DNA from: a virus
Taxonomy: Duplodnaviria; Caudoviricetes
Direction: 5' to 3' (one strand)
Virus record (IMG/VR): IMGVR_UViG_3300020011_000226
Span: 1-64,000 of that record
Length of the DNA stretch: 64,000 nt
Shown: positions 1 to 64,000 of the stretch, in pieces
Position numbering within the stretch: the stretch's first letter is position 1
How the letters are laid out: every line of letters begins with the position of its first letter
The notes under the pieces: generated by a model
Databases searched by the model: none
Told to the model about the DNA's origin: nothing
What the model saw: only the letters and a program-made list of their open reading frames with translations
Made by a program: the position numbers and the translations under genes

Positions 1-390
1 CTATTCGTAGTCCTTTTGATGGAACGAGGCTTCAAAGAGCTTCGTTCCTTTGTTTTTGGTGGAATAGTAGACGTAGCGGAAGCTATAGCCCGCCTCCTTG
101 TAGAGTCGCAGATGGGCGCTGTTCTTCACCTGTTCCAGCAGCAGCTGTCTCGTATTGCTGCCGTTCACGTAGGCAGAGTCGTCAATTGGGCCTCTCAGCG
201 AGTAAGCATAGCTGATGGTATGCGTCGCCTTGTCGAAGGTCATGCTGTCCATGATGACGTCCTTGCCCACAGGGGTAGGGCAGTGTTTCTCCGTATATTC
301 CCTGGCCTCGCGCGCGCAGCGGTCCTCCAGCGATTCCTGACAGGCTGCCAACAAGAGTACAGCCATTACGCTCCATATTATCTTCTTCAT
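1..390 (-). CDS. Host (Bacteroidales/Prevotella-like) hypothetical lipoprotein
   Basis: MKK start, hydrophobic signal peptide and lipobox LLLAAC. Visibly more GC/CpG-rich than the rest of the window. ORF track starts it at 402 (TTG); ATG at 390 is more likely. Confidence 0.75.
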   Translation of the reverse strand: MKKIIWSVMAVLLLAACQESLEDRCAREAREYTEKHCPTPVGKDVIMDSMTFDKATHTISYAYSLRGPIDDSAYVNGSNTRQLLLEQVKNSAHLRLYKEAGYSFRYVYYSTKNKGTKLFEASFHQKDYE

Positions 391-412
391 AGTCGTTCCC
401 AATTAATAATAC

Positions 413-438
413 AAAAGAGAGCCATGATAGCTCTCTTT
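413..438 (-). terminator. Intrinsic terminator downstream of the tRNA 3' fragment
   Basis: AAAGAGAGC-catgata-GCTCTCTTT perfect stem with T-run on the minus strand. Confidence 0.75.
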
Positions 439-448
439 CCTGGTGCTT

Positions 449-472
449 TGCGGAGAGTGAGGGATTCAAACC
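449..472 (-). other. Displaced tRNA-Ser-like 3' end (T-arm plus acceptor strand); putative prophage att junction
   Basis: Minus strand reads GGTTTGAATCCCTCACTCTCCGCA: T-loop, T-stem, acceptor strand and discriminator G. There is no 5' half of a tRNA, and it sits at the host/phage composition boundary. Confidence 0.75.
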
Positions 473-536
473 GTGAGGAGTCCCAAAGTGCTCACCTTCC
501 TTTTATTTATTAGAGCTTTTATAATTTGCTGTTTTG

Positions 537-602
537 TGTACAGATGGGTGCTGTACATAATACGTACATAATCTACTGATTTGAGTGTACTGAATCAGTA
601 CA
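537..602. repeat. GTAC(A)-core repeat cluster next to att; candidate integrase arm-type sites
   Basis: TGTACA at 537, GTACATAAT direct repeat at 553 and 564, palindrome TGTACTGA-a-TCAGTACA at 586-602. Confidence 0.5.
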
Positions 603-689
603 TAGAGGTGTGGTCTCTGGGATGGATGTATATAATAAATTTTGTCTGTTGCATATTGATTTTGTTTTTAGGATGAAATGTTCTGATTG

Positions 690-697
690 CAAAGATA
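690..697 (-). promoter_or_regulatory. Bacteroidetes -7 promoter box pointing outward toward att
   Basis: TATCTTTG(C) on the minus strand matches TAnnTTTG. Confidence 0.5.
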
Positions 698-795
698 CAA
701 TATATTTTTGAGAAGATAGTAGGTTGCTATCCTTAAATAAAATTAAAAAGGCTGGGAATTTAAGAATAAAGTTAGGTTATTTAAATGAAATTGTT

Positions 796-803
796 TATCT
801 TTG
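796..803 (+). promoter_or_regulatory. Bacteroidetes -7 promoter box for the first phage operon
   Basis: TATCTTTG in an AT-rich intergenic region 130 bp upstream of the first phage ORF. Confidence 0.55.
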
Positions 804-932
804 TGCCAGATTTCCTAAGGTTTAATATTAGTGTGTAACTTGTTGAAAAATAAATAAGTAAGAAATAACACTAAAGTTTTACTTTAAATTGGATTGTAAA
901 GAAACAATTATTAACAACTAAAGGATAACAAT

Positions 933-1160
933 ATGGCAACAGAAATCAAGATGTCCAAAGAAGACTTAAGATGGCAGGCTGAAAATGATGCCAGGACAAT
1001 GGCCAATTATCAGGAAATTATGCAGGATAAGGCTCGTATGGCAAGAGCTATCAAGGAAGCCAATAGGCAGGCTCAAGACTTGACCAAGAGGGCAAGTGTC
1101 ATGAAGAGTGCTGCCAATGTCAAGGCTAAAGGTGGGAGTATAAGTAGAAAGAAGAAGTAA
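933..1160 (+). CDS. Small basic hypothetical phage protein
   Basis: 75 aa ORF, K/R-rich tail with KAKGG motif, AGGATAAC leader. Confidence 0.7.
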   Translation: MATEIKMSKEDLRWQAENDARTMANYQEIMQDKARMARAIKEANRQAQDLTKRASVMKSAANVKAKGGSISRKKK

Positions 1161-1186
1161 TACACCTTATTATATATATATAGGCT

Positions 1187-1615
1187 ATGACTAACCAAGA
1201 GAAACTACAGGATTATGACTCAGAGCCTGTATTCTATTGTACAAGGTGTTACTCCCTCAAGGTGAAGTATGAAGAGGCTATTGATGCTGAGTGCTGTGGG
1301 GAGTGTGGATGCTCAGATATTGCCAGTTGCAGTATAGAGGAGTGGGAGACTAAGTTCCAAAAGAGATATGGTAATAAATACACCGTCAAGAGTGAAGACC
1401 CCAGAACCTCTCCTATTTTCAAGATGACACTGGAGAAGCTGAAGACAAAAGTGTATGAGATGCCTATCTGGAAAAACATCATCCATGCCCTCTATCCCAA
1501 GTTTCCAGAAGGACTAAGCAAGGCAGACTCTTTATTACTACTATTCGACAAGCTCATCAAAGACAATAGGCTGGATGACTTGAAGATGTTACTATATAAG
1601 ATAAGCAGACAATAA
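1187..1615 (+). CDS. Zn-ribbon (CxxC...CxxC) phage protein
   Basis: CTRC and CGEC motifs in the N-terminal half. Confidence 0.65.
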   Translation: MTNQEKLQDYDSEPVFYCTRCYSLKVKYEEAIDAECCGECGCSDIASCSIEEWETKFQKRYGNKYTVKSEDPRTSPIFKMTLEKLKTKVYEMPIWKNIIHALYPKFPEGLSKADSLLLLFDKLIKDNRLDDLKMLLYKISRQ

Positions 1616-1635
1616 ACAATTAAAACAGGATAACT

Positions 1636-1980
1636 ATGGAAAAAGAGATTAAGACAAAGCAAGTGAAGATGGAAGCAGCAAAGGATGCTCCATTTAACAA
1701 GAAGGTACAAGAACCTAACCAGAAGCTGACCTATGAGCAGTTGAATCAAGCCTGTGCTGAAATGTCACAGCAGCTTCAGAACCAGAATGCTTACATCCAG
1801 AAAATGCACCAGCAAATGCAGGAGATGAACTTTGCCTTACAGACTAAGAGGATGGACTACTTGTTCAAGGTAGTAGAACTTAAAGACAGATTCAGCAGTG
1901 ACTTTGTTATTATGTGTACTGATGAGATAGAGCAGTCACTGACTATTCCTGAAGAACAGAAAAAGACAGAGGAGAACTAA
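1636..1980 (+). CDS. Hypothetical coiled-coil phage protein
   Basis: 114 aa Q-rich helical ORF in operon context. Confidence 0.7.
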   Translation: MEKEIKTKQVKMEAAKDAPFNKKVQEPNQKLTYEQLNQACAEMSQQLQNQNAYIQKMHQQMQEMNFALQTKRMDYLFKVVELKDRFSSDFVIMCTDEIEQSLTIPEEQKKTEEN

Positions 1981-1982
1981 TT

Positions 1983-2429
1983 ATGAGTGATGTGTTAGGA
2001 TTAAAAGCTGGAGATGGGAAGAAGCTGCCAAAGCCTAATAACATCATACCAGTGGCAACAAGCCTTGATACTGACTTCTTCAAGAAGTGGTGCAGTTTCT
2101 TGAGGTTGTTTGTCAAGATGACAGACAGGGAGATGGATGTGGTCTCCTGCCTTCTCAAACAAAGATGGGAGCTGTCAAAAGTCATCCCAGACCAAGCCAT
2201 ACTGGATACTGTGCTTATGAGTACAGACACTCAGAGGAAAGTCATAGAGGAATGCAACTTGTCACCAGAGCACTTCTATGTGGTCATGAGTAACCTCAGG
2301 AAGAACAAGGTGGTCATAGGCAAGGTAATTAACCCAAGGCTGATTCCCAATATTAGGAAGGATGACAATGGGGTATTCCAGTTGCTGATACTCTTCAAAG
2401 ACCCTAATCCCCAAAAGGCAGATGCTTAA
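1983..2429 (+). CDS. Hypothetical protein, possible winged-helix DNA-binding protein
   Basis: MTDREMDV...ECNLSPEHFYVVMSNLRKNKVV resembles a wHTH pattern (by eye). Confidence 0.5.
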   Translation: MSDVLGLKAGDGKKLPKPNNIIPVATSLDTDFFKKWCSFLRLFVKMTDREMDVVSCLLKQRWELSKVIPDQAILDTVLMSTDTQRKVIEECNLSPEHFYVVMSNLRKNKVVIGKVINPRLIPNIRKDDNGVFQLLILFKDPNPQKADA

Positions 2430-2440
2430 AGAAAACAGGA

Positions 2441-2740
2441 ATGAGTTATGAGGAGATTGTTTCTACAGTTGCAGATAATCTATGTCTGCCTAAAGTATTG
2501 GTGGATAGAACGTACAGGGCATTCTGGAGAGCAGTAAAAGAGCATATAGAGGCTCTACCCTTAAAGGAAGACCTGACTGATGAGGAGTTTCTCAAACTAC
2601 AGCCTAATATCAATATACCATCCATAGGAAAGCTGTATGTTACTCTGGACAGGTATCATGGTATGAAGAGGTACTTTGAGACGTATTTTAAGAATTACAA
2701 AGGTAAGAAATATAAAAAGGATAACAATGCTAAAGATTAA
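2441..2740 (+). CDS. IHF/HU-like DNA-binding protein
   Basis: Helix-helix N-terminus plus NINIPSIGKLYV, like the HU/IHF beta motif; IHF-like genes are typical of crAss-like phages. Confidence 0.55.
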   Translation: MSYEEIVSTVADNLCLPKVLVDRTYRAFWRAVKEHIEALPLKEDLTDEEFLKLQPNINIPSIGKLYVTLDRYHGMKRYFETYFKNYKGKKYKKDNNAKD

Positions 2741-3155
2741 GAAAATCAAGCCTGCATTCACCAGTATTGTCACTACTGGAGAGAAATATGCAGAAGACAT
2801 GTATGACAACTCTGGCCTTATTGAGTGCAAGAAAGGAGACCTCAAGACCTATCAGAAGGTTGTTGCTGTAGGCCCATTGGTAAGAGACATCAAGGTAGGT
2901 GATATGGTAATGATCAATGTGCTGAACTATGCTGTCAAGAAGTATGACCCTAACTCTCTTAAGGAGGACATGGGCATGAATTCTACTCTGGGCTATAAGT
3001 TTAACTGGGTACAGGTTGATGATGAGGATGGTAATCCCCAAGACTGCCTGTTCCTGAGTGATAGAGACATCCTATTTAGCTTTGAGGGTGAAGAGGTTCA
3101 AGGAGTCAAGAACCCTATTCTGGTTCCTGGGAAAAAGAAGATTATCACTAATTAA
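2727..3155 (+). CDS. GroES-like co-chaperonin
   Basis: IKPAF...SGLI...KVVAVGP..DIKVGDMV...LSDRDIL follows the GroES pattern; ATG at 2727 follows the AGGATAACA leader. Confidence 0.7.
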   Translation: MLKIKKIKPAFTSIVTTGEKYAEDMYDNSGLIECKKGDLKTYQKVVAVGPLVRDIKVGDMVMINVLNYAVKKYDPNSLKEDMGMNSTLGYKFNWVQVDDEDGNPQDCLFLSDRDILFSFEGEEVQGVKNPILVPGKKKIITN

Positions 3156-3182
3156 TATAGGTAGGAAGATTGTTTTTGGAGA

Positions 3183-3218
3183 AGGGCCTGAGTCTGTTAT
3201 AGCAGGCTTGGGCTTTTT
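3183..3218 (+). terminator. Intrinsic terminator
   Basis: GGCCTGAGTCTG/CAGGCTTGGGCT stem followed by T5. Confidence 0.6.
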
Positions 3219-3230
3219 AATTTAATTATT

Positions 3231-3452
3231 ATGTTAAGTAAAGAACAAATAGATTCGGGTTCTGTTGATAACTACCAGAAGTTAACTTTGGAAGTTATTG
3301 AAAAGACTTTAAGAGGTATGCTTTCTGAACAAGAACTGTCTCCTGCACAATACATTGGTGATGGGCTATATGAGTTACCTGGATGTATCATTGCTAATGA
3401 AGAAGGATATAAAGAGTATCTTAAAGAATTAAAAGAGAGAACTAAAATATGA
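3231..3452 (+). CDS. Hypothetical phage protein
   Basis: 73 aa ORF overlapping the next start (ATGA). Confidence 0.55.
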   Translation: MLSKEQIDSGSVDNYQKLTLEVIEKTLRGMLSEQELSPAQYIGDGLYELPGCIIANEEGYKEYLKELKERTKI

Positions 3453-4000
3453 AACTAATAGAAATTTCTAATTATGAATTAAAGGTAGCAGATGAAGCAC
3501 TGCTGCAAAGACCTATAAGAAGATTGTGGAATGCTGATAGGAGTCAGAGGAAAGAGAGTTTCTATCAGCAAATATCTTATCTTTACAACATGGTAGACCC
3601 CAGAAGTCCATACTCCTATATACTTGATATGGAGGAGCGCAGCCAAACAATTATTAAAGAGGAGGCTCTGCCTGAGAATTTCAGACCGTCGGAATTTTTA
3701 GTAGAAGCCATGCGGTGGTATAGAGAGCATACAATAACTATTTCCCAGAAGCTACTTAATGATTGCTTAGCAGCTGCTAAAAAGGTCGGAGAGTTCCTCA
3801 GGGATGTTGATTTGTCAGAGGAGGACGATAAGGGAAAACCCAAGTATCAAGTGTCTAATATTACAGCAGCCTTGAAGAATGTGGAAGGAATAGTAACCAC
3901 CCTTCAAAACCTCCAACGTAAAGTAGACCAGGAATTAAAGGAAGGAGATGGTAAGGCAAGAGGAGCCTTGGAGCTGACAATCGGAGATAATGATTTTTAG
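3449..4000 (+). CDS. crAss-like hypothetical protein (possible terminase small subunit-like)
   Basis: 183 aa, DPRSPY motif and helical C-terminus; positional inference only. Confidence 0.5.
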   Translation: MKLIEISNYELKVADEALLQRPIRRLWNADRSQRKESFYQQISYLYNMVDPRSPYSYILDMEERSQTIIKEEALPENFRPSEFLVEAMRWYREHTITISQKLLNDCLAAAKKVGEFLRDVDLSEEDDKGKPKYQVSNITAALKNVEGIVTTLQNLQRKVDQELKEGDGKARGALELTIGDNDF

Positions 4001-4072
4001 GGTTAGCATACTAAACTTTTTAGTTGAGTTAAGGAATACCTTAAGAGAATCAAATACTTAGGGTATTCTTTT

Positions 4073-4080
4073 TATTTTTG
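4073..4080 (+). promoter_or_regulatory. -7 promoter box, tail fibre/DGR operon
   Basis: TATTTTTG(C) just upstream of the ORF at 4098. Confidence 0.55.
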
Positions 4081-4097
4081 CAAAAACTATTAATAGT

Positions 4098-4679
4098 ATG
4101 GGTAGTAACGAGAAATATATAGGAAATGCACCACTGAAGGATAAACCCAAGAGAAAGTTTATCTTTGTGATTGGCGACAAGGTGATAAAGACCAAACACC
4201 TTGATGATGGTGCTGTCACTCCTGAGAAGCTTTCTGAAGGGTTTGTCGAGGAGCTGATAAATATGCCTATTGAAGAAATAAAGAAGGAGGTGGAAGATAT
4301 ATACACCTTGCTCAAAAGATATCATGCTGTTTCCTTGGGTTTTTATACCGAAGATGAACCTCCTATACCAATACTATCCCTGCCAATAAGGTTAGACAAT
4401 ATTAATGAGACAGTCAAGCCGTATTTACTCTTTGTTCAGGAGGATTACAGTTCCTATGTAACCAGATGGGAATGGGTAAGAGAGTCCTACAGAGAAGATT
4501 TAGACAATGCATGGAATCATCTTCCTAAGGCTGGTGAAAGAGTTCTACACATAACCAGTGGTGACCTTCCTACAGGCTGGAATATCAATGGAGGAAGAGT
4601 AGGCTTTAAATGCACTGCTTATATTGACAAGGGAGATGGTGAAGTCGTAGAAATAATAAATAAAATATCAGTAGTATGA
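4098..4679 (+). CDS. Putative tail/head fibre-associated protein
   Basis: DGAVTPEKLS fibre repeat and Ig-like C-terminal domain (WEWVRES...FKCTAY). Confidence 0.5.
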   Translation: MGSNEKYIGNAPLKDKPKRKFIFVIGDKVIKTKHLDDGAVTPEKLSEGFVEELINMPIEEIKKEVEDIYTLLKRYHAVSLGFYTEDEPPIPILSLPIRLDNINETVKPYLLFVQEDYSSYVTRWEWVRESYREDLDNAWNHLPKAGERVLHITSGDLPTGWNINGGRVGFKCTAYIDKGDGEVVEIINKISVV

Positions 4680-5875
4680 AAAGAATTATAAATACATCTG
4701 CCCCAGCAGTTATCAGTACTCAATACACACCGCTGACATGTGTACTGAGTATTGTACAGGTGAACAATGCTCCTCTGACTCAGGCACAGGATGCGGTAAA
4801 GGGTTTGTGGCAACCTAACAGAGATCCTCAGAATGTGTTGTCGGCAGTAGCTGAGCCTTTGATATTGGGTACCCTTTTTGAGGCCTATGATGCTGATACT
4901 GACCAGCATATTACTCCTACTGTAAGTGTAAAGTGGTATGTGGATGAGAAGGTAGACACTTGGGATAGTAGCAACAACAAAGGCAAGGTTTATAAAACAG
5001 ACCCTACAGAGAGTTACTATCTGGAAACCAGTAACAGTTTGTCTACTGGGAGATTGATTATTACGAAGAATGTAGACCATAGCACTTCTGTCAGGATATT
5101 CTGTGTGGCAGAGTACTATGACACAACAAGAAGTGAGACCTATACAGAGGAAGCCCAAGTAGTTCTTACTACAGAAAACAAGCCTGATGAATTTTATGCC
5201 GTTGACATACTGACTCCTTCACTTATAGAGTACAGGCCTCTCACAGATGCCCTGACTACAAAGACAATTAAGGCAAGGACAAGACTGGGTAATCAGGTGC
5301 TTACAGGTGATGAAGGCTCTAGTATCAAATATTTCTGGTATATAGATGATGTTTTGATAACAGCAAGTACTCCAGGATACGTTAGTGGTCAGGGCAGTGA
5401 TACCTTGGTAGTGGATGCAGACTATTTGGATGTTGTACAGATTAGTGTGAAGATTGCAGACAACATTGAGGCAACAGCTCCTAATCAACAATGCACGGAT
5501 ACTTGTTCCCTGTCTTGGGTATGGCCAAAGATTGAGGCTTTGGCCTTTACAGGAGGCTCAAGTGTAAAGGCACAAGACGGAAGTAAGCACTTTGAGAGTA
5601 TTGTCAAGATGGCAGGACAGGCTATGCCTGAATCCAAGAAGAAGGAGTTTGTTAGGTTGAATTGGAAGATGAAGGCAACCAACAACTCTACCATTACTGA
5701 CTTAGGATGGGGAGACGATGTTTATATTGCTGCCAGCAACCTTAGGAAAGGTGCTTCGGCAAATGTCGAGGTGTTTATAGAGCCTTGTCTATTAGGGCGA
5801 TATGAAGAAGTAACTACTGCCAGTGGGACAGCCGTTACTACAGCCAGCGGAGAACAAGTTTTTGCAAGAGGATAG
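4676..5875 (+). CDS. Putative tail fibre/adaptor protein with Ig-like domains
   Basis: 399 aa, Thr/beta-rich, repeated KWY/YFWY Ig-like strands. Confidence 0.55.
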   Translation: MKRIINTSAPAVISTQYTPLTCVLSIVQVNNAPLTQAQDAVKGLWQPNRDPQNVLSAVAEPLILGTLFEAYDADTDQHITPTVSVKWYVDEKVDTWDSSNNKGKVYKTDPTESYYLETSNSLSTGRLIITKNVDHSTSVRIFCVAEYYDTTRSETYTEEAQVVLTTENKPDEFYAVDILTPSLIEYRPLTDALTTKTIKARTRLGNQVLTGDEGSSIKYFWYIDDVLITASTPGYVSGQGSDTLVVDADYLDVVQISVKIADNIEATAPNQQCTDTCSLSWVWPKIEALAFTGGSSVKAQDGSKHFESIVKMAGQAMPESKKKEFVRLNWKMKATNNSTITDLGWGDDVYIAASNLRKGASANVEVFIEPCLLGRYEEVTTASGTAVTTASGEQVFARG

Positions 5876-5899
5876 TATTTTAATATAAAAGTAGAATAT

Positions 5900-6403
5900 A
5901 TGAAGAAGCAAACGAGTTATAGTGTGTCACTGGATGTGGCAAGAAGATCTGGGGTTATTAGTTCCAGATACCGTACTCCTGATGGAAGATTCCTGTTGAC
6001 AGAGAGAGATTTGCAGAACATGAGATTCAGAATGACAGCTGAGGAGTTCATTACTGGTCTAGATGCCTATATTGTTTCAGCAGAGGAGGCAAGCAAACTG
6101 GCCAAAGAAGGAGGGTATCATCTTGGTGAAACCCTGGAAGACAAGACAGTTGTAGTTACCACAGCAGAAAGTGATGTTCAGGAAGATATGTCGGAGGAAT
6201 CATCAGAAGAAAAAGCAGAGGAAGTTTCAGAAGAGCCTACTGTAGAGGAGTCTGAAGATACTGAACAAGCTGAGCAACCTGAAGTAACTGATGAGCAATC
6301 TGCGGAAGAGGAAGAAGAAACTACCAATCATTCTGAGTTAGAAGGTACAGATGCTCAACAGGAAGAAGAAAATCAAGAAACTGAAAACAATAAGGAGGAA
6401 TAA
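5900..6403 (+). CDS. Hypothetical protein with long acidic (Glu-rich) tail
   Basis: RYRTPDGRFLL N-terminal domain, E-rich low-complexity C-terminal half. Confidence 0.65.
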   Translation: MKKQTSYSVSLDVARRSGVISSRYRTPDGRFLLTERDLQNMRFRMTAEEFITGLDAYIVSAEEASKLAKEGGYHLGETLEDKTVVVTTAESDVQEDMSEESSEEKAEEVSEEPTVEESEDTEQAEQPEVTDEQSAEEEEETTNHSELEGTDAQQEEENQETENNKEE

Positions 6404-6405
6404 TT

Positions 6406-7578
6406 ATGAGTTTGAAAGTAAGTAATAGATTTTTTGTAACGGCTGTTCAGGATGGCAGCAGCCTTTCTGCCATCATGTACACCACAAATGCTCTTGAGCA
6501 GTTTCTAAACAGGGCAACCCGGGTAGTCACTCCAGACTGGACTGTCCCTGACAATCAGCCTACAGTATATTGTGTTACAAGGCTTTCTGGAAATGGTAAG
6601 ACTCCAATAACCGATAGCTTGGAGTGGTACTTTAACAATGAGCTTATCACTTGGGACAGTACAACCAATATGTGCACCAATAACAGTATGATGGATGGTA
6701 CATACCCCATCTTCCAGAAAACCACTTATACTCCTCAGGGAATGACGCAGGCTTTTCCTGCTGTTAAGATTCTCAGAAATTTAGCATCTGAGGGAAACGT
6801 TGACCAGGATGTCCTGACCTTGAAAGGAGAAGTGGAAGTAGGAGGAGTAGGACTTGGATTTTCTACCAGTATGGCCATTCGCATAGGAGAGTGGTCTGGT
6901 ACAGGATACTATGGTTGGATTACAGGTGACTCCGTTGTAACAGCACCCACTGGAACTGGTAGTACTGCGACTCTTGTATCTCATTTGGTAAGCAGTGAGC
7001 AGACTGTTACTGGGTTTACTACCAAATGGTATCGGGAAGGTATTGATACAACACCTCTCATAACAGGAACAAATACCAACACAGTTACACTGACAGCTGC
7101 CCAGATTACAGACAATGTGATTATAAGAGCCGATTTCTATAACACAGAGACGGATGGTTCTGGAAATCCCAAGGTGGTCTACAGTGCCTATTGGTCTATT
7201 GATGACCTTCAGGATGATGAGGAAATGTATATAGGTTATGGTAATAACAACGGTAATGCTGCAAGTCTGAGGGAGGGTCAGAGTGTGACATTCACTATGT
7301 GGATGGGCAGGAGATACGACCAGAATAGTATTGATTCAAGGTACACAACCTTCAAATGCAAGCTGATAGATTCCAACAATGGACTTGCTTCTCAGACAGG
7401 TGTTACTCTTGACAGCGACGGCTATGAGGATATAACTCAAACTTTATCCTCCCTTCCTAATGGACAAACTTTCTCTCCTGCAATTAAAGGAGGTGTGAAG
7501 GCTATCAGCTATGATGTAGCCCACAGTAATGGAGACAATGTGACAGGTATTATTGTAGCCGAAGGTTCTGACAGCTAA
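6406..7578 (+). CDS. Putative tail fibre/adaptor protein with Ig-like domains
   Basis: 390 aa, Thr/Gly/beta-rich, PDW and EWY/KWY motifs. Confidence 0.55.
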   Translation: MSLKVSNRFFVTAVQDGSSLSAIMYTTNALEQFLNRATRVVTPDWTVPDNQPTVYCVTRLSGNGKTPITDSLEWYFNNELITWDSTTNMCTNNSMMDGTYPIFQKTTYTPQGMTQAFPAVKILRNLASEGNVDQDVLTLKGEVEVGGVGLGFSTSMAIRIGEWSGTGYYGWITGDSVVTAPTGTGSTATLVSHLVSSEQTVTGFTTKWYREGIDTTPLITGTNTNTVTLTAAQITDNVIIRADFYNTETDGSGNPKVVYSAYWSIDDLQDDEEMYIGYGNNNGNAASLREGQSVTFTMWMGRRYDQNSIDSRYTTFKCKLIDSNNGLASQTGVTLDSDGYEDITQTLSSLPNGQTFSPAIKGGVKAISYDVAHSNGDNVTGIIVAEGSDS

Positions 7579-7593
7579 CAGAAATTTACCATA

Positions 7594-9519
7594 ATGAAAA
7601 GACAGGTTGCAACAAACAGGTTTTCTGTTTCTACGGTGAAAGATGGTGAGGATGGGGCGAGCACAGCAGTAGTTGTGCTCACCCCCTCTGTTATACCCAT
7701 AAAGGTACAGTCTACTTACTATAAGACAACTGAAAGTCAGACATTTCTTATTGGTGTGAGTCTTCAGGTGGGAAACAGCTATGCAACAATTACCTCTATT
7801 ACCAACACTTCGATCTCAGATATTTCCATATCAAATTTTGTAACAGAGAACAGAATAATAATCAAAATTCTCGGCAATGTGTTATTTTCAGCAGCGGCTA
7901 ATTCTACCATCACAGTGACAGGTGTGCTGAGCGGTGTTACCTACACAGCTATGGCAACACTGCAATTGTATCCCAATGTGATGGGTTCAGACGCTGTAGA
8001 ATACAGGTTAGAATGCAGTACTTCTACGGTAGTATTTGAAAAAGGGTATTCTGGAACTATAATTGCCAATCCTGCTAACTATACTTTACAGCTGAGGAAG
8101 ACAGAAGGCAGTACAAGCTCTGTTTTAAGCAGCTTGCCAAGTGGTTACTACCTGAAATACAAAGAGGGTGATGAGGGTGTTTGGGATGATTGTGGTTTGG
8201 CGGAATATAGTGCTCTTTCTGAGCTGATGGAGGGCGCATTGTCAAAGATAAGCTACGGTCTTTTTTGTGGTACTACCCTCTTGCAGAAAATAACAGTAAC
8301 ATCCCAGTGGAATTATAACAGGATGCTGCTACCGTCAGGAACTTATATTGATAAACAATATACACGTGATGATACCAGTACACCCCTTGTCTATTATAAT
8401 GGAAGCTATTGGTATTTAGTGGCAGACAACAACGTGGTTAGCCTTGCTAATGAGGCTCCATCATCACAGAGTACTGTATGGAGGCAGGCTACTGAGTACG
8501 AGGTAGTGCTTACAAGAATGCTCTTTGCAGACTTTGCCCAAATGGGAGGTTTTATTGTATATGGAGACTATTTTTTCTCCCGTTATGGGTGGCTCATTCC
8601 TTCTTCTGGAGATGATATAACTGTGGACTCCACCAATGTTGATGATGGCATAACCTATGGTGGTAAAGTACCTTATGGTTGGTTTGACAGCAGTCATCCA
8701 ATGGCAGAGACCTCTCCCAGCACAGGCTACTATTTCAGGCCTATGAAGCTTGTCAATGCTGTGACAGGAGAGGAATGGATGGCAGGTGGCAAGGTGCATG
8801 TAGACAGTGGGGGTAATATGACAATCCAGAATATTTCTGTCCAGAATGCTTTTGTTAGCGGAAGCCTTATGGCATACCGGGTAATGACTAAAAGCACTGC
8901 AATTTCCTCTGGGACATCTTTGTACACAGCACGGCTATACGATGTTCCAGAACTATCTACTACAATAAAAAGACTGCCTTTTACATTGGAGTGTGACATA
9001 TTTATTTTGACTGGCCCGTATGATGACCAGAATCACAATAACTATAGTTGGTACGGCCATCTGATAGAGCTACCTCCTGCAAGCTTGTTTGTAGGCGCGA
9101 GAATTAAAATAATCAACGGTACTTATAAGCAAGAGAGTGGCAAGGCAAAAGAGAACATCCCCAGCATTATCAATTTGATGGTGTGGCATCCAGACATGCC
9201 TGGTGGCTATACCCCAGAAGATTATGCTTTATATAATCCTGATGGAATAGATTACAGGCACGAGAACAGCGGAGATGGAAATATAGCTATGAACAGCCTG
9301 CATGTCCCCATTCCGTTTGAGGGCTGTAATGCTAATGGCGATACTGTTGTTTATTACTATGGTGACTGTGAACATATCATTTACAAAGACTATGAGTCGG
9401 TGGAACTTGTGGCGACTGTCAATCCTTTTCAGGGCAGCTATAATCCAAACTTCACAAACTATAATGAAAACAACTATGTGTGGATGGTTATTGGCATGCA
9501 GAAAAGGACAGTACAGTAA
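7594..9519 (+). CDS. Putative tail fibre/spike protein
   Basis: 641 aa, KDGEDG linker, YNGSYWY..P..W module, FAQMGGF repeat, variable C-terminal domain. Confidence 0.6.
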   Translation: MKRQVATNRFSVSTVKDGEDGASTAVVVLTPSVIPIKVQSTYYKTTESQTFLIGVSLQVGNSYATITSITNTSISDISISNFVTENRIIIKILGNVLFSAAANSTITVTGVLSGVTYTAMATLQLYPNVMGSDAVEYRLECSTSTVVFEKGYSGTIIANPANYTLQLRKTEGSTSSVLSSLPSGYYLKYKEGDEGVWDDCGLAEYSALSELMEGALSKISYGLFCGTTLLQKITVTSQWNYNRMLLPSGTYIDKQYTRDDTSTPLVYYNGSYWYLVADNNVVSLANEAPSSQSTVWRQATEYEVVLTRMLFADFAQMGGFIVYGDYFFSRYGWLIPSSGDDITVDSTNVDDGITYGGKVPYGWFDSSHPMAETSPSTGYYFRPMKLVNAVTGEEWMAGGKVHVDSGGNMTIQNISVQNAFVSGSLMAYRVMTKSTAISSGTSLYTARLYDVPELSTTIKRLPFTLECDIFILTGPYDDQNHNNYSWYGHLIELPPASLFVGARIKIINGTYKQESGKAKENIPSIINLMVWHPDMPGGYTPEDYALYNPDGIDYRHENSGDGNIAMNSLHVPIPFEGCNANGDTVVYYYGDCEHIIYKDYESVELVATVNPFQGSYNPNFTNYNENNYVWMVIGMQKRTVQ

Positions 9520-9566
9520 AGTTAACGAATTATTTATAACATATAACATAAGAAAGGAAATAAATT

Positions 9567-10328
9567 ATGAACATTAAAGATGCAGTAAAAGAATTATTGG
9601 TAGCAAGTGGGACATTCTCATTTGACTCTAAGCTCCCTATAGCTGACAGTAATGGGAACCTCACAGGCATGGTGAAAATGGATATGCTTGCACTGTTTAC
9701 AGATGAAAGTATTAAGGTGGCAATAACCCGTGTTTCTGACCATTATCCTTTAATGGTATCCCCAAGAGCCTGGATTGCCTCTTATAATTCAGCTAGTTAC
9801 ATAGTAGATGGTGTGGTCATACAAGATTCAGCCAACACGTTTGTCATAGCCAAGGATGAGAATAATCTGTCTTGGGGTAATGGAGAGGATGCTTATGCAG
9901 ATACTGGCAATGCTTATATTTCTGGAAATGCCAATACTTACAAGGCTCTGAGGGATTTCGATGGCGTTGAGAGAACTGCAAAGATTTTAGCTGTTACAAA
10001 ATACCAGGAAACAGACAGAGCACCTGGGTGGTGTAATGCTTATACAACAGTTACTGACTATAGTTCAGGAAAAAGCTACGACGTACGCAAGGCTGGATGT
10101 TGGAGGATTCCTACATTGGGTGAGCTGAACATAATCTATAGCAAGAAAAATAAAATTAACGCTCTTATGCTTCTTATTAACGGCACTACTCTATCTGATG
10201 CTTGGTACTGGAGTTGTACTGAGTGGGGCAGTCACCACTCTTGGCATCTGTTCTTGGACGATGGGCATGTGGGCAACGGCAGCGGCAAGGACCATCAGGG
10301 CAGGGTTCGCCCTGTATGTAATTTTTAA
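9567..10328 (+). CDS. DGR target protein with C-terminal C-type-lectin-fold variable domain (putative receptor-binding protein)
   Basis: WRIPTLGEL and YWSCTE...RVRPV motifs; its 3' end (VR) is an adenine-specific variant of TR at 10810-10900. Confidence 0.85.
   Translation: MNIKDAVKELLVASGTFSFDSKLPIADSNGNLTGMVKMDMLALFTDESIKVAITRVSDHYPLMVSPRAWIASYNSASYIVDGVVIQDSANTFVIAKDENNLSWGNGEDAYADTGNAYISGNANTYKALRDFDGVERTAKILAVTKYQETDRAPGWCNAYTTVTDYSSGKSYDVRKAGCWRIPTLGELNIIYSKKNKINALMLLINGTTLSDAWYWSCTEWGSHHSWHLFLDDGHVGNGSGKDHQGRVRPVCNF
10217..10310 (+). repeat. DGR variable repeat (VR)
   Basis: Aligns to TR with 17 substitutions, all at TR adenines, plus one extra codon. Confidence 0.9.
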
Positions 10329-10358
10329 TTAGTAGTTCGTGGAATTAAGATAGACAAT

Positions 10359-10703
10359 ATGGCTCTTGCAAGTTCAATAGAAATATATAACAGTGTTTAT
10401 AAATTAGCAGAATTTATTTTCCCTTTAACCCGCAAGTTTCCAAAAGATGTAAAGCCTACACTTGCCAGAAGGATGGAAGACTGCCTATTGGACATGGCAG
10501 ACAGAGCTATGGAGTCTTACTTAATAAAAGACAGTGACAAGAAGCTGCAACTTACATTCAGTATAAGATTGCTGTATGAAAAATTGCAGTTTCTTGTCAA
10601 TCTTTGTGTGAAGGAAAAATACCTGTCAATAGGACAACAGGCAGAAATATCCTTACGGATGGTAAAAATCAGCAATATGCTGGAAAAAGAATCTTCTAAA
10701 TAA
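10359..10703 (+). CDS. avd: DGR accessory variability determinant (four-helix bundle)
   Basis: 114 aa helical protein with IY...KFPKD...LARR motif, located between VR and TR. Confidence 0.8.
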   Translation: MALASSIEIYNSVYKLAEFIFPLTRKFPKDVKPTLARRMEDCLLDMADRAMESYLIKDSDKKLQLTFSIRLLYEKLQFLVNLCVKEKYLSIGQQAEISLRMVKISNMLEKESSK

Positions 10704-10809
10704 TTACTTTGACAATGGGGGTATATAGTCTAAGGACATATACAATTAATTATCAATACAGATGGTCTGCATACTGTCTTTTACAGTTAAGAATAAGGAA
10801 ATGCAGAAA

Positions 10810-10900
10810 TACTGAGTGGGGCAGTAACAACTCTTGGAATCTGAACTTGAACAATGGGAATGTGAACAACAACAACAAGAACAATCAGAACAGGGTTCGC
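10810..10900 (+). repeat. DGR template repeat (TR)
   Basis: AAC/AAT-rich copy of VR between avd and the RT remnant. Confidence 0.9.
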
Positions 10901-10929
10901 AACGGTAAAGAAATTAAAGTCAGATAAAA

Positions 10930-11238
10930 GTGATTACTTACGAAGATTTGTTTATAGCATATTATAGATGTTTGAAAAATAAAAGAAATTCTCTTGGGGC
11001 CAAGAAATACTTCTTTGGTTTTGAAGAGGATTTAGTACGGCTTGCTGATGAGATAAACAACAGGACATATACTATATCTGCAAGTACTGTATTTATTGTT
11101 TCAGCACAGGTCTCCGAGGTTAAGGAGTTGAGGGAACAGGTAGGCTTTCTACAGACGCAGCTTACAGAAGCACTGACTCTGCTTAAAGCTGGGAATGCTG
11201 CTGGAACACAACAGCCTGCCCAGCAGAAAACAGCTTAA
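10930..11238 (+). pseudogene. Truncated DGR reverse transcriptase (about 57 N-terminal codons) fused in frame to the C-terminus of an unrelated coiled-coil gene
   Basis: EDLFIAYYRCLKNKR...EEDLVRLADEINNRTY..S..FIV is the DGR RT N-terminal signature. The sequence after about 11100 is unrelated and has no YxDD. Confidence 0.8.
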
Positions 11239-11254
11239 AAAGAAAGGAAAGACT

Positions 11255-11479
11255 ATGGTAATAATGTTTAAGATGTCTGCTGCCAAGAAAGAAAAGATGC
11301 TTGGCAAGCTGGAGAAGATGGAGAGCTTCATCGAGGAGTTCAAGGAGTGCCTTGAAAATGCTGAAGTAGATGATGATGCTGAGTACAGAGATGGCCATTC
11401 CCATCTTGACCATGAGGAGGAGATGGAGCTGAAGAAGCTTGCCAGCCGCTACCTCAAGATGAAGAAGATGGGTATGTAG
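11255..11479 (+). CDS. Small hypothetical phage protein
   Basis: ATG at 11255 after a purine-rich leader; 74 aa charged helical protein. Confidence 0.6.
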   Translation: MVIMFKMSAAKKEKMLGKLEKMESFIEEFKECLENAEVDDDAEYRDGHSHLDHEEEMELKKLASRYLKMKKMGM

Positions 11480-11539
11480 TATTAATTGGTGGGTCTGGTG
11501 GATATGCTGCCAGACCTGCTATTAAAATAAGGTATAACT

Positions 11540-11956
11540 ATGTATCAGAAGACTATGGGAAGTTATGACGAGATACCTGAGGCCATGAAGGTATATATCA
11601 ACAACTATGGCTGTCACTTTAACAGGAAACTGTATGAAGAGGCAGTTAGTAGGATGTACACTAAGAATGGAGCTAAGAAGGAATATATCAAGCCTTATAC
11701 CAAAGAGCAGGTTGACGGGCTGTTGGAGACTTATGGCATAAGCCTGAAAAGGAAGAAGATGTATGATGCTGCGTATGTTGCCTGCATGTGCAAAGCTGAT
11801 TATTTAGGCAAGTCTGTTCCCGATGAGGAGCATCTGGCTATGTTTGTAAGGGATATGATTGATGATCCTGATGCAGATGAAGGCTTTGTCTTTAACAGGT
11901 TTGTAGCAGATGCCTACTTTATGAATAACCCGATTGATTGGGAAGACATGCTTTGA
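11540..11956 (+). CDS. Conserved Bacteroidales phage hypothetical protein
   Basis: YINNYGCHFNRKLYEEAVSRM...YVACMCKADY...IDDPD...IDWEDML pattern, recalled from Bacteroidales phages. Confidence 0.7.
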   Translation: MYQKTMGSYDEIPEAMKVYINNYGCHFNRKLYEEAVSRMYTKNGAKKEYIKPYTKEQVDGLLETYGISLKRKKMYDAAYVACMCKADYLGKSVPDEEHLAMFVRDMIDDPDADEGFVFNRFVADAYFMNNPIDWEDML

Positions 11957-11989
11957 TTTCTTTTGGGAGAACAAAAAAGCACACTGTAA

Positions 11990-12376
11990 ATGATAAGGCA
12001 GCATTTCTATGTCAGGAACTATTGGGAAGTAGTCATTTTCTATGATTTGGATTATGACTACTTTTACTTTGTCTATCAGGAAATGAGGGACAAAGGGTTT
12101 AGTCATGAGTTTGTGGAAAGAGTGTACAGGAATATGCATAGTGGAAAGGCAAAAGCTGTTACTTGCAGTGACTTGGGGAAGTGTGTCAGTATAGTGCTTT
12201 TTAACAAACATCAGAGTGTTGGGGACTATGTGGACTCTTTGGTGCATGAGGCAGAGCATATAAAACAGGCTATGCTTGCAGCATATCAAGTAAAAGACGC
12301 TGGAGAGCCACCAGCCTATACCATAGGATATTTGGTTATGAGGATGTGGGAGGTGTTTGGGAGGATACTATCTTAG
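11990..12376 (+). CDS. Small zincin-like (HExxH) protein
   Basis: SLVHEAEH followed by GEPPAY. Confidence 0.6.
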   Translation: MIRQHFYVRNYWEVVIFYDLDYDYFYFVYQEMRDKGFSHEFVERVYRNMHSGKAKAVTCSDLGKCVSIVLFNKHQSVGDYVDSLVHEAEHIKQAMLAAYQVKDAGEPPAYTIGYLVMRMWEVFGRILS

Positions 12377-12392
12377 GGCAATCTTTAGACCT

Positions 12393-12423
12393 TTTGACAG
12401 AATCAAAAGGCACAGTACTTTTG
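12393..12423 (+). promoter_or_regulatory. Bacteroidetes promoter (-33 TTTG / -7 TACTTTTG) for the terminase gene
   Basis: TTTG 12393-12396, 19 nt spacer, TACTTTTG 12416-12423. Confidence 0.6.
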
Positions 12424-12447
12424 CAATTGGAAAAGTAGAAGATTGTT

Positions 12448-14688
12448 ATGGATAACATTGTATTTAACAGGTGTCAGACACCTTTGGAGGAACTGCATCT
12501 TAAAGACTATCCCCAAGAGGTGCAGGAGAATTTCTGGGACTTTCTGAATAATGTACCATTCATAAGATGGATGGTGTCCCCTAACAGACCATTGATTTCT
12601 GAGTTGCCAAGGGATGAGTATGGGAGAGCTATCATAGATGTCACTCATCCTCCTATCTTGGAAGGCACTGACTATTTCAGGCAGACCGCTATGAAGTGGC
12701 AGGAGGAAGGAAAATACACCAACTTGAAGCCCAATGCCAATCCCCAGAGTGATTTTGGAAAGTGGTTGAGAGAGGAGAGAAGGAGAGGGTGGGAAGGCTA
12801 TCTTAATCCTGAGACTGGTATGTGGGTTACTGGAGATTACTACTGGGTATTAAACTATTGCCCTATGCACCTTGTGGTCAAGAGAGAGGATGGTCTTGAG
12901 ATGCGTACTACCAGACATCCTAACTTTTGGGATGGCCAGTTCTTGGCCTCCCACTATATCCTTCAAGCCAGACAGAAAAAGCATCATGCTGCCTACCTTG
13001 CCTCGCGTGGTAAAGGTAAAACCACACTCGGTGGAGGTATGCTGGCAAAGAGGTTTATCATAGGAGAATTTGAGAATAATAGAAGAGAAATACAATGCTT
13101 GGTAACAGCTGCTGATAAAACAAAGCTTATTGGAGTCAACCAAATTCTTTCTGTCTTTATTGATAATATAGACTTTACTGCTAAGAATACTCAGTTTGCC
13201 TCTCATAGACTCAAGAGCAGTGTGCAAGAATTAACATGGCAAATGGGCTACAAGAAGTCTGGTTCAGATGTACAGTATGGTAGTAGGAATTCTGTCCAAG
13301 GTATTGTCTCAGGTGTCAATCAAGATAAATTGAATGGCTCCCGTGGTGTACTTTATATCATTGAGGAGGCAGGTATCTTCAAAGACCTCAATGACCTATA
13401 TGGGCTTATTAGACCTTCAGTAGAACAAGGCTCCTCAGTGTTTGGAGAAATACTGCTTTACGGCACTGCGGGCAATGAACAATCAGACTTTACTGCCTTC
13501 TCTGAGATGTTTTATTCTCCTGATGGTTACAACCTTTACGGCTTGGAGAATGTCTTTGACAAGGAGGGTCAAGGCAGGAAACAATGCTGTTTCTTCTATC
13601 CTGTCTATATGAACTATGATGATAGCTGTATAGATAAAGATGGCAACAGTGATATAACCAAAGCTCTACTGATGATTTGTGCAGACAGATATAAGGTGAA
13701 GTATGGTAGTACAGATATTAATGCTATTGCTAAACGTATCTCCCAGTATCCTGTTACTCCTCAAGAGGCTATTATTAGAAGCAGAAACAACATGTTCCCT
13801 GTAACAGAACTTAATGAAAGGCTTAATCAGATTGACAACAATCCAGAAGAGTACAGTGATGTTTATGTTGGGGACTTAGTTCAGAGTGGAGGAACTGTTG
13901 AATTTAAGCCTACTGGTGATATTCCTATCAGAGACTTTCCAACCAAGGATAACAAGGTGACAGGAGCTATTGAGATTTATACTATGCCACAAAAGAATTC
14001 TGAAGGCAAGATACCTGTAGGAAGATATATAGCTGGTGCGGATCCCTATGATAATGATGTGGCTGATACTATGTCATTAGGTTCTTTCTTTGTGCTTGAC
14101 CTATGGACTGATAAGATAGTAATGGAGTACACAGGCAGGCCTATGTATGCAGATGACTTCTATGAGATATGCAGGTTAGGATGTCTTTTCTATAAAGCTA
14201 CCCTTCTCTATGAACAGAATAAGAAAGGTTTGTATCCTTATTTCAGGCAAAAGAACAGTCTTCACCTTCTGGCTGATACCCCAGAATATCTCGTAGACAA
14301 ACAGCTTGTCAAGAGTATAGGCTATGGTAACACTCGCAAAGGTGTTAATACTACAGTTCCTGTGAAAGACTATGGCCTTAGATTGATTAGAGACTGGCTA
14401 TTAAAACCAGTGCCTAAAACAGAAGTTGACTCAGAAGGCAATGAAGTGGAGGTAACTATCTCTAATCTATATAATATAAGGTGTAGAGCATTGCTGAAGG
14501 AGTTAATACTTTGGAATCCAATTATCAATGTAGACCGTGTGATGGCTATGTGTATGCTTATGATTTACAGAGAAGAGAAGATGATACTCTATCAGGGAGA
14601 TGTGAAGAAGGCAGAGCATATACCAACAGGAATAGAGGCAGATAAATATTGGGACAAAAACTATCCTGGGAAGAAAAAGAAGTGGTAA
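12448..14688 (+). CDS. terL: Terminase large subunit
   Basis: Walker A ASRGKGKT, Walker B YIIEEAG, YGTAG coupling motif, nuclease GADPYD and C-terminal DRV; crAss-like length (746 aa). Confidence 0.9.
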   Translation: MDNIVFNRCQTPLEELHLKDYPQEVQENFWDFLNNVPFIRWMVSPNRPLISELPRDEYGRAIIDVTHPPILEGTDYFRQTAMKWQEEGKYTNLKPNANPQSDFGKWLREERRRGWEGYLNPETGMWVTGDYYWVLNYCPMHLVVKREDGLEMRTTRHPNFWDGQFLASHYILQARQKKHHAAYLASRGKGKTTLGGGMLAKRFIIGEFENNRREIQCLVTAADKTKLIGVNQILSVFIDNIDFTAKNTQFASHRLKSSVQELTWQMGYKKSGSDVQYGSRNSVQGIVSGVNQDKLNGSRGVLYIIEEAGIFKDLNDLYGLIRPSVEQGSSVFGEILLYGTAGNEQSDFTAFSEMFYSPDGYNLYGLENVFDKEGQGRKQCCFFYPVYMNYDDSCIDKDGNSDITKALLMICADRYKVKYGSTDINAIAKRISQYPVTPQEAIIRSRNNMFPVTELNERLNQIDNNPEEYSDVYVGDLVQSGGTVEFKPTGDIPIRDFPTKDNKVTGAIEIYTMPQKNSEGKIPVGRYIAGADPYDNDVADTMSLGSFFVLDLWTDKIVMEYTGRPMYADDFYEICRLGCLFYKATLLYEQNKKGLYPYFRQKNSLHLLADTPEYLVDKQLVKSIGYGNTRKGVNTTVPVKDYGLRLIRDWLLKPVPKTEVDSEGNEVEVTISNLYNIRCRALLKELILWNPIINVDRVMAMCMLMIYREEKMILYQGDVKKAEHIPTGIEADKYWDKNYPGKKKKW

Positions 14689-14768
14689 AAGAGAGTGCTT
14701 TTCTAAGTACCTTTTTTAGTAGAACTTAAGGATGGGTTAAGAGAAAGAATAAAAAATTAACATTTATG

Positions 14769-14776
14769 TATTTTTG
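14769..14776 (+). promoter_or_regulatory. -7 promoter box, capsid operon
   Basis: TATTTTTG(C) upstream of 14825. Confidence 0.55.
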
Positions 14777-14824
14777 CAGCAGAAGATTGTAGAACAAAAG
14801 TAGAATTTAAAGAGAAGGATAACA

Positions 14825-16006
14825 ATGGCAATGATGGATTTTAACTCAATCCTCGGAGAACAGGAGGTTGACTCTTTGTTCAGTGATGTTGAGGAGACTA
14901 CCACCCAAGAGCAGGGGGTAGACCCTGGGAAGGAGAACCCAGACGAGACTAAAAATAATGAGACAAATGGTACTACTGAGGTTGTAGATTCCAATGACCT
15001 TTTCGGAGGGGATATACCTGAGGAAAAACAGCCAGAGAGCGTAGGTAGGGGTAATACAGAAGAGAAAAAGGGGGATACTGTTCCTGATAAAGGCAGTGAC
15101 ACTTCTCCAAATCTCTACTCTTCCATTGCCAATGCCTGTGCAGTGGATGGTATCTTCCCTAACTCTGATGATGAGACGATTAAAAAGGTGGATTCAGCTG
15201 AAGCATTCAGCGATTTAATTTCAGCGGAAATTGAAGCAAGGTTGGATGATGCCCAACGTAGAGTCCTTAAGGCCCTTGAGAATGGTGTTGAACCCAATGA
15301 CATCAGGATGTATGAGAATACCCTGAACAACCTGTCCAAAATCACAGATGCCCAGATTTCTGAGGAGAGTGAGCAGGGGCAGAACATCAGAAAGGAGCTT
15401 ATCTATCGGGATTTCCTGAACAAAGGCTATTCCCATGAAAGAGCACTCAAGCTGACGGAAAGGAGCATTGATGCAGGAACTGATGTGGAGGATGCAAAAG
15501 ATGCTCTCCAAGGTAACAAAGACTTCTTCCAGAACCAGTATAACAAGCTGTTGGAAGATGCCCAGGAAGAGGCTAAGAAGGACAAAGCAGAAAGGCAGAA
15601 ACAAGAAGCCAATCTTAAGAAGAGTATTCTGGAGGACAAGCAGCTGATGGGTGATTTGGAGATTAGTCAGGAACTTCGCAAGAGGGTTTATGACAATATC
15701 ACTAAGCCAGTATACAAAGATCCTGAGACAGGAGAGTACATGACATCACTCCAGAAATATGAAGTGGAGAATCGCGCTGATTTCATCAAGTATGTCGGAC
15801 TCATCTACACCATGACTGATGGCTTCAAGGACTTTGAGTCCTTTACCAAAGGCAAGGTGAAGAAAGAAGTAAGAAAAGGTCTGAGAGACTTGGAACAGGT
15901 ACTGAACAATACCAAGAGAGACCCCAGTGGAGCACTCAATTTGGTAGGAGGCGGTAAGGATGACCCAGAATCATTCCTTGGTGGAGGATTCAAGTTGGCT
16001 CTCTAG
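14825..16006 (+). CDS. Putative capsid scaffolding-like protein
   Basis: Acidic disordered N-terminus and coiled coil; lies immediately upstream of the MCP as in crAss-like phages. Confidence 0.6.
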   Translation: MAMMDFNSILGEQEVDSLFSDVEETTTQEQGVDPGKENPDETKNNETNGTTEVVDSNDLFGGDIPEEKQPESVGRGNTEEKKGDTVPDKGSDTSPNLYSSIANACAVDGIFPNSDDETIKKVDSAEAFSDLISAEIEARLDDAQRRVLKALENGVEPNDIRMYENTLNNLSKITDAQISEESEQGQNIRKELIYRDFLNKGYSHERALKLTERSIDAGTDVEDAKDALQGNKDFFQNQYNKLLEDAQEEAKKDKAERQKQEANLKKSILEDKQLMGDLEISQELRKRVYDNITKPVYKDPETGEYMTSLQKYEVENRADFIKYVGLIYTMTDGFKDFESFTKGKVKKEVRKGLRDLEQVLNNTKRDPSGALNLVGGGKDDPESFLGGGFKLAL

Positions 16007-16090
16007 ACATTAAGAAATAAATCCTGTGGCAAAATCACAGGATACAGCAAAGTAAAAAGATTGTTTTTTAATGTTTAACATTTAATAGAA

Positions 16091-17617
16091 ATGGGTAAAT
16101 TAGGTAAGTTTCAAAGTTTGGAATTTGACAGCTGGGGTAAGACTACCAAGCTGAATCATGTTCAGCAGTTCTTCCTGGGTAATGCCTATACAAGGTATCC
16201 CCTTCAGGCAACTAATCTGACTGTGCAGCTTCTGGCCTTCCATAAGGGCAAGACACTGGACACCTTCCTGTCACAGTTCCCAACCAAGAAGTTTGAATCA
16301 GATGATGAGTACACATGGGATGTTATTGGTTCAATGACCAAGAACCTTCCTCTGGTGGAGGCAAGGACTCTCAATGGTACTGTAGTGGCAGCTGATGCTG
16401 ACAATGTAGGTATTAATGGCGAACCTTTCTATGTGGTATTTGATGAGGATTTGTTTGCTGATGGTGCTATTATCGTAGGTGAGCTGAATGAGATTTATCA
16501 GCTGAGAATCCTTGGTGATGGTTATCGTGAGGGTACTAACATCCGCTACAAGGTACAGCTCTTTGGTAATGTAGATGGTATGCCTGCTGAGCAGTTGCAG
16601 CCTGGTAAGAGGTTCTCTAAGGAGTATGCTCCTGTTGAGCGTGAGTTCAGCCGTATGGTTGATGACATCACCTTCTCCAGTCCTATTGCCATGCGCAATG
16701 AGTTCTCTACCATCCGTATGAAGCACAAGGTTTCTGGTGCTCTGGTCAAGAAGAAGATTGCCTTTGGTGTTCCTGTTGAGCAGACTGATGCCAATGGTAA
16801 GACCGTCGTGAAGAACTTTGACATGTGGATGCATTATGAGCAGTGGGTACTTGAGCAGCAGTGGAATGCAGCCAAGAACAAGCTGATTGCCTATGGTAGG
16901 TCTAACCGCAACAAGAATGGTGAGTATCTTGACATTGGTAAGTCTGGTGAGGTTATTCGCTCTGGTGCAGGTCTGTTCCAGCAGATGGAGGTAAACAACA
17001 CTGAGTTCTACAACACCTTCTCCCTGAAGAAGATTGAGGATGCCTTGTTGAACCTCTCAGCAGCTAACCTGGACTACAACAACCGTGTATTTGTACTCAA
17101 GACTGGTGAGCGTGGTGCTGTACAGTTCCATAAGGCAGCTCTTGATACTGTAAGTGGCTGGACTGCCTTCACCACTAATGCAGATGCAATTGGCATGGTA
17201 AGGAAGGTTAACTCTCCAATCCATGAGAATGCTCTGTCTATTGGTGCTCAGATTGTGGAGTACAAGGCTCCTAATGGCGTGACTGTCAAGGTAGATATTG
17301 ACCCCATGTATGACGATCCTGTACGCAATAAGATTATGCACCCCAATGGTGGCCCTGCTTATTCTTATAGGTATGACATCTTTGACATTGGTACAATGGA
17401 GCAGCCCAACATCTTCAAGGTAGCCGTTAATGGCATGGAAGGTGATATTACTGGTTACCAGTGGGGTATGCGTAATCCTTTCACAGGTGCTATTGGCAAT
17501 GACAACATGAGCTATGATGAGGATAGTGCAATCATCCACAAGCAGACTACTACTGGTGTATGTGTACTTGATCCCACAAGAACCATGAGTATTATTCCCG
17601 CTGTATTGCAGGGCTAA
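16091..17617 (+). CDS. Major capsid protein (crAss-like, HK97 fold)
   Basis: 508 aa, strongly biased high-expression codon usage, DDEYTWDV, MRNEFSTIR and GAGLFQQME motifs, position in head module. Confidence 0.85.
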   Translation: MGKLGKFQSLEFDSWGKTTKLNHVQQFFLGNAYTRYPLQATNLTVQLLAFHKGKTLDTFLSQFPTKKFESDDEYTWDVIGSMTKNLPLVEARTLNGTVVAADADNVGINGEPFYVVFDEDLFADGAIIVGELNEIYQLRILGDGYREGTNIRYKVQLFGNVDGMPAEQLQPGKRFSKEYAPVEREFSRMVDDITFSSPIAMRNEFSTIRMKHKVSGALVKKKIAFGVPVEQTDANGKTVVKNFDMWMHYEQWVLEQQWNAAKNKLIAYGRSNRNKNGEYLDIGKSGEVIRSGAGLFQQMEVNNTEFYNTFSLKKIEDALLNLSAANLDYNNRVFVLKTGERGAVQFHKAALDTVSGWTAFTTNADAIGMVRKVNSPIHENALSIGAQIVEYKAPNGVTVKVDIDPMYDDPVRNKIMHPNGGPAYSYRYDIFDIGTMEQPNIFKVAVNGMEGDITGYQWGMRNPFTGAIGNDNMSYDEDSAIIHKQTTTGVCVLDPTRTMSIIPAVLQG

Positions 17618-17631
17618 TCTAAAGCAACAAG

Positions 17632-17667
17632 AAGGTGTGAGGAGGGAAGAACCTCCTCCACCTTTTT
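17632..17667 (+). terminator. Intrinsic terminator after MCP
   Basis: AAGGTG..GGAGG/CCTCC..CACCTT stem plus T-run. Confidence 0.65.
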
Positions 17668-17706
17668 AAAACAAAGATACAAAAGAATAAATAGGAGAAG
17701 ATTAAA

Positions 17707-18717
17707 ATGGCAAGAACAAGAGTAGAGAAAAAACAAGAGCAGATGCCTGACTTTGCAGCCATCAAGCTTGATGAGGCAGAGCAGTTGCAAGAAGTAGCCA
17801 AGATTCCCAGCAGACCAAATGAAACACTGGCTGAAGAGACACAGGCAGAGGCTGGTGAGCCTATTAACTGTCTTAGGAATGAAAAGATTATTGTGAGGTT
17901 TGTACCTTCATCCAATGCTATGGTTCAAGGTAAGGGCCATGTTCTCTCAGGGGGTATGGCAGAGAATGCCACCCGTAGCTTTGTAGTGCCAAGACTCCGT
18001 TCTGGGCAGTATGTAAATGTACTGACAGACAATGAGATGGCCTGTTTGGAGAAGATTATGGGTCTAAGGAAGGGTGCTCTCAGCATCTACAACAAGGAGA
18101 ATAACTTCTGGAATGACAGCAATCCTGATGGCATTGGCAGTGTTACTCTGAGGAAGCAGGATAACTATTTTGACATGAGTGACCCCATTGACTATATCAA
18201 GGTCAAAGTGCTGCTTGCCAATAAAAACTATATCTGTCCTTCCCTTCAGGAGTTGAGAGACCGCAAGAAGGCAACCTATCAGTATGTCATAGTATCTGAG
18301 AATGCTGAAGCCCAGATTAGTCTTAGCAAGAATGAGACCAAGATGGAGTGCTATGTAGAGTATGGTGCTATCAGAAATGACATTGACACCCTGAGGATTG
18401 TCCTTGAGCTGCTTACAGGAAGACCCCTTGCACCTAATACCAAACTGCCCTTCCTGCAAGGCAAGGTCATGGAGTACATTGACAGTGACCCCAGAAAGTT
18501 CATCAAAGTTATCAAGGATGAATTACTGCCTGCCAAGATACTGGTCAAGAGAGCTGTTGATGCAGGACTGTTGACAGTAAGGAGCGGACTCTACTACTAT
18601 GAGGGAACTCCCATGTGTGAGGCAGGTGAGGATAGCACACTGGACAATGCAGCAAAGTATGTAAGCAATGTCAAGAGACAAGAGCTGAAATACTCACTTG
18701 AGGCAAAATTGAAGTAG
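17707..18717 (+). CDS. Conserved crAss-like head-module protein following MCP
   Basis: 336 aa, NNFW...LRK..FDMSDPIDYIK pattern; synteny. Confidence 0.6.
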   Translation: MARTRVEKKQEQMPDFAAIKLDEAEQLQEVAKIPSRPNETLAEETQAEAGEPINCLRNEKIIVRFVPSSNAMVQGKGHVLSGGMAENATRSFVVPRLRSGQYVNVLTDNEMACLEKIMGLRKGALSIYNKENNFWNDSNPDGIGSVTLRKQDNYFDMSDPIDYIKVKVLLANKNYICPSLQELRDRKKATYQYVIVSENAEAQISLSKNETKMECYVEYGAIRNDIDTLRIVLELLTGRPLAPNTKLPFLQGKVMEYIDSDPRKFIKVIKDELLPAKILVKRAVDAGLLTVRSGLYYYEGTPMCEAGEDSTLDNAAKYVSNVKRQELKYSLEAKLK

Positions 18718-18779
18718 AATAAACTAATGGTGGAGGGGCAGGGCAAACCTGTCCCCACACTAAATAAAAATAATAAAGT

Positions 18780-19187
18780 ATGAAGAGCTGGATAGTATAT
18801 GAGCATATATCTCCTTCTGGTAAGGTGTACATAGGTATAACTTGTCAGAAGCCTGAGAAACGTTGGAAAAGGGGCGCTGGTTATGTTAGGACAGATAACC
18901 ATCAACCTTTGTTTGCTAATGCTATTCTTAAGTATGGCTGGGATAATATAGAGCATAAGATCGTAGCAACAGGGCTTACTAAGAAAGAAGCCGCTGAAGT
19001 TTTGGGAATTAAAAACAAGTGTAATATTTCGGCTTCCATAGAACAGCGACAATGCCTTGTAAATGGTTATGTCTTTCTACAATGGGATAAAGATATTCCT
19101 ATTAAAGAAGATTGCATTTATAGGTGGTATGATTTAAGAGTTAATAATAGATATGATTCAGAAAGGAAAGTAAAGCATGGATTATAA
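18780..19187 (+). pseudogene. GIY-YIG homing endonuclease, apparently internally deleted
   Basis: WIVY..SPSGKVYIGIT..PEKRW..G.GY...AILKYGWDN N-terminus runs at TKKEA straight into a NUMOD1-like HTH (EAAEVLGI..NIS). The conserved Glu/YN segment is missing. Confidence 0.6.
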
Positions 19188-19926
19188 TGGTTTTAGTGAA
19201 GGGTTCGACATCCTTTTTAATAATGTTACGAGTAATCAAGCACCTGGGTTAAATACCCACGAAAAATCTTTGCTACTTACTAAGGCAGAATATGAGATAG
19301 TAAGAAATCTTTTCTCTGCCCAAAGTAAGGGTAATAACACAGGTTTGGGATTTGATGATTCAGCTATTAGACAGGCAGATTTTTCGAGTTTGATGAGTAC
19401 TAAGACAGGTACTCCTACTGTGGACAGTTCTATTGTAAAATCCCATAAGAACGGAAAGCTTTATCTATTCCCCGAAGATGTGTTTATTGTTATTAATGAA
19501 ATCTATAGGGTAGCAGCTAATGACTTACAAGTTATTCCATTACGATACGATGAATACACAAGGTTAATGTCCAAGCCTTTCAAGAGACCTGTGAGGGGAC
19601 AGGCATGGAGAATCATTGGAAGCGGAAACAAGGATAACAAGATAGTTGAGATTGTTGCAGCTCCTGAATTTGATACTGTTACAGGCGATTACATAGTCAG
19701 GTTCATCAGAAAACCAAAACCGATTATTGTTGGGGATTTAGATGGCTTAAATATTGACGGCTATACCTTTGGTACTGGTGACCATCAGATAGAAGGCTGT
19801 GAATTAGATTCAGCTCTTCATGATCTTATTCTTCAGAGAGCAGTAGAGCTGGCTAAAATTGCTTGGACTCAAACAGGACAAGATAATGCACAGGCTATGA
19901 TTCAGGCAGGACAGAGGAGTGAATAG
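19177..19926 (+). CDS. Tail ring (neck) protein
   Basis: Paralogous to the next ORF (EKS.LL..A, Y.VR...KP.PI, CEL...LH..IL.RAVE.A); crAss-like synteny. Confidence 0.7.
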   Translation: MDYNGFSEGFDILFNNVTSNQAPGLNTHEKSLLLTKAEYEIVRNLFSAQSKGNNTGLGFDDSAIRQADFSSLMSTKTGTPTVDSSIVKSHKNGKLYLFPEDVFIVINEIYRVAANDLQVIPLRYDEYTRLMSKPFKRPVRGQAWRIIGSGNKDNKIVEIVAAPEFDTVTGDYIVRFIRKPKPIIVGDLDGLNIDGYTFGTGDHQIEGCELDSALHDLILQRAVELAKIAWTQTGQDNAQAMIQAGQRSE

Positions 19927-19944
19927 TATAAATAAGGTGTAGGT

Positions 19945-20676
19945 ATGAATAACAAGGATTTCAGTAATGGCTTTGACAATCTTCTTAACTCCTATGCCCA
20001 CTCAGGCAGGTTTGGAGAGGATGTCTCTACTATAGACCTTAGAGTGGATGAGTATGAGAAGTCTCAGTTTCTTGCCTATGCCCAAGAGGATATAGTACTG
20101 TCCCTCTATACAGGCAGGAACTCTTCTACCTTAGGCTTTGAAGAGACTGAGGAACTGAGAAGGTATCTGTCTAATCTTGTGGAAGATGCGGAGCTTTCAC
20201 CTACCACTACCAGTAATGGCAAGCCTTTAGGAGTAGATTCCAATTCCAAGTTCTTCACCTTGCCAGATAACCTATGGTTCATCACCTATGAGAGTGTACT
20301 GATCTCCAATGGAAAGTGTGGTAATGATACTACTATGGAGGTAGTGCCAGTCAGACAGGATGAATACCATAGGCTTAAGAACAATCCATTCAGAGGGGCT
20401 AATGACAGAAGGTCATTAAGACTGGATTTGTCAGATGGTATGGTGGAGATAGTCAGCAAGTACAATGTAACTTCCTACTATGTGAGATACCTCAAGAAGA
20501 TAAAGCCAATAGTCCTCACAGATCTTAGAGAAGATGGACTGACCATCAATGGAGTGTCAGAGGCTACTGAGTGTGAGTTGCATGAGAGCCTTCATCATAG
20601 GATATTGGAAAGAGCTGTAGAGATGGCTATCAGGAGCAGAGTGGGAGGTAGGACTACTCAAAGCTCACAAGAATAA
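19945..20676 (+). CDS. Tail ring (neck) protein
   Basis: Shares EKS, Y.VRY.K..KPI and CELHESLH..ILERAVE motifs with the previous ORF. Confidence 0.7.
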   Translation: MNNKDFSNGFDNLLNSYAHSGRFGEDVSTIDLRVDEYEKSQFLAYAQEDIVLSLYTGRNSSTLGFEETEELRRYLSNLVEDAELSPTTTSNGKPLGVDSNSKFFTLPDNLWFITYESVLISNGKCGNDTTMEVVPVRQDEYHRLKNNPFRGANDRRSLRLDLSDGMVEIVSKYNVTSYYVRYLKKIKPIVLTDLREDGLTINGVSEATECELHESLHHRILERAVEMAIRSRVGGRTTQSSQE

Positions 20677-20767
20677 AAGAGAATAAAGAAGAATAAAAGA
20701 GATAGGTAACGTCTATCTGGTTTAGCCATGACCTGTAGACAATGTTTAATTTAAATGATTTGATATT

Positions 20768-21748
20768 ATGGCAAACTTTTCAACGACACAGGTGAGGCAG
20801 TTCTATGCTGCCAGTGCTTACAAGGCAACCGTAGAGAAGACTGATGCAGTTGGTACTATTGGTGCTATCAAGAAGATTGAGGATGGTCTGGGAGATCAGA
20901 TTATGTTCCTTTTTAAGGGTGCAGACACTGTACTCAGGAGTGACCTCATCCAGATTAAGAACATTGGCTATGCCAAGGCTATTGCAGCTGCTGACATGGT
21001 TACTGTGATGAAGAAGGTGAAGGTAGCCCTGAAGAGTGATGTAGCAGAGGGTGCTCCCGTTAGTGGTCAGGACTATATTCTGGGTATTAATTTAAAGAAC
21101 TTCTTCTCCAGCGGTGATGCTTACCAGTACTACAAGAGTGCTGTTGTTCATGCTACCAGTGGTATGACTGCTACCCAGTTCTATGCCAAGATGGTTGACA
21201 GCCTGAACCAGAACTTCAGCCGCGAGGATGGTGCCACCAAAACCTCTAACCCCTACCTGAAGTTTACCTCAGATGCCAATGGTGTTTATCTGGAGGAGCT
21301 TCCTCAGGAGTGGGTTCTTGGCATCAAGAAGGCTCGCAGGATTATGTTTGATGTTACCATTGGTGAGATCTACACTGGTGGTGATGATGTAACTTGGGGA
21401 GAAGCTACTGATGTTACTCCTGCCAAGGAGGATGCAGTAGTAGGAACCAATGCTGTCGGTAATGGCCAGAACATTGCTGACCTTGAGTGGTTCTGTGCAG
21501 GTGAGCGTGGTGACCAGTATAGGATGATGGGATGGCCTAACTACATTCCCACCAAGTATTTGGTAGACCCCACCAAGCAGTACAATGCACTGGAGATTCA
21601 CTATGCATTTACTGATGCAGGTACTGGTGACTACAGGACTGAGAAGGAGATTACCATTGTAGCAGAGGATGCTACTGAGCTGAATAAGTTCATTACTGCC
21701 TTCAATGCTGCTGCTGGTACTTCTATTGCTACACTGGCAACAGATTAA
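20768..21748 (+). CDS. Abundant structural protein, putative auxiliary capsid protein
   Basis: 326 aa, MCP-like codon bias, own terminator, position after two ring genes as in crassviruses. Confidence 0.6.
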   Translation: MANFSTTQVRQFYAASAYKATVEKTDAVGTIGAIKKIEDGLGDQIMFLFKGADTVLRSDLIQIKNIGYAKAIAAADMVTVMKKVKVALKSDVAEGAPVSGQDYILGINLKNFFSSGDAYQYYKSAVVHATSGMTATQFYAKMVDSLNQNFSREDGATKTSNPYLKFTSDANGVYLEELPQEWVLGIKKARRIMFDVTIGEIYTGGDDVTWGEATDVTPAKEDAVVGTNAVGNGQNIADLEWFCAGERGDQYRMMGWPNYIPTKYLVDPTKQYNALEIHYAFTDAGTGDYRTEKEITIVAEDATELNKFITAFNAAAGTSIATLATD

Positions 21749-21774
21749 CAGCTGTCATGCTGGACTGAACATGC

Positions 21775-21805
21775 GGGGAGAGGGATGTTTCCCTTTCCCC
21801 TTTTT
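21775..21805 (+). terminator. Intrinsic terminator
   Basis: GGGGAGAGGGA/TTCCCTTTCCCC stem plus T5. Confidence 0.7.
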
Positions 21806-21828
21806 ATTAACAAGTAAAAATAAAGATT

Positions 21829-22203
21829 ATGCAAAAAATTGATTTATATATTTCGAATGAGGCCCCCAATGTAAAGGGTGGGGCTGCTTGGCTGAAGCCT
21901 GTAGGCGGAGGTTTTACCCTCTATGTGTTGGATAATGGATGGAAGCCTGTCCAGTTGGTTGATGACAAGGGTACTGCCTCTGAAGGTGATGATATTCCTA
22001 TTGATACCAAGAACAAGGCAGACAAGGTGAAGAGTGCGACTAATGGCAACCTTGCAGCCCTAAACAGCAATGGCAACCTGACTGACTCAGGCAAGAAGGC
22101 TTCTGACTTTGCTCCTATGGGAACAGACGGCGATGCATCCACAGAGATGTCCCTTTATGGACTGAAGGCCTATATTGATGAGCAGATAGAGGCTCTTGGT
22201 TAA
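21829..22203 (+). CDS. Putative head fibre/decoration protein
   Basis: KADKV..ATNGNLAALNSNGNLTDSG fibre repeat. Confidence 0.5.
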   Translation: MQKIDLYISNEAPNVKGGAAWLKPVGGGFTLYVLDNGWKPVQLVDDKGTASEGDDIPIDTKNKADKVKSATNGNLAALNSNGNLTDSGKKASDFAPMGTDGDASTEMSLYGLKAYIDEQIEALG

Positions 22204-22249
22204 TAACGGCGGCAATGGCATTGCAGTAAACTAAAGAAGGAGGTGAGAG

Positions 22250-22819
22250 ATGATTATCTATGACCAATTGAGGATTTCAGATGATGGACAGAAGCTGTAT
22301 ATCAATGCACATGTCAATGGGGCAGAGGAGTTTCAGGACACTACTATTGAGGAGCTCTACATCTGTCTTGGCAGTCAAGTTTATGAAACCTTGACCATTG
22401 ATCCAGAGAGTAATGGCTACATCTACAAGAAAGACTATGAGGATGTCAAGGAGATTAATGAAGTCATTGAAATAAATGATGAGAGTCCTATCAGCTCTTT
22501 TTCCAAAGACCTTTTCTTTGTCTATGTGAAATGTGCCAATGTTCCAGGGGGAAGCTGCTGCTACACTATGGTGGGTAACTATGTGCTTGGTGTAGTGTTT
22601 GATGAGAGCCTGCTGTACCAGAAAGTAATGCAGTTCACCAAAAGTATGGCTGATGACTGCAAGATTCCTGTGGGATTCACTGACTTCATCCTCCTATGGA
22701 ATGCCTTTAAGGCTGCTGTGGAGACTGAGCACTTTGTGCCTGCCATCAAGTTCTATAACATGCTGTTTGATGAAACTAATGGTCATCAGACACCTAAACC
22801 TTGTGGATGCAATGGATGA
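22250..22819 (+). CDS. Putative tail hub/fibre-docking protein
   Basis: 189 aa, C-terminal PCGCNG; synteny. Confidence 0.5.
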   Translation: MIIYDQLRISDDGQKLYINAHVNGAEEFQDTTIEELYICLGSQVYETLTIDPESNGYIYKKDYEDVKEINEVIEINDESPISSFSKDLFFVYVKCANVPGGSCCYTMVGNYVLGVVFDESLLYQKVMQFTKSMADDCKIPVGFTDFILLWNAFKAAVETEHFVPAIKFYNMLFDETNGHQTPKPCGCNG

Positions 22820-23195
22820 GATGATTTACAATTCCCTCAGTGGCTATTACAGTGCCTTGGAGAAGCTTGGATATATGTCCTATAGCCAATCCCAGAAACT
22901 GTTGCTACTATGCTTCTACAGGGACTTTGTGTTTAATGACTACAGAGGACTGTTGAGCAAGGAAGACTATCATTTGATTGAGTGTGTTTTAAACTGTCTG
23001 TATGGCAGTAGTTGTTTAATACCTTATCCTGACTATTTGAAGATGAACAAGTTGAATTTAGGATGTATGTCAGAACTGGGTCAGAGAATCAAAGCCCTTG
23101 AGGAGGAGTCAGTACTGAAGATGATAGAGGATGCAAGCACTATTGACAATCCTGATGATGAGAGTGATGTGCATGTAATTCTGAATGGAGATTAA
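22812..23195 (+). CDS. Putative tail hub/fibre-docking protein
   Basis: Likely start ATG 22812 (MDEMIY...) overlapping the previous stop; CLIPYP motif; synteny. Confidence 0.5.
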   Translation: MDEMIYNSLSGYYSALEKLGYMSYSQSQKLLLLCFYRDFVFNDYRGLLSKEDYHLIECVLNCLYGSSCLIPYPDYLKMNKLNLGCMSELGQRIKALEEESVLKMIEDASTIDNPDDESDVHVILNGD

Positions 23196-23230
23196 GCAAT
23201 TTACTTAAAGTAGTAAATAGTTTCATTAAT

Positions 23231-23271
23231 ATGGCTCAAGGGTAGGCTTAAATGTTGTACCTTTGAGCCAT
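23231..23271 (+). promoter_or_regulatory. -7 promoter box embedded in a 14 bp inverted repeat
   Basis: ATGGCTCAAGGGTA...TACCTTTGAGCCAT (1 mismatch); TACCTTTG at 23258-23265. Confidence 0.5.
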
Positions 23272-23289
23272 AATAAACAATAATGGAAT

Positions 23290-23997
23290 ATGTTAGTCAA
23301 AGAATTAATCTATTCGATACTAGATCTTTCCAAGGCAGTTACCTCGGATGATTCATATATTACCGAGGAGTTAGTGCTGTTCCTGTGCAAGAAATACAGG
23401 GCATTTCTGCTGAAGAAAGAACAGGAGAAGGAGAAAACCTCTACAGACATAGCTTCTGAGTTTGAGTATCAGCAGATATGCTTGGACTTGGAGAAGACTG
23501 CTGCTATAGATGGAGAGCCTTGTACTGGAGGATATTATCTGAGGACTACCCAGAAGATACCCAAGATATTGGAGGGTACTCAGCCAAGAATTTATCCTAT
23601 AGACTACTACCAAGGCACTCACTTGACCTATATCTCCAGAGACAGGATGAGGTATGTTGGGAATAATCCGTACCTACAGAACATCACCTATGCTTCTTTA
23701 GGCCCCGACCTTCACCTGTACCTCAAGAGTAATAATCCACAGTTCCTGTACTTGAAGAAGCTGAGGATGAATGCTGTCTTTGAAGATATAGATGAAGCAG
23801 CTGATTATCTGTGTGATGAGGAGGGAGGCAGCAGGGCCTGTGATGTGATGGACATGGAATTCCCCATCAGGGAGTATCTTGTACCTTCACTCATTGAGCT
23901 AGTGGTCAAGGAGATTTCTGCCAGTAAATACCAACCGACTGACCTGAGGAACAATGCAAAGGATGATGTTCCACAAATGGCAGGACAAAGTAGATAG
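23290..23997 (+). CDS. Tail ring protein
   Basis: ELIYSILD...SDDS, YQQICLDLE, D.EFP, D..NNA.D motifs; synteny. Confidence 0.6.
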   Translation: MLVKELIYSILDLSKAVTSDDSYITEELVLFLCKKYRAFLLKKEQEKEKTSTDIASEFEYQQICLDLEKTAAIDGEPCTGGYYLRTTQKIPKILEGTQPRIYPIDYYQGTHLTYISRDRMRYVGNNPYLQNITYASLGPDLHLYLKSNNPQFLYLKKLRMNAVFEDIDEAADYLCDEEGGSRACDVMDMEFPIREYLVPSLIELVVKEISASKYQPTDLRNNAKDDVPQMAGQSR

Positions 23998-24005
23998 GAG
24001 TAGCT

Positions 24006-24545
24006 ATGGAGTTGGAAGAGTTCAGGAATAAGGTCTGTCAGAAAAGCAAGAAGGGAAAGAACTTCAAGGTGCAGAATTCCTTTGGTGTCTTTAGGGCCTA
24101 TAAGGTGCTTAAGAAGAACCATTGGTACAATATAGGCAGGCCTTTGAAGGAAAAAGAGTTCTTTAGGATTATCAGGGGTATCAATGACCTGTTGGCTGAG
24201 AATATTGTCAATGGTATTCCAGTCAAGTTCCCAGAGAAGATGGGAGAGCTGGAGCTTATGAAGGAAAAGAGAGGGGTAAGCTTTGTCGATGGTAAGTTGA
24301 AGAACACCTACCCAATAGACTGGGACAAGACCCTGAGACTATGGTACGAAGACCCTGAAGCCTACCAGCAGAGAATCCTTGTCAGGAATGAGCAGAAGGA
24401 AGTCTTTATTGTGAGGTACAAAAAGAATAGGGTAGCTTGCTATGAGAACAAGACATTCTATCAGTTTGTGCTGAACAGATTCATCAAGAAAGCACTGAAA
24501 GAGAATATACAGAACGGTAAAATAGATACACTATATGGTAAATGA
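24006..24545 (+). CDS. IHF-like basic DNA-binding protein
   Basis: IVNGIPVKFPEKMGELEL IHF-like beta motif, IDW.KT..LW; synteny. Confidence 0.6.
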   Translation: MELEEFRNKVCQKSKKGKNFKVQNSFGVFRAYKVLKKNHWYNIGRPLKEKEFFRIIRGINDLLAENIVNGIPVKFPEKMGELELMKEKRGVSFVDGKLKNTYPIDWDKTLRLWYEDPEAYQQRILVRNEQKEVFIVRYKKNRVACYENKTFYQFVLNRFIKKALKENIQNGKIDTLYGK

Positions 24546-25272
24546 GGTTAGATATACAAGCGTCAAGAGAGTATTGGAGGACTTGTTAGAGCATCCAATG
24601 CTTTCTGACTTGACATTGGAGCAAGTAGTCAGGCATGCCATGAGATTTATAGCTTTGCATGGATACCAGAAGCTCTATCAAGATAAGATAGAGGATGTGG
24701 AAATCCATGAGTTCAGGGGGCTGCTGCCTTGTGACCTTGTGAGAATCAATCAAGTGAAGGAGGTGAGGTCTGGTATCTGCTTGAGAGCCATGACAGACAA
24801 CTTTACTCCTGGAATGCAAGACAAACCCATGCAGCATCCTGACCATAGTATTAACAACCCCCCACACCCCTATCCCTATAGTGAGCTTGCCTTCAAGACA
24901 CAGGGTAGGGTGATATTTACCTCCTTCCCTGAGGGAGTGGTTACAGTGGCTTACAAGGCTATTCCTGTGGATGAAGATGGATTCCCTATGGTATTAGACA
25001 ATGAGGTGTATCTGGGTGCTTTGGAGGCCTACATCAAGAAGCAAGTTTTTACTGTAAAGTTTGATACAGGCAAGATAGCTGCAAGCATTCTCCAGAATGC
25101 CCAGACAGACTATGCACTACTAAGTCATGAACTGAGATTAGAGTTTACCACACCTTCTGTATCAGAGGCAGAAGCCCTCAGCAGGTTTGCTACATCGCTT
25201 ATACCAAGAGTGAGAGAATTTGATAGAGGGTTTGAATTTATGGGTAATAGACAATGGATAAGGAGGCATTAA
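24535..25272 (+). CDS. Tail tubular / first ring protein
   Basis: LPCDL, IFTSF.EG...VAYKAIPVDEDGFP motifs; upstream of the muzzle gene. Confidence 0.65.
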   Translation: MVNEVRYTSVKRVLEDLLEHPMLSDLTLEQVVRHAMRFIALHGYQKLYQDKIEDVEIHEFRGLLPCDLVRINQVKEVRSGICLRAMTDNFTPGMQDKPMQHPDHSINNPPHPYPYSELAFKTQGRVIFTSFPEGVVTVAYKAIPVDEDGFPMVLDNEVYLGALEAYIKKQVFTVKFDTGKIAASILQNAQTDYALLSHELRLEFTTPSVSEAEALSRFATSLIPRVREFDRGFEFMGNRQWIRRH

Positions 25273-25273
25273 T

Positions 25274-26134
25274 ATGGCAGAGCAGATAACAAAATTCCAG
25301 AATGACAAGTTCGACCCCATTGACTTTAACTATGATGAAGCTGTCAATAAACAACTTTGTGCTGTTGTAGACAGTGATGATAATGTCATAGGAACAGGTG
25401 TCGTAGTCTTGCAGTCCAGTTCCTATCTGGAGATTACCATAGATGGAGTGAAGTATGTGTTTGATGCCTACGGTTATCCAAGGAGCAACAATGCCGCAGG
25501 CTATACCCTCAAAATGGCAGAGTCAAGAGTCGACCCTGTGTCTGCTGGAAGTGTGGTGAGTGGCTCGACAAAATATACCAGAACTTATAATGCAGAAACT
25601 GGAGAAATGGAATATGAGGCTGACCCTAATAGCAGCTATCAGATGACCATAGACACATTGAATGCCAGAGACCAATTTGCCATTCAAGTACTGAGAGGCA
25701 TCATGGATAATTTGGAATCCCCAGAGACCAAGGGACAGAATGAAATATCCTATTACTGTGATGTAGCCTACAAGTGGGCAGCATACATGATGGCAGAGTC
25801 CAGTAAAGCAAGAGCACTTATCAAAGATGAGGATGAGAGCAGTATTGCCCATGCAGAGAATATAGGCTATCTTGCTGACAACACAGAGAAGCTGTTGAAC
25901 AACATCGTGGCAGCTATTGAGAAGCTGTCCGCAAAGACTGAAGCCAATAAGCCAGAGAGCCTGAGTACCATAGTCACCAAGCTAGATGCTATCCAGCAGA
26001 ACCTGACTGCCATGACTACAGGTTTGGTTGATGCCTTGAGTGCTATTACTACGGCTATAGACAATTTGAAGCTTAGTCCTACCATCAACAACAATATTAC
26101 TGTTCCAGAAACGAATAACCAAGGAGGAGAGTAG
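25274..26134 (+). CDS. Hypothetical protein with C-terminal coiled coil
   Basis: 286 aa ORF, LNARDQFA motif, in tail operon. Confidence 0.6.
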   Translation: MAEQITKFQNDKFDPIDFNYDEAVNKQLCAVVDSDDNVIGTGVVVLQSSSYLEITIDGVKYVFDAYGYPRSNNAAGYTLKMAESRVDPVSAGSVVSGSTKYTRTYNAETGEMEYEADPNSSYQMTIDTLNARDQFAIQVLRGIMDNLESPETKGQNEISYYCDVAYKWAAYMMAESSKARALIKDEDESSIAHAENIGYLADNTEKLLNNIVAAIEKLSAKTEANKPESLSTIVTKLDAIQQNLTAMTTGLVDALSAITTAIDNLKLSPTINNNITVPETNNQGGE

Positions 26135-26137
26135 AAT

Positions 26138-29100
26138 ATGGTAAAGAAGTTAATGGCTTGGAAGACCAAGGGCATGAATCAGGACATGAGTGTAAGTGCA
26201 TTCAATCCAGAGTTTGCCTTTGAGAACATGAACCTCAGGCTCAGTACCAATGATGGTAATACCATGATGAGCTGGGTTAATGAGAAAGGCACTTTGAAAC
26301 TGGCAGCTACTGTTGATGTGCCGACAGGGTATGATGATTCAAATGACAGAATACAAGGCTATCCCATAGGAACAGCTGTACTGAACCATCATCTGGTGAT
26401 ATTCACTACCACCAACATAGCCCCCACTGCGGTCAAGATAGACAGGATATACAGGGTAGACAATATTGATACTGCCAATGCCACAGCTTCAGCAACTCTA
26501 TTGTTTGAAGGCAGTCTTGACTTTAATATCGACTATCCCATAGAGACATTGGTGTCCTTTGAATCGGAGGATATACAGAAAGTCTACTGGACTGATGGGA
26601 ACAACCAGCCCAGAGTCATAAACATTGCCCCAGGAGCAGAGTATAAGACAGCTGATAATAAATTCCTCAATACTCAGTTTGATTTTGTCCCAGAGCTAAA
26701 GCTGGAAGAGAGTGTTACCGTCAATAAGCTGTTAGGTGCAGGAGGAGCATTTGCATCAGGAGTTATCCAATATGCTTTTACCTATTATTATCTGCATGGT
26801 CAGGAGACTAACATCTTCTATACCACCCCCTTGCTATATGTGTCTCCTGGAGACAGGGGCGGAAGACCTGATGAAAAGGTTGACAATGCCTTCCAGATTA
26901 CCATAGATAATGTTGATACCAGCTTTGACTATCTGCGAATATACTCTATTCATAGAACCAGTCTTAATGCTACCCCGTTTGTTAAGAGGGTGCAAGATGT
27001 CAGTCTGGAGAATCTAGGCTGGGCAGATGAGGGTAACCACGGTAAGGGTAAGAGGGTATCCTATACAGATACTGGCTATAGTGGAGACAGTGTAGACCCT
27101 ACAGAGCTGCTGTATAAAGGAGGAGAGAACATAAAAGCACTGACCTTAGAGCAAAAGGATGGCACTTTGTTTTTGGGTAATATTGAGCAGACAAGAGAGG
27201 ATAGGCTGAAGCTTTCAGGCTTAAATGTAGTGGAGGATGATAAGACAAGGACAGTCACCCCTGCTATCCAGAACAATGGAAGCTATACCTACGGCAACCA
27301 GTTGAGTAATACAGCCTCAAAGCCATGTGGCAGTTTCAAGAGAGGCAATACCTATAGGTGTGGTGTGCAGTTCCAGCATAAATCAGGTAGATGGAGTTCT
27401 CCTGTGTTTATTAAAGATGTTGATATTACCAAACGCCCTACTCATAATGGCAGCACAGTTGACCTGCCAAGGCTAAAAGGAACTATTCCACAAGATAAGT
27501 ACGACTATCTGAATGACCTTGGCTATAAAAAGGCAAGGGCTGTGGTAGTATTCCCGCAACCTCAGGACAGGAAAGTCATCTGCCAAGGGGTAGCTAACCC
27601 TTGTATCTATATGCCAGATAGAATTAAATATCAGTCCTCTTGGTTCTTCAGGCCTTATACTGACCCCAGTAAATTGGTAAAAGGGTATGACTGTAAAGAC
27701 GACGGTAGCACTATAGGTAGCACTACAGATGGCAGCGTGGCTCCAGTAAGTCTATGGAATATGGTCACTCAGGATGGAAATGGGAAACATTGGTCTATTT
27801 ACAACCAAAGAATTCCATATTTTAAGTATTCTACAACATCGGATGGAGGTATCTATGATGAGGGTTCTCCAGAAGCTGTAGCCAAAATCCCATTTGGCCC
27901 GATTAGAGATAAGTTTGATCCTAATAACAATCCCGTGGGCTTTTTGCCTGATCAAGACATCATGTTTATGAGGGCTGTAGAAATTGAAGGTGCTTACTCC
28001 TTACCCCCTCAAGTTACGTTTAATTGGTGGACTGTTAATACTCCAGAAGCGGAACTTGGGGATGAGATGGCTACAACAGATTTCACAAATTCAACCTATC
28101 AGGGTGTAGGATGGGCTAAAGTGACACGTACTTTGTCTGATATAGACATCCAAACAGAAACACCCACTATTAGTAAGGGTGGTGCTGGTTTTATACACCA
28201 TTCTTTTGATAGTCCAGATACCTATGGTATAGTGTCAGGAGTGTTCTACGATGACTATTTAGTAGATGATAGTAGCGAGGATGCTGACTCAGCCAAGATG
28301 CAACCTTGGGCAAAACAGAAAGCCCCTGTTAAATTTATGGTTTACCCTTGGCAGATGGGAGGGTCGTTGAATAATGATATGAACAGACCAGCTGATAAAG
28401 GCGTAGCTAGTGCAATCCTAAAAAAGAAAGTTATCTCTAACTTGAGATTTGCTACTACTGCCCTTTCTGAAAATATTACAAAGGTAGATGAAAATAACAG
28501 CACTCTTAATGGCAGTCCTCAATTATTTTCTTCTGATGATGTATCAATACTCAAGTTTCAGAATGGTTTGTACTATGGTAATGTAGATACCATGCTTACC
28601 CCAAAAACCTCCGTGGGTACATACTTTGTAGTTGATAACATTACTGGTGAAGAAAAAGAATCCATCAGTCATATAAAATACTTAGAAGTAAATTTCAGCA
28701 GTAAGGGAACAAGCTTTACCTCTGATAATTGGGGAAAAACATTTTCCAATAAAGAAACAGCGAAGAATGGGCGTTCTATCATGCTTTATAAGAAAGGCTC
28801 AGACGATACTAATGAGGACTGGCTAGGAATAGACGATGACCTTGGAGATGCTTTTGTTGATTTGGTACTGAAGAAAACAGGAGTAAGGATGAAATATAAA
28901 TCCTCTCCACATATAGTACTTAATGTAAAAAATGCCATCTATGACCATTTGGAGGAGTACAGCCTGCCTATCTTTGAGGTATGCAAAACTCCTACCAATA
29001 TGTTTGGCGGGGATTCAGAAGATGCTCTAAGGGAGAATGTATGGATTCCTTGCGGTGAACCTGTCAAGTTGAATAGTGCTGGAGATACCATATTCTATTA

Positions 29101-30520
29101 TGAGTATGGAGATACTTATTTCCAGCGGTATGATTGTCTGAAGACCTATCCGTTTACCCCAGAGGACACCAACCAGATAGTAGAGATAGGCAGCTTTATG
29201 CTGGAGACCTACATTAATATCGATGGAAGGCATGACAGAAACAGAGGGCAGCAGAATAACCTGAATATGACACCACAGAACTTCAACCTGCTGAATCCTG
29301 TGTATAGTCAGGTGGATAACTTCTTCAGCTACAAGATTATGCCAGAAGACTACTATAAGACACAGTACTTCCCCAACCAGCTGACATGGACTCTTACTAA
29401 GGAGAGTGGGTCAGATGTGGATAAGTGGACTAACCTTACCTTGGCTAGTGTTCTGGAGCTAGATGGAGACAAAGGACAGGTTACTTCCTTGCAGAGACTG
29501 AATGACCAGCTTATTTGTTTCCAAGACACAAGCATTAGTCAGATACTCTATAATGAGAATACCCAGATTTCCACTACTGAGGGAGTGCCTATCGAGATTG
29601 CCAACAGTGGTAAGGTGCAAGGAAAGAGGTACTTGACTGACTCAGTAGGATGCAGTAACAAGTGGTCTATCTGTAATACTCCTGCTGGTATCTATTTCAT
29701 GGATTCCATCAATAAGGGTATCTACCTGTTCAATGGTCAGGTGACTAATCTGTCAGGCAGTATGGGATTCAATGCATGGTGCAAGGAGAACATTCTCAAC
29801 TATGAGACTAAATGGAATCCTTCATTCCCAGAGACAGGATATATGAGCAGCTTTGTTACATACTATGACAAGCTAAATCAGGATATATTGTTCATTGGTA
29901 ATTCAAGGTGTCTTGCTTTCTCAGAGAAATTCCAGGCATTTACCTCATTCTACTCCTATAATCATTCTCCTTATTTCTGTAACTTTGATGGTAAGGGCAT
30001 TTGGTTAAGAGCAGAACCTGACCAGCAGATGGCCTATGGTGTACAGTTGTACCAGCATCAGGCAGGAGAATACAATATGTTCTTTGGAGATAATAATTTC
30101 CAGCCTTACTGGATGAAACTTGTGGGCAATCCTGAACCTCAGATGGACAAGATATTCACCAACTTGGAGTTCAGAGCTTGTATGTTAGGCAGTGAAGGCA
30201 ACGAAGGCATTATCATTAATGATGACAGGTTCTCTCCATATCTGCCCTTTGACACTCTTGAGGCTACCAATGAATACCAGCAGGGTAGGACAAATCTACA
30301 AACTAAGTTTGGGCATGCCTTGTTTAAGCATGGAGAGTCTTCATCAGCACTCATCAGGAAGTTCAGGATATGGAGGTGTGACATTCCGAGGAATAATCTT
30401 AGCACCAGCCATAAGACTGACAGGATGAGGAATCCTTGGCTGTATCTGACATTGAAGAAAGATGTTCCAAATACAGTGAAGGCCGAGATACATGATATAG
30501 TGATGACATACTATACTTGA
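26138..30520 (+). CDS. Tail stabilization / muzzle protein
   Basis: 1460 aa, KGMNQD start, VYWTDGNNQPRVIN, GDTYFQRYDCLK, RKFRIWR..IPR...RMRNPW end; beta-propeller-like. Confidence 0.8.
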   Translation: MVKKLMAWKTKGMNQDMSVSAFNPEFAFENMNLRLSTNDGNTMMSWVNEKGTLKLAATVDVPTGYDDSNDRIQGYPIGTAVLNHHLVIFTTTNIAPTAVKIDRIYRVDNIDTANATASATLLFEGSLDFNIDYPIETLVSFESEDIQKVYWTDGNNQPRVINIAPGAEYKTADNKFLNTQFDFVPELKLEESVTVNKLLGAGGAFASGVIQYAFTYYYLHGQETNIFYTTPLLYVSPGDRGGRPDEKVDNAFQITIDNVDTSFDYLRIYSIHRTSLNATPFVKRVQDVSLENLGWADEGNHGKGKRVSYTDTGYSGDSVDPTELLYKGGENIKALTLEQKDGTLFLGNIEQTREDRLKLSGLNVVEDDKTRTVTPAIQNNGSYTYGNQLSNTASKPCGSFKRGNTYRCGVQFQHKSGRWSSPVFIKDVDITKRPTHNGSTVDLPRLKGTIPQDKYDYLNDLGYKKARAVVVFPQPQDRKVICQGVANPCIYMPDRIKYQSSWFFRPYTDPSKLVKGYDCKDDGSTIGSTTDGSVAPVSLWNMVTQDGNGKHWSIYNQRIPYFKYSTTSDGGIYDEGSPEAVAKIPFGPIRDKFDPNNNPVGFLPDQDIMFMRAVEIEGAYSLPPQVTFNWWTVNTPEAELGDEMATTDFTNSTYQGVGWAKVTRTLSDIDIQTETPTISKGGAGFIHHSFDSPDTYGIVSGVFYDDYLVDDSSEDADSAKMQPWAKQKAPVKFMVYPWQMGGSLNNDMNRPADKGVASAILKKKVISNLRFATTALSENITKVDENNSTLNGSPQLFSSDDVSILKFQNGLYYGNVDTMLTPKTSVGTYFVVDNITGEEKESISHIKYLEVNFSSKGTSFTSDNWGKTFSNKETAKNGRSIMLYKKGSDDTNEDWLGIDDDLGDAFVDLVLKKTGVRMKYKSSPHIVLNVKNAIYDHLEEYSLPIFEVCKTPTNMFGGDSEDALRENVWIPCGEPVKLNSAGDTIFYYEYGDTYFQRYDCLKTYPFTPEDTNQIVEIGSFMLETYINIDGRHDRNRGQQNNLNMTPQNFNLLNPVYSQVDNFFSYKIMPEDYYKTQYFPNQLTWTLTKESGSDVDKWTNLTLASVLELDGDKGQVTSLQRLNDQLICFQDTSISQILYNENTQISTTEGVPIEIANSGKVQGKRYLTDSVGCSNKWSICNTPAGIYFMDSINKGIYLFNGQVTNLSGSMGFNAWCKENILNYETKWNPSFPETGYMSSFVTYYDKLNQDILFIGNSRCLAFSEKFQAFTSFYSYNHSPYFCNFDGKGIWLRAEPDQQMAYGVQLYQHQAGEYNMFFGDNNFQPYWMKLVGNPEPQMDKIFTNLEFRACMLGSEGNEGIIINDDRFSPYLPFDTLEATNEYQQGRTNLQTKFGHALFKHGESSSALIRKFRIWRCDIPRNNLSTSHKTDRMRNPWLYLTLKKDVPNTVKAEIHDIVMTYYT

Positions 30521-30551
30521 GTAGCTATGACATAGCGACATACAGGACGAG

Positions 30552-30588
30552 AGGTAAGGGAGTCTTAATGATTTCCTTACCTTTTTTT
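30552..30588 (+). terminator. Intrinsic terminator
   Basis: AGGTAAGGGAGTC/GATTTCCTTACCT stem plus T-run. Confidence 0.7.
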
Positions 30589-30629
30589 ATGGCAGATGTA
30601 AGTAAAAGGGTATTTCTTAGGGGATTCAT

Positions 30630-30637
30630 TATTTTTG
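30630..30637 (+). promoter_or_regulatory. -7 promoter box, cargo protein operon
   Basis: TATTTTTG(C) upstream of 30657. Confidence 0.55.
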
Positions 30638-30656
30638 CATCAAAATAGTTCTTAGT

Positions 30657-33600
30657 ATGACAAAGAGGAATAAGCTTTATACAGTCAATAGGTGGAATCA
30701 GTCTGCCTTTAATTTATTTCCTGATGGGGGTAGTATAGGCAGTCTTTCTGCTAACAGCCCTTCTGACTTTTGGGGAATCAATTCCTCATTCAGTCCTGCC
30801 CAAATTAACCAGACTGGACTACAGATGGCAAAAACACAAGCACAGAATCAAGCTATGAACCAGTATCTCCAGAACTATGGTGGTAAGGAGAATGCAGTGG
30901 GCAATCCTCTTAGCTTTAAAGAAGCCTTCAGTAAAGCTGGATTTAAAAGTGCTTTAAAGGCTGGTGCTGGCTCACTGATTAGTGGTGTTGCAGGTGCTGT
31001 AGGAGGGATAGCAGGTGGTGCTATTGGCGGAGGACTGAGCAGTGGTGCAGGAAATGCCATTGGAGATATTGGTGGTACTGTGGGCTCTGCTGTGGGTGCT
31101 GTGAATCCTATTCTTGGAGGTATTATAAGTGCTGGTACAGGAATTGTTGGAGGACTTGTCAATAGGGCTTTTGGCACTAAGGTAAATGAAGAGGCACTGA
31201 GAGCTGCTAATGAAGGTACTGCCAGACTAAGCAACTTTACCAGCAATGCAGATTCATTTGATGCTATTAAAGGCCCAGAAGCTGTTGCAAAAATTGGTGA
31301 TGTTTATGAAGGTGGCTGGTTCTCAAGCAGCAAAGCAAGAAGGAAGAATGAAGAGCTGAGAAGGCAAAGAGAGGTAGCTAAGAGCTGGGCTGAAAGAAGC
31401 GTTACTAACAATGTGACCAATCTTGTAGATGACCAACTGAATGATGCATTGGCTAATTATTCTGCCTTTGGTGGTTATCTTGGTGACTTTGGAGGCGGTG
31501 CTTTGGATTATGGATTAGCTATGGACTATATGACTATAAAGAAGAGAGAAACTGAGGCTAAGAATAAAACAGCAGGGCTGGTTCCTCAACCAAGAGCCTT
31601 TGCCATTGGTGGTGACTTGCAGACTCATGGAGCAGACTGGACAGATGGCTTGGTAAGAGTGGATGCAGGAGGCTCTCACGAAGAGAATCCTAACCAGGGA
31701 ATCCAGATGGGAGTAGATCAGAATGGTACTCCTAATTTGGTGGAAGAAAATGAGACTATCTTTAATGACTATGTTTACAGTGCGCGAATCAAATGTGATG
31801 AAGCTACTAAGAAGCTTTTCCATCTTCCCAAGAAGAGAGATATTACCTTTGCTGAACTATCTAAGAAACTGGAGAAAGAGGCAGCAGAAAGACCCAATGA
31901 TGCAATCAGCCAAAGGGGACTGGAGGCATCAATGTCAGACTTGGCAGAACAACAGGAGAGGCAGAAAGCAGAAATGGAAGCCCAAAGAGCCAAGGAGGCT
32001 TTTGAGGCATTGACTCCTGAGGAGCAGACTGCTGTCATGAAGAGGGCAGCACAGGAAGAGCAAATGGCTCAACAGGCTATGATGCAACAGCAAGGTGCTG
32101 AAATGGCATCCCAGCCAACAGAAGAAGAGCTGGCAATGGCTGAGCAACAAGAGCAGGAGTATAACCTTGATCAGGAACCCCAGACTTTTGCCAAGGGTGG
32201 TAAGCTCTATGAAAAGCTGTTTGATGCGGTGGGTGTACATACTGCCAAGGAGTTCAGAGACTGGGCAAAGGAAAACAATATAGTCTATTTTGCTGACCTT
32301 GACAAAGATGATGTGGACTTGGACAAGCTGCCTTGGGAAGGGCTGCTTTCTACAGAGACCTTCCAGAATGCTTTGGCCAAGACAAATCCTGCATTGGCTG
32401 ATGCTATGAGGAGAGGCTATGATTTCGGTATGTACTCTCCAGAGAATAGTGGTAAGGCAACTATCCAAAGTATTAGCAGAGGTAATTGGAAGACCACTGA
32501 TGGTAAGGGTTGGAGAGGCTCAGAGGATTTAGCTTTCAAGCAGGCTACTGAAGGACTGTCTGATGCAGAGATAGATGCTTTGACCACTGAGCAGCTGGCT
32601 GAAAAAATGAGAAATACTGAGGCTTATAAGAATACCAGCAAGTGGCTGGAAACTCCAGATAATGCATTGATGTACTTGAACACCCTTCTGAATGACCCTG
32701 ATACTCCTCAGGTAGCAAAGGACTATGCTGCCAGGTTTGTGAAGGATGGCAGGTGGAAAGATGGGTTCAACTATGACTATGCTACAGTATTTGGCAGTAA
32801 TGGTAAAGGGGTAAGGGAAACTAACCCAGGAACTTATTGGCATACAGCTATGGAAGCCAATAGAGGTAATCAGACAGGCAACTTTGTCATCAATGAGGAT
32901 GGTACAATAGAGCCTATTATAGGTGCTGTACCTACAGATTGGACAGCAGCAGGTAATTATAACTGGGCTACTCCAGAGAATGGCATTGCCTATAACTATT
33001 ATAGAAGACCCACAGCTGCAACTACCGCAACTGCTATAACCGATCCTGAAGGAGAGAAGACTCCTGAGGAGAAGGCAAAGGATTATGTTCCTGATTTAAG
33101 GAAGGAGACATCATTTGGTATGTTTGGGCCTTTGCTGAACTTAGGACTTATGAGTGCTGGTGTAGGTAGGCCCAATACTTCAGGATTGTTTGCAGCAGCC
33201 AGCAGAGCAGGGGACTATAGGACAGCTGACTGGATGCCAAGAGGAGACTTTGCAGTCTACAAACCTGATGACTCCTGGTTCTATACATCACCTATCCTTG
33301 CTAATTCAAGAGCAGCAGACAGGAGCATACTGAACAGTGGAGGTAACCAAGGCAGTAAGATGGCAGGAATACTTGCCAATAACTACAATACCCAAGTAGC
33401 CTTAGGACAGGCTCAGAGGCAGCAGTTAGACCATAACTTTGATAAGTACATGAAGGTAAAGACATTCAACGGTGACATCTATAAGGATAACCAGAGAGAG
33501 TTTGGTCAGGACAGCAGGTTTGATGCCAGTGCCTACAATGAGGCATCCAGAGCCAATGCCCAGTTGAATATGCAGGCAGCAGCCCAGCAAATGGATGCTG

Positions 33601-33830
33601 ACAGATGGTGGGCAAGTAACCTCTATGGTAATATCAATGGTTTATTTGATAGGATTAACCAATGGGAGAAATGGAAGAGAGACCGCAATGCTGTGGCAAA
33701 GATGGCTGCAAATGGTATATTTGGTACTGGTACTGACAATACTCCCATCTTCAGTGGCTATGTGAAAGAAGATGCCAATGGAGGCAAGATTAAGAGAAAG
33801 AAGAACAAGAAACGTGGTTTAACATTCTAA
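30657..33830 (+). CDS. Virion cargo/ejection protein with glycine zipper
   Basis: Long GxxxG zipper near the N-terminus, GGSHEENPNQGIQMG...LVEENETI motif, position after the muzzle gene. Confidence 0.7.
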   Translation: MTKRNKLYTVNRWNQSAFNLFPDGGSIGSLSANSPSDFWGINSSFSPAQINQTGLQMAKTQAQNQAMNQYLQNYGGKENAVGNPLSFKEAFSKAGFKSALKAGAGSLISGVAGAVGGIAGGAIGGGLSSGAGNAIGDIGGTVGSAVGAVNPILGGIISAGTGIVGGLVNRAFGTKVNEEALRAANEGTARLSNFTSNADSFDAIKGPEAVAKIGDVYEGGWFSSSKARRKNEELRRQREVAKSWAERSVTNNVTNLVDDQLNDALANYSAFGGYLGDFGGGALDYGLAMDYMTIKKRETEAKNKTAGLVPQPRAFAIGGDLQTHGADWTDGLVRVDAGGSHEENPNQGIQMGVDQNGTPNLVEENETIFNDYVYSARIKCDEATKKLFHLPKKRDITFAELSKKLEKEAAERPNDAISQRGLEASMSDLAEQQERQKAEMEAQRAKEAFEALTPEEQTAVMKRAAQEEQMAQQAMMQQQGAEMASQPTEEELAMAEQQEQEYNLDQEPQTFAKGGKLYEKLFDAVGVHTAKEFRDWAKENNIVYFADLDKDDVDLDKLPWEGLLSTETFQNALAKTNPALADAMRRGYDFGMYSPENSGKATIQSISRGNWKTTDGKGWRGSEDLAFKQATEGLSDAEIDALTTEQLAEKMRNTEAYKNTSKWLETPDNALMYLNTLLNDPDTPQVAKDYAARFVKDGRWKDGFNYDYATVFGSNGKGVRETNPGTYWHTAMEANRGNQTGNFVINEDGTIEPIIGAVPTDWTAAGNYNWATPENGIAYNYYRRPTAATTATAITDPEGEKTPEEKAKDYVPDLRKETSFGMFGPLLNLGLMSAGVGRPNTSGLFAAASRAGDYRTADWMPRGDFAVYKPDDSWFYTSPILANSRAADRSILNSGGNQGSKMAGILANNYNTQVALGQAQRQQLDHNFDKYMKVKTFNGDIYKDNQREFGQDSRFDASAYNEASRANAQLNMQAAAQQMDADRWWASNLYGNINGLFDRINQWEKWKRDRNAVAKMAANGIFGTGTDNTPIFSGYVKEDANGGKIKRKKNKKRGLTF

Positions 33831-33846
33831 ATATGGAGGAGTAGAG

Positions 33847-35193
33847 ATGCCAGGACACTATAATAATTATTCTCTAGTAGCTGATACATCAACATTCAAT
33901 CCCTATCAGAGTATGCAGGAAATGCTTACTCCCTTTGTGATGTATAAAGATGCTTTTGAGAAACAGGAAGCTGCCTATGATGAGTTGAACAGGAAGGCAG
34001 GGGGTTTTAAATACCTTGCTGACACACTGCCTGAAGGAAGTAGGGCAAGAGAGATCTATGAAGGGTATGCCAAAGACTTAGAGGCACAAGCCAAAGACTT
34101 CTCTTCCAATGGTCTCAATATGAGTAACAGAAGAGCTTTACTTGGTTTAAAGAGGAGGTATCAAGGAGAGATTGGCAGGTTAGAGAAGGCTGATGAAGCC
34201 CTGCAAGAGCAAAGAAAGTTGAGAAGTGCTGCAAGGGCAAATGGCCAAAACCTGTTATATGCAGAGGACAATCTAAGTATAGACCAGTTCCTCGACAATC
34301 AGAATCCAAACCTCTACAGTGTCAATGCTGATGAGCTGAGGAAAGAAGGTGCTCAGTATGCACAAGCAGCATCATCAAGAATTTATGGGGATACCAGAAT
34401 ACAGAATATCAATAAGTATTTTCAGGATATTATACAGACCCAAGGATACAGCCCTGAGGTGTTGGCAGCATGGAGACAAAACTTGGAGAGTATTCCAGAG
34501 TTTAACCAAGCAGTCAATGATATTCTTGAAGGTAGGCAGGTCAATGGTAATCTTACAGGTAGAAACCTTGAGATAGCCCGACAGAATGTTATCAATGGCA
34601 TCATGGAAGGAAGTGCTTATCAGGAAAGACGTAGTGTCCAACAGAATCCTGGTGTACTGACAGCTGCTCAGGCTGCCAGCAATGCTTTGGGCTGGGCTAA
34701 TCATAACTTAAGTGTGGCAGCACATGGTATGGTAAGAGATAAGAATGGCAAGTATGTCAGCCAAGATGAGTGGATGTACACTCATGATGAGAATGGCAGA
34801 AGAAATGGCTATTCCAATGAGTATATAGAGGCTGTCAAGAAGGGTCTTGTTCCAGGCAAGAATGTTAAGATGGGCAATGGTAATAACAGTACAGCAACCA
34901 CCACTAAAGCTACTAATAGGAAGCTAAAGGAGGCCCGTCAATATAATGGTAGCGGGGTAGTTAGTCCTGTTACCAAGAATCAGAAGACTACCTATGGCAA
35001 GAAAATATCTTACGCAGAGGCATTGACTCTTGATCCTAGTATTTCACAACATGATCCAGGGTATGAGGATTATTATGAGTACTTTAATAATGGGGGATTA
35101 GTTACTGTAGTACCTTTGGAAAGCAGTGTTAAGGAGACTCCTGATACAAACAGTAATACCAGCAATGCTAGTTCTGATGATAATCAAATTTAA
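33847..35193 (+). CDS. Virion cargo/ejection protein
   Basis: 448 aa helical, FNPY..QEML.P start; synteny between cargo genes. Confidence 0.6.
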   Translation: MPGHYNNYSLVADTSTFNPYQSMQEMLTPFVMYKDAFEKQEAAYDELNRKAGGFKYLADTLPEGSRAREIYEGYAKDLEAQAKDFSSNGLNMSNRRALLGLKRRYQGEIGRLEKADEALQEQRKLRSAARANGQNLLYAEDNLSIDQFLDNQNPNLYSVNADELRKEGAQYAQAASSRIYGDTRIQNINKYFQDIIQTQGYSPEVLAAWRQNLESIPEFNQAVNDILEGRQVNGNLTGRNLEIARQNVINGIMEGSAYQERRSVQQNPGVLTAAQAASNALGWANHNLSVAAHGMVRDKNGKYVSQDEWMYTHDENGRRNGYSNEYIEAVKKGLVPGKNVKMGNGNNSTATTTKATNRKLKEARQYNGSGVVSPVTKNQKTTYGKKISYAEALTLDPSISQHDPGYEDYYEYFNNGGLVTVVPLESSVKETPDTNSNTSNASSDDNQI

Positions 35194-35207
35194 AGAGCAG
35201 AAGAGAT

Positions 35208-38200
35208 ATGGCAAACAATACAGGCTTAAGATTTAATCCGCTGACAGGCCTTGGTGGCTGGAGAGACAATCAACAGCAACAGAGCGTTCCTACAGTAGCA
35301 GAAGACTATATGAACCAATTCACCATGCCTATACCAGAATGGAAACCAGAGCGGCTACAAAAAGCAAGAACTTTTGTAGCAGATGTCAATAGTGGCAAGT
35401 TTGACAATTGGAATCCTATGGAAGATTATGACAGATGGCAAGGTGGTCTTAGAGGATTGTCCAATGATGAGCAGGCCATTTGGGAGTCACAGAACTATGC
35501 CAAGATACTTGATCAAAGCGAAGAATGGAGAGATAGGCTGTGGAGAAACCAGCAGTTTGTTAATACCTTTGGCATGGAAAGATTCCAGCAAACACCTGAC
35601 AAGAATGAAAGAGACAGAATGTATGAAGACTATCTGTTAGGTGATGCTATTGGTAAGAAGTATGGCTCTAACAGTAATCTTGAACAGCTAATGTCTCTCA
35701 CCCCTGAAGGTAAGAAAGAACTTCTGAACTCAGACTATAAAGCAAACTGGCAACTTAAACAAAGTGACCAAGCAGCAGAGAACAAGGATTGGGAAGACTA
35801 TACTTTAGGTGAAAGATGGAATGCTGTTAGTTCTGATGTGAGCAGCTATGGTATGGCAGGATTAGGTCTGGGTACTACCATTGGTGCAGCCTTTGAAGGT
35901 GTAGGAAGTATTCCTGGTGCAGCCATTGGTGGTCTGATTGGTGCAGGAACTGGCTTGGTTATGGGAGTTCTTAATCCAGAGGATGCAGCAAGTACTAATG
36001 CCATGCAAAGAAGGGCTGAGAATGATGATATTCTGAATAAGATAACTGTTGCTGATAATGAAAGAAAGAAGGTTGATAGTCAAGATTCCATCAATGATTT
36101 ATGGTCAGCTTACACCAAGGCATATAGTCAGGGACAGATTACCTCAGAACAGGTGGATGAGATGTTTGACAATCTGGCTCTAAGTGGTAAGAGGACTGCT
36201 ACTGATAAACTTGGGAATACCCAAGAATATGACTATCATGGCTCCAATTACTATACCATGTTCAAGGATGAAGATGAGTTTGAGCACTTTGGTACTGTAG
36301 ACAAGCTAAAGTATATTGCCCAGAGTCAAGTATTAGGACAGAAATATGGTCAGGGTACTGCTATCAATATATTGGAGCAGGACATGCAGAACTATGTGTC
36401 AGACAATCAAAGTAGCTGGCAATGGGCAGGTAATTCCTTGAAGAATGTATGGGTAGGCGGTGTAGCCAACCTTGCCAATAATGTGACAGCCCTTGGTGCA
36501 TTGAGTGCAAAAACTTTTTATGGAGAGGAAGGATTGGCTGAGTATCTGAAAGGTAAGGATGCATCTGGGGATGGTACAGACAACTGGTTTAACCCCCAAT
36601 ACTGGAACAAGGTGGATCAATACAACACTTTTGATACAGATGCTATTGCCAAAGCAGACCAGAATGGTGGTATCTCCATATATAATAATGTGGTTACCCC
36701 AGGTACTGAAGGAGACTTCTGGAGTTGGAATACTTTAAATGAAGCTGTGCGCATGAATAAATTCGCATGGTCAGACTTACTGAAGAACCTCTCATTGGGA
36801 AGAATGGTAAGAGGTGCTACCAGACTTGCGGGTGGTGTAGAACTTGCCCCTGGAGTATTAGCAACAGAATCTCCAACGGCGGCACAAGCTATCAACAAGG
36901 TAGGTGCTCTTGGTGTAATGAATGCCTCTTCATTAGGTATTGATGCAGCCTATGGTATGCAGACTTATGAAGAAGTACTCAGACAAAACAATGAGAAACT
37001 TGACCAGATTATAGACAAAGATACTGAAACAGAAGTACAAAGAAGGCTGCAAACCAAGGAGGCACAAGCTGACTTCCGTAGGTTTGTAGATACTGAGAAT
37101 GCCCGTAGGAAAGCAAGAGCAGGTGAAAGAGGCAGTTATATTGCTGTAGATGAAGATAAGGCCTTTGTAGATTATACTGAGTATCTGAGAAAGCAAGTTA
37201 GACAGGAACAAGAGGCCTTACATCAAGAAGACAGGCAACAGGCTGAGAATGATGCAGCAAATGCCTATGCTGTGGATGCTAGTATTGAACATTTAAGAAT
37301 GGCTACCACCAATGGAGTGTTCAAGAGCTATTTGTTTGACAAAGGCACATTAAATGCCATAAGGAAGAACAATCCTTATGTGGCCACTACTACTAAGAAT
37401 GGTCAGTATGCTCTGGCTAAGAATGCTACAAGAAATGCAGCACTTAAGCAAATGGGCGTACAGGTATGGGGTGGATTCCACTCTAACTACTTTGACGATG
37501 TAACAGTAGGTTTTGCGGAGGGCTTTGGACTACAGGACTATAATAACTACCTGCTACAGAAATACAATCCAGCAGCCTATGGAGCTGTTATTGACGATTA
37601 TGTGAATCCTTTTGTTGCTGGTATAGCTGGAGCTACCAATGCTATGACAGAGAAGAGAAGTTTCTTGGATGGTGGTATTGGAGCCTTAGGAAGCTTCATG
37701 ACTGTATCTCCAAATGTCAATGGTATGATTAGTCATAGGCAAAGAATGAAAGAGCTTGCAGAAGCTAATAAAAAGCAGGGAACTGAGAAGCAAGGTATCT
37801 CTACAGCAGAATGGATAAGTGACTTTGTGAACAATCCTGTATTGCAAGCAGTAGCAGATGCCAAGCAGAAAACCAGGATGACTGAGGCAGAAATAAAAAG
37901 AATTAATGATATAATAAAAGAGTCTGGCTATTCGTTGGATAATATAGTGGAAACTGCATCAGCACTGAATCAGAAAGTCATAGCAAGAGAAGGAACTTCC
38001 CTCATAGAAGCTGAGGATGCAAAGGATAGAGAAGCCTTTGCACTGGCAAGTACTTTACTCAGTCTAAGGAACTCAGGTGTAGTAGCTAATGCACAGGCAG
38101 AACCTAATAAAGCCAACTGGAGCAGGAAGAAGAGAGCTGCTGCTACTATAGGCAGAGGATTTAATATGCTGCTTGGTGTTCCTATGTTCAATGAGGCAGA

Positions 38201-41200
38201 ATCCAGCTATACCAATGCTATGCAGAGCCTGCAAGATGCTGCAAGTATTGGGGAAACCAGTGATGAAGCCACTGTTCAGAGACAGCAGGAATTAGTAAAT
38301 ACCTTCTTAGGTCTTGACCAAAACAAGAATGTACTGGCTGATATGTCTGAAGAAGAAAAGGCTGGGTTTGCTCAAGAGAGATTGAAGAAGAATGCCGCCA
38401 ATCTGTTGGACATAATGGATAGGACAGAGAAGCTTCAGAAGAAATTTGAAAATTCTATTCAGGCACAGCTCCATCCTGACTTGAAGCAGCAACTTATGTA
38501 CCAATATGTACTGGACAACAGATGGAAGATCAGATTATCAGAACTGGAAGAGCAGATTACTGGTGAACAAGGTACTCCTGAGTATGAGGGTAGTCATGCT
38601 GCTATTGCCAAATATGGAAGTATGCAAGGCCATGAGAGGACCAAGAAGGCACAGGAGAAGAGAGTGCAGGCAGCTCAAACAGCCTATGATAAAGCAGCAA
38701 AAGAAGCTGATAAAGAGAATGATCCTACTAAGAGTATTGTAGAGAATGCTCGTCAGAAGGCTGTCAGAATGTGGAAGAAAAAGACTGCTGCCATCAACCT
38801 CAAAAAAGAGCAGGATGCACTGTCCCAGATTAACAATGAAGAGGCTGAACTGAAGAGTGCCTTGGAAAGTGAAGCACCTGTTATCACAGCAGACCAAATA
38901 CTGAGACTGAATCCCAATGACAGATACAGGATGCTGGATGACTTCTACAGGAATGACTATTCAGAGGCACAGCAGAGGGAAATTGACTTAGCTAAGAACA
39001 AGTTGATAGAGGATGGTACTTCTATCAATGAGGCTATGGAGAAGGTCAAGGATGCTGCCATACTGAGTGACAGGATTCAGGACAATATGGAAGTTGCTAA
39101 GAGGATTATGCAGAATCCTGTAGAGGCCAATCAAATGCAGCAGGCTGTCATAGAGAACAGGAGAAGGGCTATAATAGACTATTTCAATGATAAGATTGTT
39201 GCAGAAGCTTTTAATGACTTTCAAGCTGATCCTGAAAGCACTTTATCCAAAGAGAAGATAGCTCAGAAGGCACATGGATATTCTACTGCTGTACTTAATG
39301 GTATGCTCAGAGCTATTGAGAAGGAATTGGCAAGAGCAAGAAAGGCGGATGAACCCTCAGATAAGACTTTATCCACTATGGAGGATGGTATCAAGGAAGT
39401 GCTTGGTCAGAGGGATGAGCAAATGAAGGAAACTGTTGATTTAGATAGCTATATCAGGAAGACAAAGAGTGTGCCTCATACAGAGGTAACAACATCTCCT
39501 GCTGGTGCTCACTATGAACAAAAGACAGGTGACTATGAGGTTACAACTGTTCCTACTCAGGTAACTACTGACAGAGATTTGTCAGAGAATGACAAGAAAC
39601 TGCTAGACTATGCTATTGACTATGCAGCAGAGAGAGGTATCCCTGTGGATGAACTGAGTCAGAGAGTACAGGATGAAGATTTCAATAATTATGTAGAGCA
39701 AAGGAATCATGCTTATGAGTTGGCTATAAATCCTATGACAGGAGAAGTTACTGAGACCAATGTCGCTACTGTTGATAATAGGGCTAATCAGGTTAGTCCT
39801 GAGTATATGTCTGGCTTGGTGAATGATGTGGTGGATGCTTTCAAGGCTAACAAGGATAAGGTAGCTCAAGCCAAAGCAGACAAGCCTACAGCAGCACAGC
39901 CTGAAAGTGTAGCTACTAATCCTGTAGAGACTAAAGGCAGTAAGGCAGAGGCTACAAGGGAAGAAGAGGTAAGACCTGATGAGGTAGACCCAAATGACCC
40001 ATTTGGATTAAAGAAAAAGAAGACTGCTTCTGTAACACAGCAGCCTACACCACGGCCTGCCAGTCCAACACCCGCCAATAGTAGGAATGCCCAGATTATG
40101 GAGGATGCATCTACTTTAAACAGTAAGATACTTGAAGATGTTGGAATATTATTGGATGAGGTTGATAAACTTCCTATGCAGGAACAGACTAGAGACAAGC
40201 TGAAGGATATTATTTCAGCTAATCTAAATAGCAGAACCTTTGGTAATATCCAAGAGCTACAGAACAGAATCATGGAAGATGCAATGGTAACCTCTCAGGC
40301 AGAAGCTCCTCAGATTGATGCCAAGGCTACTGCACTGGCAGGGCTGAACATTGGTGATATTAAGAGCAGAAGGGCTGGTCAGGCAGGAACTGAACAAGCA
40401 TCTGGCATACCTGCTGGGGAAATTAATAACAACCCCAACCCCCTCCCCCCAACTCCTCTTGTCCTGGAGTCCAGGGATTTGGATATGCTGATGAACTATC
40501 CTGTTTGGAAAAGCTATATTGAAAAGCATGGAGTCATCCCATTCCTTCAGAAACTCTCCGATGCATGGAATAAAGAGGCAGAGGCTTGGAGGCAGACTAA
40601 TAAGCAGGGATTACTGCATCAAAGTCAGGTAGTATTCCTTTATGACCCAGCATTGGCAGAAGCTGTAAAGAATAACATCGAGGAGAATGGCGGATTTTAT
40701 AATCCAGAAATCTCTTCTCCTATTCTTATGGCCTTAGAGGTTACTGATAAAAACAAGCATTTGGTAGATAGTGAGAGTCAGCTTATTAGCATCAAGGACA
40801 AGACTGATGGTAAGACCAAACAGTATCAGGTGATAGGAGTAATGCCCAGCAGTGAGATAAGTACAGGAGAAAGTGATGCTATGAAGGCTACAGCAGCCAG
40901 AATGTCTGCACTGAGGAATAGAATCAATTTTAATGATACTGATACCCATGTACTGAGATATGCTCCCCAAAATGATACTGGCAAATACAATGGTACTCCA
41001 ATACGCACTAATATAGAAAAGGTAAGTAGTCATACAGAGGAAGACAGAATTCCTCATGCTACTGAGGAGACACCAAGAACAGGTGTTCAGCAGCTGATGG
41101 ATGAAAATCTTAATTCTGCTACTGAGAGCTTCATCAGTGCTACTGAGGAAGAACAGCAGGCCTATGATGCTGCTAAACAAAGAGGCTTATCCGAAATCAG

Positions 41201-43415
41201 AAAGACCAACCTCTACAAGAAACTGCGCAAGGCATTTATTGATAGGCTCTTTAAGAGAGAAAGAAAGGCTCAGAATCCTGATGATCCCAATAGCAAGGAA
41301 CTGAACTTCAATCTTCAGAAGGGAACTAATGACACCTATCCTAAAATTGTACTGGTCAAGAAAGTCAGTGAGACACTAGATAAGAACACTGGCAGGCCTA
41401 TCATTGATATTCTGAGGGAAACAGATGGCACTGGTAGCAATGCTCAAGAGGTTATTGAAAGCAACTCGAGGTTTAGAAGGCTGTTCAATCAATTGAGCAA
41501 ATTGAAGTTGAGCAGCGGTCTGTTTAATGCACAAGGAGATGTGGTTAATAGGACTGCCTATGACAAGGCAGTAAGAGACTTTGAAGAGAGTGTTAGAAAG
41601 ACTATTGATAATAATCTGCATGTAGATGATATGACTGTCAGAGTGGATATTACTGAGGGAAGACCTGATGAAAAGACAGTCCATATCAATGTCTACTCAG
41701 GGGATGTCAACAATAATAACAACCTCCTCACCACCCTCACCACTTCATACACTGGTCAGGTAAGTCAAGCTGAATACGCTCCCTTCCTTAAAGACTTGAT
41801 ACTGGATAATGAAGGTAATACAAGATCAGGTCTTAACGATTCAAGGTATGAGAGAGTAAAGTGGCAAGTAAACTATGAGGATGCTGAGACAGCCCATGAC
41901 AGTACTAAGACTCCTGTAGAAAGGAAGGCAGCAACAGATAATCTGAATGACCTCTATGATGATGGTATCTTTGAGATGCAGGTTACTAAGCTTGCTTATC
42001 CCTCAAGAAGTATAACTGTCAGCATTAACCCTGCTATGAAAGCCAAACTGTATCCTGAGAGAACCAGGGAACCAGAAGCTCCTATTGGTAATCCTACAGG
42101 TATAGTGGCTAGCTTTGAAGCTGAGAGTGCTGCTGGTAAGGTGGATGGTGATACTGGAATGATGACTGAAGCTCCTACCAGAGAAGGTATTCTCAATGGT
42201 ATCCCAAGGGCTATCATGGATACTATCAATAGGATGTTGTCAGACTCTAAGAGCAGGCAACTGACTGATGATGGCAGACACTACAGCATTGGTGGTCAAT
42301 TGTGGTCAAGAGTCACCTCCATTAAGTATGCTCTTGAAAACATGGGTCAAAGATTTAATCCTGCTAATGGTTGGGCATTACCCTCATCCTTGTTAGGTAA
42401 TAGCCTTGATGAATTTGGTAGGGACGTGTTTACTGGGGCCTTTGACTCTATGGATGGAACCAAGAGAATGGCAGAATTTGAAGGGTATGATAACTCAACA
42501 GCAAAAAATTATGACCAAGTGTTCATGGCTCTCAAGGCATTTGAGTCAAGACTTGCTGGTAAAGGTCAGGTGGTTATTGCTACTGGTAACAGGGAGAATC
42601 CAGGTCACATTACAGCTAAAGGTACTTTGGATGTACAAGTTAAAGGAGAACAGGGCATAGAAACTAAGAAGGTCAGAGTAGCAGGAACACTTGATGTCTT
42701 AGCTATTGATGATAAAGGTAACCTGCATATTTATGACTTTAAAACCCATCGAGGGGCCTTTGATGCCGCCCATGCTGTAGAGAAAGGTTATGACAGGCAG
42801 CTCAGTATGTATGCCAAGTTCTTGGAAGATGAATATGGTTTGAAAGTAAAGAGCATCAATATTATTCCTATCAAGGTTGATTATCCTACACCTTCAGGCA
42901 GAGACAATGAAGGTAATGCTATTCAAGGTGCTCAGAAGACTTACAAACAGGCAAGGCCTGGCAGCAACCAGTTAGAGGTGAAAGAACCAACTGCTGATGA
43001 CAGTAAGTTTGAACCCTACAGGGGAGCTAACTTCCAAGTTGAAGCAGAGTTTCCACTTACCAGACTGGATAATGCAGCATTGGTAGCCAGCTTTGACAGG
43101 ATGAGTGATGCTGAGAAAGAAGCTATTGTAGAGGCTATTCAAGACCAAAGTGAAAGTCCTGCTACAACTGGAGAGGTAAAGGCTGGAGACATAGCCAGTG
43201 CCAAGCCAGACATTGTAGAGGAGACTGCTGAAGAAGAGGAAGAAGGTGGTTTCTCTCGTAGAGGCAGCAGGTTTGGTTTAGGCAGAAAGAAAGCCGCTAC
43301 TCCAGCACCATCCGCTGAGGAAACAGCCCAAGCCATCAATCCAGAAGACAAGGGAGGTCTACTCAACAGACTCAAGGATTTAGAAAATGCCTGTGGTGGC
43401 CCAAAGAAAAAGTAA
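35208..43415 (+). CDS. Giant virion cargo protein with glycine zipper and C-terminal PD-(D/E)XK nuclease-like domain
   Basis: 2735 aa; SRVTSI...AGTLDVL...IYDFKT...RQLSMY RecB-type nuclease motifs near 42300-42850. Confidence 0.75.
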   Translation: MANNTGLRFNPLTGLGGWRDNQQQQSVPTVAEDYMNQFTMPIPEWKPERLQKARTFVADVNSGKFDNWNPMEDYDRWQGGLRGLSNDEQAIWESQNYAKILDQSEEWRDRLWRNQQFVNTFGMERFQQTPDKNERDRMYEDYLLGDAIGKKYGSNSNLEQLMSLTPEGKKELLNSDYKANWQLKQSDQAAENKDWEDYTLGERWNAVSSDVSSYGMAGLGLGTTIGAAFEGVGSIPGAAIGGLIGAGTGLVMGVLNPEDAASTNAMQRRAENDDILNKITVADNERKKVDSQDSINDLWSAYTKAYSQGQITSEQVDEMFDNLALSGKRTATDKLGNTQEYDYHGSNYYTMFKDEDEFEHFGTVDKLKYIAQSQVLGQKYGQGTAINILEQDMQNYVSDNQSSWQWAGNSLKNVWVGGVANLANNVTALGALSAKTFYGEEGLAEYLKGKDASGDGTDNWFNPQYWNKVDQYNTFDTDAIAKADQNGGISIYNNVVTPGTEGDFWSWNTLNEAVRMNKFAWSDLLKNLSLGRMVRGATRLAGGVELAPGVLATESPTAAQAINKVGALGVMNASSLGIDAAYGMQTYEEVLRQNNEKLDQIIDKDTETEVQRRLQTKEAQADFRRFVDTENARRKARAGERGSYIAVDEDKAFVDYTEYLRKQVRQEQEALHQEDRQQAENDAANAYAVDASIEHLRMATTNGVFKSYLFDKGTLNAIRKNNPYVATTTKNGQYALAKNATRNAALKQMGVQVWGGFHSNYFDDVTVGFAEGFGLQDYNNYLLQKYNPAAYGAVIDDYVNPFVAGIAGATNAMTEKRSFLDGGIGALGSFMTVSPNVNGMISHRQRMKELAEANKKQGTEKQGISTAEWISDFVNNPVLQAVADAKQKTRMTEAEIKRINDIIKESGYSLDNIVETASALNQKVIAREGTSLIEAEDAKDREAFALASTLLSLRNSGVVANAQAEPNKANWSRKKRAAATIGRGFNMLLGVPMFNEAESSYTNAMQSLQDAASIGETSDEATVQRQQELVNTFLGLDQNKNVLADMSEEEKAGFAQERLKKNAANLLDIMDRTEKLQKKFENSIQAQLHPDLKQQLMYQYVLDNRWKIRLSELEEQITGEQGTPEYEGSHAAIAKYGSMQGHERTKKAQEKRVQAAQTAYDKAAKEADKENDPTKSIVENARQKAVRMWKKKTAAINLKKEQDALSQINNEEAELKSALESEAPVITADQILRLNPNDRYRMLDDFYRNDYSEAQQREIDLAKNKLIEDGTSINEAMEKVKDAAILSDRIQDNMEVAKRIMQNPVEANQMQQAVIENRRRAIIDYFNDKIVAEAFNDFQADPESTLSKEKIAQKAHGYSTAVLNGMLRAIEKELARARKADEPSDKTLSTMEDGIKEVLGQRDEQMKETVDLDSYIRKTKSVPHTEVTTSPAGAHYEQKTGDYEVTTVPTQVTTDRDLSENDKKLLDYAIDYAAERGIPVDELSQRVQDEDFNNYVEQRNHAYELAINPMTGEVTETNVATVDNRANQVSPEYMSGLVNDVVDAFKANKDKVAQAKADKPTAAQPESVATNPVETKGSKAEATREEEVRPDEVDPNDPFGLKKKKTASVTQQPTPRPASPTPANSRNAQIMEDASTLNSKILEDVGILLDEVDKLPMQEQTRDKLKDIISANLNSRTFGNIQELQNRIMEDAMVTSQAEAPQIDAKATALAGLNIGDIKSRRAGQAGTEQASGIPAGEINNNPNPLPPTPLVLESRDLDMLMNYPVWKSYIEKHGVIPFLQKLSDAWNKEAEAWRQTNKQGLLHQSQVVFLYDPALAEAVKNNIEENGGFYNPEISSPILMALEVTDKNKHLVDSESQLISIKDKTDGKTKQYQVIGVMPSSEISTGESDAMKATAARMSALRNRINFNDTDTHVLRYAPQNDTGKYNGTPIRTNIEKVSSHTEEDRIPHATEETPRTGVQQLMDENLNSATESFISATEEEQQAYDAAKQRGLSEIRKTNLYKKLRKAFIDRLFKRERKAQNPDDPNSKELNFNLQKGTNDTYPKIVLVKKVSETLDKNTGRPIIDILRETDGTGSNAQEVIESNSRFRRLFNQLSKLKLSSGLFNAQGDVVNRTAYDKAVRDFEESVRKTIDNNLHVDDMTVRVDITEGRPDEKTVHINVYSGDVNNNNNLLTTLTTSYTGQVSQAEYAPFLKDLILDNEGNTRSGLNDSRYERVKWQVNYEDAETAHDSTKTPVERKAATDNLNDLYDDGIFEMQVTKLAYPSRSITVSINPAMKAKLYPERTREPEAPIGNPTGIVASFEAESAAGKVDGDTGMMTEAPTREGILNGIPRAIMDTINRMLSDSKSRQLTDDGRHYSIGGQLWSRVTSIKYALENMGQRFNPANGWALPSSLLGNSLDEFGRDVFTGAFDSMDGTKRMAEFEGYDNSTAKNYDQVFMALKAFESRLAGKGQVVIATGNRENPGHITAKGTLDVQVKGEQGIETKKVRVAGTLDVLAIDDKGNLHIYDFKTHRGAFDAAHAVEKGYDRQLSMYAKFLEDEYGLKVKSINIIPIKVDYPTPSGRDNEGNAIQGAQKTYKQARPGSNQLEVKEPTADDSKFEPYRGANFQVEAEFPLTRLDNAALVASFDRMSDAEKEAIVEAIQDQSESPATTGEVKAGDIASAKPDIVEETAEEEEEGGFSRRGSRFGLGRKKAATPAPSAEETAQAINPEDKGGLLNRLKDLENACGGPKKK

Positions 43416-43433
43416 ACCACTTAACATCAAAAG

Positions 43434-43463
43434 AAAGGGTGAGTCTCAAGGCTCGCCTTTTTT
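43434..43463. terminator. Bidirectional terminator between convergent operons
   Basis: AAAGGGTGAGTC-tcaa-GGCTCGCCTTTT flanked by A-run and T-run. Confidence 0.65.
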
Positions 43464-43637
43464 ATTATAAGAAACAAGCTGTGCGCGGATTCTTTCTCTT
43501 TCCTGTTCTGCTTGTAGTTGTTTTAGTTCATCCTCTGACAATAAAGACAAATCAATCTCTTTTGTTCGAATAGTCTCAGGGTTTTCTTTAATGTAATCTC
43601 TGAGTATTTGTACTGATTCTTTAAGTTCTTTATTCAT
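43446..43637 (-). CDS. Small hypothetical protein
   Basis: 63 aa charged ORF with CAGGAAACA leader. Confidence 0.5.
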   Translation of the reverse strand: MNKELKESVQILRDYIKENPETIRTKEIDLSLLSEDELKQLQAEQERERIRAQLVSYNKKGEP

Positions 43638-43698
43638 TGTTTCCTGTTGCTAAAATAATATATCCATTATTTATTTTTCTTTGATCTATCTGTTAATC

Positions 43699-43878
43699 TC
43701 ATTCTTTTTGTTGTTTATTTGCAAATTTACCTTGCTCATCTTTTTCTTTCCATTTGCTAAGAATCTTCGGATCTTCTCTATTTTCAAATCCTTTATCGAG
43801 AATTTTTCCCATTAGCATGACTAACAGTATAAAACCAACTATTAGAGCGAGTACAATATATACTATAATCTGTATCAT
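43699..43878 (-). CDS. Small single-pass membrane protein (59 aa, not in ORF track)
   Basis: Manual translation MIQIIVYIVLALIVGFILLVMLMGKILDKGFENREDPKILSKWKEKDEQGKFANKQQKE*. Confidence 0.6.
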   Translation of the reverse strand: MIQIIVYIVLALIVGFILLVMLMGKILDKGFENREDPKILSKWKEKDEQGKFANKQQKE

Positions 43879-43887
43879 AACTATTTT

Positions 43888-44112
43888 CTATTTCTTTTTA
43901 TAAATGTTTGAACGTTTTTCCAAACTATCAAGAGTGGCCTCTATAGAAGGCCTATAACAAGGAGGATATTCTAATTCTTCAATCTTAAGCTCACTTTTAG
44001 ATTTGGAAATAGACTTTCTATTCTGAACATAGTTATAAATATATAATGCTGTATACATTACATAAAACAAAGTCAGTACAATGATTATAACTATTCCTGC
44101 TTTTGATTTCAT
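43888..44112 (-). CDS. Small single-pass membrane protein
   Basis: N-terminal TM helix; start abuts the upstream stop. Confidence 0.6.
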   Translation of the reverse strand: MKSKAGIVIIIVLTLFYVMYTALYIYNYVQNRKSISKSKSELKIEELEYPPCYRPSIEATLDSLEKRSNIYKKK

Positions 44113-45999
44113 TTAAGTAAAAAATATGTTAATGTTCTTTTGTGATTTACCTATCTGTGCAACTTCATTTAATGCTTTTGTGAGAGATTCAACATCATAT
44201 CTTTGTAAATCAGAATTATAGTCTTTTCCTTCTTTATCGAGCATCTTCTGAATCTCTTTACTGGTGTACTTCTTTTTAGGACTAAGTCCATGATTATATC
44301 TAAATTCCATCATTCTCGCATATATTTCAGCAGGAGCATCTATGTAACTGTGCTGAGGAATTCCCGCTTTATTCTTTATAATTCTTTTCACAGCAGCTGT
44401 TTGGGCATTATATCCTACAAGAGCATCTTCTCTTCCTGGTTTTCCACTGGCATGAGTTCTTTCGTGTATATGTATTCCATTTTGTGAATACCCTACATTA
44501 CCATTATTTAAAACATCTACAAATTCCATATAGGGCTCATTGTAATAAATAGTACCTTGTTGTGATGTATACGCAGCAGTATTATCATCAATATTATTAT
44601 ATACATCAGGTTCATCCTTTTGTAGCTCATCAAATGTAGAGGTTCTGTAGTTAGCCATATTATTGAGCTTTTCATAATATTCCCTATCAGCTGTAGACTT
44701 TCCAACAGGCAATCCAAACCTTTTATCTTTTGCATTGTCTACAATTGTTAAGAGTCTGTTGTAACTTCTAGCATTGTTGTATAGTTGCTCTCTTCTATTA
44801 TTGTACCAGTTTGCTATCCAATTAACAGATGCTTGATCTTCTGGTACTTTTGGGATTATAGGATTGGCTATAGGAGTAAATGCTGCCGTTTCATCTCCTC
44901 CATCACCAAACAGATTACCCCCATCTCCATGCCACTTAGCTGCGTTTAATTCAAAAGTTGCCATCTTCTTCTGAGCAGGTGTCCCATGCTCTTTAAACCA
45001 TGTAGCAGAATGGCCTGTCCTTTCTTTTAAAGCTGTGAATTTACCGCGATTTTCTGGCTTGATATAAATCTTGCCACCTTCCGCAAACTCATTATACCTT
45101 TTCTTTATCTCTTGGAGGTCTGTGATACCATGCTTGACTGCTACCTTCATCATTTCAGATTTGGCAGTTAGTGAGAGCCTATCCCATGCATCTCTGTAGG
45201 TAGGCTTCCAGATAGGGCCACCAGTATCTTTCTTATTTACAGGCTTCCCATTTTTATCATAGTACTGCTTGCCATATATTTCAAAGGGCTCACCAAACGG
45301 CAGTACATCTCCTATTTTATCTAACCCGACGGTTTTACCAGTCTCAATAAACCCTTTCCATGAGGGGTCATCTTCTGAACTTTTACCTCTGAAGGGGTTT
45401 ATATCCCAAGTATCTTCATAGGAGATATATGTACCATTTTCATCCTGCCCCTTCGTCTGATGGAAAGTCCCAAGCTGATGACTGTGCATCCACCTATCTC
45501 CATCCAGCTCATTTGAATTTTGTGGCAAGTGAAAGATATTCCCTTCTTGATTAGGATATGCAAGCTCATAAGCTCCAGGCTTACTTTTGCTGGGTACTAC
45601 AATGTCTTTTACAGCGTATTTTGCAAGTCCTCCATCCTTATTTTCTCCAAAAGGAAAGCCAAGCTCTTGAACTTCCTTGCTTGTTAAATGCCTACCATCG
45701 GGCAAACCTTTTGGAGCTTGAGAGTAGGAGGCAATGATAGAATCCTGTCCTGTATATTTGCCAAATAGTCCTTCAGTATTAGGGTCAGAATAGCTTCTTC
45801 TATCGCCCTTTATGAAATTCATCATATTATCATAAGTGTATCCTGTAGGCTCTACAGTTCGATACATCCTATCTCTTAACCTTTGACTGTTTTTTATTTT
45901 ATGCCTTACGGCTTTTGCTCCTCTATAAGCTGCTGGCAACCAATAAAGAAGCCCACCCAAAGGAAATAGGTTTGTGTCCTGTTCTGGAAAATTACTCAT
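44113..45999 (-). CDS. Modular putative virion protein with C-terminal zincin-like (HExxH) domain
   Basis: IHERTH...PAEIYAR motif; segments separated by xxxGG motifs. Confidence 0.65.
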   Translation of the reverse strand: MSNFPEQDTNLFPLGGLLYWLPAAYRGAKAVRHKIKNSQRLRDRMYRTVEPTGYTYDNMMNFIKGDRRSYSDPNTEGLFGKYTGQDSIIASYSQAPKGLPDGRHLTSKEVQELGFPFGENKDGGLAKYAVKDIVVPSKSKPGAYELAYPNQEGNIFHLPQNSNELDGDRWMHSHQLGTFHQTKGQDENGTYISYEDTWDINPFRGKSSEDDPSWKGFIETGKTVGLDKIGDVLPFGEPFEIYGKQYYDKNGKPVNKKDTGGPIWKPTYRDAWDRLSLTAKSEMMKVAVKHGITDLQEIKKRYNEFAEGGKIYIKPENRGKFTALKERTGHSATWFKEHGTPAQKKMATFELNAAKWHGDGGNLFGDGGDETAAFTPIANPIIPKVPEDQASVNWIANWYNNRREQLYNNARSYNRLLTIVDNAKDKRFGLPVGKSTADREYYEKLNNMANYRTSTFDELQKDEPDVYNNIDDNTAAYTSQQGTIYYNEPYMEFVDVLNNGNVGYSQNGIHIHERTHASGKPGREDALVGYNAQTAAVKRIIKNKAGIPQHSYIDAPAEIYARMMEFRYNHGLSPKKKYTSKEIQKMLDKEGKDYNSDLQRYDVESLTKALNEVAQIGKSQKNINIFFT

Positions 46000-46001
46000 A
46001 T

Positions 46002-46439
46002 CTATTTTACAAATATGTATTTCTGATTAAACTGCGTTGTAACATTAGGCCAAGATACATTGGAGTACTTATCCCATTTCCAGACCTCATAACTGCCCAG
46101 ACTGTCTTGCCTTATCATATAGTACTTGATTGTGTGTGGCGTAAAACAATACCAGACAGTGTCACCTGCTCTCACCTTTAGCATGCTATCTGCCTTCTGC
46201 ACAATCTCTTTATGTATTAAGTAGCTAATATGAGGAGGCCTGTCTGTCCCATCTATCATGGCCACCTCTGCTGTATCTATATCAATCTTACCAAAGGGAG
46301 TGTTGTACACTGATTCTGAAGCCTCAAAATGATTCAGGTAAACCGTGTACAGTATAAAAGACAGTACTAAAATAAGTACTATTGAAGAAGATACCCAGAA
46401 CCCTGCGGATATTATATTTTCTATTTTAGATAGCTTCAT
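46002..46439 (-). CDS. Membrane-anchored hypothetical protein
   Basis: N-terminal TM helix; -7 box TATCTTTG at 46458-46465 on the minus strand. Confidence 0.6.
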   Translation of the reverse strand: MKLSKIENIISAGFWVSSSIVLILVLSFILYTVYLNHFEASESVYNTPFGKIDIDTAEVAMIDGTDRPPHISYLIHKEIVQKADSMLKVRAGDTVWYCFTPHTIKYYMIRQDSLGSYEVWKWDKYSNVSWPNVTTQFNQKYIFVK

Positions 46440-46457
46440 ACTCTTTTAATTTTTCCG

Positions 46458-46577
46458 CAAAGATAAGTAAAAAATGAATGATGACCAAATTATTAGGAGT
46501 TTTCTTAATCATCTGAATAAAAGATATTAGAGATTCCTTTAACAATCATAAAGTCTGTTGGATAGTTTTTATCTTTG
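46458..46577. promoter_or_regulatory. Divergent -7 promoter boxes
   Basis: TATCTTTG(C) on the minus strand at 46458-46465 and on the plus strand at 46570-46577. Confidence 0.55.
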
Positions 46578-46579
46578 CA

Positions 46580-46792
46580 ATGGTAAAAAGAAATAGTATG
46601 ACGTTGCTTGTAGGATTCATAGTATGGATGATTGGAGCAGTAGTTGCTTGGTTCCAGATAAGACACTGGAATAGAGGGCAGTCTTTTGATTGTCCAAGAG
46701 ACTATATCATCCTATCACTACTGAGTATTCTCTCATGGGCTATCTATCCTATTTATGCATTGGAATGGATTAGTAATGAATTAGAAAAGTAA
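46580..46792 (+). CDS. Small 2-TM protein (holin-like)
   Basis: Two hydrophobic helices, first gene of the putative lysis cluster. Confidence 0.5.
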   Translation: MVKRNSMTLLVGFIVWMIGAVVAWFQIRHWNRGQSFDCPRDYIILSLLSILSWAIYPIYALEWISNELEK

Positions 46793-46796
46793 AGAT

Positions 46797-47123
46797 ATGG
46801 CAAGTGAGATTGTAATGGCTATTGTTGGAGTGGTCTGCACTGGATTGTCCAGTCTGATAACATTCCTGTTAACCCGAAGGAAATACAACACTGAGGTTGA
46901 TTCCCAGCAGATAGAGAACATGGAAAAGTCCTTTAATGCATATAAGAAGATGATGGAGGAGACTCTTGAGGCCCAGAAAAGACTGATGGAGACAACAGTT
47001 AACGGTCTCAATGCCAAGGTTGATACCTTGGAAGGAGAGAATAAATTCTTGAGAAAGCAGGTTGATGAACTAAGGAGCCAGCTGATACAATATCTCGGTA
47101 TGAAATTCAAAGCCACTGAATAA
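46797..47123 (+). CDS. Holin-like protein (N-terminal TM plus coiled coil)
   Basis: TM helix, RRK, coiled coil; coupled to the next gene. Confidence 0.55.
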   Translation: MASEIVMAIVGVVCTGLSSLITFLLTRRKYNTEVDSQQIENMEKSFNAYKKMMEETLEAQKRLMETTVNGLNAKVDTLEGENKFLRKQVDELRSQLIQYLGMKFKATE

Positions 47124-47584
47124 TGAAGATAGTAATAGACAGGAAGTGGAAGAAGTCAGCCTATACCATTGGTGTGATGACCATTGATGGTGAGAGGTTC
47201 TCAGAGACACTGGAAGACCCAGACAGGGGGCTGACCAGCAAAATGACAGAGGCTGAGATAAAAACCAAGAAGATATATGGCATTACAGCTATCCCGACTG
47301 GAACCTATGAGATAAAGATGACTTACTCTCCCAAGTTTGCCACAAGAGTATGGGGCAAGAGATACCAAGGACAGGTTCCAGAGATAATGAATGTAAGGGG
47401 ATTTTTGGGGGTGAGAGTGCATCCATTGAACACAGCAGCTGATTCACTCGGATGTATTGGTGTTGGAAGAAACCTTGAAAAAGGTAAAATTCTCCAGTCA
47501 ACAGAATACTATTACAAGCTATTAGATAAATACATTCTTCCTGCCATCAAGAAAGGGGAGAAGGTGACATTGACAATAAAATAA
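47123..47584 (+). CDS. DUF5675-like putative endolysin / peptidoglycan-active enzyme
   Basis: YTIG...TLED.DRGL...TAIPTGTY...SPKF...GVRVH..N...DSLGCI.VG motifs. Confidence 0.7.
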   Translation: MKIVIDRKWKKSAYTIGVMTIDGERFSETLEDPDRGLTSKMTEAEIKTKKIYGITAIPTGTYEIKMTYSPKFATRVWGKRYQGQVPEIMNVRGFLGVRVHPLNTAADSLGCIGVGRNLEKGKILQSTEYYYKLLDKYILPAIKKGEKVTLTIK

Positions 47585-47683
47585 CTTTTTCATAAATAAA
47601 GCTTTTTTAGGGTTAGTGGTTTTTCATAGTGTTGTTAAAATTAAATTAATTGAAATTTGTTTGTTTTTAGTTTTGACAAAAGA

Positions 47684-47714
47684 GAGAAGGAGGCTGGGAA
47701 GTTTCCTTCTTTTT
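47684..47714 (+). terminator. Intrinsic terminator
   Basis: AGAAGGAGGC/GTTTCCTTCT stem plus T-run. Confidence 0.5.
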
Positions 47715-47797
47715 GGAAAGAGAGTAGGATAGGACTGCCAATGCAGGAATGTGCTATATAATAAATATTAATGTTTAACGTTTAAATTAATAGAGGT

Positions 47798-47932
47798 ATG
47801 ACATGTAAAGTGAACAAACTGGCTTCAGGTGGTAGAAAAGTGGGAAGAGTAAAGCCTACTATTGCTAAGGCTGGAGCTACTAAAAACAGAGCAAGAAGGT
47901 ATGGATGTGGTGGAAAACTCAAAACTAAGTAG
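47798..47932 (+). CDS. 44 aa very basic peptide (not in ORF track)
   Basis: Manual translation MTCKVNKLASGGRKVGRVKPTIAKAGATKNRARRYGCGGKLKTK*; shares an AT-rich leader with the MCP gene. Confidence 0.6.
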   Translation: MTCKVNKLASGGRKVGRVKPTIAKAGATKNRARRYGCGGKLKTK

Positions 47933-48293
47933 CTACCATTGGAGTAAGCTGTTCGTAGGCTACCTAAGGATACTTCCTATGCTTATAGCAGGACTGTATA
48001 TTTTAAATACGGCCCTGTCTTACTTTGACATAGATTGGCCTGTTATTTCTTATGTAGCCAATTTCTTCTTATGGCTGTTTGTGATGATTGCTTCATATAG
48101 GCTTCATTTCTGTGAGTATCATAGGATGTTTCTATGGTACATATTTACTAATAACATTATCTGCATCACAGATACAGAAATTGGTTTGCCTATATCTAAT
48201 TGGAACTACTTTGTGCTGCATGTCATCATAGCAGGGATATTCCTTTTCTTGGTATTATACTTCCACCAGAAGTGCAGGAAGAAGCCAGAGTAG
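47901..48293 (+). CDS. Multi-pass membrane protein
   Basis: About 4 hydrophobic helices, FCEYHRM motif; ATG 47901 preferred over the track start at 47862. Confidence 0.6.
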   Translation: MDVVENSKLSSYHWSKLFVGYLRILPMLIAGLYILNTALSYFDIDWPVISYVANFFLWLFVMIASYRLHFCEYHRMFLWYIFTNNIICITDTEIGLPISNWNYFVLHVIIAGIFLFLVLYFHQKCRKKPE

Positions 48294-48447
48294 TGGAGAC
48301 CAGATAAACAAGAATACAGTTTTTTCTGTTACTGTATAATTTTGCCAGTCTTCGATGACTATAAGACACAGGAAAGAAAGAAGAGGAAGCATCTCCTTCA
48401 TGGGTATTGCCTCATCTTCATTTATTCTGGCCAGCTCTTCAATGGTG

Positions 48448-49290
48448 TCAAGCTGTTGCTGAGAGATTGTACCTTCTGTCATAGAGCTGTTCAAACTGTT
48501 CCTTATTATCAGATATTGACATTATCGCAGTAACTTCACTGATAATTCTTCTGAGGTCTTGCCTGCCAACACTTTCAGTTAGATTTCTGTGGAGCTGGTA
48601 CTTCCAGTTGCCACTGTCATTCTTACCAGTCTTCTCCTTCATGGCTTGAAATACCCCGTCAGGAAGCCTGTCATAGATAAGGTGGGCTGTCAGATAGCCT
48701 ACTCTCAGAGGCTTGGAATGGCCTTCTCTAGGCTGAATATTGTATATGCGGTACAATTCCCTGTAGAATTCATCGCTGAATGTCAGCTGCCATTTGGCTA
48801 CCTCATCGGAAATATACGCTGATAGAATCTTCTGAAGTTCCCCCTTGTCCCTATCCTCCTGATAGCCTGTGGCTTCATCAATGAGTGCTACCAGTCCAAG
48901 CTTGGCAAAAGATCGCATCAATATCTCACACTGGTCTGCCACCAATTGTTGTTTTGGTTTCAGCGTAAAATTCTTCCTGATTTCCAGCATAGCATCACAG
49001 ATGTCCGTCAGGGCTTCTGCCTTGTAGCAATATACTTTTCTGTCTCCTTGCCAGCATACTATAGGAACCAATGCTCCTGATGGAATTTGTGTGGCGGCAT
49101 TGCCCAGTGCCTTTTGCTTGAAGAACTGGTTGATCTTGGTTCCAGCCCTGTTACCTTTGGTAATCTTTAGGGCCTCCTGCATTTTACTTCCTGAGAGAAG
49201 TCTTGTACCATCTTCTGTTACATAACATGGAATGACATTACCTGCCAGATTGAGTTCGCCACTGTTTTTAATTCGATTGAAATTTTCCAT
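48448..49290 (-). CDS. P63C-domain protein (phage regulator / antirepressor-like)
   Basis: IPCYVTEDGTRLLS...LGLVALIDEATGYQ..R...LQKIL..YI...WQLTFSDEFY signature. Confidence 0.8.
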   Translation of the reverse strand: MENFNRIKNSGELNLAGNVIPCYVTEDGTRLLSGSKMQEALKITKGNRAGTKINQFFKQKALGNAATQIPSGALVPIVCWQGDRKVYCYKAEALTDICDAMLEIRKNFTLKPKQQLVADQCEILMRSFAKLGLVALIDEATGYQEDRDKGELQKILSAYISDEVAKWQLTFSDEFYRELYRIYNIQPREGHSKPLRVGYLTAHLIYDRLPDGVFQAMKEKTGKNDSGNWKYQLHRNLTESVGRQDLRRIISEVTAIMSISDNKEQFEQLYDRRYNLSATA

Positions 49291-49485
49291 AATTTTAAAT
49301 GTTTAATTATTGAGTTATGTAAAAAATGTCGCATGCCTAACTATCAGAGGTTTAGATAGTTACGTTGGAATTTATAGTAAAAATACCTCAAAAACACCCT
49401 AAAACTGGTAATTTTTGTCGCACATTTGCTAACTGATTGATTACCAGATATTTATATAAAAAGTAAAAGAGGCTACATAGCCTCC

Positions 49486-50061
49486 CTATTTCTTCATCTT
49501 TTTCCTTCTGCCCTTTGTTGTTATTTGGTTGTAGTATTGTTCTTCTAGCTCATTAGTCCATGTTGAAGGAGATTTCTTTTTAGTCTTTGGTTTGGGTTTT
49601 GGTAATTCTTTCTTCCTCTTTTTATATTCACTTCTGGCCATCTTGTCACAGATTTCATTCCAGACATTTCCATCATGACCCTTAACCCACTCAAAACTGA
49701 CTTGAATGTTCTTGGTGTTACATATGTCCCAGTACCTTCTTATTTGGTCAAGGTTCTCAGTTGCTGTCCATCTTCCCGTAAGTACATTAATGCTATACTG
49801 GGAGTCCGAATAGATTCTAACAGATGAGTCCTGAGGAAGAGAGTTTACTATACTCATGATTGCCAACAATTCCATTCTGTTATTGGAAGTTCCAACAAAG
49901 CCTTTAGAAGCTCTTTTCACTTCTTGGTTATTGGAGTCAAAGATAATATAAGCTGCTCCTCCTGGTCTTTGGGGATTGAGGTTGTCACAGCTTCCATCAG
50001 AGAAAGCTATGAACTTTTGGGTTTCTTTCATAGGTTGTTTTTGGGTTTTACTTTTTACCAT
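49486..50061 (-). CDS. rnhA: Ribonuclease HI
   Basis: FSDGSC, GGAAY, SNNRMELLA, YSDSQY, N.D, WVKGH.G..WNEICD.MA motifs. Confidence 0.9.
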   Translation of the reverse strand: MVKSKTQKQPMKETQKFIAFSDGSCDNLNPQRPGGAAYIIFDSNNQEVKRASKGFVGTSNNRMELLAIMSIVNSLPQDSSVRIYSDSQYSINVLTGRWTATENLDQIRRYWDICNTKNIQVSFEWVKGHDGNVWNEICDKMARSEYKKRKKELPKPKPKTKKKSPSTWTNELEEQYYNQITTKGRRKKMKK

Positions 50062-50076
50062 TTAAATCATACCATG

Positions 50077-50823
50077 TTAGTATGAGATAGCCTGAGAGAT
50101 AGAAGATGAGAGGGTGTAGGTGTTTGGATGTACTATACAGAGCTTGTGGTTAGTGGTAAATGTGAAGCCTGGGATGTCCCTGTGATTGACATGGGGAGCA
50201 TAGAACCATTCAAAATGCTGTTCTTTTTCTACCCAAGCTTTAGTTACTGCAAATTCTACCACCCGTTGCACTGTTCTGATACAGCACCCAACCTCTTTTG
50301 CTATCTTCTCCAAACTTAATCCCAGCTCTTTATACTGTTGATCTGCACTTTTCAGTCTACCCTGTTCAACTAAATCCTTCACTTTCCGTCGCACAGTCCT
50401 AAACTCCTTGGGAGAATTTGGATTGTGTCTGGCCTGAAGCAAGTGTTTTAGGTAATCTTTATTGTGCTGTATTCTCATGAATATAAATGACTGTACTGAC
50501 CTGTACGCTGAGAAAAATGTACTGAAATCCATCTCATCTATTCTGATATTCCGATTAGTAGTATGAGATGATACCTTATTAATAATAAGCACTCTGTCCT
50601 TAGGTGCTCCCTCAAAGTGGGCGAACCCATATTTCAGCAGCCAGTCCTCATATCTCTGAGCTGTCTTGTGTGATATTCCAGTTATCTGACACAGTTTGTT
50701 TGTACTGTAGTGATGAATCCTTGAGGATTTCAGTTTGTCTTTTAGCATGAGAGTCAGCGCAAGGCACTTTTGAAGCACCCTGTCCTGCCTAATCTGCGTT
50801 ATATACCTTCTCCTCAAATTCAT
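50077..50823 (-). CDS. Double-HTH basic protein, putative replication initiator (Rep-like)
   Basis: Two HTH-like segments (STNKLCQITGISHKTAQRY; SLEKIAKEVGCCIRTVQR) and C-terminal PNTY; function is inferred. Confidence 0.5.
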   Translation of the reverse strand: MNLRRRYITQIRQDRVLQKCLALTLMLKDKLKSSRIHHYSTNKLCQITGISHKTAQRYEDWLLKYGFAHFEGAPKDRVLIINKVSSHTTNRNIRIDEMDFSTFFSAYRSVQSFIFMRIQHNKDYLKHLLQARHNPNSPKEFRTVRRKVKDLVEQGRLKSADQQYKELGLSLEKIAKEVGCCIRTVQRVVEFAVTKAWVEKEQHFEWFYAPHVNHRDIPGFTFTTNHKLCIVHPNTYTLSSSISQAISY

Positions 50824-50874
50824 AGTACAAAATGTTATCCTGATAATTGTTATCCTGTCAAAAGTACTGGCAAT

Positions 50875-51046
50875 AAAAAGCCAGTAGAGGGAAAAATCCC
50901 TGTAACCATATTGTGAGACTGGGCTACAGGGCTATCCTTCTACTGGACTATATTGTTGGAATTTCTTCCTTCAACTTCTATGTCTGTGCAATCAGTCTCA
51001 CCTGGATTACTGATGCAAAGGTACACATTTATATCTAATTGACAAA
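50875..51046 (-). promoter_or_regulatory. Leftward promoter plus structured leader with terminator (attenuator-like) ahead of the Rep-like gene
   Basis: -33 TTTG 51046-51043 and -7 TACCTTTG 51023-51016; long stem 50881-50946 plus U-run; loop 9-mer complementary to leader 50993-51001. Confidence 0.65.
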
Positions 51047-51134
51047 CAAAATTTTGGAATATTTTGCTCGAGGAAAAGTTAAAGTTTGTTTATATATTGA
51101 TAACTGTTTTGTTTTCAAAAAGTTATGGTTTTTC

Positions 51135-51382
51135 TTTGGTAGACTGAAAAGTTTTCAATACCTTTGCAGGTGAATTGGAAAGCGTTTAGCTCTATCCTGC
51201 ATTGATGAATCTGGACAATCCATCTACTTGCACAGGGTATTGAGGGACGCTCTCCTCTTGGTAGGACTATACTTTGGTATAAGAATATCAGGAGAGTGAG
51301 CTATACTTTTACCTGAAAGCAAGTGGCAGTCCAGAGCCAAATCAATGGCAGGTAAAAGCGGAAAAAGACTCACTCTCTTTTT
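51135..51382 (+). promoter_or_regulatory. Rightward promoter plus structured leader with terminator and alternative pairing
   Basis: -33 TTTG 51135-51138 and -7 TACCTTTG 51159-51166; stems GAGAGTGAG/CTCACTCTC and CTTTTACCTG/CAGGTAAAAG plus T5; 51196-51239 complementary to 51310-51352. Confidence 0.65.
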
Positions 51383-51424
51383 GTGTGTCTATGCTTCCTG
51401 AAGTAATAACTAAAAACTAAAACA

Positions 51425-52252
51425 ATGAAAACAATTAAAGAATGGGCCGAGTACTATAAGTGTAAAGGAATATGGGTATTCCCATTTAATCAAAGTAGTT
51501 TCAGTTGGAATGATTGGCGGGGCAAATCACAGGAAACGTATCAAAAGGAGTTTGATTCCTACAATTGGAAAGATGCCGAAAAGTTGTTAATGGTAGCTGG
51601 GGGTACTAAAAGAAAGGCTGTATTTGTCATTAACAACCTGAAAGACAAGAATATAAACTATGTCTATCGGCTTCTAAAGGCCGCATTATCTGAACTTGGA
51701 TTACCTTCTGGCTATCCTTGGGTTGTTTGGGATAAAAGTATTTTAGGCATTATTGTAGACATATTCCCCGATGTTCAAGGAAAAGCTTTTGAGATTCATG
51801 CCAAAAGAGTGTCTATCATCTGGGAGAAATCTTTTACTGTACCATCCCCTAACTCTAAAATAGATTTCTGGAGTGGCCGTAGGCCTGAAACTAGACCAGA
51901 GCAGGTTGATAGTGGCAGACTAATAGAGGTTGCTAAGAGTTTTCACGAAAAGTATATTGAAGCGAAAGTACATAAGAAAGAAAACATGGCAGAAGTTTCT
52001 GACAAGATAAATAAAGGAGGTGAGTCGTATTTTGAGAAGACTTCATACTGGTATCTAAATAAACTCTTAGGCTTGGTTGGTTTAATAGGGATAATATGCT
52101 ACCTATTCTCCTATTACTATGGCATGACAGATATATTTAACATGGCAACTGTAGGATATTTTATAGGTCTAATACTTATAGTTGTCTTTGTAGTTATGGG
52201 AATAATAAAGATGGTAAGAGGCATAATCAACAAAAAGAATGGTCATATTTAA
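51425..52252 (+). CDS. Degenerate Prim-Pol-like N-terminal domain fused to two C-terminal TM helices
   Basis: AEYY..KGIWVFP....W.DW...MVAG pattern; two hydrophobic helices at the C-terminus. Confidence 0.5.
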   Translation: MKTIKEWAEYYKCKGIWVFPFNQSSFSWNDWRGKSQETYQKEFDSYNWKDAEKLLMVAGGTKRKAVFVINNLKDKNINYVYRLLKAALSELGLPSGYPWVVWDKSILGIIVDIFPDVQGKAFEIHAKRVSIIWEKSFTVPSPNSKIDFWSGRRPETRPEQVDSGRLIEVAKSFHEKYIEAKVHKKENMAEVSDKINKGGESYFEKTSYWYLNKLLGLVGLIGIICYLFSYYYGMTDIFNMATVGYFIGLILIVVFVVMGIIKMVRGIINKKNGHI

Positions 52253-52574
52253 AGAATTACGTAGGTACGAAAAGCGTATAGAAGAAAAGAATAAAAATCG
52301 TAATTGGAGTAATAGAGATTATTTTGCCCGCCAAGAATTGTCAGAAGAAGAGAAAAGCAGATATGTAGAAAGACAGAGCAATATATCTGTTCCTAAAAAA
52401 TCAACAGCAATACAATTACTGTGGCAGAACATGTTATACACAGTAGGGTGCATGGGGCAAGTTGCATTTGTTCTTACTTCCATCGTTTTAATTGTATTGG
52501 TAGGTAGTTATCTGACAAAAGGATGTAGTTCTTATACTGATACTGACCATGTCCATTTTGAAAGATACAAGTAG
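52239..52574 (+). CDS. Single-pass membrane protein
   Basis: Charged N-terminus, TM helix near the C-terminus; overlaps the previous gene. Confidence 0.6.
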   Translation: MVIFKELRRYEKRIEEKNKNRNWSNRDYFARQELSEEEKSRYVERQSNISVPKKSTAIQLLWQNMLYTVGCMGQVAFVLTSIVLIVLVGSYLTKGCSSYTDTDHVHFERYK

Positions 52575-52605
52575 AAAAAAGGGAGAAGGTTTAGTACCCT
52601 CTCCC
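52575..52605 (-). terminator. Intrinsic terminator of the RNAP/cargo operon
   Basis: GGGAGAAGGT/ACCCTCTCCC stem with A6 on its left (U-run on the minus strand). Confidence 0.65.
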
Positions 52606-52661
52606 TCAACAAACAACAACACTTGCAGGTTATCAAGACAGCAAAACTGCCTTGCACAATA

Positions 52662-55600
52662 TTATTTACCTCTAATTCTCCTGCCATACTCAAAGCCTGA
52701 AGCAGCATCATAAGGATGAGTGAAAGTGTACCATGACCTAAGATAAGGACATAGCCTCATGAACTGGACTTTCCATTTTGGATCACCCTCTTCATACTTA
52801 CCTTCCTTGGACTGCTGATAGTAAAGGTCAGCATTGCTTAAATCTGGATTACCTCCAATAGCATCAATTTGAGTGTCTACAAACAGCTTGGCAATATCCC
52901 AGATGGCTTTAGCTCCAGAGAGTCCTACAGGCACATAGTCAAGCAGAGAAGAAGCCTCATTCCACATACCTCTTGGAGTGTTGAAAGCTTCCTGCTCTCT
53001 ATCCCACCTGTTAGTGAAATAGTAGATAATACCAGCAAGAAGGTTACCAGAAGTATCATTACCAGCATCCCCATCCTCATCTTTGTCACCAAGACCAAAG
53101 TGTCTTCCTGGGGCAGACAGGAATTTCATCAGCATCAGAGCCTGAATAATTAGGAAGTCTGCACCAGTTCTACGCATATTATAGTACTGGTTCTCAGAGA
53201 ATCCTGCCTTCAGCATATCAGCTTTCAGCTTCTCTCCATAGTTCTTATTGAAGAGCATAGGGGGAATAGCTGCCAGCATAAAGGCTTCACCCACAGCTTT
53301 CCAGTTATCCATGTTGTTAATATCATAGAAGGCAGACATCAAGACTTTAAATGCTGTATCATAGTTTCCTTCCACTACCTTGCCCTGAGGAACATTAAAC
53401 TTACTGCCAGCATATCTTCGGTTAATCATACCTAAGGCATACCCACGCATGGATGTTACAAGGCTACCATAGAAGTTCTGTTGGAAAGTAACTTTGTCTT
53501 CTGAGTTATAGATACCATGCAGTCTGTTACAGATATTACGGCATTTATCCATAAACTCTGACTCATCATCGGCATTAAACACATACTCTCCAGATTTTAG
53601 CTGCAAGGCACTCTTCAAAGTCTCCAACTGCTTGACTGTCGTAGGAACAGCAAAACCTTCATCAGCCAAGCACTCTCTTTCTGCATCAGAGAACATATTA
53701 AGAGCTACAGGATTACTTCCTCTTGCACCAGGGTTATTCAGATAGAATCTCTCAACTCTTTCCAGCATACCTTGTACAGTATCATACTTATCTATGTCAG
53801 CGGCATTGCGGAAGATGCCATCCTTCAGCTTTAGTTTTTTGGGTGTCCTGCCTAACATATCTCCAGAAGCATTGTCTATTGCAAACACCTCATCACCATC
53901 CACTATCTCATAGGCATCAATCAGTTTCATGGAATTACCTTCATGGTCATATACCCTCATCTTATTGCCCATTGCATAGTAAGGGATAGTTTGCATATAG
54001 TGATCTCCACTTGAATAAGGAAGCATCATGGTATGGGAGAACCAACTCCATAGTCTGTTGTCCAAGACACTCATAGCTTTGGTGTCATACTTCTGGTCAT
54101 GCAGGAAGCTCCTATTTTCACTAAGGATGTTCCAGTGCCTGATCCATAAAGAGTTTTTGTCATCTGGTCTTTGTACATTGGCAAGGCTTAATCCCATTGT
54201 CTTCATAAGGCCATCAAAATACATCTGATGGGCAACATTCACATCAGCCATAGAGAAGTTCTCCCCTGCTACTGCCTCCTTGAATATCTCAAACATACCA
54301 GTGCCAGTATTGACAATTCCACCGTGGAGATTGCCGTAAAGTAAAATTCTACCACCAATAGAGGAAAGATTATTGGCAAGCTTTCTCCACATGCCTTTTC
54401 TGTCCCAAGAAGGAGGGTCTACATTAATACCATATATTTGCTTCTCCAAGAATTTGACATACCTACTGTAGGCTCTCGACTCTTCTTCTCTATTAGCCTC
54501 AATCTTATTACCCACCTTACGCTGCTTCAACACATCTCTTCCTAACTCAAAGATGTCTACTACCTGCTCCATAGCTTTATAGGTTGCAGCCATAGAGCCA
54601 TAGGAAAGCATAGTACCAAAGAGGTCAGTAGACAAATCCTCCATGTTTTTCAGCTTATTGATGCCATAAAGAGGAAGCCTGTTTACCTTCTCCCTCTCAA
54701 AGAACATAGGATTCTCCAGAGGGTCTTCCGTAATCTCATTGAACTCATTGTTAGAACCAAAGAGATAGGCTTCATCAGGACGTACTGCCCAGAAGTCTTG
54801 GGCTTTCCTTCTCATAGCATGACCAAAAGCAGGTAAGCTATTGCCCATTTGTGCTCTCAGATTCCTAAACCTATGTGAGAACCTGCCAGTCATTTGAGGT
54901 GCTCTCCAACGTACAGTAGCATTCTGAGGAAGCAGGCTGTCCATTTCATCCTTTAATTCCATAAAGGCATTATACCATTTAAGCCTTTTAGTCCTCTCAG
55001 CTACTTCTTGAGCAGTTAGGCTAGGATTGGTAGTGTCAAACAAGGCATCCCATTGGCTATTATGATACTTTACGTGGTTAGGAACCATTCTCTTCTTTCC
55101 TAAGGCAGACTTATCCTCTTCAGAGTTTTCTTCATGCCACCTCTGCCATTGAGGATCTACAAAGTTATGATAGAAGATAGCTCTCTGTTGGTCAGTTAGG
55201 CTAAAGGTGTACCCAAGAACTCCTTTGTTGGCCTCATAGGCTTTTCTTTTCAGTTCAGCAAGATACTCATTGAAATCTCTTTTTAGCTGTTGAGCAAACT
55301 CATGGCGAGCCTTCTCCCATTCTCCATAGTTTACTCGAGACACAAGGTTGCCTGTCTTAGTTCTATGACCTTCAGTATCTACTGTTTCTTCAAAGAGCAT
55401 GGTACAATCAGTACTGCCAAAAGCCTCCTGCATCTGAAGCCTTAAAGCTTCTACCTGATCCCAGAACCTTGAAGCAATTCTGTCAGCCTGCATATTAGCA
55501 TTCTTAGTTACTTTATTGCCTACTGCTGTTACAAAGTCTCCACAGTCAGCAGCTGAACTAAGATACCTGTCAAGCCATGATATATCCTCATCCATAGAGT

Positions 55601-57452
55601 CTATCATGTCTTGAATTTCTATATGCCTGTTACCACTCTTGACCAGTTTGAATTTCCACCCTTTTTGCTGCCAGACCTTACCAGCATTCATCTCGATAAA
55701 GTCCTTACCGTAGAAATTACTGATGGCATCAATGAAAATCTGCCTTCTCTTTAGTTCCATTACCTTCTGAATACCATTCACCTGCTGCTCTGCACCTTGA
55801 GTATCTGTATAGGTTTCATCAGTACCAACTAATACATCTCCTAACCTCTTGACAGCTTCACGCAGGTTAGTTACCACCTGATTACCATCTGCATCAGGGA
55901 ATTGTACAACATCATTAGCATTCAAAGTGTCAAGCTTGCTGGAGATAGCCAGATAGAGTTCAGCAATATTCTTGATTGCAGTATTGACAGTTCTCATATT
56001 TCTGGCATTCGTAGAGATGCTGGCATAAGACTGTGCTCTATCAGCAGGCTGAATCTGATCAAGCAGGCTTCTGATGTCAGTATCAAGAATTTGGGTAATA
56101 CCCTCCAAGGCAACCACCATACCCTCTATTGAAGCCCCTTTGGCAAACAAATCCAGTGACATCTGGGAACCATAATTAGCCTGAATGCCTTTAGTCAAGG
56201 TCTTCAGCTTGTTAAGAATATCTCTATTGGTTGGACTTTCTGCCCTTCCTATAGAGGTTCTTAGTCTTGAAATCATGTCCTTCAAGCTACCAACAGTATC
56301 ATAGTAAGCTCCGACATTCCTTCTGACATCATCAGACAGTCTTTTGCTAACACTTCCCCCTACAAAAGTTTCCTGAGTATTTAAGGCCTCTGCTACATCA
56401 GCATCATCAGGATTAGTAATAAATCCTTGAGCGGCCGTAGAAGCAGCTTCTCTTGCCCTCTCTACCATTCTTTGAACCTCATCAGGCTTGTACATGCCAA
56501 AGATTCTCTTTACAAGATTAGACAGCTTTTTCAACAGCCATTTTACTGTCTGGGGAATAGAGTTACCTACAGCAGCACTTTTGGTTTTTTGTGCATCACG
56601 GAAGGGCTGCAACAACTGCCTACCGATCAGAATACCAGCAGCCTCTCTTGCAGATGCCTCAGATACAATAAAGTCATCCCTCATCATGTCAGAGTCTACA
56701 TTGCGGAAAATAGCTGTCTGTACCTCAGGAGTGAGCATGTTTATCAGTCTTTGTACCATAGGGCTATCCTGCATAGCAGCTACTATAAAGTGTCCAGCTG
56801 CCTCTGCTGTCTCCAAGGCACTGCTTTGTCCGTCCAGAATACTTGCTACAGCCATAAGGCCGTCAGTATCAAGATGGGCATTGTGCGTAGAATACCGTAC
56901 TGCATAACTTGGATTATTCAGGAACTCTATAGAAAGTCCTTTGTCTTGTAGTACCAGTCTAAGTGCATCAGTCAGAATCTTGTTTTGCACATGGTCAGCC
57001 AGTTCATACTCTGTGGTTGGATTTCTCTCTACCACCTTAACAGAATACTTACCATCCTCTTCCTGTTTCAGTGTGGCCAGGAAGTCTTGGTTAAACTGAT
57101 TCTGCTTGTTGAATTTCAGCACATTGTCAAGAGCCTCAGAGTAGTCATACTTACCAGCAATCTCCCTGTTCAAGTGCTCCAAAGTTCTTGCATTAGATAA
57201 ATCACTGTATTCCCCATCTCTCTCCAAAGCCTTTTTCAATGAGGCAATAGTAACTTCCCCATCAGCATCAAACTCCAGTATATCACTGTTCTCACGCAGG
57301 AAGTTACTATCCTTAGTGAGAAAATAATGGGTAACAGCAGCACGTCTGTCACCTTTAAAGAACTTAGAGAGTTCATTCCAAAGGGCAGACACTTTAATCT
57401 GCCCCCTGGAATCCCTCACATTACATGTCAATGAACATTTTTCACCTGCCAT
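52662..57452 (-). CDS. Large virion cargo protein downstream of the RNAP gene
   Basis: 1596 aa helical protein with LSTDLF and RLHGIYN..DK motifs; adjacent to virion RNAP as in crassviruses. Confidence 0.7.
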   Translation of the reverse strand: MAGEKCSLTCNVRDSRGQIKVSALWNELSKFFKGDRRAAVTHYFLTKDSNFLRENSDILEFDADGEVTIASLKKALERDGEYSDLSNARTLEHLNREIAGKYDYSEALDNVLKFNKQNQFNQDFLATLKQEEDGKYSVKVVERNPTTEYELADHVQNKILTDALRLVLQDKGLSIEFLNNPSYAVRYSTHNAHLDTDGLMAVASILDGQSSALETAEAAGHFIVAAMQDSPMVQRLINMLTPEVQTAIFRNVDSDMMRDDFIVSEASAREAAGILIGRQLLQPFRDAQKTKSAAVGNSIPQTVKWLLKKLSNLVKRIFGMYKPDEVQRMVERAREAASTAAQGFITNPDDADVAEALNTQETFVGGSVSKRLSDDVRRNVGAYYDTVGSLKDMISRLRTSIGRAESPTNRDILNKLKTLTKGIQANYGSQMSLDLFAKGASIEGMVVALEGITQILDTDIRSLLDQIQPADRAQSYASISTNARNMRTVNTAIKNIAELYLAISSKLDTLNANDVVQFPDADGNQVVTNLREAVKRLGDVLVGTDETYTDTQGAEQQVNGIQKVMELKRRQIFIDAISNFYGKDFIEMNAGKVWQQKGWKFKLVKSGNRHIEIQDMIDSMDEDISWLDRYLSSAADCGDFVTAVGNKVTKNANMQADRIASRFWDQVEALRLQMQEAFGSTDCTMLFEETVDTEGHRTKTGNLVSRVNYGEWEKARHEFAQQLKRDFNEYLAELKRKAYEANKGVLGYTFSLTDQQRAIFYHNFVDPQWQRWHEENSEEDKSALGKKRMVPNHVKYHNSQWDALFDTTNPSLTAQEVAERTKRLKWYNAFMELKDEMDSLLPQNATVRWRAPQMTGRFSHRFRNLRAQMGNSLPAFGHAMRRKAQDFWAVRPDEAYLFGSNNEFNEITEDPLENPMFFEREKVNRLPLYGINKLKNMEDLSTDLFGTMLSYGSMAATYKAMEQVVDIFELGRDVLKQRKVGNKIEANREEESRAYSRYVKFLEKQIYGINVDPPSWDRKGMWRKLANNLSSIGGRILLYGNLHGGIVNTGTGMFEIFKEAVAGENFSMADVNVAHQMYFDGLMKTMGLSLANVQRPDDKNSLWIRHWNILSENRSFLHDQKYDTKAMSVLDNRLWSWFSHTMMLPYSSGDHYMQTIPYYAMGNKMRVYDHEGNSMKLIDAYEIVDGDEVFAIDNASGDMLGRTPKKLKLKDGIFRNAADIDKYDTVQGMLERVERFYLNNPGARGSNPVALNMFSDAERECLADEGFAVPTTVKQLETLKSALQLKSGEYVFNADDESEFMDKCRNICNRLHGIYNSEDKVTFQQNFYGSLVTSMRGYALGMINRRYAGSKFNVPQGKVVEGNYDTAFKVLMSAFYDINNMDNWKAVGEAFMLAAIPPMLFNKNYGEKLKADMLKAGFSENQYYNMRRTGADFLIIQALMLMKFLSAPGRHFGLGDKDEDGDAGNDTSGNLLAGIIYYFTNRWDREQEAFNTPRGMWNEASSLLDYVPVGLSGAKAIWDIAKLFVDTQIDAIGGNPDLSNADLYYQQSKEGKYEEGDPKWKVQFMRLCPYLRSWYTFTHPYDAASGFEYGRRIRGK

Positions 57453-57480
57453 ATTGTTATCCTCTTAATCATTTTATACC

Positions 57481-60400
57481 TTAACATACATCTACTACCT
57501 CGCCTTTATCATCCAATGTCTGCATTCTTTCTCCTCTACCAATTCTTTTTGCAAGATCATTGAGAATATCTACATTTTGACTATCAGAAGTGTCTTGCAT
57601 CAGGGATTTAAAGTCCTGAGCACTAAAGCCCTGCATATCATCCCGTGCAAAAACTTTCTCATTATCTTTTCGGAATTGCTTAAACATTCTTTCCCATTCT
57701 GTGTCAGTAAACATCTGAGATACATCAGTACCTATCTCAATATGGGCTCCTTCAGGAGTGGCAGGGGCTTCGCCCTCAACAGCTTCATTGTTGGCAATGG
57801 AGTTATCAGTTACAGTTTCTTCTACTGAACGGAAGTTATTAAGACTGCCAGACCTCTGATAAGCTTCAAAGGCTGCATTACCAAAGTACTGGATATGCTG
57901 GCCCTTGATACCTTGTGCATGTACCAGTTTATAGGTCATAGTACCATCAGCAGAAGAAGTGACATTGAACCTGTCACCCCTTGAGTTAGCCATGTAGTAG
58001 ACAGTGCTTCCATCCCTTTCCAATGCAATTACAGGTCTGAACGCATTTTCACCCTTTGCCAAGGTGTCATCATAGATGGTAAAGAGGCTTGCCACATCTT
58101 TGCCTACAGACTTAAGGGAAATGGAGAATTCATTGTTCCAGTACTTTCCCTGCTCATTATAAGCCAGATTATTGACAGTGCTTCTTGCATTACCTTTGGG
58201 AGTAAATACAAATTTCTTATTATCCAGATGATTCAGAATATACTGCTTGGCAAAGCTTATCAGGTCATTGCTATCCATGCTAACATTGCCATCAATCACA
58301 TCGTTGATGAAATCTATATAACCTTCTTCAGTAGAGTTGTTATTAACTCTAAGACCAAGCTTCAATAAAGTAGGAGCAAGACTCATGGAAGATGTAGGAT
58401 GGAAATTATAGCCAAGCTTATAGAAATTGTAGAAATACAAATCTTCAGCCAGCTGTTTGACAGGAATATCAACCTGAAGGAAGTTACTATGAACTATCTC
58501 ATCAGAATTATAAGCCTGCGCCCATGCTTCAGTAATTAGGTTGGATGTCCTTGTTTGAAGGCCTCCCATACCTTGTACTGAAATCTGTAGAGGATTAGTC
58601 TCTGCATCAGCATCTGCATCTCCTGTGATAGTCAGTGCATCAAAGAAAGGTATGTGCGAAAGTACCCCCTCTGCCTTGAGAGCATGGAGTAGCATAGGAT
58701 AGTGTTGGGTATAATACTGGCGGTTAGTGATATTACCAGTCGGATCTACAAATAGATTGGCAGTCTCACCATCAAATGAACTTCCCCGTTGTTTTGATAA
58801 CAAATAAAGAATGAACTCCCTATGTAGAGAATTGACTGTATCAGCATCCAAGCCACCATACTTAGTCAGCCTACGCATAATATTTCTCATGTTGCTGTAC
58901 AACTGGGTATAGTAGGGGAAATGCTTCTTAAAGAGGCTCCTTGTGGTCTTTCTTGACAAGTCCATCATACATTGCTCAAAAGCCAGAGGATTCCTTGACA
59001 TCTGAGACATATATTCCTCAGGAGTCAAGTCTAATAGCTCCTCGTCAATATTAAGAATGCCTTGATTATTCTCAGATACTGCCTCTTCTCCTGCATGAAG
59101 AACTCTGTTGCTTCTTGCTTCAGAAGGGTCAAAGAGCTGAAAGGCAAGTCTTCTTGGATCTACAGGCCCTGTAGGCTCTTTCATGTATTTCTCAATAAAA
59201 GTCCTTACTCTCTCTTCTTGTGCCAGCTGTTCTCCCCATGTAGAGCCTACAGAATTGGCAGCAGTAAATCTGGTACACTGCACAAAGCTGTTCACATCAG
59301 CAGTATCTGCCATCAACTCATTGAAAAGCCACAACACCTGAAGCTGTCCTTGCTTAAACTCTTGAGGCATATTACTCTTATCGATGGTTCTGTCAGTAAG
59401 GATGTTATCTGCCAGCTTATCAGAGGTGGCATTGATAGCATCATACTTAATGTTCTCCAACTGCATTCTGCTGCCTCCATACCTTTTCAGCATTTCAGCT
59501 ATGGCCACATCGGTAGAAACACTCTCATTGGCTATATAGTTACACAGTTCCTTGATGATAGGCTGATTGAACAGTAGGCCAATCTCTTGGGGAGTATATC
59601 CTATTCTTGCCAACAGTGCTCCTGCATCAGCAGTTGTCAAGTTGAGGTTTAGGAAGTTCAGCACAGGGTCTTTCACAGCATCTACAGAAGCAGCCAAGTA
59701 TTCAGCTACATTAGTATCTACATCTATACCCTCAGGAGCATGAAGCATATCAAACAAGCCTCTTGCACTATGGTTACCAAACTTAATAGGATCTCTCAAT
59801 GATAACTCATGGAGAGTAGAAGCATACACGTGGTTGGTGTTTTGGTTGGCAAAGATACCAATCAACTTACCTGCCACCTGATTCTGCTGATTATACACCA
59901 AGATGGCAGTTGGGTCAGAGACATCATACTCAGGCTCAGGGTCTTTCCTTTCACCTCTGTTAATGCTCTCCACATAACTGTCTACCTTTGACCAGTCAAT
60001 CTTACCATTGGTAGTGATGTCTTCTTTGTCAGCAAACTGAAGGACTCTCATTCTCAAGGCTGCATCCCTGTTAGATTCAAATCCACCAGGAGTATAGCGA
60101 GCTTTCAAGGTTTCCTTATCCATCAATCTTTGTCTGATAAGGTCTATCAGCATATTGTTTCTGGCTACACGGGAGTTACCTTTAGTAACCACCTCACCAT
60201 TTTTCCCTATCACAGGGTTCAGTGGTGAAGCCTCTGGGTTATAGGTGTCAAATACAGGATACTTATCTCTATGGTCTTCCAGATATTTGGTAAATGCCTC
60301 TTCTGGAGTTCCTTCAAGACCTGCTGATTCCCAGTAATAGTACAACCTGTCCTTATGCTTGGTCTGCTTATTCAGCTCACCCAGTCCAGAGAAGTCATCC

Positions 60401-63400
60401 TTGAATCCTGTTGCCAAGACATCCATTAGCTTTAAACCTAACTGATCATTGTCTCTTGCCTCGCGCAAAGCCTCTTTCCATTGTGGATGCATCTCATAGA
60501 TACTATTCCAGATATTCTCAATATCCTTGTCTGACAAATGAGTCTGAGCAAACTCCCTCATGAAGAAGTAGAGCTTATCAATATCAAAGTCAAAGCCAGC
60601 AGTGGTAGTTCTGGAAGAAGGAACCTTCAGAGTACCGCCAGCCAGAGGATTAGAGAACCTGAATACCTTGGCGTTTACCATAGAGTAGTCACGCTCTGTG
60701 GGAATACGGTAGGCTATAATATCAAGAATACCTTTGTACTTAGTCTCAATCAGAGGTACATAGTAGCCTTGCTCAGGGTCAATAGCTCTACCATACTTGT
60801 CTCTACCACTTACAGGCCAAGACAGATACTCTTTTGCGTCATCACCATATACTATTTGGTCAGACATCTTCAGTGTACCATCTGGATTACACCAGTCCTC
60901 AAATCTTAAACCTACATTCTTGCCAGTAGCAGAAGTATAGCTTAGATTCCAAGGCATCTCTATCTCGTCATAGAGTACATTGTCACCTTCAGGACTGACT
61001 ACCTCAAACAAATCACCTGACTCCTCATAACCAGAAAGACCTAAGGCAGAAGCCTGAACAGCAGAACCACCCTTAATCTTCTGCTTGTTGACACCCTTCT
61101 TGAAGAGTGAAAATAGTAGAGCTGTAGCATCATGTTCAAGACCAGGTTCACCAAGAGGCACTACAAACTGTCCCTTGTTTTCACCATCCTCAATGATAGA
61201 GAATCCAAAAGCATTATCCTCAGACTGATTGGCATTAGATACAATGTTCTGAATCATCTTATCAGAGAGTTTCTGATTAGTAGCAGTCTCAGTAGCAAAC
61301 CTATTGTAACTGTCAAACAGGTTACCCATCACCAGACAGTTATAGAGGCTCACCAAGTTCCTACCACTAAGATGCACCTTACCCATACCAGGCAGATAGA
61401 CTGTAGGGCCTAGAGCATCCTCAGACTTACCCAATATATTAGAAAGGTAGTCATAGTTGTGACTCTTATTGATACCAGCAAGAATCAGTTTTCTTATCTG
61501 AGTACCAAACAGCTGTGCATGGTTTAGATGTTCAGGAACACCAGACTGAATCCTATAGTCACTCCAAGGCAGATTATGCACATAAGCCTTATCAAGAGCT
61601 GCATTGATAGTTTCAGTGGTGTTAGCTCCTTTTAAGTCAGAAGAACCAAAAGCACCCACCTTGACACACTTGGTAGAAGCTACAAGGTCAATATCATTGT
61701 TCTCCATCCAAACAGCCATATCCTTCAGCTTGCCTTCCATCATCAATTCAGGAATCAGGACAACTTCTGCATATTTGTGCTGTACAGGAATTAAAGCCAT
61801 ATCACCCTCATCATTAATCTTCAGCTTCTCAAGACTATAAAGATAAGGTTTAATAGGTTGAAAGATGACTGCCAACTGAGCAATCTCTTGAATGTCTGCT
61901 TCAGTAAGAGGCTGTCCATTATTCCTAATGTTCATGATTCTCTTGTAAGCCTCTTCCATAGGTCTTGTCCATTCGCCAGCCATACCTTTTACAGCACGGT
62001 AGGAAGAAAGAGATCTATAGCCCTGACCATCAGTGAGAGTATTCTCTTTGTAGGCTTTTACCACAGGGCTATTATCTCCAAAAGTCTTTTGGAGTAACTG
62101 GAAGAAGAGAGGATTGACATCCTCTGAACTGACTGCAATATCATCAAAGTAAACAACCTTCTCATAGCTTCTATTACTGTAGAGATTTCCATCAAAATCT
62201 CTTGCTTCAGCACTCACACCTTTACCAGGAGCATAGATTTCCTTGTATCTCTTCTGCAAGTCCTTAACAGGATACCTATGGTCATAGAAGGCAGGGTCAA
62301 CAGTAAACAACTGAAGTTGCTGAATAGTAGCATACTTGGTATTCCAGAAGAAATCATCAACCAGACTGTCAATACTGTTATTGAACCACTTGACATTCTG
62401 ACCAAAGTAGCCCTTGGGGTCAGTATAAGTAATAACTCCACCTTCCCCCTTAACCCTCTCTATGACTCCTGCATTAGCCAACTTCTCCATAAAGTCAGCT
62501 TTAGAATCATCCATATAGGTCTGAATAGCATCAGTCAAAGCATCAGTTCCAAGAGCATCCCTGGCAGCATCAATAGCTTCCTCACGGGACATAACCTTCA
62601 TCTCAGCATCAGTCATCTGCTGGTTGCCAGTCAAAATTTTCCAATACTTACCATCGACAAAGTTAGGATTAAGGAACTTCATCATAGTGAATTCATCGGC
62701 AGTTTGAGAGAAGTTGTCAATAGTCTTAAAGCCGCCTTTCTCCAATACCTCATTGGTAGCCTTGACATACTTCATTCTCTCGATCTCCTGACGGAATACA
62801 TCCTTCATACCTTCCATAATCTCAGCCTTAGAATATCTCTTGGCAGTAAAGAACATCTGAGCACCTGAGTCACCTAAGATAAAGCAAGGATACTTAGCCA
62901 GCCTGCTCTTACCATGACTTTGGTCAAGCAGCTGAACAAACTGCTTCATCATTGCTTCTGCATGCTGCTTCTCAGTGAAATTCTCAAAGATAGCCACCTG
63001 CTTATCTATGTTAGAGCCAAGGAACTCATCAAACTCAAAGACCTTAGCCAAAGCATCGAAATCAATGATAACATTGCCCTTGCTATCAGTTCTGATAGAA
63101 TCATACATCTCCTGAAGCCACTTATTAAGAAACCTTCCTTCAGCCTTATCATAGAAGAAAGAGGACTGTCCCCACTTATCCATGATGAATGACTTCAGTC
63201 CCTCAGCATCCCCCTCATTGACAAACTCATGGATTTTATCTACCATATCACCCATATAAGAGGGAGTCCTGTCTGAGTATCTGGAGTTAGCCTTACCCTT
63301 TCTGTCAAACCAAGAGACCCTGCGTTCTGTCTTTAATCTGCTGTCTACACTGGCTAAAGCATCCAGCATTTTGATAATGCGGTCATTACCAGCACCTCTG

Positions 63401-64000
63401 GATTTATCTTGATTCTTACCATACTTTTTAGCACGGAAATTTTCATAGCTAACATCTTTGCTTCTTAAAGACTCAAGAGCATTATCATATTCCTCTCTGG
63501 CTTCTACTGTAAAACCAGCATTGACAGAGGGCCTGATGCCCTGATATTTTTCAATAACTTCCAAAGCATTTCTAATATCTCCTTTATATGCATTTCTTGT
63601 TTCAGTCCTAAACTCCTGTAAAGCTGTCAGGTAAGCTTTCCTCAAGCTGGCATTATTGTAGATCCTGCGAGCAGCCTTGTCAGTCATAGGAATGCCTAAG
63701 GCTCTGGCAGACCTCTTCATGAAGTCTATACGCTGAGGAAAAGACACTTGATAAAAACCTGCAAATTGCTGGTTATTGAACAAGTTGTTTCTGTTCTCTT
63801 CATTAGGAACAGTTAACAGACCCTTATTTTCAACATTCCATTGAGCCAGTTTCTCCCAATCGACTTTTCCTTGCTCATCATAGATAGAACTACTTCTATC
63901 AAGAGCCTGATGCAGCTGCATCCTCAATACAAACTCATCATGCAAAGGGTTGGCCTGTCTATTGAGTATCTTAGCATATATATTACCTGCCTTAGTCTTA
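57481..64000 (-). CDS. Virion-packaged single-chain DNA-dependent RNA polymerase (5' end beyond the window)
   Basis: TDGQGY, YRIPT, GFDFDIDKL (DFDID at about 60577-60591) and SVDAVKDP motifs; frame stays open to the window edge. Confidence 0.9.
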   Translation of the reverse strand, partial: KTKAGNIYAKILNRQANPLHDEFVLRMQLHQALDRSSSIYDEQGKVDWEKLAQWNVENKGLLTVPNEENRNNLFNNQQFAGFYQVSFPQRIDFMKRSARALGIPMTDKAARRIYNNASLRKAYLTALQEFRTETRNAYKGDIRNALEVIEKYQGIRPSVNAGFTVEAREEYDNALESLRSKDVSYENFRAKKYGKNQDKSRGAGNDRIIKMLDALASVDSRLKTERRVSWFDRKGKANSRYSDRTPSYMGDMVDKIHEFVNEGDAEGLKSFIMDKWGQSSFFYDKAEGRFLNKWLQEMYDSIRTDSKGNVIIDFDALAKVFEFDEFLGSNIDKQVAIFENFTEKQHAEAMMKQFVQLLDQSHGKSRLAKYPCFILGDSGAQMFFTAKRYSKAEIMEGMKDVFRQEIERMKYVKATNEVLEKGGFKTIDNFSQTADEFTMMKFLNPNFVDGKYWKILTGNQQMTDAEMKVMSREEAIDAARDALGTDALTDAIQTYMDDSKADFMEKLANAGVIERVKGEGGVITYTDPKGYFGQNVKWFNNSIDSLVDDFFWNTKYATIQQLQLFTVDPAFYDHRYPVKDLQKRYKEIYAPGKGVSAEARDFDGNLYSNRSYEKVVYFDDIAVSSEDVNPLFFQLLQKTFGDNSPVVKAYKENTLTDGQGYRSLSSYRAVKGMAGEWTRPMEEAYKRIMNIRNNGQPLTEADIQEIAQLAVIFQPIKPYLYSLEKLKINDEGDMALIPVQHKYAEVVLIPELMMEGKLKDMAVWMENNDIDLVASTKCVKVGAFGSSDLKGANTTETINAALDKAYVHNLPWSDYRIQSGVPEHLNHAQLFGTQIRKLILAGINKSHNYDYLSNILGKSEDALGPTVYLPGMGKVHLSGRNLVSLYNCLVMGNLFDSYNRFATETATNQKLSDKMIQNIVSNANQSEDNAFGFSIIEDGENKGQFVVPLGEPGLEHDATALLFSLFKKGVNKQKIKGGSAVQASALGLSGYEESGDLFEVVSPEGDNVLYDEIEMPWNLSYTSATGKNVGLRFEDWCNPDGTLKMSDQIVYGDDAKEYLSWPVSGRDKYGRAIDPEQGYYVPLIETKYKGILDIIAYRIPTERDYSMVNAKVFRFSNPLAGGTLKVPSSRTTTAGFDFDIDKLYFFMREFAQTHLSDKDIENIWNSIYEMHPQWKEALREARDNDQLGLKLMDVLATGFKDDFSGLGELNKQTKHKDRLYYYWESAGLEGTPEEAFTKYLEDHRDKYPVFDTYNPEASPLNPVIGKNGEVVTKGNSRVARNNMLIDLIRQRLMDKETLKARYTPGGFESNRDAALRMRVLQFADKEDITTNGKIDWSKVDSYVESINRGERKDPEPEYDVSDPTAILVYNQQNQVAGKLIGIFANQNTNHVYASTLHELSLRDPIKFGNHSARGLFDMLHAPEGIDVDTNVAEYLAASVDAVKDPVLNFLNLNLTTADAGALLARIGYTPQEIGLLFNQPIIKELCNYIANESVSTDVAIAEMLKRYGGSRMQLENIKYDAINATSDKLADNILTDRTIDKSNMPQEFKQGQLQVLWLFNELMADTADVNSFVQCTRFTAANSVGSTWGEQLAQEERVRTFIEKYMKEPTGPVDPRRLAFQLFDPSEARSNRVLHAGEEAVSENNQGILNIDEELLDLTPEEYMSQMSRNPLAFEQCMMDLSRKTTRSLFKKHFPYYTQLYSNMRNIMRRLTKYGGLDADTVNSLHREFILYLLSKQRGSSFDGETANLFVDPTGNITNRQYYTQHYPMLLHALKAEGVLSHIPFFDALTITGDADADAETNPLQISVQGMGGLQTRTSNLITEAWAQAYNSDEIVHSNFLQVDIPVKQLAEDLYFYNFYKLGYNFHPTSSMSLAPTLLKLGLRVNNNSTEEGYIDFINDVIDGNVSMDSNDLISFAKQYILNHLDNKKFVFTPKGNARSTVNNLAYNEQGKYWNNEFSISLKSVGKDVASLFTIYDDTLAKGENAFRPVIALERDGSTVYYMANSRGDRFNVTSSADGTMTYKLVHAQGIKGQHIQYFGNAAFEAYQRSGSLNNFRSVEETVTDNSIANNEAVEGEAPATPEGAHIEIGTDVSQMFTDTEWERMFKQFRKDNEKVFARDDMQGFSAQDFKSLMQDTSDSQNVDILNDLAKRIGRGERMQTLDDKGEVVDVC

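Follow-up and report, generated by a model that had tools for sequence, protein, structure and literature searches.

The left end of the window, the whole 64-kb stretch of DNA analyzed here, is very probably the attL site of an intact prophage of about 117.4 kb from the Steigviridae branch of the crAss-like phages, for which an attR site at the far end and inducibility would be expected. The bacterial site (attB), the phage site (attP) and the junction in the window have exactly a 33-bp core in common, as in the Campbell model, and these three forms support the reading as a true prophage that had been put forward in a first-pass annotation of the same DNA. That annotation had also placed the integrase beyond the right edge of the window, and a tyrosine integrase is indeed the last gene of the 117,540-bp record of which the window is the leading part. 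Integration of this kind is a known mechanism in an unexpected phage family, described here at base-pair resolution apart from attR.

How do crAss-like phages remain so abundant when lysogeny is not obvious among them? Host phase variation, carrier states and a phage-plasmid state have been the published answers to this standing question. Very low rates of integrative lysogeny have been reported for Crassvirales, and Carjivirus communis has been described as a phage-plasmid (PMC10983915). The crAss-like phages of the four ICTV families have been regarded as lytic, only incomplete prophages of the epsilon type having been found, and remnants of epsilon-group prophages are known from Parabacteroides (PMC11054128). 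The earlier statement that crassviruses are non-integrating therefore agrees broadly with the literature (PMC10983915, PMC11054128), but integrase bearers have been noted computationally (PMC13503771, PMC12454387): integrase and excisionase genes are enriched in Intestiviridae and Zeta and rarely detected in Steigviridae in a 2026 mouse catalogue (PMC13503771), and 12 crAss-like predicted prophages, given without att sites, have been listed in a pig study (PMC12454387). A search of the literature on Crassvirales for attP, attB or attL returned no description at the att level. The earlier hints of crAss lysogeny differ from the present case in that what they describe is a plasmid state, a set of genes or an incomplete prophage; in none of them are attB, attP and a junction brought together for one phage, and none concerns Steigviridae.

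The Bacterial Flank and the Displaced tRNA End

The 117,540-bp record is classed as a provirus in IMG/VR, with a CheckV completeness of 100%, and its edges coincide with genes: it begins at position 1 with a stop codon, that of a minus-strand host gene, and ends at position 117,540 with an ATG inside the minus-strand integrase gene. The host gene, already recognized as a GC-rich lipoprotein gene, has a GC content of 0.51 versus 0.39 in the adjoining phage DNA (Table 1). Homologues of the lipoprotein, at up to 74% identity, occur in rumen Prevotella/Prevotellaceae MAGs, and an exact-protein lookup found the identical protein in host contigs, at least 23 in number and as long as 127 kb, where its gene adjoins those for YebC/TACO1 and PheT. 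The host species is absent from the GTDB representatives, whose closest matches to the lipoprotein and to PheT reach 74% and 92%, respectively. The prophage host is a Prevotella-type bacterium of the rumen (ruminant gut) Prevotellaceae.

Table 1. Features of the window and, for the integrase, of the 117,540-bp record.
Feature	Position	Strand	Evidence
Host lipoprotein gene, 129 aa, lipobox LLLAAC	1..390	-	Translation; bacterial DNA left of the prophage
Intrinsic-terminator hairpin, 9-bp stem (AAAGAGAGC, 7-nt loop, GCTCTCTTT), then T-rich run	414..438	-	Direct sequence reading
attL common core, 33 bp, minus strand GGTTTGAATCCCTCACTCTCCGCAAAGCACCAG	440..472	.	Common to attB, attP and attL
Displaced 3′ end (23 nt) of tRNA-Ser(CGA)	450..472	-	Identical to the 3′ end of the 89-nt tRNA in L012 and L057-L066
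P′ arm of the phage attachment site and intergenic leader	473..932	.	100% identical to attP contigs; partly conserved in 12 related phages
Two direct copies of TTATGTAC (553-560 and 564-571), candidate arm-type integrase sites on the P′ arm	553..571	-	Repeat count in the att region
First phage gene past the junction, 75 aa	933..1160	+	ORF; also called in L002/L003
Terminase large subunit (TerL)	12448..14688	+	phrog_6681 5.7e-106; Steigviridae clade in ML tree
crAss-type major capsid protein (MCP)	16091..17617	+	PF23898 Crass_capsid 3e-179
Giant 2735-aa protein, homologue of Steigviridae virion RNA-polymerase-type proteins	35208..43415	+	tblastn
Tyrosine integrase, last gene of the record	116,476-117,540 of the record	-	PF17293, PF13102, PF00589

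The hairpin that follows had been called a terminator, and so it is, although its owner is the tRNA: it recurs identically 3′ of the intact tRNA in the empty-site contigs (L057-L066), and since it follows the tRNA and precedes the lipoprotein gene on the minus strand it is the terminator of the host tRNA-Ser gene. On its other side stands the displaced tRNA end, which reads GGTTTGAATCCCTCACTCTCCGC on the minus strand and comprises the T-loop, the 3′ half of the T-stem, the 3′ strand of the acceptor stem, the discriminator base and one further base. The first-pass annotation had placed this fragment at 449-472 (24 nt) on the same strand; here it is taken as 450-472 (23 nt). According to our calculation, the chance of an exact 23-mer match to a tRNA 3′ end is far too low to explain the fragment. 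The TTTGAA of the T-loop is likewise present as described, but it is not an oddity: TTTGAAT is found in 12/12 host-type copies of tRNA-Ser(CGA) seen and is the native T-loop of this tRNA, neither a degenerate variant nor a product of decay. In rumen Prevotella/Prevotellaceae MAGs the tRNA-Ser(CGA) gene lies upstream of the lipoprotein homologue on the same strand, with a gap of only 73 nt in one contig (L007). ARAGORN finds no whole tRNA within the 64-kb window; the sole tRNA that it reports in the 117,540-bp record, a tRNA-Arg(TCT) at ~100.8 kb, is unrelated to the att site.

Three Forms of the Attachment Site

Host DNA occupies positions 1-439 of the window, the core 440-472, and the phage arm begins at 473. 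The empty locus, with which comparison had been proposed, is represented by eight ENA contigs from other samples (L057-L060, L062, L063, L065 and L066; up to 127 kb). In these attB forms the intact 89-nt tRNA-Ser(CGA) is followed by the trailer AAAGCACCAG, the identical hairpin and the lipoprotein gene; in L057 a Big_2/DUF4957 gene also adjoins the tRNA. One more attB form, a contig of another study, matches window positions 1-472 with two mismatches and then continues with CCCGATACCCGAAA, which is the body of the tRNA.

The phage form came from an exact-protein lookup with the integrase, which led to two contigs in other assemblies, L002 (JGI 3300011005) and L003 (ENA ERZ3810914). Both link record positions 117540..114370 to window positions 440..2063 at 100% identity via 261 extra bases, which occupy 1625-1885 in L002, and a third contig (L036) also has the attP form, with 100% identity on both sides. 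Agreement of attP with the window begins at 440 and runs to the right, that of attB ends at 472, and the 33 bp thus shared are made up of the last 23 nt of the tRNA and 10 nt of the trailer. Within the 117,540-bp record there is neither a second copy of the core nor another piece of the tRNA, the best match being a chance 12-mer, and a terminal repeat is absent. The record holds a single core copy because it is trimmed, and it lacks attR because the trimming falls inside the integrase gene.

In attP the core is bordered on both sides by copies of TTATGTAC. The 5.65-kb attP contig has four of them, two per arm, all in one orientation and none outside the att region, against a chance expectation of 0.19; four or more copies were reached in 0/200 shuffles, and the motif is conserved in relatives. 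These repeats are candidate arm-type sites, to which the integrase would bind. The P arm in addition contains a 12-bp-stem hairpin and then a T-run, which could act as the terminator of a rebuilt tRNA.

Do the attP contigs come from excised or free phage? The junction between tandem prophages in a double lysogen would yield the same P-O-P′ sequence, and both L002 and L003 are short and of low coverage. Such an origin is nevertheless very improbable: the same joined arrangement is found in 12 relatives, which include a genome of 123 kb bearing direct terminal repeats and two near-complete ones (108-116 kb) that lack host flanks. Furthermore, the portal region of L002 differs by 5% from that of the prophage, so that L002 is a separate strain. 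Tandem prophages would themselves still need integration, and the attP contigs are taken here as excised or free phage.

Support for the Junction

The main residual doubt about the prophage concerns the assembly. A free phage with its attP and an uninfected host with its attB could have been joined through the core into a chimera, without any actual lysogen. The repeat between attP and attB is perfect over its 33 bp. The contigs of the likely source run break off at the core, where the host contig and the P-arm contig enter and a 20-kb phage contig leaves; the Logan contigs of this run were built with k=31, which is shorter than the core, so the pairing of the arms is not decidable from those contigs. 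Two metagenome scans for the P-arm/core junction or for attL in other copies were also negative, and scans of viral contig collections for junctions returned the known attP contig only; no independent attL contig was found in the other collections scanned, from which the parent contig may be missing, so that these negatives count for little.

A chimera is nonetheless improbable. With regard to a sequence that spans the junction, source-run contigs are limited by the k value given above, but one contig of 185 bp does span it. This contig comes from a shallow second run of the sample that is the likely source, and thus from the same sample as the record; it covers window positions 310-494 with no mismatch and no branch and reads host DNA, the core and no more than 22 nt of phage-specific P′ arm. 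A repeat of 33 bp fits within an ordinary read and is below the final k with which metagenome assemblers usually finish. The depths of host and phage in the source run are close (14.5 for the host contig and 17.2 for the 20-kb phage contig), and the provirus call of IMG/VR was made within a larger parent contig, probably a third contig of 50-200 kb on which a lookup located the phage gene gp142. Finally, a relative (L047) has the complementary, attR-type layout at the same tRNA, with host DNA of GC 0.55-0.58, an intact tRNA-Ser(CGA) and then the integrase. Genuine integration thus remains the preferred account of the junction.

The Integrase and Its Neighbors

The integrase, which matches phrog_1 at 5e-38, has the domain order PF17293 (arm-binding), PF13102 (core-binding) and PF00589 (catalytic). 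The record ends 27 codons short of the conserved start, and the full protein has 381 aa. Catalytic residues were assigned by alignment to solved recombinases and 15 relatives; in the numbering of the 381-aa protein they are S249, R274, K276, H328, R331, H354 and Y364, and the set is conserved in the relatives apart from the placement of the first arginine. In box I this first catalytic arginine gives way to S249, and R274, two residues before the lysine, supplies it instead. Among the 15 relatives this arginine is found in box I in 2 sequences and in an xRxK motif in 13, never in both: the 13 sequences have CLSYSDL with xRxKT, and the other 2 have CL/MRYSDL with DSIKTS, with S at the second place. 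Such either/or placement of the arginine is a trait of the IntCTnDOT integrases of Bacteroidota (PMC8138268). By this alignment the protein is an integrase with the full catalytic set of the CTnDOT type.

Beside the integrase gene lie, in order, a 59-aa ORF, a DUF6549 gene, a 102-aa HTH_17/excisionase-like gene and the portal gene. The 102-aa product scores below threshold (22 bits for HTH_17 and 17 bits for TIGR01764); it is a candidate excision factor. Lysogeny would presumably be maintained by a repressor, and domain searches for a CI-like protein found neither HTH_3 nor Peptidase_S24. The phage also encodes a P63C-domain protein and has a RepL-like gene.

Neither a repressor nor a clear excisionase was identified, and on this ground one might think of a prophage that is truly integrated but cryptic, fixed in its strain and unable to excise or form virions. 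This is most unlikely in view of the state of the DNA. None of the large ORFs is interrupted, those of 2735, 2574, 1596 and 1460 aa among them, the CheckV completeness is that of a whole genome as given above, and the catalytic residues of the integrase are intact. The attP-form contigs come from two other assemblies and are 100% identical to both prophage ends, and most host contigs have an unoccupied site, so that the insertion is recent and polymorphic. A prophage that can still excise accords better with these observations.

How would integration proceed? The heterobivalent IntCTnDOT-type tyrosine integrase would recombine the attP of the phage with the attB of the host, attP being a 33-bp copy (23 nt of the tRNA-Ser(CGA) 3′ end and 10 nt of trailer) placed between the TTATGTAC arm repeats. 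The crossover would strand the original tRNA 3′ end, now at window positions 440-472, beside the tRNA terminator and the lipoprotein gene. At the far end the tRNA would be rebuilt from its host 5′ part and the phage-borne 3′ copy, where the phage-borne hairpin and T-run may act as a replacement terminator, and excision may be assisted by the small HTH_17 protein encoded next to the integrase.

Placement within Crassvirales

A Crassvirales-type virion gene set had been seen to follow the junction, and profile matches for the MCP and TerL (Table 1) confirm this, as does a portal protein that matches phrog_6547 at 6.8e-138. The PF23898 match is full-length (positions 1-495 of 496), and the MCP is 60% identical to the MCPs of crAss001 (PhiCrAss001), IAS virus and cr106_1. 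TerL shares 54.7% identity with its counterpart in Pamirivirus faecium cr116_1, 40-48% with those of other Steigviridae and 23-34% with those of other families. A maximum-likelihood tree of TerL was built from 19 sequences (5 Steigviridae, 5 Suoliviridae, 4 Intestiviridae, 1 Crevaviridae, FpV4 and 3 integrase-bearing phages; a partial Cellulophaga sequence was omitted). In this tree the phage and two integrase-bearing relatives form a clade with support of 100/100 inside a Steigviridae clade that is also supported at 100/100, and the phage is sister to Pamirivirus with support of 88/87. The giant 2735-aa protein has tblastn matches in Steigviridae phages only, at 24-28% identity, and its stretch 1799-2649 is 27.8% identical to an "RNA-polymerase subunit" of Kolpuevirus "frurule". 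On these gene comparisons, the phage is a member of Crassvirales, as the first-pass annotation had supposed, and falls within Steigviridae.

With the beta-crAss phages of this family (Pamirivirus faecium cr116_1, PhiCrAss001/Kehishuvirus and IAS virus) it shares TerL at 47-55% and the MCP at 60% identity, as well as the portal, virion structural proteins, the giant RNA-polymerase-type protein, a genome of ~100 kb and a Bacteroidota host. It differs from them in being 15-18 kb larger, in its Prevotellaceae host of the ruminant gut, and in what lies between its portal gene and the genes that stand leftmost in the integrated map, namely int, attP and the HTH_17 gene. PF00589 was found in 0/5 classified Steigviridae genomes, that is, the five genomes searched have no tyrosine integrase, and PhiCrAss001 has been described as having no lysogeny genes (bioRxiv 10.1101/354837).

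Likeness to Other Integrating Elements

The closest parallels to the integrase are in the IntCTnDOT subgroup (IntDOT of CTnDOT; NBU1/NBU2), which has the same order of arm-binding, core-binding and catalytic domains, the alternative first arginine (PMC8138268) and Bacteroidota hosts. Those integrases serve conjugative or mobilizable elements, in contrast to a 117-kb virion-forming phage, and the likeness is one of domains and motifs. IntN2 of NBU2 also targets the 3′ end of a tRNA-Ser gene; unlike the present phage, whose attP contains the full 3′ end and should rebuild the tRNA, NBU2 disrupts the tRNA on insertion (PMC6692515). Lactobacillus phage mv4, which integrates at tRNA-Ser (bioRxiv 10.1101/2023.11.06.565760), shows the same arrangement of an attP with a copy of the tRNA 3′ end, a displaced fragment at one prophage end and an integrase gene that adjoins the att site, although its virion type and host phylum are unrelated and its integrase belongs to another subgroup.

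Among phage integrases in GenBank, the nearest are those of LoVEphage, BI-TP1 and PV4-TP1, at 37% identity over 97% of the length. These are inducible temperate phages of gut Bacteroidales (PMC12629997), of ~71 kb and not crAss-like, with the integrase alone in common. As nothing but the integrase is common to the two, the comparison suggests that the crAss lineage took its integrase module from the pool of Bacteroidales temperate phages. The RepL-like gene, for its part, is shared with the crassviruses listed in PMC10983915, and its retention may mean that integration and plasmid-like carriage are combined in one crassvirus.

The best-studied crAss family now has one phage for which the bacterial site, the phage site and the junction are in hand, and integrative lysogeny in this order is therefore directly testable. 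A defined 33-bp site together with its integrase is also of use for Prevotellaceae, where genetic tools are few. The case further indicates that, when a catalogue lists a crassvirus as a provirus, the call can be genuine and not a binning artefact.

A Lineage of Integrase-Bearing Relatives

Related integrases, at 51-77% identity, are encoded on 15 IMG/VR contigs. The joined attP arrangement is seen in 12/15, in which homologues of the leftmost genes of the integrated map, the 75-aa gene among them, are followed by an intergenic region and the integrase, mostly with a piece of a tRNA 3′ end. Three relatives have genomes, complete or nearly so, of 108-123 kb that encode Crass_capsid.

Is the whole rumen Steigviridae branch temperate? 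In our estimate the scales are evenly poised on the proposal that the branch acquired an integrase module of the Bacteroidales type, gives rise to inducible prophages in Prevotellaceae and has switched its attP from one tRNA gene to another repeatedly. Under this proposal the targets would include tRNA-Ser(CGA) in two variants of the acceptor stem, a Ser-type 3′ end of at least one further kind and perhaps tRNA-Lys and tRNA-Val, and fossil cores in attP would be a record of target switches.

The gap between tRNA-Ser and the lipoprotein gene, which varies among related MAGs, was considered as an integration hotspot; it contains ordinary large ORFs in L004 (5.4 kb) and L014 (2.8 kb), and nothing seen in these two gives this idea support. 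In the genus of the host's closest MAG relative, a Crass_capsid gene is present in 1/401 species genomes sampled, so that integrated copies are rare in MAG sets. That one genome (G245) was set aside as an integrated copy: its nearest integrase matches lie on other contigs, at 35-36% identity.

Attachment site and integrase start

The attP contig from another assembly (L002) carries a second, decayed tRNA-Ser 3′ end, GGTTTGAATCCCTCACCTTTCAC (L002:1635-1657), which lies 43 nt from the 33-bp working core on the integrase side. In the related phages L044, L046 and L056, the core is formed by an ACCTTCC acceptor variant. The decayed end is similar to this variant, and its position in attP is that of the core in these relatives, immediately ahead of the P-arm hairpin. 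A tandem second core is also present in two other relatives, L042 and L043. One possible origin of the decayed end is a past retargeting of the att site via aberrant excision, of which it would be a fossil. Two further relatives have whole tRNA genes in this region (see the table), which could be either full-length attP copies of the target or cargo.

The record boundary at 117,540 removes 27 codons from the start of the integrase gene; these are present at L002:1805-1885, and this longer start (MNNKLPQITF...) is kept in six relatives.

Other phage genes

P63C domains are found in antirepressor-like phage proteins, and for this reason the region in which a P63C-domain protein, an RNase H and a double-HTH protein are encoded consecutively may be linked to lysis-lysogeny control.

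The match of a 153-aa ORF to RepL exceeds the PF05732 cut-off of 20.3 bits. RepL is a plasmid-type gene that has been used as an argument for a phage-plasmid lifestyle of Carjivirus communis (PMC10983915); in this phage, the RepL match and an integrase occur together in one genome. Three paralogous ORFs in the same part of the record matched no Pfam family, and several homologues of them are encoded by the relatives L052 and L056. The single open frame of TerL in the 108-kb relative G003 contains an insert of about 390 aa that resembles an intein or a homing element and falls between residues 530 and 531 of the TerL of this phage.

Locations of phage genes and of tRNA genes in relatives
Feature	Location	Strand	Remarks
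P63C-domain protein, RNase H, double-HTH protein	window 48448-50823	-	consecutive; P63C 3e-23, RNase H 2e-25
RepL-like ORF, 153 aa	record 104673-105134 (L040, a piece of the record: 4673-5134)	+	PF05732, 22.8 bits
Three paralogous ORFs, ~94 aa each	record 103244-103528, 105262-105546, 105782-106063	-	
TerL of 108-kb relative, 1156 aa	G003:C1:16328-19783 (L069)		single open frame
tRNA-Lys(CTT), whole	L048:9699-9772		116-kb crAss-like relative; between left-end genes and integrase
tRNA-Val(CAC), whole	L050:9651-9726		108-kb crAss-like relative; between left-end genes and integrase

Host locus and genus of the closest MAG relative

The lipoprotein encoded to the left of the prophage is encoded identically in another host contig (L061:3100-3360), where the neighbouring sequence is different and tRNA-Ser is absent upstream of the gene; thus, the host locus is itself polymorphic. 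The genus to which the host's closest MAG relative belongs was sampled with 401 species genomes, of which only G245 has a Crass_capsid gene (C203:22968-24437, L086; E 1e-209).

Follow-up and report, generated by a model that had tools for sequence, protein, structure and literature searches.

A predicted kissing-loop leader RNA ahead of replication-type genes in Bacteroidota phages, probably a cis-acting transcription attenuator

In the countertranscript attenuation of plasmid rep genes (pT181, pIP501, and pAMbeta1, and likewise Anti-Q of pCF10), a 5' preemptor segment competes with a terminator. The CI RNA of phage P4 and its C4-type relatives act in the leaders of operons for replication or for an antirepressor, are made from the same strand that they control, and have boxes that differ between heteroimmune relatives; P4 CI is the precedent for an RNA that is made from the very leader it controls. 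Another leader, cATTpLS20 of the Bacillus subtilis plasmid pLS20, is a zipper-type attenuator that has been studied experimentally (Gonzalez-Alvarez et al., NAR 2026, PMC13401043). Its antiterminator forms by default, its alternative folds are of similar energy, and its authors propose that a protein or a countertranscript provides the input (PMC13401043). Finally, in the guanidine-IV (mepA) riboswitch, a kiss between the loops of the first hairpin and the terminator hairpin favors read-through (PMC11611296). Here we describe a phage leader that we think is probably, though by no means certainly, a cis-acting transcription attenuator of the kissing-loop or zipper type, in the 5' leader of a replication-type operon.

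We analyzed the first 64 kb (the window) of an IMG/VR record that is 117.5 kb long and classed as a provirus. The record encodes a tyrosine integrase, and we take the source phage to be a temperate crAss-like phage. An initial annotation of the window had described a promoter, a 9-mer near the 5' end of the transcript, a terminator-type hairpin whose loop is complementary to that 9-mer, and a T-run, and we found all of these on the minus strand (Table 1). The 9-mer (hereafter the 5' box) does lie near the 5' end, with one correction: it is part of the loop of a conserved hairpin, P1.

Table 1. Features of the leader and the genes behind it, numbered along the 64-kb window.
Feature	Position	Strand	Details
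Bacteroidota-type promoter	51046-51016	minus	-33 TTTG at 51046-51043, 19-nt spacer, -7 box TACCTTTG at 51023-51016
P1, 5' hairpin	51010-50988	minus	Stem GTAATC/GATTGC with a conserved U.G pair; 11-nt loop with the 5' box
5' box, GTGAGACTG	51001-50993	minus	Within the P1 loop
P2, small middle hairpin	50975-50952	minus	GGAA/TTCC core; apex of the antiterminator-like fold; predicted by folding
P3, long terminator-type hairpin	50946-50881	minus	Lower stem, 50946-50935 with 50892-50881; upper stem, 50931-50922 with 50907-50898
Complement of the 5' box in the apical loop of P3, CAGTCTCAC	50921-50913	minus	
T5 tract	50879-50875	minus	Directly after P3; expected 3' end of the terminated RNA
Post-terminator repeat, CCAGTAC	50870-50864	minus	Predicted partner of the 3' base of P3 in read-through RNA
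Second -7-like box, TACTTTTG	50866-50859	minus	Overlaps the CCAGTAC repeat region
Two 13-nt direct repeats	50857-50830	minus	Just upstream of the start codon
Putatively gated gene, 248-aa protein	50823-50077	minus	Two winged-helix DNA-binding domains; 52 nt from T5 to the start codon
RNase H gene	50061-49486	minus	Next in the transcription unit of the two-winged-helix gene; PF00075, E = 1.7e-25; phrog_531

All 10 relatives have a TAnnTTTG box ahead of the RNA, and in 8 of the 10 a -33 TTTG can be read from the sequence at 19-20 nt from the -7 box. (The consensus for Bacteroidota promoters was reportedly described by Bayley, Rocha and Smith in 2000.) P3 in the window has a 21-pair stem and is followed by the T5 tract; the hairpin region has a folding energy of -43.4 kcal/mol, with a z score of -3.7 relative to dinucleotide shuffles. 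A simple terminator scan skipped P3 because its loop is longer than 8 nt. Across lineages the loops of P3 are 14-38 nt, which is large for terminators. If transcripts end at the T-run, the terminated RNA is expected to be about 137-141 nt long. P2 has just 4-8 pairs, and its core covaries (GGAA/TTCC in the window, CAGG/CCTG in L002, and GCGG/CCGC in L003; relatives are labeled as in Table 2). The stretches that follow P1 (TGCAaaGACATA) and precede P3 are conserved and unpaired. The top of P3 is approximately the reverse complement of the whole of P1: in constrained folding, the two strands of P1 pair with opposite upper arms of P3 (5' strand with 3' arm, 3' strand with 5' arm), and the box pairs with the loop between those arms. 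Past the terminator, a 17-mer (TTGCCAGTACTTTTGAC) that contains the second -7-like box is identical in the window and in L002, and in L002 and L031 the repeat likewise tracks the base of P3. We considered a leader peptide and rejected it: the only ORF that begins with ATG starts in the loop of P3, and this start is not conserved (it is ACG in L003).

The general features of an attenuator appear to be present, namely a promoter-proximal leader, a hairpin with a U-tract, and an upstream pairing that would be mutually exclusive with that hairpin. Judged by analogy, cATTpLS20 is the nearest studied relative in logic. Each leader heads an operon of a mobile element and has competing folds that are similar in energy, and in each the apex of the antiterminator is a middle hairpin. 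However, there is no sequence relation, and cATTpLS20 is found in Gram-positive plasmids rather than in phages of Bacteroidota. The central stem-loop of cATTpLS20 (ext-SL-3) is long, imperfect, and extended by its flanks, whereas P2 is short. Also, the contact in our leader would begin as a lineage-variable kiss of 6-9 bp, and P1 mirrors the top of the terminator over its full length. As for pT181-type systems, they share with this leader a contact at a hairpin loop that decides (or, here, would decide) whether transcription terminates ahead of a replication gene or reads through into it, but they need an antisense promoter on the opposite strand. No -7 box is conserved on the reverse strand of our leaders (there is a chance match in 1 of the 10), which rules out the classical countertranscript design.

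The initial annotation had likened the leader to P4 CI RNA and P1 c4 RNA. There is a likeness to P4 CI and to the C4-type RNAs of P1, P7, and N15, in that short complementary boxes lie in a leader and are associated with premature termination. Membership in that family is not borne out, though. C4-type RNAs have a C4 covariance model, and their target boxes lie outside the RNA (seqA and seqC; a1 and b1); here we found no such boxes in the 117.5 kb, and the pairing is within one short RNA. When we compared positions 49500-52500 to Rfam 15 with cmscan, at E values of up to 10, there was no credible match, and none to the C4/CI family. What did turn up were three matches, at the level of chance, to unrelated families from eukaryotes (mir-4524 on both strands, with E = 0.054 and 0.48, and HOXB13-AS1_2, with E = 1.5), and these were far below the gathering scores. 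The divergent leader, at Rfam E values of up to 10, also gave only chance-level matches to unrelated families. In the guanidine-IV riboswitch, the kiss is ligand-dependent and the loop nucleotides are conserved, whereas here the loops vary and Rfam has no match. Membership in the cATTpLS20, guanidine-IV, or P4 CI/C4 families is not supported; what would be shared is the principle of a terminator/antiterminator attenuator. We also considered a ring RNA like the pRNA of phi29, with self-complementary loops, and rejected it, as this is a replication module in a terminase-type phage and Rfam has no match. A search of the literature turned up nothing relevant on a described leader RNA from a crAss-phage.

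The genes behind the leader look like replication genes, as the initial annotation had it: the two-winged-helix gene is followed by the RNase H gene and then by a gene for a P63C-domain protein. Calling the first of these genes "Rep-like" is another matter. The 248-aa protein has weak matches to HTH families in Pfam, its AF2 model has a pLDDT of 92.6, and its single domains resemble MarR-type winged helices (wHTH; VIA, Z of 6-7), which agrees with a fold of two winged-helix DNA-binding domains. The whole protein matches RepE54 and Rep-DUE weakly (Foldseek, E of 0.02-0.04 and TM of 0.27-0.30), and its neighbors in the Atlas are phage proteins with HTH_36 or HTH_24. The DNA-binding fold stands, while the resemblance to RepE-type or HTH_36 proteins is weak and is a lead only. 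Going by the models, "Rep-like" seems to be a reasonable label rather than a demonstrated function. Near the gene, the only candidates for iteron-type repeats are the two 13-nt repeats, which are also a possible operator, to judge by their position. On the opposite strand, a promoter with the same -7 box (51159-51168) lies ahead of a gene for a 275-aa protein whose nearest Atlas clusters are Prim-Pol primases (score 0.90-0.91); we treat its identification as a Prim-Pol primase as a lead only. The setting is a replication-type module with divergent promoters. Homologs of the 248-aa protein fall into 38 clusters at 55-70% identity, all of them metagenomic, and the start codon of the gene is kept in 21 homologs. 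Three homologs have mis-called N-terminal extensions that translate the 3' arm of the hairpin, which implies that the leader is conserved at the level of DNA.

Most of our understanding of the leader comes from its relatives, which we obtained in three ways. One metagenome scan gave L002 to L006. A broader protein alignment, run on IMG/VR, gave L024 to L027, of which the leaders of L024 to L026 were used. A DNA pattern based on the P1 hairpin, also run on IMG/VR, gave L031 (with an identical copy, L102), L072, and L046. The leaders of L003, L004, and L006 are identical as well. The P1 loop of L046 does not complement the loop of P3 but is similar to the 5' arm of that hairpin, and it is doubtful that this leader belongs to the same type of RNA. 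Other searches yielded no relatives. Neither blastn with the region nor tblastn with the 248-aa protein gave a match among GenBank phages; searches of IMG/VR with the protein from the window or with a first, narrower alignment found no relatives; and neither did a protein scan of genome contigs. The DNA pattern scan of genome contigs and the scan of IMG/VR with the 17-mer gave chance-level matches only (L104 to L124 and L007 to L023, respectively). A covariance model of the RNA recovers its training set and L072 only. That model found no second copy in the window (1-64000) or in the IMG/VR records of L024, L025, L026, L031, and L046, and a scan of the whole 117.5-kb genome with the P1 pattern found this copy only. 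The stretch at 49290-49486, ahead of the P63C gene, also contains no such element. The same type of RNA is also present in phage records that have direct terminal repeats and no signs of integration.

Each of nine lineages has, within 4-16 nt past its TAnnTTTG box, a short segment whose complement lies in the loop that caps the large hairpin (Table 2). For the window taken alone, the match of the 9-mer is only mildly unlikely: when the leader is shuffled, an exact 9-nt complementarity of its first 35 nt to the remainder arises with p of about 0.012, and the pair of 9-mers has one further occurrence in the 117.5-kb genome, which is the chance level and is inside a giant ORF. For the lineages together, the Fisher-combined shuffle p is 2e-5. 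We also compared all nine 5' regions to all nine leader bodies. The sum for the cognate pairs was reached in none of 100,000 permutations (p < 1e-5), and the outcome was the same for match length and for duplex energy; non-cognate pairs of box and body are much weaker than cognate ones.

Table 2. Complementarity between the 5' box and the apical loop of the large hairpin in nine lineages.
Lineage	5' box	Loop	Pairing
Window	GTGAGACTG	CAGTCTCAC	9 bp
L002	GTGGAGT	ACTCCAC	7 bp
L003 (= L004, L006)	GTAGCGC	GCGCTAC	7 bp
L031 (= L102)	AGTGACTC	GAGTCACT	8 bp
L072	GTAGGAGC	GCTCCTAC	8 bp
L024	GGGCTGG	CCAGCCC	7 bp
L025	GTGGAACA	TGTTCCAC	8 bp
L026	ATAGGA(c)TCT	AGA(c)TCCTAT	10 positions, 1 mismatch
L005	18-nt segment	18-nt segment	18 bp with a 5-nt bulge

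Four of the sequences can be aligned, and we used these to study covariation. With the long-range helix included in the structure, 96.8% of the cells are paired and 14 pairs have changed on both sides, which was reached in 0 of 500 shuffles; in slid controls on the same four sequences, about 40-47% of the cells are paired. The long-range helix itself is 100% paired, and 5 of its 7 pairs are compensatory. The P1 helix is also 100% paired and has one compensatory pair (A-U becomes G-C in L002), while the two helices of P3 have 8 pairs that changed on both sides. The U.G pair in P1 is present in all four sequences, and there are several G.U pairs in the lower stem of P3. The covariation that the initial annotation's pairing should leave behind is thus there to be seen: across the nine lineages, the pairing is kept with different letters. 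These comparisons show that the box-loop pairing is real and under selection, and the leader RNA is a real, covarying, uncatalogued structured RNA. Because the 5' box sits in the loop of P1, the contact would be a loop-loop kiss between P1 and P3.

The duplex between the 5' region and P3 reaches past the loop into the upper arm, with a dG of -27 to -32. This extended duplex has p of about 0.01-0.02 in each of seven lineages and is reached in 0 of 300 shuffles in L005, but it is not significant in L026 (p = 0.73). The extension into the arm has no common register across lineages and is less well supported than the loop-loop contact.

What would the two pairings do during transcription? We folded growing prefixes of the RNA and also folded with constraints; minimum free energy (MFE) folding cannot model a pseudoknot or a kiss. 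P1 and P2 are the first hairpins to form. At the point where the loop of P3 is complete, the MFE structure in all nine lineages is the long-range helix between box and loop, with P1 melted and P2 at the apex. The multiloop closed by this helix contains the lower 5' arm of P3 as well. When the 3' arm of P3 is added, the structure flips to P1 + P2 + P3 in 7 of 9 lineages. The other two, L024 and L025, remain in the long-range fold, and these two do not have a T-run directly after the kissing hairpin. For the terminated RNA of the window, the terminator fold is at -46.8 and the antiterminator fold is at -40.1. For a 192-nt read-through RNA, the two are nearly isoenergetic (-53.1 for the antiterminator fold versus -51.7 for the terminator fold), and pairing of the 3' base of P3 with CCAGTAC tips the balance slightly toward the open fold. 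The energy of the loop-loop duplex is -11 to -17 kcal/mol, and at that strength the kiss probably locks the short RNA in its free form. The kiss might also help the oversized loop of the terminator to close, that is, stabilize the terminator.

The sequences and their folding show the pairing, how the parts are ordered, and the alternative folds; from these we infer termination and read-through as follows. Host RNA polymerase would start a few bases past the -7 box, and P1 would form at the extreme 5' end of the transcript. Once the 5' arm and the loop of P3 have left the polymerase, the loop of P1 would nucleate on the loop of P3, and P1 would then unzip along the upper 5' arm of P3 to form an antiterminator-like helix that is capped by P2; both of these steps are suggested by the folding. 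As the 3' arm of P3 emerges, it would have to displace this helix. If it does, P3 would be completed, transcription would stop at the T-run, and an RNA of about 140 nt would be released, in which P1 and P3 could then kiss. Transcripts that escape would continue into the two-winged-helix gene and the RNase H gene, and in the window, pairing of CCAGTAC with the 3' base of P3 would lock these transcripts in the open fold. The deciding step would be a contest between the antiterminator derived from P1 and the 3' arm of P3, and the balance would be set by whatever keeps P1 closed or blocks the contact between the loops. Candidate inputs are a protein that binds the conserved stem of P1, a polymerase that is modified or moves at a different speed, or terminated RNA present as free copies.

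Is the gene really behind this gate? The T-run lies directly after the hairpin in 7 of 9 lineages (all except L024 and L025). In L003 and L026, the T-run ends just 5-7 nt before the start codon, and in L003, L026, and L072 there is no room for another promoter. A second -7 box is absent from 8 of the 10 leaders. Because the T-run abuts the start codon and there is no second -7 box, the gene would be reachable only by reading through P3, at least in those phages. The exceptions are the window and L002, which carry the second -7-like box past the terminator. In that clade, this box may give the gene a promoter of its own, and the upstream unit may be a free-standing small RNA gene. And in L031, no ORF of at least 70 aa starts within about 400 nt downstream, and the RNA may stand alone. 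The initial annotation had left the choice between a cis-acting switch and a trans-acting RNA, and it is the former that gains from the alternative folds, the T-run at the start codon in L003 and L026, and the covariation.

The trans-acting RNA deserves more discussion. The idea is that, in the manner of P4 CI, the ~140-nt RNA builds up and confers immunity or controls copy number: the loop of its P3 (or of its P1) would pair with cognate nascent leaders, whether these belong to the same phage or to a superinfecting one, and force termination ahead of the replication genes. In effect it would be an "antisense" RNA that is encoded on the sense strand, and it would act by blocking the contact of the cis antiterminator, which means that it can coexist with a cis-acting attenuator. 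Each lineage has its own matched box and loop, with much weaker non-cognate pairing, and this is the pattern of specificity determinants. Furthermore, with no antisense promoter, an RNA regulator must come from the same strand, and a temperate phage (the genome is classed as a provirus and has an integrase) with replication-related genes behind the leader is a plausible place for it. On the other hand, the sole partner of the box in the 117.5-kb genome lies in the same RNA, which kinetically favors pairing in cis. The kissing helix varies no faster than the ordinary stems of P3 (in the four-sequence alignment), which gives no sign of diversifying selection. The phages with direct terminal repeats and without signs of integration have the same type of RNA, Rfam has no C4/CI match, and the loops of the free RNA can pair with each other, which would mask both. 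We think that a trans-acting RNA of this kind is possible but unlikely, and we are more doubtful still about the specific proposal that the terminated leader is itself the immunity or copy-control factor, a "self-antisense" RNA that brings about cognate termination in trans. If it were, then the replication genes would be silent in the lysogen and only homo-immune phages would be excluded, without a protein repressor at this switch.

The hairpin might also be a constitutive promoter-proximal terminator, or the leader might be a stable small RNA, with the kiss serving to compact or protect the RNA or to strengthen a terminator with an oversized loop. The gene would then be reached from a separate promoter or with the aid of a protein antiterminator, in the manner of the PR' - 6S RNA - tR' arrangement of phage lambda, with Q. 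The large loops of P3 fit this explanation, in that a kiss would pre-organize them, and so do the energy of the loop-loop duplex, the second -7-like box that the window and L002 carry past the terminator, and the fact that no gene lies directly downstream in L031. But P1 mirrors the top of P3 almost fully, beyond the loop, and a long-range helix is predicted to form before the 3' arm in all nine lineages, which exceeds what a stabilizing kiss would need. The lack of space for another promoter in L003, L026, and L072 also argues against it. It strikes us as distinctly doubtful.

It seems very improbable that the leader is a riboswitch of the guanidine-IV type, with a small-molecule ligand that would stabilize the kiss between the aptamer and the terminator hairpin. 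The layout is the same, with two hairpins, loop-loop contact, and a terminator (PMC11611296), and the conserved unpaired stretches after P1 and before P3 could be of interest in this respect. However, our leader has no match in Rfam, and the genes that it would gate are phage replication genes rather than transporters or metabolic genes. In riboswitches, the loops that bind the ligand are conserved. Here, the kissing nucleotides differ in every lineage. We give almost no credence to a function at the level of DNA, either as an inverted repeat bound by a protein or as a cruciform at a replication origin: the region does lie between divergent promoters of replication-type genes, and the downstream protein is a DNA binder, but the conserved G.U pairs (the U.G pair in P1 in 4 of 4 sequences, and those in the lower stem of P3) would turn into C.A mismatches in a transcript of the opposite strand, and therefore point to an RNA structure on the sense strand and not to a repeat in the DNA; also, the length of the pairing varies from 6 to 18, with a bulge in L005, the paired parts keep complementarity only and no sequence motif, and the promoter is at a fixed distance in all lineages.

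We return to the cis-acting attenuator and what it would mean. The crAss-like phages are among the most abundant viruses of the gut, their temperate members are rare, and how they time or silence their replication is almost uncharted. A covarying RNA gate ahead of replication-type genes offers a concrete and mutable handle on this control. The element is absent from Rfam, and its lock-and-key pair is well suited to clean compensatory mutation. To our knowledge, classical Shine-Dalgarno and leader-peptide mechanisms are scarce in Bacteroidota. Unrelated phages of Bacteroidota have the same design at the start of early or replication operons: L072, where it precedes a replisome-organizer gene, and L005, L024 to L026, and L031. 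It may be a general class of attenuator in this phylum. And if the short RNA also acts in trans, then it would be a case of RNA-based immunity outside of the P4/P1 group.

The same type of leader RNA as in the window occurs in L072, an unrelated and smaller phage contig, where it lies beside a gene for a Lin1244_N protein (a replisome organiser). It follows that the element moves with replication modules rather than with the two-winged-helix gene as such. The leader of L003 is the most compact among the relatives, its T-run lying right against the ATG, and the serine recombinase upstream of it suggests that L003 is another integrating element. A variant form is seen in L046, a doubtful member; the phage it comes from is 83 kb long and has direct terminal repeats. 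The variant's P1 loop is not complementary to the loop of the long hairpin that follows it but similar to that hairpin's 5' arm, so it would compete for the 3' arm.

Features in and around the leader RNAs of the window and its relatives
Feature	Location	Strand	Remarks
Two 13-nt direct repeats	window 50830-50857	-	CAGGATAACAatt / CAGGATAACAttt; spaced 15 nt apart
17-mer 3' of terminator	window 50859-50875; L002 about 592-608		TTGCCAGTACTTTTGAC; identical in both
Divergent promoter and leader	window 51159-51425	+	promoter TACCTTTGCA
Long hairpin and T5 ending plus-strand leader	window about 51292-51390	+	immediately 5' of 275-aa gene
Leader RNA type	L072:9672-10894		between SSB/recombination block and Lin1244_N gene
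Compact leader; serine recombinase (Resolvase domain)	L003:11-778		recombinase a few genes upstream of leader
Variant leader	L046:1210-1375		canonical promoter and P1 hairpin present

Three database homologues of the two-winged-helix protein encoded at window 50077-50823 (P0009, P0018, and P0020) have N-termini that are 40-60 residues longer. These extensions are artefacts of gene calling, in which the reading frame was carried across the leader hairpin; all 21 aligned homologues keep the true start, M-K/N-L-R-R. In P0018 and P0020 the wrongly called N-termini also imply the 17-mer, which carries a -7-like box, TACTTTTG, as well as CCAGTAC, a repeat of the 5' base of P3. The 13-nt direct repeats adjoin the upstream side of the start codon of the two-winged-helix gene and may be an autoregulatory operator.

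The divergent promoter has its own leader of 257 nt, whose fold is very strong (dG -80.4, z -3.9). For the 275-aa gene that follows, the nearest Atlas clusters are Prim-Pol primases, which we treat as a lead only. Given the strong fold and the terminal hairpin with its T5, attenuator control appears to operate on both sides of this divergent replication-type region.

Follow-up and report, generated by a model that had tools for sequence, protein, structure and literature searches.

A candidate zipper-type transcription attenuator ahead of a two-gene operon in a crAss-like phage

The rightward leader of a divergent intergenic region in a phage that is crAss-like and of the Bacteroidota type is tentatively read as a cis-acting transcription attenuator, with a zipper-type layout, of a two-gene operon (probability about 0.45). 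Its sequence features hold up and exceed chance, and the attenuator built on them is a prediction from a single sequence. In human and animal guts, crAss-like phages are the most abundant phages, and to our knowledge their gene regulation is largely unknown beyond the virion RNA polymerase. If the leader works as proposed, a phage of the crAss group would join host-polymerase promoters with RNA attenuators for a replication-related module, and the zipper-type layout, reported until now only from Gram-positive conjugative plasmids, would be extended to phages of Bacteroidota.

The analyzed window of 64 kb is the first part of a 117,540-bp virus record classed by IMG/VR as a provirus. Crassvirus major capsid, muzzle, and cargo proteins were present in the Pfam search of the phage, and its capsid protein shares about 60% identity with those of crAss001 and IAS virus. 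Elsewhere, the genome encodes a normal replication module (family A polymerase, Toprim primase, DnaB-like and SNF2-type helicases, and UDG). A tyrosine integrase with Arm-DNA-bind_5, SAM_5, and catalytic domains occupies genome positions 115189-117540 (L006 11189-13540) where the provirus record ends, and has as neighbors an HTH_17 excisionase-like gene and a DUF6549 gene; the terminal integrase and excisionase-like pair suggests a temperate, integrated crAss-like phage. The only tRNA called in the phage is Arg(TCT) (L005 16794-16869), and no tRNA or tmRNA was called in the leader region. Both leaders lie in one 600-bp divergent intergenic region, 50824-51424. The features of this region and of the rightward operon, in window positions and with RNA structures as predicted, are as follows.

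50879-50948, minus strand: terminator-like hairpin in the leftward leader, with a U-rich tract behind it
51016-51023, minus strand: TACCTTTG, -7 element of the divergent leftward promoter
51135-51138, plus strand: TTTG, -33 element of the rightward Bacteroidota-type promoter
51145-51157, strandless: 6-1-6 perfect palindrome TGAAAAGTTTTCA in the rightward promoter spacer, the sole perfect copy in the 64-kb window
51159-51166, plus strand: TACCTTTG, -7 element of the rightward promoter
51177-51255, plus strand: upstream hairpin H1 (-24.3 kcal/mol), which coexists with the terminator and holds the 5' arm
51196-51352, plus strand: long imperfect hairpin (rod) of 53 pairs, 5 of them G-U, the antiterminator conformation
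51256-51293, plus strand: central hairpin H2, at the apex of the rod, which zips outward from it
51292-51377, plus strand: nested terminator hairpin of a 9-bp basal and a 10-bp inner stem (-33.2 kcal/mol alone)
51292-51300 with 51369-51377, plus strand: outer terminator stem, GAGAGTGAG with CTCACTCTC, a perfect 9 bp
51306-51315 with 51349-51358, plus strand: inner terminator stem, CTTTTACCTG with CAGGTAAAAG, a perfect 10 bp
51378-51382, plus strand: T5 tract after the terminator stem
51425-52252, plus strand: first gene behind the rightward leader, 275 aa, with an N-terminal Prim-Pol-like domain and C-terminal transmembrane helices
52239-52574, plus strand: second gene of the rightward operon, a small membrane protein of 111 aa matching no family

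The promoter at 51135-51166, called canonical in the initial annotation, is present, and its type is the TTTG/-7 promoter of Bacteroidota and not the sigma-70 -35/-10 arrangement; the spacer from TTTG to TACCTTTG measures 20 nt. By the usual Bacteroides spacing, the transcript probably starts near 51172-51175. The extended box TACCTTTGCA of this promoter occurs at four further sites in the genome, one of which is the divergent leftward promoter. From its start to the ATG, the rightward leader is untranslated for about 250 nt, with a structured RNA part of about 210 nt. Because the other listed phage promoters ahead of start codons stand only about 15 to 50 nt from the codon, this leader and the leftward one, of about 190 nt, are exceptional. 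The palindrome at 51145-51157 is a possible operator for a dimeric DNA-binding protein, and TTTTCA half-sites also lie nearby at 51111-51118; given this operator-like sequence, the rightward promoter may be controlled at the DNA level as well.

The leader of about 210 nt ending in a terminator and T5 was found with all its features in place. The predicted terminator hairpin and its T5 tract stand 43 nt ahead of the ATG at 51425. There is no host-type -7 box between the tract and this codon, so expression of the downstream genes by the host polymerase would need read-through.

The arms 51196-51239 and 51310-51352, previously noted as antiparallel and complementary, bear this out with 30 pairs at -39.5 kcal/mol. 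Dinucleotide shuffles gave -19.7 ± 3.4 kcal/mol, and none of the 1000 reached the native value; among 5342 windows of the phage genome, the native arm pairing was beaten only by the arm's own reverse complement. The alternative pairing segments form a chain, CCUGCA at 51196, CAGGGUA at 51233, UACCUG at 51310, and CAGGUA at 51349. Folding of the whole leader had a z score of -3.7. In the minimum-energy fold, the long pairing abolishes the terminator wholly, with the rod consuming its part 51292-51352; the inner stem is lost, as the initial annotation had proposed, and the outer stem is disrupted too. The two exclusive conformers, the rod at -74.7 kcal/mol and H1 plus terminator at -66.1 kcal/mol, differ by 8.6 kcal/mol. 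The mutual exclusion of terminator and long-range pairing thus stands, whereas the equilibrium ensemble holds one dominant fold, which the initial annotation had named as part of an outcome speaking against its reading, with long-range pairs at P = 0.998 and terminator pairs at about 5e-6. When the upstream 120 nt were shuffled, the terminator survived in 276 of 300 cases (92%), and its complete loss is therefore a property of the native upstream sequence, with a chance rate that is not negligible, as 8% of the shuffles abolished it also.

Switching would rest on folding kinetics, which are only estimated here. During synthesis, H1 and H2 together were the minimum-energy fold until about 51311, and the rod was better thereafter. 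The barrier out of H1 (findpath, upper bounds) was 8 kcal/mol at length 51321 and at least 18 kcal/mol at later lengths; since it rises with RNA length, the decision window for commitment to the rod is short. In an RNA that misses this window, the remaining sequence would be expected to fold into the terminator, and H1, formed first, could keep the RNA committed to termination.

In the proposed mechanism, the host RNA polymerase would start at the putative TTTG/TACCTTTG promoter, and the nascent RNA would form H1 and then H2, from where two fates are open. In the first, the strands beside H2 would zip into the 53-bp rod, consuming the 5' half and the loop of the terminator, and transcription would read through into the genes. 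In the second, H1 would persist, the terminator hairpin with U5 would form, and an RNA of about 210 nt would be released. Read-through would be the likely default because the rod is the thermodynamic ground state, and termination would be promoted when H1 is stabilized or the 5' arm is occupied by a protein, an RNA, a ribosome, or fast elongation. The analysis shows the sequence elements, the non-random complementarity, the strand asymmetry, and the energies; a working promoter and terminator, both outcomes in vivo, and a factor that selects one of them are inferred.

A candidate for that factor was sought in the phage. Its proteins gave no match to PF02357, as would be expected of a NusG-like factor such as UpxY or LoaP. 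The minus strand of 51172-52900 holds no TAnnTTTG box, hence no antisense promoter of that type opposite the leader. The two upstream ORFs, 12 codons at 51203-51241 and 18 codons at 51344-51400, were considered as possible leader peptides for ribosome-mediated attenuation; they have no repeated codons and no AGGA ahead of them, and the rod places both start codons in pairs. In sum, no candidate effector was found in the phage among NusG-like genes, antisense promoters, or regulatory codon patterns of these ORFs.

The attenuator reading gains support from the leftward leader, which follows the same logic and is nearly isoenergetic in its two states (-49.7 versus -48.9 kcal/mol, with 82% terminator in the ensemble). 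The back-to-back arrangement described in the initial annotation was confirmed, as the mirror-image leader follows a divergent promoter whose -7 box is the same, and its 5' part can pair with the inside of its terminator; the 5' 9-mer concerned (50993-51001) is exactly complementary to the loop of the terminator-like hairpin at 50879-50948. The two leaders share a design principle. They have no significant shared sequence, local alignment being no better than for shuffles; a common motif was rejected on this ground, and for the same reason no effector site common to both is evident. On the minus strand at 50859-50866, shortly past the leftward terminator-like hairpin, there is another -7-like box, TACTTTTG. 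It has no clear TTTG -33 element, and it could allow terminator-independent expression of the first leftward gene.

Against the attenuator, the terminator conformer is negligible at equilibrium (about 5e-6), and the RNA may always read through. This leads to the main rival, in our estimate rather unlikely, which is a constitutive structured 5' untranslated region, in which every transcript folds into the rod and none into the terminator, and the structure serves as an mRNA stabilizer or an RNase III-type processing site. Sites for double-strand RNases of the RNase III type occur in the early mRNAs of phage T7 and in the lambda N leader. The dominance of the rod over the terminator, by 8.6 kcal/mol and with the ensemble probabilities given above (0.998 versus 5e-6), fits this explanation, as does the build of the rod, which has no multi-helix junction, unlike ligand-binding aptamers. 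The pLS20 attenuator likewise reads through by default. However, the explanation leaves without a role the perfect 9-bp and 10-bp stems placed exactly before T5, H1 is the first structure to form and raises the barrier to the rod, and the leftward leader has a matching terminator arrangement.

The leader could also be a stand-alone small RNA of about 210 nt that acts in trans, with the downstream genes expressed via leakage or a phage-specific promoter, and this we consider quite unlikely. Many Bacteroides small RNAs come from 5' untranslated regions through early termination, and the leader combines a strong promoter of its own with a 3' end resembling a terminator and matches no Rfam family. 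Set against this are a predicted ground state that lacks the terminator, the want of a separate host-type promoter for genes lying 43 nt downstream, and the failure to identify a target or a second copy of the leader in the phage genome.

Searches for RNA families and relatives gave the following. Rfam returned no match in 51135-51400 at E values up to 10, and nothing relevant over 49-53 kb with permissive E values or over the whole 117.5-kb genome at gathering scores; a weak match to a miRNA model at 50879-50948 was discarded, as it reflects only the leftward hairpin. The intergenic region had no blastn match among phage records, tblastn of both flanking proteins had none among phages, and the leftward protein had none in plasmids either. 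Viral, genome, and metagenome contig collections scanned with the flanking proteins, alignments, and a DNA pattern contained no relative of the leader, which therefore has no support from covariation or conservation. The suggestion of an undescribed class of noncoding RNA was not supported: Rfam had no match, though the leader is a single sequence with no relatives found, and its layout fits a published type of attenuator. The scans returned two homologues of the first rightward gene with genomic context, and both lack a comparable leader. In L002, the homologue directly follows another gene, and in L003, the 230 nt ahead of it show no unusual structure (z = -0.37). A third candidate, L007, is GC-rich and unrelated, a match by chance. 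Homologues of the two flanking genes at 58-38% (P0002, P0003, P0004, P0006, and P0155) are encoded on Logan, ENA, and JGI contigs, the closest being in Logan and ENA assemblies. Upstream of the distant homologue in L003, positions 540-700 contain a frame resembling the C-terminal end of a formylglycine-generating-enzyme or C-type-lectin-like domain (...RGGSW...GFRLAL), possibly a gene remnant.

A genome-wide scan of intergenic folding, noisy at 10 shuffles per window, showed several other regions at least as structured as the leader, which was accordingly rejected as a unique structural outlier of the phage. A second divergent TACCTTTGCA promoter pair is found at genome positions 112021 (minus) and 112153 (plus), within 111949-112762 (L006 ~7950-8760). 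Between a further promoter at genome position 112591 and the next one at 112727 lie about 130 nt of noncoding sequence with strong structure, which may be a small RNA. A noncoding stretch of 970 bp, genome 92664-93633 (L005 8664-9633), lies behind promoter 93448 (minus); it begins much like a tRNA 5' end, and neither ARAGORN nor Rfam calls anything there.

The 275-aa product of the first rightward gene resembles Prim-Pol domains over residues 1-185 (ESM Atlas; feature score 0.96, TM 0.76-0.77 by query), and its C terminus is hydrophobic. It had no match in Pfam or PHROG or in a profile search of PDB sequences, its AlphaFold model (pLDDT 44.8) was too poor for a structure search, and only three relatives were present in 5.8 billion protein clusters. 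The leftward genes encode a 248-aa protein, an RNase H, and a P63C protein. The 248-aa protein consists of two winged-helix domains in tandem (model pLDDT 94.7); fold searches returned generic winged-helix matches only (Z < 7), with RepE-type initiators at a TM of about 0.3, so that a Rep-like identity is no more than possible. No recognizable repressor/Cro pair was found among the flanking genes of both leaders. Ahead of many start codons, by 2 to 10 nt, stands the motif (A)AGGATAAC, with sites at window positions 923, 1628, 2719, 14817, 50840, 50855, and 57462 and at genome positions 101359 and 104183; the winged-helix gene has two of them in tandem ahead of it. The motif probably combines a Shine-Dalgarno-like AGGA with a conserved spacer. 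Such an AGGA ahead of starts is unusual for Bacteroidota.

An extended form of the attenuator reading, which we regard as improbable, takes the two leaders as a matched pair of kinetically controlled attenuators gating replication-start genes, with the winged-helix initiator or regulator and RNase H on one side and the membrane-anchored Prim-Pol-like protein on the opposite side; whether the prophage, of a temperate phage in this view, begins replication would then be set by how the RNA folds, and not only by a repressor. The proposal of the initial annotation that the back-to-back leaders form an RNA-controlled switch between lysis and lysogeny is very unlikely. The divergent promoters with identical -7 boxes, each followed by an attenuator-like leader, are in keeping with it, and so are the provirus record and the integrase beside an HTH_17 excisionase-like gene, by which the phage may be temperate. 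Yet the flanking genes are replication-like (RNase H, Prim-Pol-like) or generic winged-helix and include no repressor/antirepressor pair, the integration module is 60 kb away, and the leaders lack both significant common sequence and an evident shared effector site. As nothing ties the leaders to the decision, the proposal is left unsupported. Also very unlikely is a DNA-level element (a cruciform, a replication origin, or a primase-loading hairpin) or a chance inverted repeat: the position between the winged-helix and RNase H genes and the Prim-Pol-like gene and a cumulative GC skew that peaks near 52-53 kb would suit the former, but the skew change coincides with a change in gene orientation, the structure sits exactly between promoter and start codon, and the rod at -63.6 kcal/mol is some 20 kcal/mol stronger on the transcribed strand than the mirrored structure on the minus strand (-43.8 kcal/mol) owing to its 5 G-U pairs, which argues for RNA rather than DNA, while the shuffles (0 of 1000 at the native pairing) make chance unlikely.

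Among known systems, the lambda nutL/nutR RNAs with N and the HK022 putL/putR RNAs make the polymerase resistant to terminators further downstream. The phage region resembles them in its two divergent promoters, each leading into a structured RNA and then a terminator ahead of the first gene. It differs in that the leader RNA is predicted to compete directly with one local terminator, and in having no motif common to both leaders, no Rfam match, and no NusG-like factor among the phage proteins. Leaders of the trp type work through 1:2, 2:3, and 3:4 pairings of their segments, and the rep leaders of pT181 and pIP501 are under countertranscript control. As in these attenuators, the phage leader has a chain of exclusive pairings in which the upstream pairing would decide on terminator formation. 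Unlike in trp-type leaders, the sole ORF in segment 1 has 12 codons and no repeated codon, and segments 1 and 4 also pair, enclosing 2:3; unlike in pT181 and pIP501, no antisense promoter box (TAnnTTTG) lies opposite the leader.

The closest likeness is to cATT_pLS20, the zipper-type attenuator in the leader of the conjugation operon of pLS20 from Bacillus subtilis and of related Gram-positive plasmids (bioRxiv 10.1101/2025.11.24.689506). There, a long imperfect central stem-loop stands between a weak upstream stem-loop and an intrinsic terminator, and the complementary sequences flanking it lengthen the central stem into an antiterminator (bioRxiv 10.1101/2025.11.24.689506). The antiterminator is the default, with 3% termination in vitro, and an oligonucleotide against the upstream arm raises termination to more than 90% (bioRxiv 10.1101/2025.11.24.689506). 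The phage leader has the same three parts, an upstream stem-loop, a central imperfect stem-loop, and a terminator just before the first gene; its central stem, H2, likewise would grow into the antiterminator, here the 53-bp rod, and remove both flanking hairpins, with the antiterminator again the expected default. The two show no sequence relationship, one belonging to a phage of Bacteroidota and the other to a plasmid of Firmicutes, and the genes downstream are those of the Prim-Pol-like membrane protein and the 111-aa protein and not the conAn antitermination genes; conservation among relatives, a trait of the pLS20 type, was not seen for the phage leader in L002 and L003. The upstream hairpin H1 is strong in the phage (-24.3 versus -6.4 kcal/mol in pLS20), with both its strands entering the rod, and the conformers are 8.6 kcal/mol apart, compared to similar energies in pLS20. 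Whereas cATT_pLS20 has been tested experimentally, the phage leader is a prediction from sequence. By this analogy the phage leader, not filed as a member of the pLS20 plasmid family, would work like a zipper-type attenuator.
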